A DNA stretch of 54,622 nucleotides, the filler included, from Sphacelaria rigidula (Eukaryota), in the NCBI GenBank assembly GCA_964200075.2. It is 5 parts of 5 records of this genome, joined end to end, with 100 filler letters (N's around TTAATTAATTAA, not from the genome) between each part and the next. Parts side by side here need not be neighbours in the genome. Positions count along the whole stretch, not along the records: positions 1 to 10,845 come from CAXNAA020005810.1; 4 more parts are not named here. One strand, 5' to 3'. The notes beneath the pieces are model-generated. The model was not told where the DNA came from. It ran no database searches and worked only from the letters and a program-made list of their open reading frames with translations. Made by a program: the position numbers and the translations under genes. Below are positions 1-54,622 of the stretch, one piece after another (positions within the stretch are counted from its first letter, which is position 1; each line of letters begins with the position of its first letter).

Positions 1-2193
1 AGAGATATGCCCCTTCAGCCCCATATTTTGTTTGAACCCCAAAATATAAAATCGGCTGTTATTTTGTACGTTGAACGGTATCGAATGCGAGAGAAGAATC
101 GTCACGATGGCTTTAGAATTAGAAGTTCTTTGACGTTCAAGATTTCTTTGCCGGTTTGGAGTCAGGAGACTTGTTTGGGGCATCGGTTTGAGAATTGGGC
201 GTCAGCTATCGCTCCGTGACTCGGAGCTGTGCAAGTAGCATGATCGCGTGTTTATGATGGACGTTTTGGATCCCTTGCGAGTTGTTCGGAAATTGAACAA
301 GCTTGCATGGCTGTTATCGTATACTGTGGTAGGGATTGCCACTCTATGTGAAAATTGACGGTAGACTTCGGCAACAATGATGTCTGAGTTTATCAAGCTC
401 TAGGTTGGCTACTTGTTGGTGGTAAGCGAGCCTTGGGAGTGTTGTAGACTCCGGGCAACATTGTTACCTGGATTCGGTACATGACTGAAGTGAAGAAAAT
501 GCATAGCAGGCGTTTATAGGCTGGTTGATGGATAACGGGTCTAAGAATATGATCGGTGGACTCCGTGATGTATGATGTATGCAATACGAGGTGAGTCGGT
601 CACGTCTGCTTAACTAAGACATGCTGTTTGTGTAACTGTTTGAGTCTTGAAGTCTCTGGAGCCCGTGACAGGGAGAAAGCTTCTGGAGCAGCACTGTGAC
701 CTTGTTCTGATTTCAGACAAGTCTATAGTCCACACTGCTGTGCTGTACAGCTTGAGCTGGTGTTTACGGTGAGACACCGGTATGGACCTCACGATTTTAT
801 ACGTGAAGGTTTTGAAACCCCGTAGTCCCGAGTATGCCATATCAATACCGAAACACTTTTTCGATTAAACACGCAAACCATTCTGATCGTCACGGTATAT
901 TCTGCACGGTGATGACGATATGACGATCACAACAATAAGCACGGTTTAGTGCTGTACTGAACTGTAAGATACCGTGCAGGACAGTACCATAGCGTGCTTA
1001 TATACGTGCGGTGCAATATTCTGCAGAGTTCACGCGGCACATGCGCTACGTATGGCTAAATAAAGTGGATACCTGTAACTTTGGGTACATGGGGGTGTTA
1101 TGTACCGTCAGCTACTGTAGACGTCACGACGCCCGCTCTTGCAGCATGCGCACAAGTGCAGTCAGTAGGACGTGAAAGGGAAGCGGGAAAAGTACAGTAC
1201 AGATAGCACATGACAAAATATTTGTATGTTTTCTGCTCCAAGTGCGACGTGAAAAGGACTTGAACAGTGTGCGCAGCTTGGTCTGCCTGCACTGTTGTCC
1301 ATAACTGCGTATGCAAGAAGCCGCCGGTTATTGCCCGCACCCTACCACGCTCAGTTCCGTCGCCGCGATCTCCACCATGACAGAAAATGCTCAAGTTTAA
1401 ATTTCCACCAACAAGACATACATCATACCCAACTACGGCAGTGCGTGTCTATGTCCCTGTGCCCAACTCGTGCTCTTTGCTGCAGGGTTGTGGTTGTCGC
1501 TGCGGGAATAAGTGGTATGGGGTTTGCATGGTACAATCTGTGAAGACCGGGTGACACATATATCTGGCGTGATGATCCATACCACAGAATTATTGCTGGG
1601 GTCCCAAAGGTGCCCTGGAAGCAGTTAGCCTACTTCTCATGTAAAACAAAATGAAACTTGTTGAAAAGAGCGTTTTTGGCCCTTCTCCGTCGTTTCCCCC
1701 CCGAAAAGAGGGCTAGGCGAATGTTGACACTTTTGAATTACTTGCTCTACTCACTGAGGTCGTTCCAGAGCACCTTTGTGTTTTCCGTAGGTCACGGTTC
1801 CGTTTTTGGCCAAACTTTCATTTTCAATAACGAACGGTCAACTGACGAAAATAATGTTAGTTTTCCCCCTGATGTTGAGAACTTGACCGTTTGTTATTAG
1901 GGTGCAAGTTTGGCCCAAATCGAAAATGTGACCTATACGGGAAACGCAAAGGCGCTCTGATGGAACGGTCTTCGCGAGTAAAGCAAGCTATATCAAGGTG
2001 TCAACATCCGTCTGACCCTCTTTTCGGGGGAAAAACGACGGCATTTTTTCCCATATACATAATAAGAAGTAGCCTCAGGACACAAGTGAACAAGTGTAAA
2101 TTGACACGTTGGAGGATACTGCACGGCTATGTCCTTCGGAGTCGCAGCAAGTGCCCTAGAGACCATACGTAGTCGGTCCTTCCTCCAGCGGAG

Positions 2194-2250
2194 TGATGAT
2201 CATATTTCCCTCTGATGCTCATATTTCTCTCTGATGTTCATATTTCCCTC
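2194..2250. repeat. 19-bp tandem repeat x3
   Basis: TGATGATCATATTTCCCTC / TGATGCTCATATTTCTCTC / TGATGTTCATATTTCCCTC. Confidence 0.9.
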
Positions 2251-3357
2251 TAGGGGAAGTTTATAAAAACCACGTGCTCCAAAGCACCATATTTTTGGTA
2301 CTCTGGAGGGATTCAGACCTCAGGTGTCACTGGAGCGTTAGATGCCCTCCAGAGGATTCGTTTTATGACCGAGACTTAGTATGAAATACCCTCTATCGCG
2401 ATTTTTATCCTTCGGAGGGTCACTTTACCCTCGAAAGGGTGGAAATCGCGATAGAGGATTTTCAAACACGAGCCGACGAATGGCCACGTGTGCATTGTGT
2501 GAAGCCGAGCGTATGTTTGGTGTCATGAAGACGCATATTAGCCTGGTGTCCTGCCGCTTCAGACCCGTTGTCGAGTCTGGCTATCTGCATTTCTGGCTAT
2601 TCGTATTTAGAGTATTCTAAGACCCAAGACTGCAGGTATGTTCAGATTTGGTCAGGTACGAGTGTGAATCTGTATATGGCAGAGACGAGGTTGGCTCGAG
2701 CGTGCCGTTGTGCGAGCGAGACCCACCTTCTCTCACTACCATCTTCTACCCTCTTCCAACAAAGAAGTCCAACATCGGTGAGACTGATTGACTGAGTGTG
2801 AGATTGGGTTGATTGATTGGATACTGGAAGGTAGAGACCAGATAATAAAGAAGAGAATACTGCGCGTGAGACCATCTTACCCCGACACACTGTGTGAGGG
2901 GCTGGTGCTGGACCGTACGATCTGTCGATTGTCCACTTTGCCTTGTAAGACTGTGCTTGCTATAACAGCGTCGCAACCTCATTACATTGGCGTTTGACTA
3001 AGGAGCTTCTTCTTTTGGCAACTGCGTTTCCCTTCTAGACACCGATTGCATCCCTGTTTGTCGAGCTGCGTGCGCGTAGCTTTTGCTGCATTCTTTCATC
3101 TTGTGGATTTTGCATTTTGGTAGCCGAACCTACCTAGACAGCTTGCGAGATAGTCAGTTGTTATCTACTGCGAAGCTTTCAACCTGTCCGCTACACCGTA
3201 CATAGTACTCGTGACTTGCAGCTTTTGCTGCTTGCTGCTTGCTCTACTTGCTGCTTGCTGCAGCGTTTGACTGCACGCCTTGGGCACGGTGGATCCACTC
3301 GCATTGTCGCACCAACCCTGCCTTGTCGTGTTGCTCTGTATCTAAAGATACAATATG

Positions 3358-4795
3358 TAATGTATATTGCCCGCTCAAGATATCGACGCGTTGGGTGGTC
3401 AATATATATCGGGCGACCAATATGATGACACGAGAGAGGGTATATATATATATATATTGCCATCAATATGTCAAGGTTCGCGACATGCAATATATATTGA
3501 CCGAACAATATATCACGACACGCGCCACCTCAATATATATCGGCCGAGGAATATGTTGGTGCGAGAAGGTACCAATATATATATATATATATTTGTTGAG
3601 TAATATATTGGCTGCTACACGAGGTCAATATATATTGACGATTCAGTATACTCTACACCCGAAGCGCCACTATATATTGTCGCTCCAATATGTCGTGCGT
3701 CAATGCGTACAGTATGTATTGGGCGGACAATACACGAGGGAACCGACGGTCGCAATACATGTTGGTGTAGCAAAATATATTGATTTTCAACATATATATA
3801 TATTGGAAAGTGTACTGGAATTAGTTTGGTGGACAGTTCTTTGTTCGCGGGCGCCATTCAAAGACGTATTTTACATGCCGAAAATGCTCAATGCATTCCT
3901 CCGCAAGGGTGTTCAATATAATATATTGGCTGCACAATAGCTATCCAATCAACGTGCGCAATATATATTGGAAACACACTACTTCTGCATGGTTCGCTTT
4001 CAATATATATTATGGTAACAATATGCTACGCATCGCCTCGACTCAATACATATTGACACTTCAATACACACAGCCGGCATGCACAATATTTATTGAATGT
4101 TTCATTATCGGATCAACTGCATGTCCAATATATATTGACATACGTTACTTCATGATCATGACACGAGCAATATATGTTGTTGCTTCAATATCTCCGAGGA
4201 CATCTCATCACAATATATATTGGAAGGACAATATTTGCGCTGGCTCCGATACTGAGTATTGGTATCATATTGGAACATATTACATTGTCCAGGGTATAAG
4301 GAACACAGCCCTGGTGACCACAGGGGTACCAAAAGGCGCATATCGTCCCGCGTTCTCTGTCGTCGTGATGTTGAGCCAAGATATTCATATTACATGCTGG
4401 AAAGGAAATGGTCGGCCCCGTACCGGTGGCCAGATAGGTATCAATAGGCATATATACCGGGTCACCTCTTATATCACCATATTTTCTGACCAGTATACAT
4501 GTATATATACATCAAACGCATTCGACAACTTTCCGGAGTAATGCACGCGAACTTCTGCGGCTCCCTTTGAAGCTTTTCCCAATCTACACGGACTCCGGCA
4601 CCCCTCGCGTCTGGATCTTTCTCAAAGCGTACACCATACCTATAACATCCAATATATATTGACCGGCCAATACATTGGCACCCACGAAGACCCAGGGTAT
4701 GTTGATCGGTCGATATGTTCTCAACAACGCGACTCTAATATATATTGGTCGTGCAATATGCTGTCGCCCGCGCTACCCCAAAATATATAATTAGG
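3358..4795. repeat. Repeat-spacer array, unit CAATATATATTG-N6-CAATAT-N(16-19), ~42-nt period, ~22 units in three blocks
   Basis: 12-mer palindrome or close variants at 3358, 3400, 3488, 3531, 3573, 3626, 3668, 3710, 3753; 3959, 4001, 4044, 4084, 4126, 4168, 4211; 4650, 4693, 4736. Most are followed 6 nt later by a CAATAT-like hexamer. The intervening sequences differ from unit to unit. Confidence 0.9.
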
Positions 4796-5163
4796 ACACT
4801 ATTTAAGGAGGATGTATCAAAGGGGGGACAGATTAAGGAAGAGGCTGTCCCAAGAGATGTCGTCCTGATGCCGAGGGAACTCCGAAGCTGACGATGATTT
4901 CCTCTTGTGAGATGTAGGCAAGAAGTGGGTCAGACACAGAGTGGTCGCTGGAGGCGACCGGGTTCCTCGGGGGATGTTGGACTGTCCTGAATATTGGGCT
5001 CTTCCTGGCATCACCCCGAGTTGTCTAGTTTCCTTGGCATTTCAGGGTCCTCGGGGAATCTGGTCCTTCCGGAACGTTCCTACCTCGTTTCTGCTTGCAC
5101 TGGGTCTGTATACATGTGTAACATCAGTTTCTGATATGTCACTGCAAAGGGATATCTCCCACA

Positions 5164-5177
5164 TTTCCCCCCCCCTT
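5164..5177 (-). promoter_or_regulatory. Polypurine tract immediately before the 3' LTR (LTR starts TGTGGGAGAT at 5163, reading leftwards)
   Basis: The - strand reads AAGGGGGGGGGAAA-TGT, downstream of the integrase; this is a typical PPT/LTR junction. The far LTR boundary was not determined. Confidence 0.75.
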
Positions 5178-5929
5178 ATGCGCCGGAAGCCTATCGAGGC
5201 TATGGCTGATGGGACGAGGCGATCATCAGCTTCGTTGATGATATAACCATGGCAATATCCATGAGTGACTATCATTGATTACGTCACGCCACCACTACTT
5301 CGCAAAGGCAGCCCTTCTCTATACTATGGTATTGAGCAAACACCTCCAGTAAATTTTAGCTACCTGAGGTCTGTAACAGTGCATGTATTGCAAACCCTGT
5401 TTATTTTGGTTTTCTGTCATGTAGTTGTCATATGTGACATGTTTCTACCAGATGTATTTGCACTTAGGTGCTGGTTGCCTCTGTTGGTCTACATGACTGG
5501 GCACTGGGACACTGATCGATCCACGGGCGCCTGGGTTATTCACGCCCGGGTACTGGGACACCTTCGGTTCCCCTGACACCTGCGTGGGACTACGTCCTTG
5601 CGTTAGTACCAAAGCGGTGGATACGATGTTTTCGGTCTGTGAGAATTGTGCTTTTGTCTAAACATCGCAAAATGACCCTTACTTCCTGTCAGCAACTACC
5701 CTCATTGCTGAGAGGTGATCTTCCTTGGGAAGTTTCACCTCCGACACCGCTGACATGTCAGATCTCGTTCTGTTCATGTCCGTATTGTTCTAACGTTGTT
5801 GACTCTCATTAATCTCCGAATTTTGACCCCAGGCTACTGTTCAACCCTTGAGCGTGTTGCGAAGGCGCTCGCACAGTCTGTTGAGCAGTCACGTCCGTTT
5901 CCGTTTCCCTGTAGTCTTGAATTTCAAGT

Positions 5930-7536
5930 CCGGATGTGAGCGTTCAGCTAACCCGTTGTCATGACGGTACTTATCAATGAGATGTCTGCATTGCGGTATT
6001 TCATCCGCACGGTAGGTCACGTCAGCCGCTGGCCGTAACCTTTGAGTCTCAACCGATATTTATAGTTATGGCTACTCCTCCAACCTGGGCCTGGCGCATA
6101 ACCTACCACTTTTTCGACGGTGTAGCGTTCTATTGCGGGCAATGTTCCGTCTGGTTGGTCTATCTCTGGTAGGGGTATCTGTCTACCCAAGAACAGCTCG
6201 CTCAACTTGTCAAAGTCTGGTGCTGGTGCGGTTTCTCGCGGGTGATATTTCTTCAGATGCGCGAGGTGTACCGATCTTTCCTTAGAGCCGTCGCCTATTT
6301 TGATTTTGTATACAACCGGCGATCGCCTCTCGGTTATCGTAAATGGACCTCTCCATGGTAACTGGAGTTTTGGATTCGGCCCTTCTGAGTCTCGAAATGG
6401 TCGATACAAGAGTACTTTTTGCCCCGGTTTGAACACTGGGAAAGATTTTAATTTGTTTCTGTTTTCTTGCTCGTTCGCCCTTTCTCGTAAGGCTTGTCTC
6501 GCGATTTCAAATCCAAGCTGTAGGTTTTCCCGTGTTTCCTTGGTAAATTCCTCGGGTGTCGCCGCTTGGCTCTCTTCTGGTGTGCCGAGAATCATGTCCA
6601 CTGGCAACCTGGGCTTTCTTCCAAACAACAGAAAATGCGGTGTCTCTTGTACTGTGTTATGATAAGAGGTGTTGTACGCCATTTGGACGAATGGAAGCAG
6701 GGATGCCCACTTTTTGTTTCCGATTGACATATGCATCGATAACTCATGTGCATAGTGGAGTGGACGCGTTCCGACACTGAGTTGCCTTGCGGACGTAGTG
6801 GGGTCGTACTTGCCTTATCGAAACCTAACTCTTGTTGCAGTGCGTATATGAATGTGTTCTCAACCTCGGCCCCTTGATCGCTGTGGAGCTTCATTGGGAT
6901 GCCAAATGTTGTAAAAACTCTGTCGATAAGGGTTTTGGCTATCGCCGTGGCTTGTGTATTCGGGACTGGAATGAGCAAAGCATACCTTGTGAGGTGGTCC
7001 ATTACTGTCAGTACGTATTTTCATAGTACTCCGGCGGTGGACATTGAAGCCGTTTTGTATTCAACCAGGTCAACCGACACTCGTTCATATGGCCTCTCTA
7101 CTGGAATGTGTCCCGTTGGCAATTTTTGCCGGCGGGGCGTCTTTTGGCGTTGCCAACTCTGACATTTTAAGCACCAATCCTTGATATCGCGGTTCATTGA
7201 TGGCCAATGATACTTCGGTCGGATTTTGTCGTATGTTCGCTTGAATCCTACGTGGTACGCATGTAGCACCAAGCCTATTAGGGTCTTAGGTAGCACAAGT
7301 TGGTCACAAACTGTGCTTCGTTTTTTCAAGTGTCTCGGCAAGTAAGATTTGAATAAAATCCCGTCATGTGCTGAATAATGTGACATCAATGTGAGCGTTT
7401 CTTTTTCTGGTATCGGAGCATCTTTTCCCGTGATATATTCGATGTAGGGACCGTACTCTAGTGCTTGCTCTTCTCGCATCTTTTTGCGGTTGATTGACGT
7501 GAAGACGTTCGCTGCGCTTACGTGTACTGATTTCAC
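5930..7536 (-). pseudogene. Gypsy integrase (zinc finger, DDE core, GPF motif) + C-terminal chromodomain-like region
   Basis: HAYH..YHWPSM..WCLKCQS; VSVDLV, DHLTRY, LHSDQG, GNSVSERVH; WASLLPFVQMAYNT; WRGPF; YTVEKVV...YRLRLKGY, then after a 1-nt frameshift at ~6030 PAADVTYRADEIPQCRHLIDKY. Confidence 0.93.
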
Positions 7537-7699
7537 GGTGAAAACTCTCGATCACTTTGCACCCGTTTCAAATTGTCGAGCTTTTCAGCTGAAATCTGGA
7601 ACTGATGTTGTGGCTTAGCTATCTGTAACTCAGGGTTTTCTGGGACGTTACGGCATATCGGCGCAAGCAACGGCTTGATTTCTGCTTCCTGTCGCTTTT

Positions 7700-8420
7700 C
7701 AAACGCAAATAGCCGTGAGAGGGTGTCCGGTATAACATGAAGCTTCCCCGGTTTATGTTTGACCGTAAAATCATACGATTACAATGCGATCGCCCATCGG
7801 GTCAACATATTACTTGTATCCTGCATCGCATACAAATATCGAAGAGCGGCATGGTCTGTTACACACGTAAAGTGACGTCCCCAGAGAAAAGCTCTGAAAT
7901 GTTGAATCGCTAGTACGACCGCGTGACATTCTTTCATGGTGGGCGAATAGCGGGCCTGGGCGTCGTTGAAACGTTGACTGAAGTATGCTACGATTGCCTC
8001 GTCTTCGCCTTTCCTTTGGGAGACGTAGGCCCCGGACCCACGGTCTGAAGCATCAACGTTTATGATGAAGTCTTTCGTGAAATCTGGAAAATGAAGGACG
8101 GGTGCCTCAGTCATCAATTTTTTAATTTTCTCGATGGCTTCATCATGTTCAGTATTCCAGAGTTTCGACACTTGTTTTGCCGCCCCTTTTTTTGTGAGAT
8201 CTACCAGTGGTGCTATGGTTGTAGCCAAGTCTAGTATGAATTTCCGTACGAAATTTATTGTACCCAGTACTGATCTCAGCTCTTTGATATTTGTGGGTTT
8301 CGGCAAGTCGAGGATAGTTTTTATTCTTTCATCACTCACTCTGATGCCATCTGCGGACAGTACATGACCCAAATATTTGACTTGCTTCGGACCAAATTGG
8401 ATTTTTGTCGGTTTAGTGTA
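7700..8420 (-). pseudogene. Gypsy pol: RT thumb/connection + RNase H
   Basis: VKYLGHVLS, ELRSVLG, APVLHFPDF, NVDASDRG, MKECHAV, TDHAAL, LTRWAIAL, followed after a break by KHKPGKLHVIPDTLSR. Confidence 0.95.
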
Positions 8421-10315
8421 AGACCTGCTGTTTGCAGTGCTTGCAACGTGCTTTTTAGTAGGGTGAGATGACTCTCCCAGCTTGATGAACAACAAATTAT
8501 GTCATCCACATATATTAGTAAGCCACTCTTAGATCCGAAGTGTGCAAATGCTAGTGCCATTATGCGTGATAAGATAAAGGGTGAACAAGCTAAACCAAAT
8601 GACAGCTGGTTGAACACCCATTTCCCTCTCTGAGTTACAAACGCTGTTTTCTCTTTTTCGCTTTCCGCTACTGGTATCTGGTGGAACGCACTTTGTACAT
8701 CGCAAACTGTTATGAATTTCGCCCCCGCTGCTGTATCTATGTGACTTTCGATAGCTGGCATGGGCCATGATTTGCGAATCAAGTTTTTAGTTATCGTTGC
8801 TCGATAATCTGCGCAAAATCGTGCGGTTCCATCTGCTTTTGCGACTATTGTAACTGCTGATCCCCGCGGGCTTGGGCGTTGTTCTACTATACCATGTTTT
8901 TCCATTTGGTCGACGCATTTATCGATTGCACCTTGCACTCTGGGGTTTGCTCTGTATGGTGCTCGGTCTACCGGCTGAGTCCCAGGTTTGAGCGGGAAAC
9001 GTGCTTCATCCAACGTACAACAGCCCAAATCCTGCGGATGAAGTGAAAACACAGAACGGTTTTTCGCGCAAAGACCCAGTATTTGAGAGCATTGTTCCGG
9101 GGAAAAAGTCAGATTTTCGAAAGCTTTGCGTAAAGCCGGACGTAATTCCTCTTCCGCATTTTTTCTCTCTGACACCTTATTTCCCGCCATTGCACTGACT
9201 GTAGCTGGTTTTGTTTCTCGTACTGGGGTGATATAGCCTAAAATCGTATTTCGTTTCAGGTTCACATGTCGATTCGACGGATTCGTGATTTGTACCATGG
9301 CCGTCTTATTTGTTGCCGACCATGTGCACACCATCCTTGCAACGATGATGCGCGTGATTGCTTGGGGTACATCCGTTGATCGAATGTCTTCTTCGGTTAT
9401 AATGCGTTGCTCTTCGACGGCTGCTGTTGTTCTTGACGGGGTATTTCCCGTTTCAACTAATACGGCCATCTCACTCTGCGGGGGCACGTTGCATTTCTTC
9501 GTGAGAAAAACTGGAACAGCGTTAGAACAGTTCACACTGACTACAGAACAATGTGTCGTTCCGGGGTGTGTTGTATTTTGTGAACGCCGTTGTTTTCGGT
9601 GCGATGCTTTGACTTTTACCCTGGAATCGTGGAATGTTAGCTCTTCCGCTTGCCAGTCGAGTATAGCTTGGAAAGCACTCATAACGGAATTGTCCAGTAA
9701 AAGGCAATCCGGTCCTAGGATAGGTAATACGAACGCTTCTACTGGTAGGATTTTTATCCCTAACGTAAGTTCAAAACGTATGAAACCTAGAATTTTCATG
9801 GGTGAGCCGTCGGCACTCCTGAGGTCTATCGAACCTGGCGGTACTGGTTTTATATCAGCTGCCATTATGGCCGGGTGTTCATCGATGAACGTTTTGCTGA
9901 TACAGGGCACGTCTGCTGCGGAATCGATTGTGATTTTTTCAGCGGGAGTGCCGTTTACTCTGGCTGTGACTCTCACACGGGCTGATGCGCAGGACAGTGC
10001 TAAAGGTGCGACTGTATATCTGGCAAGCGAAGATGCGTTGTAAGAACCATAACAGTGATCATTTAGGATCGGGTTTGAAAACGAAGATTGGTGTTTCGGT
10101 TTTTTATTTTCCTGCAATGAGTTACTCACAAAAGCCGCCTGCGGAGCTAAAAATATACGTTGCGTCTGTTCTACGCATTCACTATTTGTACTCTGCTCTC
10201 TGCTGCTATACTCCTGCTCGTGCACATCCCGTACATGGTTGACCTCTACCCGAGACCTCTTACGCCTTCTACGTGGTTGGTCTGCCGTACTGTCAGAAAA
10301 ATGAAACTCTCCCAA
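8336..10315 (-). pseudogene. Gypsy pol: aspartic protease + reverse transcriptase (N-terminal part)
   Basis: Protease motif ITIDSAADVPCIS; RT motifs ARFCADYR, DVQSAFHQIPV, KTAFVT, LSFGL, IYVDD; frameshift near 8420 into the next ORF. Confidence 0.95.
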
Positions 10316-10426
10316 CTTACGAGCCAGAGGGTTGGCGATTTCGCGTCCTTTTGTTTCCCTCGATTTTCTGGGTAAGGATTTACCGTTTCTGCCCTGATCA
10401 GACGAGGGGTCTTCTCTTGGGCGCCT

Positions 10427-10720
10427 TCATGGGTTGTACTTTTTAGCAAACTCTACATGGCTCTGCATAAGGCGGCAATCCGCTGTCTCGTGTGTGTTTT
10501 TGTACCTGCATGGTGCGTACTCACAACGGACCAATTTTTTCGTTTTACCGCTCAACTGCTTGTCGTTGGATGTACTCTTATCGTTACTGTCTTTGAAGCG
10601 TACTTTTTTCAACTCTCCCCTGATCTGTTCGCGCTCCTGTCTCTGCTAGCAGACCGTTTCTCCGCTCTCCCTCTCTCTCCTTTGATCGCTTTTAACTGCG
10701 ACTGAAGATCCGTGAGGATT
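10427..10720 (-). pseudogene. Gypsy gag C-terminus with zinc-knuckle-like motif
   Basis: CEYAPCRYKNTHETADC (C-X4-C-X5-H-X4-C) directly upstream of pol; frame-disrupted. Confidence 0.65.
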
Positions 10721-10845
10721 GCGCCATGATCGGCCATCATTTCCGCTAGCTGTGGACGTGGGGAATTTACAGTTGCGGCCGAGACATGGGGAGTGTCTCC
10801 CGTTTGGTTTGGCCATGTGCGAAGATTGTTTTGTTCGTGTTTTTT

Positions 10846-10945
10846 NNNNNNNNNNNNNNNNNNNNNNNNNNNNNNNNNNNNNNNNNNNNTTAATTAATTA
10901 ANNNNNNNNNNNNNNNNNNNNNNNNNNNNNNNNNNNNNNNNNNNN
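10846..10945. other. Artificial contig-joining linker (N44-TTAATTAATTAA-N44)
   Basis: Exactly 100 nt; the TTAATTAATTAA core puts stop codons in all six frames; the same linker recurs every ~10,945 nt. Confidence 0.98.
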
Positions 10946-11419
10946 CGCGAACCCGTGGTCACAGACGTAGGCTCGCCTTCCCAATACCGTCCCTGCTATT
11001 CCTCACCACACATTACCAAAATAAAGAAAAAATAAGAAGAGCGACGCCACGAATCCGGTGAGAAGTAGCTCCTCCGAGTTCAACGGGGAGAGTTAGTAGA
11101 GAGAAGACGTCTATATTTCCGCATTATAGAAACGCTCTTGATGGGTAAACGATACTTGGCTCTTCTCTTCTCCCTTCCCGCCCAAGATACAACCGCGCGT
11201 TTTCCAATCCAGAGGAAAAAGCCTACCAACCGACCATGCTTCCTGCTTTACCTCACCCCCGATATATGAGGGCTGACATCGATTAGTCACGACAATGTAA
11301 AACATGCCACCCACTTCTTGAGCTAGGAAAATAAATTGCCGTTTTTTTCGCTTGCGTTTTTTTTTTTTGGCGGGGTGGAGAACCCAAACTCCGCTCAAAA
11401 GGGCATCATCGCACCAAGT

Positions 11420-11740
11420 AGTGGTTGGATGGTGAAACACCCACCAGACGGTGTGTAACCCGTGGCTGTCTCTGGAAGTGCCGATACCAGAAAATGAAGC
11501 AACTCATCGTAGGCTGTCATCCATATGCAACAATCAGTACACTTCGGGCCGAACAATCGTACACGGATGCAGCTCACCCTTCATGTGGCTCGCCGAGCAC
11601 AACATGGCAATTTGCGCTTGGAAATTAATTGCGAGCCTGGTCCGGCAAAAACCCGGTGCGCTCCGTTTCGGCTTTCAAGGAACGCGAGGTCAATGATGAT
11701 ATGACTACGGCGAGCAAGATGATGAATGCAACCCCCCCAA
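11420..11740 (+). repeat. Interspersed repeat, family A copy (SINE-like or unclassified)
   Basis: Reverse-complement homology to 38475-38800; translations GETPTRRCVTRGCLWKCRYQKMKQLIVGCHP vs GETPMRQCMSRGCLRERRYQILNHLIVGCHP. A shorter fragment lies at ~15095-15150. Confidence 0.85.
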
Positions 11741-12631
11741 CCCTGTAAAAACTGAAGCTTCTTCACCACTTCGTTGAAAAATGGGCTGATGATTTTGAAA
11801 CTACAATCTCGGCCCTCAACGCAGATCAAAAGACCTCCGTCAGCGATGGGCCATGCTGACAGAGTACCTGCGCATATGGAGGCGTTTGTGCACCATTCAT
11901 CACAGCAAGCATCTTCCCTCTGGAGCTGCCCCCCCTTCCCCCTATGTTATGTGCAACAACCTTCAGAAACCGCAACACCCTGTGAAGCTGTTGTATAGGG
12001 AAGAAATAGGCACCTTTGAGGCAGGACAAACGTCTACATTCCTATAAGAAGTGGAGCTCAAGATCGGGGCTACAAACCAGTGCTGATTTGAGCATAACGT
12101 GTGCTGCGCGGGCGTTGGTTGAGGTAGTCCGTCGCATGTCGCTGGATGGCCTCTTCGCTCAGCGGAATTGCTCAGGGCATACCAAGTATATGCAACAGCT
12201 CGAACTATTATTTTTGTTGTTGTTGTTGTCTTCACATTCAAAACCGTTCCGATATCTGCACGGTACATTCGTACTGGGCATCTGATGCGGACGCCTTCCG
12301 TGGTCACAGGCTAGCAAAACCCCCCCCCAAAAAATTAGACCCAGATTACAGCTCACAAAACGCGATACAAGCAAAACAGGAAGAAACGAGGAAGAAAAAA
12401 GAGAGTACATACGAACTGCTCAAGGATATTCTTTTTTGCAACCGCAATGCCAGACTAAGTCCCCCCCCCCGCTATTCTACTCTTGTCCATAATGTACACA
12501 AAGACGACGAGACGAGCACACGGTATAGAGGTGGGAACAACACACTACACTCCTATGTACTTTGTGGCTTGCGCGTTTCTCTTTTTGTTTTCCGTGTGCC
12601 GTCTCTTGTTCCATTTCGTACAAAAGCTAAC

Positions 12632-12772
12632 CTTTGGAGAGCATCCTGAGGGTTTCGAGATCCTCCACGATGTTGCTGGCCTTGTTCGTCACCAGTAGCA
12701 AGAACAGATTTTCGATCGGCTGGTATACGTAGCGCACCGACTCTGTCTCGATGAAGGTATGCTGTTTGTTGC
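12632..12772 (-). CDS. ARCN1: Coatomer subunit delta (delta-COP), internal exon of the longin domain
   Basis: cag|...|gttagc boundaries, 141 nt, phase 1/1; encodes (G)[46 protein letters not shown], a hallmark delta-COP sequence. Missed by the ORF track. Confidence 0.95.
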
Positions 12773-13259
12773 CTGGAGACGAAGGGAATGATGGGGGAGG
12801 TGAAGGGGGGGGGGGGATTTACAGCTGGGTCAAACTCGATCCATGTCAAGAAAAATTAACTCAATGTCAACACAGGTTCATCCCTGATATCTGAGATCCA
12901 CCTGTAGCACACTTAAAAAGAATTGTTATTGAACCCAGGTGCATTTCGCTATCCACGTGACATGATTGTGACGTAATTAGTGGAGGGTGAGTGTGGGTGA
13001 GGGAACATGATGCGAGAACAGAAAGTAACCGAAACCTCTTCAGGTTGGCTGAGTGGAGGCGGAGAACAAACATACGAAAACCCATTGAACCAGCTTGGTC
13101 GATAAAAAAACGAAATATTTTTCTATCGCAGACGAAGCAATTACACTCAGCAGATTAGACTAACAATATCCGTGACCAATACAGTGTAACCCTCTGAACG
13201 TAAGATGACACGCGACAACAGGTGGTGAGTAGGAGAGGGGGTACACCATGCCAAGATTG

Positions 13260-14240
13260 CAAGGTTGTGTTCTGTAGGGTACGGTTTTCTGTATACTCGG
13301 GGTATTTTGTCGGGTATTTACCGTACCCGACAGTTCTGTGGCTTCTGTAAGACTTTCATACCATTACCCGACAGTTCTAGAGACCTTCATACCCTCACCC
13401 GATAGTTCTATGAGTTCTGTAAGCCTCCCGTACCGTTACCGGGGGGCACGGGTACGCTCTTGACGAGATACCTGATTGCGGGTACGGTTTTCTGTGCAAC
13501 CTCCATATCCTACCCGTCAGTTTCTGTGGGTTCTATTAGCCTCCCATACCCTTACCCGTAAGTTCTGTGAGTATTCTGTACGAAAACTTTACCCTAACCC
13601 GAGGGGCGGGTATGCCCTAAAAGAGCTACCCGATTGCCGGCACCGGTTTTCTGTACGCCTCTCATACCGTACCCGACGAGTTCTGTAATTTTTCACGGTA
13701 AGGGCGAATCACGAGTCGTATGAGGTCACTCCTCGTGACATGGCAGGAGTCAACCTGTATTCAACAGTTCATCCCGCATGCACCCGACGGTGAACAACAT
13801 ATGCAATGCCCATGTCATGAGAAGATTCGACGATTTGCCGACTCTTCGTCCCGCACGACTCATACGCCTGGCATAGATGTAAATGCCATTCACGCTTCAT
13901 GGCAAGTGTGGGTGGCATGTACAATCGGTTCATTCCACATTTTTTACAGGGGATTAGTATGTAACTATGATCCACCCCCTATGATCTGGAGGTAGGAAAC
14001 AGGAACCGTTGGCACTTTACTGCACAACACAAGACCTCAAAGCCTGTATGAAGTACAACTGATGTACGAATCGCATGATTTATTCGTTGAAATGAGTTAC
14101 ATGAGTTCAATCACGATATTACTTGTCCTGACCGTGTAATTTTTGCAAGAGTTTCATACCGGTACCCGACAGTTCTGTAAGTTCTGTAAAAAATCTCATA
14201 CCCTACAGAACGTACCCGTACCTTACAGAACACAACCTTG
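13260..14240. mobile_element. Non-autonomous hAT-like DNA transposon in a delta-COP intron
   Basis: TIRs CAAGGTTGTGTTCTGTA..GGTACGG / CCGTACCTTACAGAACACAACCTTG; imperfect 8-bp TSD CAAGATTG / GAAGATCG; subterminal TACCCGACAGTTCT repeats. Confidence 0.8.
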
Positions 14241-14630
14241 GAAGATCGCAGACACTCTTCGCTAACCACCGCCCCTCTATCATCATCGGTGGTCGTTTTG
14301 AGCTGACATGAATGTGCTTCCTGCAGTCCACTGAGAGGGCGCAAGCTATACCATCCATCCATGCCGAGCCCCTCTTTCACCCAGATCTAGCACGTACATG
14401 CCACCTACGACCTCCACACCTTTACTTATCGGAGAGAGGAGGTATACAGTATATCTGCGGGGGCCGAGGCATTTGGATACCAAATAGCGTTCCCCCAAAG
14501 AGTCCTCGGTATGTGTTCTAACGGTGAAGATGGAATGCTGATCGAGCAAGAGACATGCCACGATCGCTGTGGCTCTCCGATTTGATCTTCACAGGTTTTC
14601 ACAACATGCCCGTCCATCTCAAGCCCTTAC

Positions 14631-14754
14631 CGGTACCCATGAGCTTGGGGAACGCCGCCAGCAGCCCCTCGATGCGGATGCGACTCATGTCAACAAACTG
14701 TCGGGCTAAGAGAGCCTTGCCATTCCTCGTCGTTATTGCCGCTGATAGAACCAC
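14631..14754 (-). CDS. ARCN1: Coatomer subunit delta, N-terminal exon (follows the ATG)
   Basis: cag|...|gtaagg boundaries, 124 nt, phase 0/1; encodes [41 protein letters not shown] and splices in frame to 12772. The rest of the gene lies beyond the contig start. Confidence 0.95.
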
Positions 14755-16721
14755 CTGTATGTCCCCAGGGAGGCAAAATGACCATTACGAGGCAAGGCAA
14801 GGCAAGGCAACCTCGTCGATTAAATTTTCCGATGCTCAACCATCCGTCTCTGTATATCTCGCTGCGTGAGGGTGTGTGTACATATCAGATATGAGAGAGC
14901 AAAGTCAAGGGGAACATAATCGATCATATAACACTCGCGCCGCGAGGGTTCAATGAATCGCCTTGTATTGTAAAATCCGGTGGAAAGCTGTGATCAATCG
15001 TGCTGCGTGCGTCACGTTTGTGAGTGGTCGCTCTTCGGAGCTTATCTGATCTTCAGGTTTGGTGCACTAAAAAGAATGGCGCGGGAGGTGGGAGGGGGTG
15101 TACTCATGATCATGCATGCCATAGTCATCAGACCATTGACCTCGCATAACCTTGCATGAGGTGGGATGGGGGGAGTAAATATGTATTGCGTACGTAACAG
15201 CTTTATTCATCACACATTGACGATACTCTCACGAGTGAGTTCTCTCTTCGATGATGACAAAAACAGTTTCGGACAGGGGCATATGGCGGAGGGAGGGATA
15301 CAGGTTGTAGGGGAGCAAGCCCGTACATGCGGTGATTTGGTGCGTTCGAAGCTCCGTTTTCTGGCGTGGAGCATCCCGTAAATGGGTCGTTTCCCAAGCT
15401 TCTCACCACTTGAATCCTCACTGTGGTCAAACGACCAGTAGCCTGTATTTTCTACCGCTGCTTCCTGCTGCCTCCGCGTCACTTTGCTGGGTGAACAGGA
15501 ATCGGTCATTCTGGATGTATCGCCAGAGTACAAAAGTAGCAGAGGGAGTATATTTTCCTAAGCGCAAGGAGGCCAGCTGCATGCGCCATGGTTTACCAGA
15601 CAGGCCAGCCAAGAGTCCCTCTTGGTTCAACAGTTATGTGGTTGATTTGAGGGAGTGATTGTCGCACTTTCACAGACCCCCCACGGGTCCAGCCGTATGA
15701 GCAGCATAATTTTAGGGATTGGGACCTGAATTTTTGCCACGAGCTTGAAAATATCATCACGCGGAAAGTAGCCGAAGCACCAAAGGGAGAAAAAAATATA
15801 TATGAAGTTAGAGCGCCTCGAAATTTTGAGCCAAAGAAAGATGATGTTATAACCCCATAAAAAAGAAAGCTGTGGTTGCTTCCGCGAAGAACTTTTAACG
15901 TGCGTGCAGAAGATTCGGCTCAACAGTCCCAAGATTGGGCCGCGCATTCATTTGTTTGTGGAATACCGCCGCGCCCCAGTGGTCCAACTGATTCAGGAGA
16001 CTCTAATGATGGATCTTACGAGTTCGAATCCCGACAGATCCTCTTTTTTCGCCCAGAATCTGGTTTCGTCGTCGCTGTTATATGATATCCAGGACATTTT
16101 TTTCTTTATTTAGTCCTTGGCGGCAGACCGAGCGAACTTCCGCAGGTTAGTCTGTAGTTCACAGCGGTATACTCACATCGGGATGATTCGGGAAATTGAA
16201 GACGTTTTTGTGAGGCCGCGGTATGGGCGTTTTGAGGCTGGGCCAGCTCGTACTGGATTAATTCGCCGACAAGACTGATGGGAGCTGCTACCTCAAAGCT
16301 TACACACTGGCGACAAGGAACATTTCGGTGAAGTATGTGGCCCCATCATGCTACAGAACAGCTTGGTGCGTGAACGTAACATTTGGCTCGACGTCTGCAG
16401 ACCTTTTTCGCACAAGCTCAATATGGGCAGTACACAGCAATGAAGTAATACGCTACGATGTACAGCACAATTTTGGCAGTACAGCACAATAGAGTAGTCT
16501 AATTTTCATATGCTTCTGGAAACGACACGATGTGACGTCATCAATAACCTGCGCCTGGTATATTTGAACCCCTTCGAGACTTGGGTCTGGACACTTACCC
16601 GCAACTGCATCTATTTACTCTTTCGAACGGGGAAGGGGAGGCAACTGCGCGGTGTGGCGTTCAAGTTCGGCACCTTCGGTTTTCTTCGGCGACTAGTTCC
16701 TCCACTCGCTTGTTAGCTTAC

Positions 16722-16724
16722 CAT
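16722..16724 (-). CDS. ARCN1: Candidate ATG-only first coding exon of delta-COP
   Basis: The - strand reads ...TTTTC ATG|GTAAGC, a strong phase-0 donor matching the acceptor at 14754. An alternative ATG|GTTGAG lies at ~14843. Confidence 0.45.
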
Positions 16725-19700
16725 GAAAACCAGAGGTCATTGCTACCCCCGACATTACAGTGTTCACATGGAGGCGGCGTTTCGGAAGGTCGGGCCTCGA
16801 GAAAGGGCACACGTCGTGCGTGATGAGGCCGAGACTTGGGGACGATATTTTGCATGGTACCACAGCAACGTGTCAGTTACAGGTTCCGTGGCGCAAGCAG
16901 CTGAGGGCGCGGTGTGCATTGAAACGGTGGATGCCACCAACGACTTTGAAGTTCTAAATTCAAAACTTGCTGTCTGATGACCATTCTAGCGGTTACGGCA
17001 TCAATCTGGCACAGAGGCCCCACCGGATCCTGACATCTTCATCATGAATCTTCGCCTGGTTTTGGATCAACACTCGAAGAAACAGAGCTGAGAAACATCG
17101 TTTAGGCTCCGTTAGGTAGTTGAAGGTTTGGGGATGAACTTTCCCGCTCCAACTCGCTGAACATTTTTGGAACCTTCCCTTCCCTTCCTGTCCCCTGGCC
17201 AAACGCCTTAGTATGAGAAGCCCTGACCAAGAGGAAAACATGGGAATAGAATAGGCAGACGGTAACCATTTTTATAATGGAAGGTCGAAGAAAAATGTCC
17301 TCCCTGCAGAATTCGGGTGACGTTTGTCCAATCATGCCACGCAACGGATGAAGTGTGTCCAATTGCATCCATCGACAATAATTAGCAAAACCACTATGAA
17401 ACATTCCATTAAAAAACAGCAATGGGTTCTAAGGTCCGACCAGGCACATCGATATATCAGCATATATTTCGAAGATAAGGAAAGTACCGTTTTGACGGGC
17501 TGCAGCATGAGGTGGCGAGTTTGTCAAGCCACACCGTACATGCAGCATAGTATGGCTGAACCCAGCGAAATCCCCTCACCACATGTGGAAGGCACAGTGG
17601 GTTGTGCGGGCGGTACATGGGGGGTGCAATCGCAGGCGTCCGCACAGGCGATATACATGCACACGGGAGGGAACCAACGGGCACCGCCTACCGTAGTCAC
17701 GCCAGATGAAAAACACTGCAGTCAGTAAACACAACAGGTTACGGTATTGACTTGCGGCGACACTCCGTGCAAGATAAATATACGCATGTCGTGAAAAGTC
17801 GGCCACGAGAGTAGACGGCACGGGACGATAGCGGTAGCCGGTGTCATGAATCTCGTGCAGCATGAAGTATGTCTGCAACGATTGGGAACGATCAACCCGC
17901 GGTATAGATGTGGTGGGGCGGCTGTGCCCTTCGCTACGCCGTTGTGTAATAGTCAACCGGCAGTATGATGTTGTCGGCGCGTGCTTGGCAGAGCGCAGTT
18001 TTGTGCACGCCCCGCGTTTTACGGAGATATTTTCCAGATAAGATACAGACATAACACGAGGCAGTAAGGCATCACCCCTGGGGCGACGGCACTTGGCAGA
18101 CTCTACACCACAGTGCCGGTGCATAACTGCAGGGCACATGGCGTCTGCGTCGCCTTTACACATTTTTTCAAACGGCGGGATGGTCCTGTCGGAACGTGCA
18201 TAAGCGCGATATTGTGCATGACGTGAGTCTGCAGTCGAGATTACCTGAAACTGCTGTAAACACACCCAGTATTGTACAGGGCAGTATCGCAGCACCCCCG
18301 GCGGCACGGAAAGGTGACTGCCTGGGATTGTATTACAACGCCAGTTCATAAATATGGCGCATGTGCCATCGGCGTTGCCTTTGCTGCTACGACGCTGCGA
18401 AGAGTATAGCCTGCAGCGGGAAGGGCGTGCAGGTCAGGCGGGGAGCATGATTGACAGAGGCTTGCCGCGCACTGTGGCCGGGAAAGGAGCTCATGAGTGT
18501 AAAAAAACGCCGATGGGTCCTGGACCTCGCCGTAATAAGGAAATAGGAAACTTTCTCTTGTTCCACTTTATCACCGCATGGGTGTGAAAAATACGCGTTG
18601 AGCGAATATTGTTGCGTCTAAGCTGTGGACCCTCAACCATATCTTGCTCAAAAACCGTCAATTGCAAATGATCAATTTTCCGTTGTGAGTTCCACAAGGG
18701 TTAATAGATGTAGGTTAAGCTCCTGTCGCGCGCACAGTGCGATTTGGCAAGGAGCCTTGCCGGCGTACGTGGCAGGGGGGCAACGTCCCCATACGGACAG
18801 TACCACAACTTTCGCGTAGGCAGAGCTGATGGTCTGGCAGCTCCGGGTGTGCTTGGTTTGGTATTCTTCTACGGGCACCAAGTTATAGTACGGTGGAGAA
18901 GGGTATATGCGTTGATATTTGGTCATTGCCCCACTTCCACTTCGCCGAGCTCTTGCGGAGTTTTCGACGAGGTCAGCAGGTTACTCTGTATGCGCCAAAG
19001 TACAAGTCTGCGTGCATGCCAGAGGGTTAGTTGTTTCAAGGTAGCTTCGCCAAAGGTACAGTCATTCAACGAAGGAGGCGGCCTCACAGTACTGCGTGCG
19101 CCACCTAGGGTTAACGCACACTTGACGGAGGTCCCATGCTCATCTGCGTGTAGTTTCACGGGGCAGTCGTGACGCTAAAAGGTTTTGTGACAAATGACGC
19201 CGACACAGACCTTGCCCAAGCGTCAATGCTGTGGATGGCGCGCAGTCTCCACACCATCAGCACACCGCACTGCAGCATCATAGTGGGCACAGACAGGGCG
19301 GGGGTCGCATGTACGAGAACACGGTATCAACTTCGCCCTGTACTCCCGTTGTCAGCCACAGTTTCAAATGCAACCCCTTGCGATATGCGCAGTAAACCAC
19401 GCCACCTTACTTGCACGCCTGTTGAGCCAGCTGTCCGTGCGGATTGTGATCACCCCTCCTACCACGATCATTTCTACTCCAAGCCCAGTACAATTGCAAT
19501 AGAGTTTACCATTTTTCTAAATCGGCGCTGGTTCGAGATCTCGCAACGCGCACTTCGCCGAGGGAACACTTTGCATCCCCCTTGTCCGAGGGTTCTCGGT
19601 ATGCCTTCGTTGGGGTTAGGGTTACGATTAGGGCCCTTCTTATCGAAGAGGATTTTCCCTTTATCAAAATCCCCTTCTTGATAAACGACCCCCGATTGAT

Positions 19701-20936
19701 CGCTGCGATACCACCCCCCCCAAATCCCCAAAGTGCACAGGAATCCCCTCTTTTGGGGGGGATGTCATGAAGTGCAAAAACATTTTCTATTGACCGGGGC
19801 ACATGCAAAGGCTTACCACACAACCGGACACAATAAGAGCTAAACTTGAGGAGCTTGGTGTCCCCATAAATCTAACACAAACAGCTTGAACCGTAGCTGC
19901 TCACCAGCTGAGCACGTTGTGCGTGACATCGCTCAAATCTGTTCAGAATAAGTTGAGAAATGATTACTTGTGTGAGACGCGCGCACAGCACATGCTCACA
20001 GTCAGCAACGACACGTTTTCGGTTGTTTTTTACACGCACGCAGCCGCCATTCGTCAAAGGACGGATTCTCGTCAAACAAAGACTGCCGTATGTATATTAG
20101 CAAGGGCTAGCTAGCGGTGGAGCTAATGCGCGTGAGTGGTAGGTGTCTGTACGTGCGATTAAGGGGCTGGATATGTAGGTGTTGTGTTGCGTTGTTGCGT
20201 CCTGCCTGTAGCATTACAGAGACCTTGGACTAATGACCATATCCAGACTCGCCGCATTTCTAAACCTCCGTGCAGATCTGGGCTTCGGTCTGCCCAAAAC
20301 TGCTTCATGATAGGACTCAGAACTGGACGGTACGGGTAGGCTTTTGCTTTTTATATGCACATATAATTCGATACAAAACTGGGTTTTACGCATAACTTCA
20401 CACGTTTTTCAAGAGCATTGCTCATACCTGGTATGTTTCGGAGATTCCAGCATAAGAAAGGTATGAACACAGAGTTTTACACACCATGGGCAACACATCC
20501 CGTCGTCGAAAAGTGTACTAGGTACAGTATCGACTACTGCGTCTATTGCAACAGACAGTAGATTCCATACTGTGCACAGAGCATTTTTGACAACATAATC
20601 TATTTTCCAGGGTGTGAAGTTTTACGCATAACTTGGCGCATACAGTACTCGAACGGGTGCTCCATGTGGCGTGGCTCGTGGAGTCGTGGCGTTTGTGTTC
20701 GGAGTTCTTCTTCTTTTACTCTGTTGCGGGTCTGATATCGGTTGATGTGGTGTATGTGAACTACTTTATGTTTACCTGAAACTGATGAAAAAATAGATGA
20801 TTTATATTTCACATCAGACGGCGGCTCCCGCCACAACGTCACACACCAAACAGTCCAGGCCACAACTGTATAATGTACAACGTACAGCGTACAGCGCACA
20901 GTGTACAGACAGTACAGCAGTGAGCAGTACACTACT

Positions 20937-21790
20937 ATGGCAGAGCAGAAAGAGGTCGAGGTGACCGAGGTGCGGAGTTCTGCGCCTCAGCAGCGCGACG
21001 CGAATGAGACGCTGAGGAGCAGAGGGCGAGAGAAAAAGCTCAGGTTATGTTCGCTCGCCGATTCCGTCAGGCTGAACCTTCTCAGCCGAACCACGTGCGG
21101 CTGAGGAGGCCAAGCGGAAGAAGACCGAGCAACGCGAACGAGACACCAAAGAGGCTGAGGACAGCCCACAAGCGCCGGCTGTCGACGCCGACATCGACAG
21201 GCAGCGCTCCAGCCGCACCAAGTCTCAAAAAAACAGCGGGAGGACAGGGCGGAGAAGGCTGCCGCGCCGACGGAAATCACTGACATGAAACGCGTGGAGC
21301 ATACAGTGGTGCATCTTCTGCAAAGCGGCAGCCAGACATATCGTGTTACGACCGCTTGCAAGACTTTTCCAGCGAATGTTTGGCCGTCAACAAGGTCAAC
21401 AAGGGCAAGGTCGACTGCTTCGTGTGCAAAAAAACAGATCTTGGGGAAAATCAACAGTGTCATCCAGCTGCACTGCAAGGGCATCACACACTAGGAACAC
21501 GTCGAGGCAACCAAGACGCGCGAAGCGAAAAAAACAGAGTCAGCTGTAATGCTGACATACAACCGGGACGGCAAGGAGAAGAATACCGCGGGCGGCTGTG
21601 GATGATGCGGGGGTAGTTTGCTGGGCCAGAGGCTAGAGTGCCATGCGGTGCCACAATAAGCATAGTGGCGTGCCATCCAGCACGCACGGGTATGACAGAT
21701 GCCAACGATGTCTGGTCGATGTATGCACGGTTAGGACGAATCATCACGACTAGGAATCACCAAATCCACGATTTCTTCGGCCTGATTGCC
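20937..21790 (+). pseudogene. Decayed DNA-transposase-like ORF with BED/C2H2-type zinc finger
   Basis: Across frameshifts: KDFSSECLAVNKVNKGKVDCFVCKK / QILGKINSVIQLHCKGITH (CxxC...H-X4-H), preceded by a basic low-complexity N-terminus; truncated by the linker. Confidence 0.5.
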
Positions 21791-21890
21791 NNNNNNNNNN
21801 NNNNNNNNNNNNNNNNNNNNNNNNNNNNNNNNNNTTAATTAATTAANNNNNNNNNNNNNNNNNNNNNNNNNNNNNNNNNNNNNNNNNNNN
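21791..21890. other. Artificial contig-joining linker
   Basis: Same N44-TTAATTAATTAA-N44 structure. Confidence 0.98.
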
Positions 21891-23847
21891 GTGCGTTGGC
21901 AGACTTCAAATCGTCGCCTAAACGGCGATTTCGACAAAAACGCGTTCTGGGCGAGCTGGGTCCACTGCTCACCTGCGCCAAGCCATGTATTTTTCAGAAC
22001 TTTATCGGGTCTAAAATCTTGTAGTCATCCCTGTCAACCATTGTGTACAAACATTTCTTTAGGTCTACTGCTCTTCATTATGCACTCTGGTGCTGGGGTG
22101 TAGTAAGTGCCTCTTCCAGGAGGCTCAACCAGACCTAACCATCCTTGTCGCCGAAGCCTGTCTACACACCGGCACACGCTCCATTGCATCAAGGGTGTGC
22201 GTGCCAGCTTTCGACAGTGGTGCCAACTGCCTCCGCGCACACACCGTATTCCAACATGCCCGCACTTATGGTGTTGTCACATTATACTGCTTGTAACGCA
22301 GGATATGCCCACACTCAGGTTGTAACACAGTATACCGCTACACTACAACAGGGGTGGGTATGCCTGATGAGCACCGAGTTGACCGAACTCTACCACCACA
22401 CCACACCCTTGCCCAAGGGTAGCTGTGAGAAGGAATCACTCCTTGAAGGTGATTCCGGCCCTACACCCGCCGAAAATACCCTCCCCACGCCGTACCGACA
22501 AGACCGGTCATGGCCGTTGGAGGACGGGGACGGAGCAACAAATAGTATACTCAAGGTTTGAGTAGGTTTGCTACAAGGATCAACTAGCCTCTTGTTATAT
22601 ACTACAACCGAAAGTGTCGTGGAAGAATTCAAAAGGTCCCCGTTAGCGCGGTTCGAATAAACTGGTCGCTCTCAATTGGATCTTCAGCTCTCAATTTCAC
22701 GAAAACATTGTTGTCCCCAGTACGTCACCGTACTGACTGCAGGTTGTGGCACGGTACAAAAAGTAGCCAATATTGAAGATCAGTAGGGGGTGTCGCGTAC
22801 TACGTACGTGGGCGACGAAGATCATTCTGTACGTCTTGTGAGTTCGCTGGGTGTGTCTTGAGTTGTCGTTGCGCCGTGGTGCGAGTATCTCGCGTTGTTT
22901 CGGGAAGCGTAGGCGACTGAGGGGTGCCGGGGCGAAGACTTGCAAAGCGCTTTCAAAACACCCCAGCGTCAGCCTTCAAGATTAGTATTCGCACACTCGA
23001 CTCTACTGTCGCGCTATTGACGGCAAAAAACACGAACCGACACACACAACGTTTATACGTCACACTCTGATGAATGGTCAGACTCTATTGCACAAAATTC
23101 ATACCGTGAAGGAAACACAACGCTGTGTTCATCGTATACAGTAGTATCTACGTCAGGTGATGCACAAACGGACATGTTCGCGTGCTCACCGCGGCTTGCA
23201 CACCCAATACGGCAAATTTTCAGTTGAAAGAGGCCCTGCGGAGTATAGGTAACTGACGAGTGCCCACGGCGACCGCTTGCTGGCGCCGTCAAAAGCATGC
23301 GTTGATCGTCAAAACAGAGCGGAACACACCGATAACAAGAACTGCATACGTCAGTCATCCCGAGTAAAACCCTCGACCTTCAACAGTTGACGAAGAAAAA
23401 CGTGACCATCCTCCAAGGCGCAAGATGTCCATCAATCTGTTTTCAGAACGTTTTTGTACACAGCAGAGGCAACGATCTCATGTTTCAGGCAGCGCATCTT
23501 GACGAGTACTGGGTACTTTCGGTCACCGCTCAGTACGTCTGTTCCGTGCAAACTCCTGCTAGGTCTATTATAGTAGCCCATCTCGGGGAGTGCAGAACAA
23601 CCTTGTACGATTGCCAGATTACCCTCAGAAACTGGTGCATAATGGATGTTCAGCGAAACACTCCGGTAAGCACAAATATGTGGTTCGCCGCTCCACCGCA
23701 CATGACCAAAACGAGCGTAGTTGTAGTAGTGCGGAGACAGGGGTCTGTGTTTGCCCACAGTGCAGCCGACACACATGAATATATACTTCATCATAGGGCG
23801 GCGTCGGCAAGTAAGGAGACCTTGGAAAAGCGTTGTGACTGTCAGGT

Positions 23848-23882
<35 letters not shown>

Positions 23883-24487
23883 CTCTCCCCCCCTCACACG
23901 TTTGCATGCCGTTNNNNNNNNNNGGTGCGCGGGCCCCCCCCCCCATTTTTTTTTTCAAACGGGGATGATGGCGAGAGAAGCCAAGACACTCCACCCTCGG
24001 GCGTTTGTTAGGCAAATGTTGGTGACGAGGTGCTTGTCATTGTACGCTGCCAAAATTGCTCCTGTGTAAGCGCTCTCTTGTAGGGGTATTTTGGTGAAGT
24101 TCGTCTCTAGCAAATGCTGGATGGCCCACTGCCTCTTGTGTTGCTGCACCTTTGGACTAAAGTAAAGTAGAGTAGTAGACTACACTGTCCAGTGACGTAA
24201 CACCACAGTAGGATCATTCGATTTTCCTACGTGTTTGGGCCTCGCTCTTCCCAGCTGTTTGATGACTGTCCGCTATCGGACACAAGTCATACAGGGGGGA
24301 TTTGCCATATCTCAGGCATACACGCTCTGCGAAACATTCATTGTCACCCGGGCGCTGGAGAAGTAATTTCAATAGTTGACTGGGTGAACGTGCAATTCGG
24401 ACACATTTTCCACGCGTATAATGAGCAGTGCGATTTTTTCGAAGCTCACCGCATGGCTATCGTTCGCCCACGTGCTCTCTTTGGCAG

Positions 24488-24631
24488 ATCTGCCACTTTT
24501 GCAATGTGGACGACAAGGGCACCAACTATCCCCCGGATCGCATGGTGCACCCTTCGGTTTACGACACCAAGGACTTCCACGACTCGCTCATGGGCGAGTT
24601 CAGGAAAATGAAGAAAGCAGAGGAGACGAAG
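24488..24631 (+). CDS. SAP30BP: SAP30-binding protein (HCNGP family)-like exon
   Basis: cag|...|gtccgt boundaries, 144 nt, phase 0/0; ICHFCNVDDKGTNYPPDRMVHPSVYDTKDFHDSLMGEFRKMKKAEETK resembles the HCNGP core (FCxIDExGTNYPxD). Confidence 0.8.
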
Positions 24632-25086
24632 GTCCGTCGTCGATTTCCCCCTTGGCGTTGCTCGTTCGTGTCTCCTGCGCGCTTTTACCCCCATCCAATA
24701 GTTGTTCTTTTTCTAATATATTTTCTTCGTTGTCTTGGGGGGTGTCGGCGCCGCTGCTCTTTGTCTCAAAAAGACAGTCGTGGCGTAGCCATGCCACATA
24801 AAGTATGTACGGGGTGCGTTACGCGTAGTGCTTGCAGGATCTTGCGGCATGGCAATGGCGGCCCGTGCTTCTGCTGAATTCGATACCGAGGGAAATTCGT
24901 ATACTGCTAGTGCGGGCAGTCTCGTGCTGTGTCTCTATTTTATGAACGTGATCCTATTATGAGCGAGAGTGTTGAGCGTATCACACCAGCATGTGGCCAT
25001 GACGCCAAACTGCGTTAGCACTTGAATGATGTATCAAAGTCCTCACCCGCTTCATGTTTTTTTACTTGGTGTTGACGTTATTTCAG

Positions 25087-25542
25087 GCGCAGGCTTCGCA
25101 ACAAGCGCTGCAGCAACAAGCAACAGCGCAGGCTCAAGCGCAGGCCCAGGCCCAGGCGCAAGCCCAGGCTGCAAAAGCCGCCGCACAAGCAGCAGCCATG
25201 GCAGCCGCAGGAGCCGCGCCACACATGCGCCCACCCGTTTTACCCAGCGCCCTGCGACCAACGACCGATGCGATCGCCCAGGGCGGCGCAACCGGCGCAG
25301 CTGGCCCGCCACAAATCCCCGCCGCGTTGGCGGGGACGACGCGCAAACGAGGCAACAAGTGGGGCACCGTGTCAACAGTGCCGAGCGCGTTGCCTGTGAT
25401 GGGGAGACCATTAGGGGTGCAGATGGGGGCGGTGGAGGCGGCCGCGGCCGCGGCGGCTGCGGGACAGGCGGCGATGAACGCGCAGGTGGCCAAGGATGCG
25501 CAGCAGCGAGCGGAAGCGATCGCGAAGTTGCAGGTGCAGCAA
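25087..25542 (+). CDS. SAP30BP: SAP30BP/HCNGP-like exon, Ala/Gln-rich with RKRGNKWG motif
   Basis: ttcag| acceptor in phase 0; GC-rich coding bias; RKRGNKWG resembles the KRKSKWD motif of the family. Donor is caa|gtgcgt (alternatives: 25533, or read-through to TAG at 25584). Confidence 0.7.
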
Positions 25543-26114
25543 GTGCGTCGGGATCGGGGAAAGGGCGTAAGCATGAGCGACTAGTGTGATTGTGGCGGGC
25601 GAGCGTTACTGCTGTAGTTTCGTTCTGAAGATGATTCCATCAAGGTGCTATATTGTAGTATAGCGTGGGTCTCGGGTCGCGTTGAATCGAGGAGTCTCGG
25701 CTGTTGTTCTGGTACGAAACGAAAAAAGGCCAGTTCAGGACCGAAAAGGTAGGTGTGAGGTCGTTGTTGCACTCTTGAAATAATGTACATTCTGGTTGTT
25801 ATATTCTGATGGCGCTCCAGGATGACATGAGCAAAGGATTTGTGGAACGATTGCTACACTTTACTTCACTATGCCATCGTTATTTTTGTACATGTTCCGC
25901 CGTTTGTGTTCCATTGACGAGAGTCGCTATGCCAATGTGCTGGTGCAGTACCGTCTGTGGTACGTTCATGCGCAGTGTTTCGGCATCGCCATGGATGCGG
26001 AGTTGTGGTAATTTTCACCGTCGGCGTCGTCTTAGTATTTATGCGTCTGCGTAACAGTCATATTTCAAGTGCTTCAAATGTATTTATATCGAGAACTCGA
26101 GTTCCCCCTCCTAG

Positions 26115-26460
26115 TGGAGAGTACTCACATGTTGGCAGAATGTGAATTATACAAGAAGGACGGGGTGTATTAGAGAGGGAAATGTGGGAACTAAACGAAT
26201 GTAATATGAAATCGTTTTGTACATCAGATGGTAGCGAGAAAACGATGGCTATACTAGTAAATAGATGGTGGTTACAGACGGCGAAACAGGAAAGGGATGA
26301 TATATATAAAAAGGGTTTTCGTTATCTATTGAGAAAACGTGATGAACCTCCAACTGTCGGAGGTTTCTCTATCAGAAGTAGGAACGGTGCTCCGTCTCGA
26401 AAGGGATGCGTGATCAATGATGAATGCCTGGGGTGAGCAACAAATGAGTGTCCCCCCCTC
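26115..26460 (+). mobile_element. 3'-end fragment of a LINE (same family as 28775-31350)
   Basis: Homologous to the reverse complement of 28775-28985 (GCTCCGTCTCGAAAG.GATGCGTG...CAACAAATGAG). A further short copy lies at ~50740-50815. Confidence 0.8.
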
Positions 26461-26782
26461 TAGTCTGCGGAAGCCATCTGTACTGTGACGGCCGCCTGAT
26501 GATTCAAGCCCTGGGAAGGCTATTATTCCCGCCTAGCATACTCAGCTTTACGTGCCTGTATGTTGGCGTTTTGGTCTTCGATAGCGACCAGACCATTTCG
26601 CGGTATCCGTTAGATTTGATCTTAAAGATGATGACCACCCGGTGTTCGATGACCAAATTTGATTCTCACGAAAAGGACCAAGGTATATTAACCACTAACG
26701 AGTAGTTAGCGTTCGCAATAACGACCCATGTGGCTGTTAGCAAATGTATCTATTTCCACGCCTTTGTTTCTCCCACCTTCAG

Positions 26783-26895
26783 CCTAACGACAGCGCTACT
26801 GGCGGCGTTGTACCCCGCAGATGATCACCAATCGATTGGCGGCGCAAGACCAAGGCACTAAGGAGCAACCACCCAAAAAGCAGAGGCTCTCGTGA
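26783..26895 (+). CDS. Candidate terminal exon of the SAP30BP-like gene
   Basis: A pyrimidine tract + cag at 26782 gives PNDSATGGVVPRR*; an alternative cag at 26820 gives MITNRLAAQDQGTKEQPPKKQRLS*. Both are phase 0. Confidence 0.35.
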
Positions 26896-27579
26896 CGATG
26901 ACCCTGACATCCAGAGGGACTCGACTTATTTTGGATCTCCTGGTGAAAATTTCAAGCTTGGGGCTTCAGGGTCTCTTGTAGGGTGGTGTACAAAATTGAG
27001 TGATGCTTCTTCACGGTGTCTTGGCTCATCACCCGTGCAGCCATAGTAGTCGGCTCGTTCCAGATTGCACCCGGGGAGGCCGATGTATCGTTCCTGGAGT
27101 GATGGCGCCGCTTGGGTACACGCTTTTGACGGTGAAGCTGTTGTGCATGTAGAAAAATTAACTTCGTGATATTGGGTACCATGAGGATAGAAATTTTGAT
27201 GTGAGGGGAAGGGAAGGGCAAATTTTGCCCCAAAATTGTATCGTCTTTTTCGTTGCAATCCATCGAGCGTGCGTGAATCGAAACTTGGCATGAGCCCCAC
27301 ATGTATCCGGAGTCACTAATGACAAAACAGCCCAAATCTGAGCAACCGTGGTTTACCAACATCCACGTATAGCCTGCTCGTGAGGGGTGGTCAGCGGCCA
27401 CATGGCTGTCTTCATCAAAAAGCACGGGCAAGCAATTTCTTTTACCTGGCGCAATATGTATTCAAGTGTGTGTCATGGGACAGGACAGCTTGATAGTTGC
27501 AGAACACTAGTAGTGGTACAACTGACAGTACCGCCACCTGCCGGCAGAACATTACACGCGTCGGACAACTCTTGAGTTA

Positions 27580-27945
27580 ACTCACTTATGCTGTATACCT
27601 CACCGGCCGAAAATATGCACGTCTGAGGTATCTTCTACAAGTCACCCGACCAGAATGTCCACCGCTGATTCATTTGCTATAACTCACCTGGCTAGAATGT
27701 GCACCACTGAGCTATCTTCAACAAGTCGCCCGGCCAGAATGTGCACCGCTGAGTTATCATCTATATCTCATACGGCCAGAATATGCACTACTGAGTAATT
27801 TTCTATATCTCGCCCGGCCAGAGTATGCACAGCTAAGTTATGCTATATAACCCACCGAATCGGAAGATGCACCGCTGAGTTACCTTACGTAACATACAGC
27901 GGAGTCATCGGAAAATGAGTTATGCAGTACAACTCACCCGACCGG
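27580..27945. repeat. 42-bp degenerate minisatellite, ~8 units
   Basis: Consensus approximately CTGAGTTATCTTCTATAACTCACCCGGCCAGAATGTGCACCG; unit starts at 27623, 27665, 27707, 27749, 27791, 27833, 27875; internal inverted repeat GAGTTAT...ATAACTC. Confidence 0.9.
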
Positions 27946-28014
27946 AAGCATATGGAACACAGCGCTCAACACTATTATTATAGTCATCGTGTCAATGGAA
28001 ATAAACGTGGGGCG

Positions 28015-28290
28015 CGCTGTGCAGGGTCCTTCACATTCTCCGTGAGAACCCTGCGGTGAGCCCTGTGTTGGAAGACAAACTCAGCTACCTCCTCCACCTT
28101 TCACTAGCATTTTTTTCGACACGCTGTGAGCAACCCTGTTGAGGCAGACGGATCGCACGCTGTAGAGGGTCTTCACGGTCTTTTGAAAACCCTGCGGTGA
28201 GCCCTTGTGTCGGAAACAAAGCAACCACCTCTCGTAGCTTTCTAGCAGCATTTTTTCGGCACCCTGTGAGCAGCCCTGTGGAGGTACGTC
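28015..28290. repeat. ~140-bp tandem duplication (2 units)
   Basis: AACCCTGCGGTGAGCCCT..TGT...TAGCATTTTTT.CG.CAC.CTGTGAGCA.CCCTGT occurs at ~28047 and ~28188. Confidence 0.8.
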
Positions 28291-28459
28291 TGCAAGCCCT
28301 GCGCAGCCGTGCCGGTGGTGTTTCTCTCAATTTTCCAGGGAATAATCTCCCGAAAATGTGAAAATCGATGTCTCAACCAAGCCAGGTAATAAATCAAGGT
28401 GATACTACTAATAAATTTCTCCGAAAATTTACCGTTGTTTTTGGGGGGGGAAAGGCTAG

Positions 28460-28461
<2 letters not shown>

Positions 28462-28493
<32 letters not shown>
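28462..28493. repeat. (AT)n microsatellite
   Basis: Perfect AT dinucleotide run. Confidence 0.95.
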
Positions 28494-28496
<3 letters not shown>

Positions 28497-28774
28497 GGGA
28501 CAAGTATATGAAAATGTGAAAACAAGTTGCTCTGTCATATAGCGCTACCGATGAGGCATTTCGTTTCGTTTTTTCGACTCTTCCCCCGAAGTAATCAGAT
28601 TTCTTTCCCAGTTTCTCCTAGAAAAAAACGATCGAAAAGTCCGACGTTCGCTTCTCGAAAAAACCTGCAGCCGGTCTCGAATTGATCTTTTCCCCACCCT
28701 GATTGAGAAATCCACTCGTACACATTCGGAAGTTTTGTTTTCGAAAAATTCGAATATTTCGGGAAGGAGGAGGA

Positions 28775-31350
28775 GGTGGGTGTGGGGGCGTGCTCATTTG
28801 TTGTTTGCCTTAGTCCTTAGACCATTGACCACGCATCTCTTTCGAGACGGAGCATCATCCCTGCTCCGAATAGACACCTCAAACATTTCTGTGCTCATTA
28901 CGTTTCTTCCGCATACATTGCGCAAAAACATTTTACACATCCTATCCCCTCCCTGTTTCGCCTTCTGTGGCTACCATCTACTATTTTTGCTCTTCTTGCA
29001 ATCCTTGTGGTGTTTCTGATATCTCCACGAAATCATCCGCGAACATCAATCCTGATACCATGCCTTCCCCCACCTTGGCTCCTTGCTTTGCTGCTTCTAT
29101 TGCTATTATCAGTTCATTGATGAATACTTCGAATCAAGTGGGTGATAACGTACATCCTTGTGCAACTCCTTGTTGTAAGATATCAAAATATCTCAATATT
29201 TCCCCGTATAGCATCATGGCACTGTTCGCACATTGTGTCATCTTCATCGTTCTCCACATCTTTCCTCTGATCCCAGCTTCGCACATCTTTTTCCACAACA
29301 CATTTCTCCACATATACTTTGCCACAGGTCTTTTGTGCATCCAGAAAGAAACAGTACGTTGTCAGCCCGGTGCTTTCCTACCTTGAATAATCTTATCGAA
29401 TATGTACACATTGTCCACGTAACTGTGGTTTGGTTTAAATCCTGCTTGCCCCTCGCTGATTTCTTCTCCCTTTTTCAGCATCGTTCCTACTGTATAATTC
29501 TGAATCTTACAGAATGTTTCCCTACCGTGCTCAGTAGCGTTATCCCTCTAACAGTGGATTCTCGAAAATGGGGTTGAAAAAAAATGAGGTTCAACTCGAA
29601 AGTCGTGCTTTCCCTTACCTAAATTCATGACAAATGACTTTCGTATGGACCACCCCATCCCTTCCGACCTTCCCAAAACTATTTCGGAGGATTTATAGCC
29701 TTCCATTCCCCCAAAGGGTATGTGCGAAAGCACATGTTTGCCTCGATTTCGGGGTGAAAAAGGTCGATTTTTGTCCCCAAAATCTTGCTTTCGCACATAC
29801 CCTTTGAGGGAATGGAAGGCTAGAAATCCCTCGAAATAGTTTTAGAGAGGTCGGGAGGGATGGGGTGGTTTTTTCAAATTTTGAATACGAGTCGAACCAC
29901 GACTTTATTCGTTCGAACCGCGAAAGGTAAGGGATATGTATCTGTGATTCAGGCTTATGAACGGAAGGTTTCGTACTACAGTTCTTTGTTGTCCGCTGTA
30001 GAGATCGTACAGTGCCACGTTGTGCTGTGCTGTGCCACGTTGTGCTGTGCTGTAAAGTCATTTGTCATGGATTTAGGTCAGGGAAAGCACGGCTTTTGAG
30101 TTGAACCTCATTTATTTTTTCAACCCCATTTTCGAGAATCCACTGTTCTCTATAATTCCCGGCCAGCCTTTTCTCCCTTCTTGACAAGGTTGACTACTAC
30201 TCCTTCTCACCTCTTGGGTGTGTACTCGTTTTCCCAGATCCAGTTATTATACAGTATGACTGTCATGGTAATCATTCCTTCTCCCCCGTACTTGAGAAAT
30301 TCATTCACTATGCTGTCTGCCCCTGCGGTCTTTCTGTTCTTGAGTTGAGCTACGTCCACACTCCTTTACTTCATCTCTGGTAAATTATCTCTGCAATTCG
30401 AAGGAGCCACTATTCTCCCGTTTTGAGGTCTCTACATTTGCCTCTGCCCACGCGTTGATTCGTTTTTCGAATTCCGTGTCGAACTCCGTGTTAGTTTTTT
30501 ATGTTCCCTAATTTACGGTAATGCTCTACTAGCATTTCTCTCTTCGCATTTTAAGTACTAGCTGCTCTATCATTCTGTGCCCGAAGTGTGGATATCCCCT
30601 TGTCTATCTTTCTTGCCTGGTTTCCCGTCATCCCTTTTATCCCTATTCACATTTGTGTCATACCGCCATCGAAATCTTCATTGGTTTTATTCGCGAAATC
30701 TTCCCAAACTCCCTTCTTTTTCTTCTCTACCATCTGCTTGACTTCCTTTCAAGCTTTATAAACTTCTCCCATCCTACCGTAGTCTTACTCGATATGCATC
30801 TCGCGTGGATCTCTCTCCTCACCTATATAGCCCGTTTTGCTTCCTCATCCCATATATGTATTACTGCTCTGTTGCGTATGATCAGTTTCTTTCCTATGAC
30901 TTCACTCGCTGTGTTCTTGACCAACTGCTCCCATCCTTCCATAATCTTCGCTCCTGCCCGATCCCTTTCCATTTCAGCATCAACTGTATCTACGCATTCC
31001 AACAGTTGGGAAAATTTCACTGCAGTTTTGGTCAACTCTTCCTGAACCTCTTGCTGTTTTTCTTCCATTTCTAGTTTATCGATTCTCCATTTGTACAACT
31101 TCCTTCCCGCCCATATATTTTACCTCTCGTATGTTGGCTTAATGTCCATATTAGGCAACGATCTGTAGTTCCCATGTCCTCTGCGCATACATATATTTCC
31201 ATGTATCTGCTATTTCCATGTTCTACCTCTATATAGTCAAGAACGGAGCGTTCTATCTCGTCTTTGCATTTTCTAGCCCATGTCCATTGCGCCCCTGCCT
31301 TTTGTGCTCTATATAATTACCCGAGTTGCAACATACGCTTCAGGCTGATT
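28775..31350 (-). mobile_element. Degenerate LINE (APE-RT type non-LTR retrotransposon), internally deleted, interrupted by a foldback element
   Basis: Fragments on - strand: RSVLDYI (endonuclease end), ADSIVNEFLKYGGEG, NYRGITLLST, GFKPNHS, YCFFLDAQK, GIRGKMWR, QGVAQGCTLSPT, LMFADDF; RT then joins directly to the 3' UTR. Confidence 0.9.
29550..30147. mobile_element. Foldback/MITE with ~90-bp TIRs and 4-bp TSD (CTCT) inserted in the LINE RT
   Basis: AACAGTGGATTCTCGAAAATGGGGTTG... / ...CAACCCCATTTTCGAGAATCCACTGTT. Removing the element plus one CTCT restores the NYRGITLL codons. A second internal inverted repeat spans ~29650-29732 / 29786-29868. Confidence 0.92.
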
Positions 31351-31559
31351 CGAGAGCTTCGCCCCCCCCGCCCCCCTTCCCAGAACAGACACATTATCTT
31401 GAGGACATATCTGAGAAAGACGGACCATTTGAAAAACGAACTAACCAGTCAAGAATGGGTTAGTCGCGTGTACGGGCTCGAGTAGGAGCCCCCTTGGACT
31501 TTCTAACGCCAAGGTGTAGAATCCGCTACAACTTCACTGCAGTCAACTCATCGGTAGAC

Positions 31560-32200
31560 ACCAAGCAGGTGGGGCTTGGCACACATTTTCGAAATTTCGA
31601 AAGCATGGTACGGCGAACGTGGTTTTCCTCGCGCGCGAGCTTTTCCCTCGTAATCGGCGCGTGTCACACGTTACCAGGTAACTTCATAAACACTTTCCGA
31701 AGCTGTCACGCGCATTTCGAGAGCATAAATCAAGACTCTTCCGTACAGAGCGGTGGTCGAGATGACCACCTGGTGTATCGAGATAGATGGCTGTCCGCAA
31801 ACACCAACTCTGGTCCACGGGAGCCCTTGTCCGGCAGGAGGAAACAAGCTTTCCTAAACGCGTCATGAAGAAACGGTTAACTGCACGAGGGTCCAGAGAG
31901 GCTGGCTGCCGCCCCAAACGGTGGGAGGAAAAAATCGAGGAGAACCTACATACACTACGTGCTGTTCCGCACAAAGGAGCACGACGGAAATAGTTCGTCT
32001 TCGATGTTGAGGTTAACGATCTATACGATTGGGTCGCTGCGGCGAAGAACATGGGAAAATGGCATAATGGAGTCGAGAAAGGAGCGACGGAAGAGTTTGA
32101 GGGCACGTGGCGACGCGAGATGACAAACAAGAATTGGTCCGCCGTCACCAACGAGAGGCTGCTGCGTCGGGAGCCGCCAGTCGAAGAATCCTGTCTGCTC
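31560..32200 (+). mobile_element. RTE-clade LINE, 3' coding fragment
   Basis: VRKHQLWSTGALVRQEETSFPKRVMKKRLTARGSREAGCRPKRWEEKI...DWVAAAKNMGKWHNGVEKGA matches the RTE post-RT pattern (RQLRWxGHLVR..RLPKRVM..G.R..GRP.KRW...W...A.....W...V..GA). Confidence 0.75.
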
Positions 32201-32599
32201 GTATCGGTTATTGATGATGTCCTTGCTCGGTGGCTCTGCGGTGCCGCATGGCGTATGTTGGCATCTGCTCTGCTGCCCTGAATTCTTCGGACTTCACCAC
32301 TTGTGTAGTTTCCTTCCCCTCTGCTCTCCCTTTTCCTCTTCTTTCTCCGTATATGTGTTCTTGCCTGCCCGTGTATGCCAGAGAACAGTGTGGTACCTCG
32401 CTTCATGGTGCTTTTTCATGGATGAGAGGGTCCACACCCCAAAGAGTGTGCGGTTGTAGTAGATCAGCCGCAATCTTTTCTTTTCCCCATGTCTTTCGTT
32501 TCCTCCGACCGGGTATAAGTGTGGTTTTGCGTAAGATCTTTCTGCCGAAGCCATGTGGCAGAGGTCGGCCATTTTGTTTTCCTCCTTCTCTTGCCATCT

Positions 32600-32735
32600 A
32601 CTTATTATTATCTTGCTTTGTCTCAGTCTACTCTGTTGTTCAGTTCTACCTCTTTCTGTTTTTTTTTTTTTCAGCGAGTGTTTCAGTTGTGTTTTGTCTC
32701 GGGTACGTCTATCATGTGACCACGGCTGGATCATG
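32600..32735 (+). repeat. Interspersed repeat, family B copy
   Basis: GCGAGTGTTTCAGTT...GTACGTCTAT..TG.GACCACGGCTG is the reverse-complement homolog of ~53955-54060. Confidence 0.75.
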
Positions 32736-32835
32736 NNNNNNNNNNNNNNNNNNNNNNNNNNNNNNNNNNNNNNNNNNNNTTAATTAATTAANNNNNNNNN
32801 NNNNNNNNNNNNNNNNNNNNNNNNNNNNNNNNNNN
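32736..32835. other. Artificial contig-joining linker
   Basis: Same N44-TTAATTAATTAA-N44 structure. Confidence 0.98.
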
Positions 32836-33462
32836 AGTATGAGGCGCTTCATGCACAGCCTGAACCCGAACATCAGGCGCTGTATGGCCATTTTTTTCGT
32901 GACACTTGTAGCTGGTTTAGGGGGGGGCTATCGTAGAAAGTGTCACTTGTACCTTGCTAGTTTACGTCGTACATCACCCTCTTATGAGACCCTTGGGCGA
33001 GCAGATTTTGTCAGCCCCCGATGGCATATCATCCGAGGGATATGTTGGGACACGTTCGATTCGCTATAGCTCGTACTTGACGCCCCGGCAACTTCTTGAG
33101 ATGAGGAGACTCAAATAGTACATGCTGCAAGTGCTGGGGGGTTTGTAGCATGTACAACACAACATGTTTGGCGAATCTGTACATTTCGATTGTAGGTTTT
33201 GCTATGAAAGGACGCGAAGAAAGTAACGCCGTTCAGTTTCCGTATAAATCACATGGATAACATCGGGGGACCTCAATGTAGGTCACGGCTGAATATGCAA
33301 AACATATACGTTCGCCACAGACCCCTTTTTTAGCACGATTCTTGTAGAATAATACCTGGTTCTGTCATATGTTGTATTCCATTATAGTGCGGTGTGTTGG
33401 TTGCGGGGTGTGTTCGAGTGGTGCCAAATGAGTGTGTCCCATTCAAAGCGGCATGAGTTCTT

Positions 33463-34657
33463 CACAGGCACCGTAGGTAAGGTACTGTACCAAGCGTACC
33501 GCCGGTATTTACCGGGGTATCCCATACCGTGGTATGCATAGGTATGGTAGGTATAAGTTTTGAAAATGCCGGATTGGGCGGGTACGGTAGGTATTGAAAT
33601 CTCGAAATACCGTGGTATCGTAGGTATCGTATGTATGAGTTTTGAAAATACCGGATTGGGCGGGTACGGTAGGTATTGAAATCTCGAAATGCCGTAGTAT
33701 CGTAGGTATCGTAGGTACTGTATGGCATTTGAAAATACCGGATTGGGTCGGTATCGGTAGGGTATGAGATGTCCCAAATACCGGTACCGGGTACCTGTAT
33801 CACCCTCTATACCAAATTCAAAACTGTCTTCTGGCAGTGCGAAGCACTTAAGTGCAGTAGTACGCAAGAATAGGGTTTGCCCCTCTATGTCTAGTTGTAT
33901 TTTTTCATTCAGAGCACCCGACAATCGCGCAGTATTTACGGTACATAAATATGGAAGGTGATTTCATTGGTATTTTGGCACATTGTTGTGTATTTTGTTT
34001 GCCTTCTGCGACCCCTTGTTTTTTTGTTTTTCCCCATTTTCGTTTGTTTCCCGCTTGTTTGCTTGCACGTGGAATATTTTTGCGTATCATGCTCATCTGA
34101 CATGGAACAATGTATACCTTCAAATGATTATCTAATATTCATACCCACGTACCAAATAATCAGAGAACATGGGAATAGTTCATTCGAATTGATCCAAACA
34201 CGCAATTTAGGGGGAATCTGGGTATTAATTACTTGTGAAAACAAGATGTGCCTACTGTGACAGCTTCTGGCCTCGGCGTGGGTTGGCACCAACTGCTGCA
34301 TCGTGGGGAGTGTATCGCGTTCGGGAAATACCGGGGGTATACCCGGTATTTACCGGGGTATCCCATACCGTGGAATCGTAGGTATCGTAGGTATGCGTTT
34401 TGAAAATACCGGATTGGGCGGGTACGGTAGGTATTGGAATATCGAAATACCGTGGTATCGTAGGTATCGTAGGTACTGTATGACATTTGAAAATACCGGA
34501 TTGGGCGGGTACGGTAGGTATTGAAATCTCGAAATACCGTGGTATCGTAGGTATCGTATGTATGAGTTTTGAAAATACCGGATTGGGTCGGTATCGATAG
34601 GGTATGAAATGTCCCAAATACCGGTACCGGGTACCTACCTTACCTACGGTGCCTGTG
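33463..34657. mobile_element. Non-autonomous hAT-like element with duplicated internal tandem-repeat blocks
   Basis: Perfect 22-bp TIR CACAGGCACCGTAGGTAAGGTA; 8-bp TSD GAGTTCTT / GAGTTCAT; two same-orientation ~300-bp blocks (33500-33795, 34340-34635), each made of 82-87-bp units. Confidence 0.92.
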
Positions 34658-37147
34658 GAGTTCATGTACAAAGCATGTAATGGGACAGCATGTTGGTCTG
34701 GGATGTTATATCCGCCTGACCTATCATCACTGTCGAAGATCCTGGGCAACTTTTGTGACGGATTTTTCGGGCCCTTGGATGCAACCTGTTGTGCTGAAGG
34801 TTTCCCCTTGACTAGCCAAGCAGCGAGCCTATTTCGAGATTAAAGCATGAAATACTAATGCTGTAGCTTGGGGGTGAATACTGGAATGAATAACACCATC
34901 AACTCATCGAGAGCTGCACGCGCAAAGAAAAAATGTCCGCATTTTGCAGTTTGTTTCTGTCGAAACAATCTCACGTCGTTGTGTATTCGTCACGGTCTTC
35001 TTCCCCAAACTGCACTTTTATAACTTCGGGTTAGTATTGGTCCAATCTTGAGCGTCAAACGCTCCCGGCGAAGGATGCGATAAATGTCAGAGCAAATACG
35101 TTTATCTGACCCTGCTTGACCTTTCGAATGTCTCTTGTAAGCGGCTAGTGTTTTCGAAAGATCCATGACGGAAATGTTTGCATTACCACATTTTTCGTTG
35201 ATGCAGGTTGATGCTCAAGTAGACGCCTGCTTTGTGAGGAAATGCCCGGAACTATTGTACAAGTTTCACCTGGGTTAAGGCTAGGATCCTTATTCTTTTT
35301 CATAATTGTTTGTTCACATTTGCTGTTGAATCAACGAATCCCGTCGGTCATTTTAGGGAACATATAATACGCATATTTTGGCACAAATACACATCCTTCT
35401 ATCCAATGACTGCAGAACAATACTACCACCAGTACCACGTTCGTTGAGTTTGGGTATAATATTTCCAAGGGTGGAGATTCAGCCTCGCCCCGTGTTGTTG
35501 ATCTTTCTCCGTAGTCCTAACACTGAAAACAAGTACTTATGACTCTGCCCTCAAGTCCAGTAAGCAGCACACTCCATACTAAGATCAAGGAATGATTATA
35601 CTCCACACTCAATTCATGTAGCCAGTGCACAGCACACTGAAATGAAGTACTGACTACATGTCTGCCCCTGGATCCCAACTCACCCTCTCCTTTTTTCATA
35701 TTATGAGCGATTTCGGCGTGTGTTTTTTAGGAAGAAACTGACCTACGCCATAGTAACCTGTACTTTATTAAGAAAAAGGGCACATTCCAGTTGTCGTTTA
35801 CACCACACAAATTACCAGGTAAACTGAACATATGGTCTAGCCGACACTACAGGATGAGTGCGTTTTTCCACTAGTTTTTACAGAAAATTCAGCCAACCTG
35901 ATGTGTAATTGTTCACGCTTACCTACATCCAAGCCCTCGCTTTCTGTGGTGCATACATGAATTGTTGTCTCATCTATGACTTTAATACGAGCAGAGTATT
36001 ATAGCGATATCACAAGTATGATGGGCGTCCGCAGCAAGCTATATCATGTTATACATAGCCGCGAACGCAGATATTTTCCTATACTGTGTCATGAGGTGGG
36101 TTAGCAGCGACGAAAGTGCATCACCCGGCAACTTCCGAGGCGTAGTGTTTCTTCATTTGATAAACGAGTACTAAAGGCACCATTCGGGCGACGAGCAATT
36201 TCCTTCGAAACAGTCTGCGAGTATTGTCTGTCCAGTGTTTCAGAGCGTATAGTTCACCTACCACAGTGTTATTGATGGCTGACGATGGTATTCAAGCAAT
36301 TGTTTCCTGTGATACGATGCGTTTCATTCCGATATGGTGTCTTCTACAAGCATATTTTCCGTGGCTGGAAATCATCAACGTTTGGCGTCTGGGACGGTGG
36401 AATTTTTAGTCTGCCTGTACCATTCGCTGCAGTAGACAAGATGATGAAAAATCTTGCAGTTACTGTGTCTTGACGGACGGGTGCATGCCGTGGGGTAATA
36501 ATCCTCATGAAATCGCTTCGAGGGGGGCCCATGTCATTTTGTCAGGTATCGGTATATCCACCCCCATTGATCTTCTATCGTACTACCTTCTTTTTTATGT
36601 AGAGTGCCTCCACCAGCCTTTGATTCCAGGCTGATTCACGGTGCCTGCTGGCCGTATAGTTTGCCGCATGGAGAACTTGACATGCACGGGTGATGTTCAA
36701 CATGAATAATTCGCCAGCTGAAACGCACACTTGACCCTAGACCTCTTGTATCTTCGTGCATGCAGCCTTTAGTGTGCGGTACTAATGTGCGACAGCATGA
36801 GGCAAGCAATACACCACGAACGGCGAAATCCTTGTCCGTTGCACAGAGTGCGCTACCTTCGGAATCGGCGTCGTCTGAACTTCTATTTATCATACACAAA
36901 GGTGGAAGATGACGCTGAATTCGCAAAAAAATCTCCGTATTATAATTATCGCGACCTGTAATCTTCCAGATATCAGTTGCTCCCTGGAGATCTAAACTGC
37001 GTGCGCAAATCCTTCCACAGAGATCCCTCAAATAGTTTTGGGACAATCGCATGTATATGCCATGCTCCAAGATCCAACACTAATGACGTACTGCTCACAG
37101 AAATATCAATCGACACTTGCTTCGTGTGAACGATTGAATCTTGCCAG

Positions 37148-37315
37148 GTGACGGACTGGACAAATACAATTGTCGACAATTGTCTCAAGGAGCTACAGTC
37201 ACTCAACAAGCCGTATAAGTACATCATCACATCAATCATCATGCAGAAAAACGGAGCCGGGGTCAACACATGCGCGTCGATGGTGTGGGATCCGTCAAAA
37301 GACAATTATTGCCAG
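37148..37315 (+). CDS. DYNLT1: Dynein light chain Tctex-type, internal exon
   Basis: cag|...|gtgaac boundaries, 168 nt, phase 0/0; VTDWTNTIVDNCLKELQSLNKPYKYIITSIIMQKNGAGVNTCASMVWDPSKDNYCQ is the Tctex-1 signature. Confidence 0.93.
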
Positions 37316-38054
37316 GTGAACAGACTGAGGAGAGTCGCTACCGACGCCAGCGGGCGGAAGGTACACACACAGATTAACGGAAATTACGCGCACCGCAAGT
37401 GCAATCAATTGAAGAAGGGGCACACAGGGTGGCGCGACTACCGCAAAGATCGGGTGCGGTTCGTTTTGCAAGAATTGCGCTCGACTGATCTTACATGTCA
37501 TGATTTCCGGACATCATCCAAGAATGTTAGTGTTGTCGCATCGTGCAGCAATCCCGGAGCTACTCGCTTGTTGAGTTCATGGGACAACGTTTGCTTTGCG
37601 GTCCTTCCAAAAGCGATAGACGCATAGTGCAGTGCCAATTACTTTTACCTCTGCATACGTTTTTACATTCGTACGAGATACATACGCTCCCCTCCTTGCC
37701 CTCGACCTCCTGGTTGTCCGTTGACTTCAATCTGCACTGAACACGTGATCCACCGCACGCAGAATACGAGTGCAGAGTGGCACAGTGAAGGAGCCCAAAA
37801 CGCCACTTCACTGACGCGCTTCTGAGTTCCTCGAATTCCTTGAAGCAGCCGACGAAATCAAAGCTGACTGTGATCGGTAGCCCGTGCAAGCACCTCCCCT
37901 CTTTCGACGTGGGGTCCTTCTCTGATAACAAGTCACACTGCCTGACCGTCTGTCCGCCATCAATATTTGCGTGCTCATGCAGTGGCTGCCCCTATCACTA
38001 GCCACGTCAGAAACGCGACTCCCTGCACTTCCCTCGGTTACATTTATGCATCAG

Positions 38055-38144
38055 GTGCCCTGGGAAAACCAAAACATGCACTGTATCGTCACGGTGTTTG
38101 GCTGTGCTGTTCACATCGATAACGCCAACGAGATGGAGGCGTGA
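38055..38144 (+). CDS. DYNLT1: Dynein light chain Tctex-type, terminal exon
   Basis: cag| acceptor, phase 0; VPWENQNMHCIVTVFGCAVHIDNANEMEA* matches the Tctex-1 C-terminus (WENxxMxCIVTVFG). The first exon was not located. Confidence 0.93.
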   Translation: MPWENQNMHCIVTVFGCAVHIDNANEMEA

Positions 38145-38474
38145 CACCTTTCATCCTCCCACTGTAGCCCCGAGTCTTTCAGCGACGGGGACGGAAGCGG
38201 GACGAGAGCTTTGCGAGAGAGAGCGCGAGACAGTTTACAACATGTCGTGACATGAGCCGGTTCCGACCAGAAGAGATGTTGAGAGCCTTGCGTAGCTTTC
38301 GAGTTGGTGCGGGGGAAATGGCAAAAACGATCTATGTATATATGTAAACAGTATACCCCAGGTTCGGTTCCCCACGGGGTGCAGCTAACCAGATAGGGCG
38401 GGTGAAGTCCGGCTCACTCCTGGGCGTTGACGGTGTTCGTGCCCCCCAAAACTCTCTCCTACTTCCTTGTATGT

Positions 38475-38800
38475 GTGTGTGTGTACTCATGATCTTGCAT
38501 GCCGTAGTCGTATGGCCATTGACCTCGCATCCCTACAAAGCCGGTACGGAGCACGCCGGGTTTTCGCCGGACCAGGCTCGCAATCGACCACCAAGCGCGA
38601 AGCGCCATGATGTGTTCGGCGAGTCGCATGAAGGTTGAGCTGCATCTTGCTAAGATTCTTCGGCTCGAAGCGTACTAATTACCTTGCACATGGATGACAG
38701 CCTACAATGAGATGGTTCAATATCTGGTATCGCCGCTCCCGGAGACAGCCTCGGCTCATACACTGCCTCATGGGTGTCTCACCATTGAAACATTGCACAG
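38475..38800 (-). repeat. Interspersed repeat, family A copy
   Basis: Reverse-complement homolog of 11420-11740. Confidence 0.85.
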
Positions 38801-41076
38801 TATGATCCTCCCCTTTGCGCGGGATTGAGGTCCGCCCACCCGGCACACTATGATCCAGCTCGAACACCATCATGGTTACCGCAAAAAAACAACAAGTGCC
38901 CAAAAATATGGTAACCTGTTTACCTAGCTTGCGCAGTGAGTGGCGTGTTTTACAGCGTCGTTGCCCACCGACGCCAACCCCATGAGGGTATTGTGTGTAT
39001 GGGGGGAGGGTAACCGAGTGCCTACGTGTGAAGAGGATGAGGCGCCGAGCCTGGGGAATGTAGACCGCTCTCGTTTTTTTCCTCCGCGTCGAAGTCGGAA
39101 CTCGTATCTGCGTCCTGTCAGATATCCATCCTCTCGCTTCTCAGGTCTTACTTCTGGCACCTGATCTGTGCACAGATAGCATCAACATTAAGTACGATAG
39201 TGAGTGACTTCTCGAATCTTGAGAAGGGCGCGTTTTTTAAGTGGTGTGTGAAATGTGCTACGGTACCGCGAGTCTACTAAATTGTTTAGTGTTGTACTCA
39301 AAGTTACGTCCTAGAATGCGAAAAATGAGTGAGAAGGATGGTGTCTGCGAGGCGTATGCAATGTCTGTCAGATGGCGTTTATCGGGACCTCATTGAATTT
39401 GCTTCTACACTCGTACACGTTGCACCGGTGGCCAAAGGCATACCCTGGGACGCATATCGCATAGGGCCACCACGCTTTGATAGGGTTGTCTCCGTGAATA
39501 CGAGGTGTTGGCACGTTGTGCGTTCCTCATTGGACAACCCCAGGACGATGCATTGGAGCGTTGAATGGACGTTAACAAACCCAGCAAAGCGTGGGCTGTT
39601 GTAGCATGCCTCAAGTTTCTCCTCCCCATGCCTCCAAACGCCAACGCGATAGTACACGGTCGTCCCACGCGTCGATTTCCTCCCCGTCTTGGATCCGGGA
39701 GTGTGAAAACGACTACTGTTCAGGAAGCCTCCAGTCGTAGTACACACGGCTGCGGAGCGGCCGTGAATATCAACGACGAACTCTACCAAGACACCAGAAA
39801 CTTGAAAACTCACACCCAGCTCGTTGTTCATGTTCACAGTCCATGTCGGGTGCAAAGCGTCTGCTTCAACACTTTCTCCGCGACCAATTCAAGGTGGAGG
39901 CCCACATTATCGTGCGTGGTTCGCCTGGGACCTGGGGGCAGCGTAGGATGTTCCCTCAGCAACTGTACATCCGCCCACAGACATCCCCGGTGAATACCTG
40001 GGAACGTGCCGGGCAAAAGACTTACAGGTCATATGTGGACCATGCACTTCTGTTCATAGGGGAGTATAGGACAGATGCAAACTATTTTTTGTAGTAATAC
40101 AACGCTATCTTGACTATCGCAGCACCACCTGTCTGGTGAAAGTATATACTTCATCAAGCAGCCCAGTCGTCCTGGTGGCAAGTGATGAGCGAAATAGATT
40201 TACCAGCACTTTGGCGATGGTGGTTATGATACATTATGTGCGACTGACTTTCCGGGGCTCCGTATAAAACCGAATGAGGTCGATTAACAACGTCAGCGGA
40301 CAGCACGGAACGTCTCGCGACATCACAAGCGCGAAGGATGGGTTGGTTCTCTCAGCGGGACTAGCCGGAGGAAAGTAGATCAGCGGCAACGGCAGTTCCG
40401 TCAGCGTGATGGTGAATGGTGGGGCATCGGGACAATCTTTCGACGACACAGTCATCCCCAGATTGAGGTATAAACTTTTCAAATGATGACGACTACAAGG
40501 GAGTATCGACAAGGTGGGGGTTGGTCATGGACTGCTTCGTATGGGGGTGCAACGCCGGACCAAACTCGGAAACCTGTGCTTCGTGGAAAAGTCGATTCGT
40601 GCATTGTATCTAGTTTCCACATGTATAACCCAAGACTAGAGATGAACAACTCCACCGCTCTGCTCCCAGAGCTGGATGACGGTCTCCTCTGTTCGCTCGA
40701 CGTCATCAGCAAGACCGGTGCGCCGAGACTGGCAGGGAAAACCGCGGCCACCGCCCCTCCAGTGCATCGTCGGATGGAGAACCTCCTGCGCAACAGCCCG
40801 GATTTCCTAGATAAAATCGATGACAACGGGATGACTGTCGGCGGAACAGTACCAGACCGTGACGTTCGCGGTCTGGGAAAAAATCTTTAGCTGGTCTGCT
40901 TCAAGACAGCCTGTTCGGTAGAGTCTAGAGTTATAGGGCTTGAGCACTCACTGCTCAACCAAAAACGTAGAAGGTAATCTCGCACAGCGTCCGCTGTCGA
41001 AGATGAAGTCACAGAAGCAGAGGTGTATAGTTGTCTTTTATTGTCTCATTCATATCAAACCGCTCATGGGTAGGAA

Positions 41077-41078
<2 letters not shown>

Positions 41079-41135
<57 letters not shown>
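41079..41135. repeat. (CA)n microsatellite inside the Copia integrase relic
   Basis: ~28 perfect CA units. Confidence 0.97.
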
Positions 41136-41137
<2 letters not shown>

Positions 41138-41667
41138 AAGACGGTGGGGCGAGAGATGCGGAGGTGCATCATCGTCGACTCCTTCTCGAGCTACGGCAAG
41201 TATCTCCTGTTTCATCCCGCAGAAACGTGCCGTATATCACAAGCTAACTCCCCGTCGTTTCCGGATCATTCGAGAACAAAAATGAGAACAACGAACACTT
41301 TCAAGAACATTCCGAGAATCGATCCGAACCGTAGTTCTACAGTAATATTCCTGGAAATCACCAGTACCGTTTCCCATCGGTTAATCCGCCACATTTTCCT
41401 CCGACAGTTTCGTCAGAGTATCCTGGATCTTACATTTACCATGAGTGAAATCACACGATTAACACAGCTGGCCACAAGGTTCAGCGCACATTGCATCTCG
41501 GTTTCGGCTACCTTATGAGATAGTTCGTGCTGGAAGCGCTCAGACGCTATAGGCGCACGTGCAAGATCCCGAGAATGACAACAAGTGGACGGCAACTTAT
41601 CTTTCAAAGACCAAGGAAAGCGGTTTCAACGTGCTCCAGTCGTTCGCATAGTCGATGGTGATTACTA

Positions 41668-41923
41668 GAGGGATGCTACGGTAGGGGTGCACGAATATTT
41701 TCTGAGGTTAGAATTGTTAGGAACCTTTTTTCTCATCCAAAACACGACTTATGGAATATGTGAGAGTACGCCAGGACAACTATTCGAAACTGCTGGGGAT
41801 ATCCCGAATGGATTTGCAAACGAGGATGCCCTGACCCATATTCTTGGGCATCTAGAATCTTGAGGAGCCCCTGAACCAGACAAGATTTCGCACAAAAAGT
41901 GCAACCCTACCGTAGCATTGCTC
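41668..41923. mobile_element. 256-bp MITE with GAG-starting TIRs and 4-bp TSD (ACTA), Sola-like
   Basis: GAGGGATGCTACGGTAGGGGTGCAC / GTGCAACCCTACCGTAGCATTGCTC, flanked by ACTA on both sides. Confidence 0.85.
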
Positions 41924-42857
41924 ACTAGCGGTGTTTCAGTCGATCAGTTCAGGGCTGACAAAGGCAGCGGGTTCATCAGTCACGTGTTTCAGGACTACTT
42001 CCGCCTGACATGAGTGTTGTTGGATTACGCCAGTACCAACGCGCTGCAGCATATCGGCACGTTCGAGCGCGTCGGAAAGCCGATGGCTACCATGATCCGG
42101 TGCATGCTTCCCAACAGCCGACTGACCACGTTTTTATGGAGGGGACTGATGTCTACAGGAGCGTATCTGGGCAACAAAGCGCCGCATCCCGCTCTTGTCA
42201 TGCTCTCCTCGTACACAGTGTTTGGGTGAATGGAGCCTGACGTATGGCACCTGCGCGTCATTGGGGCGTGGGTCTTCCGATATATCGAGAGGTTGACCAC
42301 AAAACTCGCACTGAAGGCAGTTGAAGGACGATTGGTTGGGTAAGGCAACAGCAGCAGCAAAGACCGCGTTTATAGTCTGGCCACCCAATGTACGATGGAA
42401 AGCGAGGGAATCATTCTTATCAAGACGCCATCATGCCTACTTGTGACGTCATCGGAGGGGTCTTAGCTTTTGATCCAACGGCTTCCGTCCAGCGACGAGT
42501 AGCCTAGCGGTAATAAGGGCCACAACTACGCCATCGATGATGTCTTCCTTCGCGACCCCTCGCAACCCCTCCTCGGTGCCGGATCACCCCACCAACGTTA
42601 CTACCAACTACGTCACTGCCGGTAGACTTTCAAAGAATCCACAGGTGCCTGAGCCCCTGGATCGGATCGGCGATATCACCATGCTGCAACCTATGTCACC
42701 TCCGAAGAGCGGAATCCTCGAACAGCCGGAAGAGCCAAAGCCGCCCGGCGGCGACCTCGTGCAGGTATCTCTTGCTGAATCCGCTGTTCCACAACCATGG
42801 ACATTCGCGCTGCCAAGTGACGCCGGCGGCGAAGACTGCCGGCAGCACGTGTGCTCC

Positions 42858-43210
42858 TTCAACACAATTTAAAGGACTCTCAAGACCTGAGGGAAGGTGG
42901 CCGCTTTGAGTCTGGTCAAACGTGCGAAGATATTGTCGAATAGCAATACCAAACTTTGCTGGGATTGCGAGGAGGCAATCCGTGCAAAACTAAACAGAAA
43001 TCAAGAGATTTTACGTTCTCATTAAAAAACAATGCGCATGAGACGGTTTGCGGGTGAAAAAACTCGGATTTTCATGGAGGAGAAAATCTCTGTGCCCCCG
43101 TCAGTATTACATGCGCTTGCAAAAACTCTGTCGTCGTTCTTTAATACCCGACGGGGGGACGGGGAAGCCACGTTTCCTGAGGTCTTGAGAGTCCTTTAAA
43201 TTGTGTTGAA
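42858..43210. mobile_element. MITE with ~44-bp TIRs
   Basis: TTCAACACAATTTAAAGGACTCTCAAGACCT at 42858 and its reverse complement ending at 43210; no clear TSD. Confidence 0.82.
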
Positions 43211-43679
43211 TTAGTTAAGAAAATCGAACTGGTTAATTTTTACAGCTGTTGTGAAATCCCGTGCATGCAAGTTGTTACGATGACATCTGTGCAAACGACA
43301 GTCAGTATAGTAGAGCAACCAATGCTAGCTATGATCGGGTTTGCCTGCCGTGCTGCCGACAGCGTTGCTTGGAAGCCACAAGACCTTTGCGGTCGGCGGT
43401 TGATGGCGTGGGTGTCAAATGCAACGACAAGTAGTTGATGATAGAGCACTCTTGTTCCTCGTGGATATCTCGTCCCAGCTTGTAGTGCATGACCTCCTCA
43501 CATCGGACTTCTGAAAAGCTACTGTACGGTACCGCGGTGTTCACGCAGCCAGTGTGTGCTCCAGATTGCAGCATGGAGGTACTCATATGTGCCACACTAG
43601 CAACAGTTAAGACACCACCATAGAACAACAAATTGTGATAATTGAGGTTTAACTTCGAGATGAGGCTCAAGCCCAAAAC

Positions 43680-43779
43680 NNNNNNNNNNNNNNNNNNNNN
43701 NNNNNNNNNNNNNNNNNNNNNNNTTAATTAATTAANNNNNNNNNNNNNNNNNNNNNNNNNNNNNNNNNNNNNNNNNNNN
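43680..43779. other. Artificial contig-joining linker
   Basis: Same N44-TTAATTAATTAA-N44 structure. Confidence 0.98.
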
Positions 43780-45294
43780 ATATCTCCGGGTGCCCCTTTC
43801 TTGGCATCCATCAGTCACTGTGATGAGCGGTGGCAAGCAAAACAAATGTGGACGATCTTCAAGAAACTAAGAAATCACGGATTCTGCATACTTCTGACCC
43901 TGGCTACTGTAACTCAATGCTACTGCTTTTTTATATGATTTCTTCGAAATGGTTCGTTGGTGATGTTGCCGGTATGCGTCGGTCGTTTTTGCGGCGAAAC
44001 GATTGCTTTAAAATGGTGAACGGACGGGGCTGATAGGTTCGTCCTGCCTTGTAGTTGGTGGTTTGTCTATACCGGCGATACGATGTGCTTCTCGTGGCTT
44101 GTTCTGTGTACGAATGCGTGGGAAAGTACGATATGAATGCTGCAGACGTGAATGTGATTGTGCATGTCTTCACTAGATGAGACACGCGTTCCAAACCCTA
44201 CCGCATGTGTTTGTTGTTCCCTTCATCGTGAAAGCTAAAAGTGATTCTGTGCGGTTTCCGTGTCACACCACGGTGCATCCGCGTTCATCACAAACCCGCA
44301 TCACGTGGTATAGACATAGTTGTTGATGGTGCTCACCTGTCGGGCTTCAATTTTGATCCAAGCGTGGTGAAGACAGCACCAGAATGAGTACTCCATCCAG
44401 GACTCGAGGTACGTCAACCAACATTTATGTGCGTGGGTTGGTTGGATAAGCGAGCAGTTTCCCAACGCTATCGTAAGAATGACCAGGTAACGATTTATGG
44501 CAACTGCTAATTCAGAGGCGGTCAGAAAGGAGGCTCATGGAGTAATTAGTTCGAAGCCCATGTGATGCGTGTAACAGGGAGCCAAGCTAAGCGGCTGGCG
44601 ATAGAATTCATGCCACATACTTGAAATCTAGCTCCTGTTTCGGCTTGCGGGCCTTTGCCACATGGCAACCATAATCTGCGTGACAGGTAAAGACCGTTAT
44701 CAGTGGTTGGTCGTTTTACCCGATGCACATGGCACAGATGGCAGAATCGGATTTGAAGGTTGTGGAACAGACCAAAAAGTGAAGCACGCGCCGACGGATC
44801 AAGTGGAGATGATGGGGGTAGCATAGGTCATCGGTTGTGGTCATTTTACCGGCAAGAGTTCCCGCAACATGTGAAATACTGTAATAACACCCCTGTGTCC
44901 ACAACCAAACCCTGAGATGGACGACCAAGGAGTCGCTCCTGTCGTTTTTTTCTTGGCGGACGTTACCATGTGTTGTCTGGCTCGTGTGGGATGCCGTTTG
45001 AGTCGGATGCTTGATGGTCCCCCCGTTGCTAAATAGTGTCACCCCATGTGAGTGCAGGAGCACTGTACGGCCAAGCGTGTCTGTAATGTTTCATCTACAT
45101 ATGACAATAGTGTTCGCCCTCGATGCCTCCCCCTCCCCCCCCATCAAGTGCTTATTCAATGTGAAGGTTACGGGCGCAGTACCCGTTGGTTGTCACAGTA
45201 ACCGCTGCCATTCTTCACGTGGTTGCATCCTGACCCGAAGCTCTTCACCACACGATTCTACCCCGAAATATGAACTGCTTTTTTTCCTCGTCAG

Positions 45295-46815
45295 GTTGCC
45301 TGGTACTACTTCTCCAAAGAGCCGTCAAGACTTTCCGCCTGGGACCTCACCCAGCCCCTGTCATTCCGGTCGACGTGGTGAGTCGGGCCATCATTCACAG
45401 CGCACTAGGATGGGGTGCTGGTGTCCAGATCCGTCAATCTCCAGCCGCGGGTGCGATATCGGCCAGACAGGAACTGCGGGGCGGTTCAATGATCAGAGGG
45501 GAACGTGGGGTGCGGGAAGTCCCAGCGTCTTGCCCGAACGAGTCACGCCTGCTTACGGACGTGTCGGCGGGTATAGATGATGATACTTGCGGGTTACAAC
45601 AGCTTCCGCTTTGTTCTCCCTCTGGCGATGTGGGCGAGTCCAAGTTTAGGCTGAGTGGCTGTGTTGCTGGGGGTTCCGGCGACGGCAGTCAGTGTAAGAG
45701 CGATCTTGTAGAGTGCGGGACGGGCGATAGTGATGTCGATGTCCACCAGCGTGTTTCTGGGCAAGACGAGCGGGCGGAGGGAGCCTTTGACGTCCGTAAA
45801 AATGACGATGATGACGTGGTTGTCCCTGACCAAGCATTGGCGATGTTGAACGCATATGCTTCGGAGGCGGCGACAATCTCGTCGGTTACGCCTGTAGGGG
45901 CTACTGCTGCTGCTGCACCCTCGGCCGTTGCCCCTGACCCGACAAAGTCCGATAACCGTATCTATGGCCACCAAACCCTCGACCGTGCCGGGGGTGAGAC
46001 AGTAGACGATGAAGTCGTGATTTGTAACCTCGCTTGGGCAACGCATCCCGTCGACCACAAGGCGAGCGAGGATCTGACTTCGGGAGTCTGTGAACTAGAG
46101 GGTAGAGGTGTGGCAGCTGGCGATCAAGCTCTGGAGTCGAGGGACTCAGGTCGAGACGCGATGAGATGCTCCACGCTCGGGGAACAACGGGACGGCAGGA
46201 TGCCCTCTTTCCGCGAGTTCTCGGGGTTGCTCTACGACTACGCGGTTCTTCGCGGGCTACGGCCATCGACCGAAGCCTTGGCGGTACGTGCGGCGCTGGC
46301 AGTTGCCTCTGCCTACACGGGGCAGCCGTCGTCGTCGTCATCATCATCGTCGTCTCTCGTTGCTATCGATAGTGTTGCTGACGATTTTGGTATTCATGGC
46401 CGAGTGGGATACGATCGCTGTAGCGACGAAATGGCAGAAGCGCGATCTCGACGAGGTTCCCGGGGATTCAAGCTTCTTCATGCTCTGCTGGATCGTTCGC
46501 CCGTGTGGGTCTTGCGAGTTCTGGCTGCAGTCCTTGATCATCTTCCGGGCTGCCGCGGCGGTGGAGACGGCAGTCGGCGCCGCTCCCGACAGACAGACCA
46601 CCAGTGGTCGCCCTCTACAAAATACACACAGCGAACCATGCGTGATGTTGCAGGGGTGTCTTCGACTGGCGTTGGAGGAACCGCCGCAATTAGATCATCG
46701 TCTGCATATTCGGCCGCGCCGATCGAGGGGAATGCAGTAGCGTCGTCATCGGCAACTACAGGTGCAGAAGCAGCAGCCCATACGCGTAGTCTCTCCCAGA
46801 TGAGGAAGGATTTCG
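45295..46815 (+). CDS. Putative fatty acyl-CoA reductase / acyltransferase fusion, exon A (end of FAR NAD-binding domain plus long low-complexity insertions)
   Basis: tcag| acceptor, |gtgagt donor, phase 1/1, open for 1521 nt; PVIPVDVVSRAIIHSA resembles the FAR/male-sterility IPVDxVxxAII motif. Upstream exons are outside the contig. Confidence 0.75.
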
Positions 46816-47197
46816 GTGAGTACCCACGGCCTTGCTTCTCGCACGGCCTGTCATCAGATGCCCTGGACGGGGTGCGCCAGGGGTTCTCTCGGGGCCGTCC
46901 GTAGTGTGGTATCTTCGCTATTTAATTTGTTCTGAGTTCCTTTTTCGTTTTTGTTATCTTTTTTCTAGATTTTTTTTTCTTTGTGAGAGTTGGTGTCATT
47001 TATGTACCGAGAGTGTGTCCGTTATGACTACGGCTGAAGTGCATGTGATCGTGGATCAGTGCATGTGAGACGATCAGTGAACGAGTGAATAAATTGATGT
47101 AATCATCAAGTCGTCACTCGTGTTCTTCGACGGGGCCAGTGTAACGTGCGAAAACGATAATCAAAGAGACCCCATCCATATTCGACCGGTTTTCCAG

Positions 47198-47537
47198 GGT
47201 CTTCGAACAACCGAGACGACGAACACAGCGGCTCCTCGTCCACGTCGGTCGAGGGAGAGAAAAGAGAGACGGAGTCCGGTTATTCTAACGAATCCGACGA
47301 GGATTTTGCGGGGACGGTCGTTGTGGGCGCAAGAAAGACGGGGAGGAAAGACAGGAAGTCTTCCTTGCGGATGGCGGCAGAGCGGCTGGATGTGTTGACG
47401 GCGTTGCCCTCCGTGTACGAGCCGTTTACCTGCCGGCCGTATTTCTTTGAGTCGCCTTTGAGGGTTCCGCGCTCGCTCACTCCCGCCGGGTATGCGCTGG
47501 AGACAGCCGTGGCGTCGGAGTTGCTGCAACGAGGGCT
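47198..47537 (+). CDS. FAR/acyltransferase fusion, exon B (FAR C-terminal 'Sterile'-like segment)
   Basis: ttccag| and |gtgagt, phase 1/2; LPSVYEPFTCRPYFFES resembles the FAR_C YxPFTxxxWxF motif. Confidence 0.75.
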
Positions 47538-48056
47538 GTGAGTGTGCGTTCACGTGTTTGTGTGTTGTGTGTTGTGTGTTGTGTATTGTCTACGGTGAGA
47601 GCTGCGGTTCCGATGTTTGTTCGAAGTGAAAAGCAGCGTAGACGGGGCGAGTTTCTGTTTTCATTCCCGTTCGGGTTTGTGTGATCGTGTTCGGTGCTGT
47701 CATTCAGGACATACCGTGTTGACAAGCGTTGTCTATGAAGGAAAGCCTGTGACTGTCTCATTTTTTCCTTGAGCGGGTTAGTGGGACTCATGCCTTGAAC
47801 ATTGTCGGCAACGTTTTCCGTCGTCAGCCAGATTTTACACCTCCCGTTCGGTGTGGTGACAGTAGGTATCTTCCTTCAGCTTGCGAGATGACATTACAGT
47901 GTGCCATCCACCTGCTACCTGCAAGCACGCGGGTATCTGCTGGAGCAATCGATAACCAAGCAACACCTGTACCACCGTCTCTCATGATGACTGCCCCTCT
48001 CTCCTCACCGTCGCGCGACACCAACGCACACACATACACGTGTGTCCATGCTGCAG

Positions 48057-49240
48057 ACCCGGGGGTAGCGAAGCTGGTGAGAAGGCGAGCAAACACCGCC
48101 GCGCTGCCATTGTGAGCGAGCTCGGGCTACAGATAGAAGCGCACAGGGAGGGAAGATTGCGCTGCGGCAGCGATACCTCATTCCGGCACCCAGCCGCCAC
48201 CATCACCTACCCCCGCTACACCGAATCACGCGAGAACGCAGACCGCAACAGCAGCGAGTCGGGTCACTCGACATCATCATCATCGCCATCAGCAGCAGCA
48301 CGGTTGACGTTCCTATCGCGCAGAGCAGACCGCTTGGTGCCCTGGCCCGCACTGGCGTGGTGGGCCGCCACCCTACCTGGCTCCGCCGCTCGCGGTGGAG
48401 TTACCCTGTTTGTCCGCCTGGTGGCGTTTGGCGTGCGCGTCGTGCTAAGTCGCGCGGCTACGTGCGTTGCTGTGGATGTGGCTTCTTTTGTGGCAGCTTC
48501 GCCCCCGGGCTACGTCAACCCTGACGTACAGGGCGGTGAGACGGGGCAAGGGTTAACGCAGGCGGCGGCGCCAGCGGAAACGGTCGAGATTATGGACGTT
48601 GAACGAGTGAGCGACGGCGGTGGGACGACTTGCAAACGTGTCGGGGAAGAAGTGAAAGAGATGAAAGAGGATGGGATGGTCCTCCCCGATGCTGTCCAAG
48701 GGGTCAGCAACGGCGCGAGCGGTACTGGAACCGGGACTAGCGAGGCGGAGAAGGCTGATTCAGATAGCCGAGACGACTCTGAACACGATATTGGATTCGA
48801 GTCGGGCACCGGTCGCAGGATTAGTTCAAGGGCATCCATTTCCTCGAGGACTGCTTCTCCTGCTCCGAACGCCGGAACTGTGGGTGGGAAGAGGCTAGGA
48901 TATGAGCCTAGGGTTGGGCCAGATGCGAAAGTGCAGGCGACCGATCACCGATCGGCAGTCGATTGCGCAAGGAGCCACGGGAGGGGCTGTTTCCGGGGGC
49001 CGGAGGTGGAGGGACACGAGGATGATGATGAGGCGGGGCAGGGCGGAGGGGATGGTGGGGTGGTTGTTGTGCTGCTACCGACGCATCGGTCGTATTTGGA
49101 CTTCGTGTTGGTTTCGTTGCTGTGTGCGGCGATGCGGTCGTCGCCTGGGTTGTCTTGGCTCAGAGTGCCGCGCGTCGCGGCAGCGGAGGGACCGTTCGGC
49201 AAGGAAGGGTCCCCCCTGCGGTGGATCTTGGAGAAACTTG
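48057..49240 (+). CDS. FAR/acyltransferase fusion, exon C (PlsB/GPAT/DHAPAT motif I)
   Basis: ctgcag| and |gtgagc, phase 2/1; VVVLLPTHRSYLDFVLVS is the catalytic HX4D motif. Confidence 0.9.
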
Positions 49241-50142
49241 GTGAGCTTGGACACGTGAAGCAGCCGTACGATTGGGTTTTGGGCGAAGAATACCGTATGC
49301 AGCGCCCGCGGGTGATGAGTGTTTTGAGGCCCAAGGAGTTTATCGGCCGGGGGTTGTTATTCAGGGGGTGGTATACAACATAGCCCCGGTACTGTACTGT
49401 AGGCACACGGTATGGTGCTGAGAATCGCGGAAAAGTCATCAGGCAGGGGTGTTATTCAACGGGTGGTATCATTCATTGATTAACTGTTTGATTGATTTTG
49501 TTGATTGAAATTGACTTATCCCCGAGTAGTTCGATTCCCGACGCATTGGGTTTTTTCTTCGTGATGTATGATTTCCACCGTGGGAAGCGTGAGAACGTGA
49601 GTAAACAAGGTAGCCGACTGGGTTTGTGTGGTGTGAGTTGACGCGGTGCGGGAGTGCTGACCTAACCCGCGAGACCAAAATGAAAGGCACGTACCGGGGA
49701 AGAGATGGGTTGATCTCTTGAGACCACGGACTCATCCCGAGGAAGGGCAGGGGTTCAAAGTGTGAGGGAAAAAAAAATACAGCCGTGGTGACAAGATGGA
49801 CGAACCTCAGCTCAACAAGGCGATGAAAGACGGGTGGCCGCATGTGTCACATACGGCATTTGTATACTGCAGGAATTACGAGTTTACTGCCCGAAGTTTA
49901 GCTTCATGCTGAGGAGTTTTGGTCCTGTGAAGGAATACTGCTTCGCTGTTTCAGCTGTGTACTCTATGGTACCGCGGGGCGTATCCAAGCAGGCGCAGCG
50001 ATCGCAGCAGAGGACAAAAGCAACCACCGCACAGCCATGCGAAGTTTCACACCTTCAACAAGCTTGAAATTACACTGAAACGCCGTCGCCCTGTTGCTTG
50101 CTGTCTGTTTTTTTTTACTCACTTGCGAACACCGTTGCGAAG

Positions 50143-50410
50143 GTGCCTTTTTCGTACGACGGGGGCGGGGAGAACCGGACCCCTCCTTGCACGAACGCCT
50201 TAGGTCGCTGCAGGATCCCGGCGGCGAACGATCTCAAGACCGGTCCCGACCGTGGCGGCGGGATGAAGAACGTTCTTCTTCTCGTGTGTGCCCACCCATG
50301 ACCTCAATTCGCAACACACATCCTCCCAACAGTAATGGCTCCGACTGTCAAGAGCCCGGAGTTGGGCGCCGTCACGACGTAGCACGAACGAGACTTGGAG
50401 GGAACATCAG
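50143..50410 (+). CDS. FAR/acyltransferase fusion, exon D (motif II)
   Basis: A phase-1 acceptor joins ILEKLG to GAFFVRRG. Donor is cag|gtataa (phase 2); a shorter phase-2 donor at ~50203 is possible. Confidence 0.8.
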
Positions 50411-51059
50411 GTATAAAAAGCATTGCAGTTGCTCGCCTTGATTCAGACCTGCCACTTCGGGTTACAGTACACCCCGACCCCAGGGACCCCAATTATCCGC
50501 GACACGGCTGAAGATTGAAGATTCACGTGCGTTGATTCATTGGTTAGTTGACTGATTCGCTGCAAATCAAGCTGTGGTCACAACGTGGAAGAACATCTGC
50601 ACATCGCGTACTCCCTCGGGGCGAGATATGGGGCGCAAGCTTCCCGCTCTCACCGGCGTGCCTCAAGCGGAATCATCGACTGTGCCATGGTCTATGGTGT
50701 TTATTTCCTCTACGTTGAACATCACCCCCTTATCGTATGGCTCGTCTCGAAAGGGGTGCGTGGTCCATGTTCCAGTGACGAAGGCGAGCAACAAATGAGC
50801 ACGCCACCCCACCTTCCTACTCCCAAATATCGAATATTATGCTCGGATAATGAGCGTTCAGGGCCTAGAAACTCGTCATTTGGGTTGGTGTAGTACGGGA
50901 TCCAACATTCAAACTGAGAATTTTCGGTTGATCGCGCTACGATGGTCAGATCGTTCATGTCTTATCGTGGTATGCGTTATTTTCCCCGCTTTCCGGGCAG
51001 AGATAACTGTATACTTTTTTTTTTCCACGATCTGGGAGAATCGGAGTTCATACGGGTTG

Positions 51060-51530
51060 ACTCCTCATGACTGTTGAGTGCGAATCATGTACCAAAGAGT
51101 CATCCGGTATGAATCACGGATGGAGACGTTGTACGTTCGAAGTCTTACCGCACCAATCACGAACTGGGAATGTGTACACTCCAAGTAGTGTCACACGAAT
51201 GAAGAGTGCGTAGTATGTACGAGTCACTGATGGGAAGCATGTACACTAGACTCATTTCGCATGAATCGCAGATGGAAAATATATACGTGCGATTCATGCC
51301 ATACAAATGATACGTGGGAAGCATGTACACATCATTCTGGCCGGATAAAAATGATTTCGGGAAACATGTACACTTGAATAATCTTGTGTGGATCACGGGA
51401 GCAAAATATGTACACTTGATCCATGCTGCATGACTGAAAGGGTAGAAGCATGTATCTATGATCTATGCCGTATGAATAGAAGGTAGGATAACACTTGATT
51501 CATCTCGCATGAATCACATTTGGAAAACTT
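51060..51530. repeat. Degenerate ~42-bp tandem repeat, block 1 (intronic)
   Basis: Consensus approximately GTGGGAA(G/A)CATGTACACTTGATTCATG..GCATGAATCAC; units near 51230, 51272, 51314, 51357, 51399, 51441. Confidence 0.8.
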
Positions 51531-52109
51531 CAAAACCCTGGACAGTAGACTGCACTGTCAAAAAGTGCGCTGCGTACAGTGTGGGCTATTGCATCTATTG
51601 CACTAGACAATTGATTTCATATACGGTACGCAGTACATTCTTCGACAGCGTATTCCATTGTCATCATCCAGGATGTGGAAAACTTACGCTTTCTGATTCA
51701 CCTTGCTGCATGAACGAGAGGGGAGAAGTACAGCATGGACCTGTTATCCATACCGTATTGTTACGACAGTTTAGTACTATACCGTTGTGTGTTGTCCGCT
51801 GCACAAATCGTACAGTACTGCGTATCATGCTGTACTGTACTGTTCTGTTTGCAGACTGCAGTATGCTCTTTCGGGGTATTTCCGCAAAATCACGCAAACA
51901 TGCGGGGACGACTCTTTCAGCACTGGTGCTGTCTGAAGCTGTCTTCGTATCGTTATTTTCTGGCCAACTTAACCATGTCTGTGGTGTCATGTTGTGCTAC
52001 GTGTGGATCCAACTTCTGAAGTTGGATTTGTCGCTTTGGTTCTAGAGGCGTTCGCGACCTGTACGCTCTTATTTGCATACCCTACTTGCATATAGGCCGC
52101 GCTGTCGAA

Positions 52110-52545
52110 CAGTCGAGTCTCATGAAATGACAGGTGTGAGACACGTACCCATAGTTCATGTTACATGAATCTCAAGTGATGGACATATTTTCATACTTCA
52201 TGCCGCATAAATGGAAAGTGGGAAACATGTACGTATGATTCATGCTGCATGAACGTGAAGTGGGGAACATTTATGCTCGATTCACTTCGTGTGGATGGAC
52301 GGTGGGGAACATATACGTATGATAATATGTATGATTCATGCTTCGTGACTGTTGGGTAAGATTCATTTAGGCTTGATTCACGTCGTTTTTGTTTGGAAGG
52401 CGGGGAACATGTAAAGAACATGTACGTTTCATGTGATGTCGCACGAATCACGAGCCTAGAACATATACGAGTCACAAATTATGTACGAGTTATATGATTG
52501 AGTCGTGCAGGTGTTGAATGTGGGACAAGTCATGATTTTATACGT
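52110..52545. repeat. Degenerate ~42-bp tandem repeat, block 2 (same family as block 1)
   Basis: GTGGG(G/A)AACAT at 52218, 52260, 52302; same GATTCATG..CATGAA core. Separated from block 1 by ~580 nt of unrelated sequence. Confidence 0.8.
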
Positions 52546-53502
52546 CCACACCCTGCAATTTTCGCAGAAAATCCCCGTAATCAATTTTGAACGTCTTACG
52601 AGCTGACCGGTCGTCGGAGGTCCCGTCAAGTACGGAGCCTCATCTTCTGGCCATTATATGTTTTGGCTCGATCGAACCAATCCCGGTGGTTGTGGTGAAG
52701 AGTCGTGCAAGCTCAGTTCGTCTTTGTTTCACTCATTTGTTGCACTGCAGCCTGAAAAAAAGCGTGTTTTTGGATTCGTGTACGTGTAGTAACGCTCCCC
52801 AACTGAAGGGGTTTTCACACCGTATGCCACGGACAAAATTAAAGTTAAGAAATCTTTTTTCCGGTGTAAGTACTTGTTTCTTCTGATAATTCCTGCCGAC
52901 TCCCAAAACTTTCGAGTGGAAATGAAGAATGATCCGCCAGAACTTCCGGATTGATTGAATGATCAGTTTGAACGTTGACTTCTACTGTACACCGTGCTTG
53001 ACGGCACTGTGTTCTCTCGCGGGCTGCGGTGAGTGCTAATGGGGTGGGCAGCGAGTAGAGTGGATCGTGTGCTGATGTAACTAACCTAACCCTCTGTGCT
53101 GGATCCGCTTGGTTCTCTGACCGCTGGTCTGAGCGACTGAACTCACTCGTGTGTTGGCATGACATGCACGCGTGCGACGGAGTAGAAGAAAAATACAACA
53201 AATCAAATATACCGGTGCTATAATAGTGTATCTTTCTAGATATCAAACGTGCTCTAAACCGGTCTGTGCTTTTGTGTCGGCTTTTTCCGGCACGAGGCAG
53301 CTAGCTCTTTGTCTCCTCTGTTGAGATTTGCCAAGCATGCTGTACGTGCTCCACTTGAAAATTCTCCACTGGTGAGGCTCCATGGTCTCTGTTTCATGTG
53401 ACGTACATCAAGCTCCCAATAAATGTTCCCGGCAGCACTTGATCTGTCTCGAGTGCTCCAACCACGACCCGAACTAACTTGTCTGCAATTTTCATTTTAC
53501 AG

Positions 53503-53647
53503 GAGAGGCACGGGAGACTGGCCCGGTCCTCGTGATGCAGATCCACAGCAACGAGGTGTGGAAACCATTGAAGTTTTCGTCGAAGGTACTCGTAGTCGGG
53601 ATCGGCGGTTCCTTTCTCCTCGGACCGGCTTACTACGGGCGCTGCAG
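53503..53647 (+). CDS. FAR/acyltransferase fusion, exon E (motif III)
   Basis: ttttacag| and |gtgaga, phase 2/0; IEVFVEGTRSRDRRFLSPRTGLLRALQ is the FxEGTRSR motif. The gene continues beyond the window. Confidence 0.9.
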
Positions 53648-54514
53648 GTGAGAGCACTGGAAGCTTCGACAAGTAAGTATCGTCATCATCCATAACAACT
53701 GCAAGAACGACCGCAACGAAGAAGTAATTTGTACACGTTGTGACTGTCTTGTACGCGTGATAACGCCTTTGACGTTCCAGGCGGTGTGTTGGTCTGTTCA
53801 GTCGGCATCGTTTTTTTCCTCCATTACTTGGAGAATGACTGTTAGACCCTGGTGGCCACCTGTGGACGCTCGGAGGATTAATGTTGAATGTCAACATGGT
53901 GTGGCTCTGCAACATGATCGATTAAGTGATTGATTGTCGCACTTCAACGGACCACCCATGGGTTCAGCCGTGGTCGCAGTATAGACGTACAGTAACCAAG
54001 AAAAGTAAAACTGAAACACTCGCTCAAGAAAAGAATGAACAGAAAAAAGTCGAACAGAACAACATAGTAGACGAAGAGAAGAAGAAACATGAACATGTAC
54101 ATGGGACAAATTAATGTATATCCCTCCGGAAGGGGAGTGTCTACGGTAGCAACATGCCGTAGAATGGATGGTCAACATCCCTGAGTGGTCATTTTTCTGG
54201 ACCCGAACCTTCCATCACCACCATGGGGTGTCGTTACCCATGGAGGGTGTTCGTATACTAGGCACGGCTCGTATACTGTGCTGTACACCATATCGTACGG
54301 AATCTTTGCTATGGTGCTAACTTTCAAGGCGACTTTGTCCATTTCCTCGTTCATTGATTTTTATGTCGATCGGAAATCAAAACGGTAAACACAGAAATGA
54401 AAAACATGTCCTATTTACGGTAGATACTGCATGGCTTTTGAATCACCGGGGTAATAGTACTGTGAACAGTTACCGTTCACAAGGTGTTACTGTACTTTTT
54501 TCGCACCTCTTGGG

Positions 54515-54518
<4 letters not shown>

Positions 54519-54563
<45 letters not shown>
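54519..54563. repeat. Poly-G homopolymer (45 nt)
   Basis: Uninterrupted G run near the contig end; a poly-C run also occurs at ~23849-23879. Confidence 0.9.
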
Positions 54564-54565
<2 letters not shown>

Positions 54566-54622
54566 CCTCCGGTCTTGTTTGTTTTTTTGGGTGTGGTATG
54601 AAATAAAAAAAAAGGGTGGTTG

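Follow-up and report, generated by a model that had tools for sequence, protein, structure and literature searches.

The question at this locus of the alga Sphacelaria rigidula is why two short motifs recur, unit after unit, at a nearly fixed spacing while the sequence between them varies. A preliminary description placed the motifs at 3358-4795, beside or within the LTR of a Gypsy retroelement, and offered two readings: a CRISPR- or TIGR-like repeat-spacer array that is a precursor of small guide RNAs, or a phased array of protein-binding sites that serves the retroelement. We analyzed the entire stretch of DNA that contains the locus (54,622 nt; "the window"), and the evidence favors the second reading. 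Judging from the sequence, we put a probability of roughly 60% on the array being the Gypsy element's own regulatory, phased protein-binding array and not a CRISPR-like guide array.

A periodic array in three blocks

The array is real. The 12-nt palindrome CAATATATATTG, with at most one mismatch, occurs 15 times in the window, and every occurrence lies inside 3400-4747. Shuffled windows have a mean of 0.12 occurrences and a maximum of 2, and none of 100 shuffles reached 15. Similarly, ATATTG-N6-CAATAT with at most one mismatch occurs 12 times, always inside 3364-4759 (shuffle mean 0.09). A weight-matrix scan identified 23 units with a period of 40-43 nt, and these extend to 4820; at the same threshold, there were five weak matches outside the array, and three of those lie inside an (AT)n tract. 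Each unit is laid out as CAATATATATTG-N6-CAATAT-N18, with the CAATAT hexamer 6 nt downstream of the palindrome. (The palindrome is CAATAT joined to ATATTG, and the hexamer lies 6 bp further on, so each unit has three CAATAT half-sites.) The preliminary description gave about 22 units at this period; the array is interrupted twice, by 81 nt and by 397 nt. The features of the array-bearing piece are:

3356-5163, minus strand: putative 3' LTR of a Ty3/Gypsy element, 1808 nt, directly downstream of the polypurine tract, with TG...CA ends and a depth step at the outer end
3358-3835, no strand assigned: array block A, 11 units of CAATATATATTG-N6-CAATAT-N18, two of them with (TA)n expansions of the core (weight-matrix scan)
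3836-3916, no strand assigned: interruption 1, 81 nt without the motif (123 nt from anchor to anchor, about 3 units)
3917-4252, no strand assigned: array block B, 8 units (weight-matrix scan)
4253-4649, no strand assigned: interruption 2, 397 nt, non-periodic, with no motif match; part of the same high-copy family (depth of 61,353-155,800 in its bins in run X1)
4650-4820, no strand assigned: array block C, 4 units, two of them (4693 and 4779) degenerate in this copy
4821-5163, minus strand: non-repetitive 5' part of the putative LTR (in sense orientation), where summed depth peaks (395,685 at 5013-5139 in X1)
5164-5177, minus strand: polypurine tract AAGGGGGGGGGAAA, followed by TG at 5163
5178-6181, minus strand: non-coding internal region from the end of pol to the polypurine tract, with no Pfam or tblastn match
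6182-10114, minus strand: Ty3/Gypsy pol (RT, RNase H, integrase) from Pfam and tblastn, disrupted by frame changes near 8414, 7545, and 6745
10846-10945, no strand assigned: artificial joint N44-TTAATTAATTAA-N44, which ends the array-bearing piece and cuts the element's 5' part

The successive unit lengths are 42, 48, 40, 43, 52, 43, 42, 42, 43, and 41 nt in block A; 42, 42, 43, 40, 42, 42, and 43 nt in block B; and 43, 43, and 43 nt in block C. Thus, 18 of the 20 unit-to-unit intervals are within 40-43 nt, and the remaining two (48 and 52 nt) reflect expansions of the core of the palindrome to (TA)8-9.

Only the motif and its spacing are conserved

We aligned the units and computed the conservation of each column across the 21 anchored units, with the hexamer (columns 19-24) left out of the anchoring. 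In columns 1-12, the consensus base is kept in 15-21 of the 21 units; at the edges of the palindrome, C1 is kept in 15 units, A2 and A3 in 18, and T11 and G12 in 19. The hexamer columns keep it in 14-18 units. The 24 interval columns carry just 0.01-0.51 bit. Mean pairwise identity is 0.75 over the 18 motif columns, 0.61 for the hexamer alone, and 0.27, which is the random level, over the interval columns. This confirms the earlier claim that only the palindrome and CAATAT are conserved. The intervals have a G+C content of about 50%.

The intervals had also been described as different in every unit. They are at the random level of identity, but they are not wholly unrelated: their pairwise identity is 26.7%, versus 25.0% in shuffled spacers (z = 2.9, p = 0.0065), and three units at 3351-3487 duplicate 3481-3625 in diverged form. 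The two unit pairs that match best in this duplication agree at 32 of 36 positions in the motif, as compared to 21 of 48 in the intervals (Fisher p = 2.6e-05). In other words, 4/36 versus 27/48 positions differ in these young duplicates, which is a more than fourfold gap in divergence. An ordinary minisatellite decays evenly, and the preliminary argument that this array does not is upheld.

Tandem Repeats Finder did not report the array, which is expected because the units are less than 70% alike. In the same window, it did find a 42-nt minisatellite (27594-27886) with 69-77% identity over the whole unit.

The ratio of observed to expected CpG in the array is 1.27, so methylation-driven decay of GC-rich intervals does not account for the contrast between motif and intervals, and we ruled it out. 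We also ruled out NF-Y/CCAAT as the selected core, as a C precedes CAAT in just 8 of 32 cases. Finally, the plus-strand open frames at 3215-3940 and 3825-4541 are longer than those obtained when the spacers are shuffled (238 aa, p about 0.001). We rejected a coding explanation because each of the three frames reads through the motif, the products are low-complexity sequences rich in Y and I, and Pfam has no match to them.

The array is apparently inside an LTR

The array lies downstream of a minus-strand Ty3/Gypsy pol, between a polypurine tract with its TG and a sharp repeat boundary near 3356. Pfam hits in pol are RVT_1 (1.3e-20), RT_RNaseH_2 (3.7e-32), Integrase_H2C2 (8.6e-14), rve (2.4e-08), and Integrase_p58_C (5.8e-07), in the RT - RNase H - integrase order of Ty3/Gypsy elements. 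A protein search with pol found 8 relatives on short contigs, the best at about 60% identity, and tblastn of relatives P0003-P0009 covers pol, also at about 60% identity. A search of viral_contigs with the pol frame found no related loci.

In the sense (minus-strand) orientation, the putative LTR begins with TGTGGGAG and ends with CATTACA. Its CA end at 3356 coincides with an about 12-fold fall in summed contig depth in three DNA-type runs: from 3235-3361 to 3362-3488, the depth steps from 8,026 to 103,007 in X1, from 1,212 to 13,994 in X3, and from 2,707 to 44,450 in X4. Together, the polypurine tract with TG at 5163, the CA end at 3356, and the depth step near 3361 support a putative 3' LTR of 1.8 kb, and the array is about 80% of it. 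The preliminary "beside or within" can be narrowed accordingly: the array is beside the Gypsy pol and, from these signals, apparently inside the putative LTR.

The assembled piece breaks off inside the element, at 10845, and the LTR was called from its 3' copy. A self-comparison of the piece gave no LTR partner, which is uninformative because the artificial joint at 10846-10945 truncates the element. The putative LTR has neither a clear poly(A) signal nor one distinct TATA site. Matches to a plant-type tRNA-Met primer-binding motif did not rise above chance (7 versus 3.8 expected), and none of them was sensibly placed.

Copies of the family vary in unit number and carry motif bases lost from this one

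The array-bearing stretch as a whole is present at very high copy in the same three runs: at an identity of at least 85%, these 3.8 kb recruit 9,157 contigs in X1, 7,464 in X3, and 8,342 in X4. Other copies share the "spacers," as contigs match stretches of 150-200 nt that include them at 85-99% identity. For comparisons between copies, we relied on contig tables with the best 40 of 498 differences and the best 15 of 191 joints. Some of these joints leave out 42 or 43 nt, or go back roughly one unit (for example, 3958 to 4001, 4663 to 4707, and 4693 to 4652), and one removes 3459-4713. Unit number thus differs between copies by gain or loss, and in having units of about 40 nt whose number varies, the array resembles the LTR tandem-repeat enhancers of the ERV9 LTR12 type.

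The differences also bear on the motif. A G>T change at 3379 (90,220 of 92,698 depth in X1) gives CAATAT, and G>A at 4712 in the family majority restores CAATAT. At 4694, the family consensus has an intact palindrome and CAATAT (from contigs with loose ends: 24 in X1, 23 in X3, and 34 in X4). Among the best 40 of the 498 differences, there is none in which the family majority lacks a motif base that is present in this copy.

No support for a guide-RNA array

Could the array instead be transcribed and cut into small RNAs? In this scenario, the transcript of a CRISPR/TIGR-like, retroelement-borne array in a eukaryote would be cut in a 42-nt (2 x 21-nt) phase, with the palindromes as handles for processing or protein binding and the variable 18-nt segments as guides. 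The unit does have two repeats and two random-looking intervals of fixed length, and its period is twice 21 nt. Nevertheless, the results below weaken this reading to the point that we find it hardly credible.

According to PMC12045711, CRISPR arrays have near-identical direct repeats of about 25-36 nt and unique spacers of similar size. TIGR arrays have two alternating repeats of 8-12 nt, spacers of about 9 nt (up to 12 nt), and processed units of 36 nt; box C (CCA) and box D (UG) flank the spacers and covary between repeats, and a neighboring Tas gene has a Nop domain (PMC12045711). The array shares with these systems the alternation of short conserved repeats with variable intervals of fixed length. 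In contrast to both, it conserves 12 + 6 nt of each 42-nt unit (range 40-43 nt, versus 36 nt for TIGR), with intervals of 6 and 18 nt where TIGR has two of about 9 nt (PMC12045711). Its conserved columns spell just CAATATATATTG and CAATAT, without conserved CCA or UG boxes. Furthermore, CRISPR arrays adjoin cas genes and have locus-specific spacers acquired from invaders, whereas the intervals of this array are not locus-specific: they are inherited with a very high-copy element and are common to many copies of the family. The context is a eukaryotic retroelement, and none of the 98 open frames of the window that were scanned matches a Cas or Nop family in Pfam (E <= 0.01), in agreement with the preliminary description, although split eukaryotic genes with short exons could slip through the scan for the Nop family. 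What Pfam did find in these frames was retroelement domains, Tctex-1, and weak matches to HCNGP and DUF6011. Given the shared spacers, the lack of Cas or Nop matches, and a geometry unlike that of TIGR, we find no support for the CRISPR/TIGR-like framing.

The preliminary description had also proposed that ATATTG-N6-CAATAT can form a stem in each unit. Columns 7-12 pair with columns 19-24 at 84.8% of positions, versus 83.3% after shuffling, and 59 of the 500 shuffles were as high, so motif conservation alone explains this pairing, and the hairpin has no covariation above shuffles. Predicted folds of two 291-nt segments of the array were no better than those of shuffles (z = -1.03 and -1.75) and did not use the unit hairpins. 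Rfam had no match in 1-10845 at E up to 1.

The spacers also have no matches above chance in the sequences searched. The 21 18-mers have a mean minimum mismatch of 4.57 to the rest of the window, versus 4.67 +/- 0.15 in shuffles, and four intervals searched against viral_contigs gave 2, 1, 0, and 0 exact matches, none of which extended past the word. The pattern CAATATATATTG-N6-CAATAT was found in at least 119 stretches of metagenome_contigs, each with one site or one overlapping pair and none periodic among the matches listed, and as 6 single matches in viral_contigs; these look like chance matches, and scans of these two collections are no proof of absence elsewhere. A full-text literature search for the 12-mer CAATATATATTG found no paper.

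Alternatives to a protein-binding array

An old minisatellite without function, located in the element or next to it, could have kept its motif by slippage of a TA microsatellite and by recombination at the palindromes. Slippage instead of selection could keep the inner ATATATAT of the palindrome, and two units do have (TA)8-9 expansions; copies differ in unit number, as any tandem repeat would; and the weak trace of common origin in the intervals (z = 2.9) and the three-unit duplication fit as well. However, slippage would leave the conserved C, A, A and T, T, G edges and the separate hexamer unexplained: it cannot hold non-microsatellite bases at 15/21 (C1), 18/21 (A2 and A3), or 19/21 (T11 and G12), nor a CAATAT at a fixed distance of 6 nt (14-18/21). 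Spacing is held to within 2 nt despite intervals at random identity, the young duplicates diverged mostly outside the motif (p = 2.6e-05), and the ordinary 42-nt minisatellite in this window was detected by Tandem Repeats Finder while the array was missed. We consider a minisatellite unlikely. It is also quite unlikely that the array is a separate high-copy repeat (a satellite or another mobile element) that abuts the Gypsy copy, whose LTR would then be much shorter. An LTR pair is not visible in the piece, the depth in X1 is highest at 4886-5266 and is 2-4 times lower over the array, and some contigs of X6, tentatively an RNA run, part from the window to the left of 4861-4862. But by eye, those contigs still resemble 4832-4861, which suggests divergent copies instead of a boundary, and among the rows listed, there is no depth step or loose end from the DNA runs between 4790 and 4900. 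Also, the array ends exactly at an end that is compatible with TG...CA, where depth falls about 12-fold, and within the piece there is no array past the far side.

Another possibility is that the palindromes act in the element's genomic transcript, as signals for dimerization, packaging, or export that are recognized by Gag or by host RNA-binding proteins. Palindromes function in the dimerization of retroviral and Ty RNAs. Regardless of its place within the LTR, an array there would occur once in each genomic RNA, and a perfect 12-nt palindrome could pair between two RNA molecules. Against this, the array has no fold signal, no use of the unit hairpin in predicted folds, no covariation beyond conservation, and no Rfam match; 6-bp stems with only A-U pairs are weak; and phasing at four turns belongs to duplex DNA rather than RNA. 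A role in RNA therefore seems decidedly improbable.

Proposed phased sites for a DNA-binding protein

As a phased protein-binding array, the locus would be a degenerate tandem repeat of a ~42-bp unit that forms most of the LTR of a very abundant algal Ty3/Gypsy family. Because units recur every four helical turns, the sites would all be on the same face of the DNA, and they are candidate sites for a dimeric or oligomeric DNA-binding protein. The protein would bind the motif and affect transcription or chromatin, and for the element, the array might be an enhancer or promoter block, probably in U3, or a chromatin platform. It probably originated by tandem duplication, partly of three units at a time. 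Purifying selection would then hold the motif and the spacing in the replicating lineage while the intervals drift, and dead copies, including this one, would decay afterwards. We infer selection on the motif in the active lineage of the retroelement from the contrast between motif and intervals, the spacing, and the restored motif bases. Intervals at random-level identity require either that the array be very old or a process that is faster than we can demonstrate here.

If this is correct, then the array is an unusually clean natural case of selection on a binding motif and helical phase alone, with about 23 sites at four-turn spacing and the rest between them randomized, in an element with very many copies. 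It could be a test bed for how cooperative, phased arrays of binding sites work in an algal genome, for which host or element protein reads the triple CAATAT half-site, and for how LTRs spread regulatory or chromatin-organizing sites through a genome.

Comparison to known arrays in retroelements

Tandem-repeat enhancers in LTRs and the site cluster of gypsy have long been known, and the array opens no new class; its nearest analogues are the U3 repeats of ERV9 LTR12 and the Su(Hw) sites of gypsy. The LTR12 of human ERV9 has 5-17 tandem repeats of ~41 nt in U3 with conserved transcription factor sites (PMC11853044). Like the array, these are LTR-borne units of ~40 nt whose number depends on the copy and which result in a long LTR, and each LTR12 unit has conserved transcription factor motifs (CCAAT, GATA, and G-rich; PMC11853044). 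In contrast, LTR12 units belong to four closely related subtypes and are conserved over the whole unit (PMC11853044), while the algal array is conserved at just 18 of 42 positions; the algal motif is a palindrome with three CAATAT half-sites, and CCAAT itself is not conserved. The host of ERV9 is a vertebrate and the element a retrovirus, versus a Ty3/Gypsy element in an alga, where placement in U3 is putative.

In plants, tandem repeats inside LTR retrotransposons seed satellite DNA (PMC3648361). These arrays are also inside LTR retroelements, with unit numbers that shift between copies. They were recognized as ordinary tandem repeats, with similarity across the whole unit, and arrays with conservation of a motif only are not known to be among them.

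The insulator of Drosophila gypsy has 12 Su(Hw) sites within 340 bp, with a 12-bp consensus and variable spacers (PMC2374998). It too is a cluster of sites with a short consensus and short variable spacers in a Ty3/Gypsy element, and many of its sites are needed together (PMC2374998). The Su(Hw) sites are spaced at about 28 bp and lie in the 5' untranslated region (PMC2374998), whereas the algal array lies downstream (3') of the polypurine tract and extends its 23 units across about 1.46 kb with a strict spacing of 42 bp; its motif also differs from the Su(Hw) consensus YRYTGCATAYYY. The base composition is different as well: the spacers are AT-rich in gypsy (PMC2374998), while in the alga the motif is the AT-only part, with intervals of about 50% G+C.

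An array within the putative LTR of a Gypsy element

The preliminary description had reported a palindrome followed after 6 nt by CAATAT, and reading 3000-5200 with the units stacked confirmed this: a 12-nt perfect palindrome, CAATATATATTG, recurs at about 42 nt, and a CAATAT hexamer lies 6 nt downstream of it in units of the array. Allowing at most one mismatch, the 54,622-nt window contains 15 instances of the palindrome, all of them within 3400-4747 (0.12 in shuffles), and 12 of ATATTG-N6-CAATAT (0.09 expected). The feature is real. A weight-matrix scan found 23 units in three blocks, which are separated by motif-free gaps of 81 nt and 397 nt:

3358-3835, array block 1
3917-4252, array block 2
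4650-4820, array block 3

Units are 40-43 nt long, with two exceptions whose core has grown to (TA)8-9. (We also considered CCAAT as the core of the array; it is not the conserved element.) Tandem Repeats Finder did not report the array. An unrelated, ordinary minisatellite at 27594-27886 is a useful contrast: it likewise has a period of 42 nt (84 nt at the higher order), and its 7 copies, with 69-77% matches over the entire unit, were reported by this tool.

The window consists of five pieces of about 10.8 kb joined by artificial linkers (N44-TTAATTAATTAA-N44). Features of one piece are therefore not genomic neighbours of those in another, and the real context of the array is 1-10845 only. 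The linkers and the tract that precedes the putative LTR are:

10846-10945, linker
21791-21890, linker
32736-32835, linker
43680-43779, linker
5177-5164, minus strand, polypurine tract AAGGGGGGGGGAAA

The minus strand of 1-10845 encodes a Ty3/Gypsy pol (Pfam families RVT_1, RT_RNaseH_2, Integrase_H2C2, rve, and Integrase_p58_C), and relatives at about 60% identity cover 10114-6182 (tblastn). The frame changes near 8414, 7545, and 6745, which implies that this copy is dead. After pol come about 1 kb of non-coding sequence, the polypurine tract, and, directly after the tract, TGTGGGAG. In the sense of the element, the sequence from 5163 passes through the array to a terminal ...CATTACA at 3356. 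Because the piece stops inside the element, the 5' LTR would lie beyond its end, and the lack of an LTR partner in the self-comparison is uninformative.

Two overlapping open frames on the plus strand (3215-3940 and 3825-4541; 241 and 238 codons) run through the array, antisense to the Gypsy element. Spacer shuffles give shorter frames (p about 0.001), and stops are depleted on the plus strand (34, versus 52 on the minus strand). Their products are of low complexity and rich in Y and I, with the motif read in all three frames, and have no match in Pfam.

Motifs and intervals are unevenly conserved

Across 21 anchored units, mean pairwise identity was 0.75 for the 18 motif columns, 0.61 for the hexamer alone (which took no part in the anchoring), and 0.27 for the 24 interval columns. 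Interval identity was slightly above that of shuffled intervals (26.7% versus 25.0%; z = 2.9, p = 0.0065), which leaves a trace of shared ancestry. A three-unit duplication was also identified by self-comparison, with 3351-3487 as the diverged duplicate of 3481-3625. The two unit pairs of this duplication that match best had identical bases at 32/36 motif positions, as compared to 21/48 interval positions (p = 2.6e-05, Fisher's exact test). These contrasts bear out the earlier suggestion that the array does not behave as an evenly decaying minisatellite. CpG shows no depletion here (observed/expected 1.27), and deamination of the G+C-rich intervals thus fails to account for the difference.

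Other copies of the family

We aligned contigs from four sequencing runs (labelled as one organism or as an algal metagenome) to 2600-6400. At 85% identity or above, the three DNA-type runs yielded 9,157, 7,464, and 8,342 contigs. Between the bins 3235-3361 and 3362-3488, summed depth rose from 8,026 to 103,007 in one of these runs (X1), from 1,212 to 13,994 in another (X3), and from 2,707 to 44,450 in the third (X4), and it remains high across the array, the remainder of the putative LTR, and the end of pol. Thus, a repeat boundary coincides with the TG...CA end. The flank left of the array (2600-2853) is itself moderately repeated (summed depth in X1 of about 12,000, versus about 1,300 at 3108-3234), and the element seems to sit among other repeats.

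The aligned contigs span 150-200 nt, for the most part at 85-99% identity, which implies that the intervals, like the motifs, are common to the copies. The "spacers" belong to a multi-copy element and are inherited with it. The number of units differs between copies, as for any tandem repeat: among the best 15 of 191 joints (a sample, not a census), some skip 42 or 43 nt (3958>4001, 4663>4707, and 4693>4737), others jump backward by roughly one unit (4693>4652 and 4694>4652), and one deletes most of the array (3459>4713). Among the best 40 of 498 differences, also a sample, motifs that are broken in the window copy are intact in the majority of the family. At 3379, G>T (X1 depth 90,220 of 92,698) yields CAATAT, as does G>A at 4712. 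The consensus onward from 4694 has an intact palindrome and hexamer (24, 23, and 34 contigs in X1, X3, and X4).

The window copy departs from the family consensus in the unit at 4693-4716. Both listed changes (4695 and 4712) are A-to-G on the plus strand, and there are further changes relative to the loose-end consensus at 4694 (CAGGGTATGTTG...CGATAT in the window versus CAATATATATTG...CAATAT). These could reflect clustered hypermutation or chance.

Guide RNAs or a binding-site array

The preliminary description offered two readings, a phased protein-binding array serving a retroelement and a precursor of guide RNAs akin to CRISPR or TIGR arrays. It also noted that ATATTG-N6-CAATAT can form a hairpin in each unit. 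Columns 7-12 and 19-24 are indeed paired in 84.8% of cells, but so are 83.3% of cells in partner-shuffled units (59 of 500 shuffles were as high), so the pairing is expected from the conservation of both motifs; one pair had changes on both sides. Folding 3480-3770 and 3950-4240 (minus strand) as RNA gave z = -1.03 and -1.75, and the unit hairpins were not used. A search of 1-10845 against Rfam (E up to 1) gave no match, nor did any of 98 frames match Cas or Nop families in Pfam. Nor did spacer matches rise above chance. The 21 intervals of 18 nt matched the rest of the window no better than shuffled ones (minimum mismatches 4.57 versus 4.67 ± 0.15), and four intervals had 2, 1, 0, and 0 exact matches in viral contigs, none longer than the word, while an unrelated 18-base pattern had 6 in the same contigs, so these counts look like chance. 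The likeness to TIGR arrays also fails: these are described as having two 8-12-nt repeats, spacers of about 9 nt, 36-nt units, box C/D motifs, and a Nop-domain gene (PMC12045711), and our array has none of these features.

We favor the first reading, a phased protein-binding array. With three half-sites in each unit, two of which make up a perfect palindrome, the candidate binder would be a DNA-binding protein acting as a dimer or oligomer. A 42-bp period corresponds to four turns of B-DNA and would place all of the sites on one face, which would suit cooperative binding. The array may have grown by tandem duplication, in part in three-unit steps, within an LTR that belongs to an active Gypsy lineage. 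In elements still able to transpose, selection would maintain motif and spacing while the intervals drift, and each copy would decay after insertion, as the window copy has done at 3379 and 4693-4716. The array is likely an enhancer or promoter block of the element; failing that, it would most likely serve as a chromatin platform or insulator.

The array would belong to a known class of LTR-borne binding-site repeat arrays. Its closest analogue is the U3 region of ERV9 LTR12, with 5-17 tandem repeats of about 41 nt, conserved NF-Y, GATA, and MZF1 sites, and a repeat number that varies by copy (PMC11853044). In the gypsy insulator, a Ty3/Gypsy element carries 12 sites within 340 bp, again with a conserved consensus (12 bp) and variable spacers (PMC2374998). 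Plant LTR elements that carry tandem repeats internally (PMC3648361) are also related. What sets the array apart from all three is its motif, the strictness of its four-turn spacing, and how far its intervals have randomized. A full-text literature search found no paper on the 12-mer CAATATATATTG.

Other features of the window

An 82-87-nt tandem repeat occurs at 33524-33761 and 34365-34623 (about 3 copies each, about 840 nt apart, about 90% alike). A 45-nt C-rich run at 23849-23893 (86% matches, Tandem Repeats Finder) and, in a different piece, a perfect 45-nt poly-G run at 54519-54563 may be assembly or read-end artefacts. An open frame at 37130-37624 (plus strand) matches the Tctex-1 family of dynein light chains (4.7e-17), which suggests flagella or cilia at some point in the life of the host. 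Finally, 11429-11725 and 38487-38785, in two different pieces, align in inverted orientation (299 nt, 80% identity) and probably represent another dispersed repeat family.
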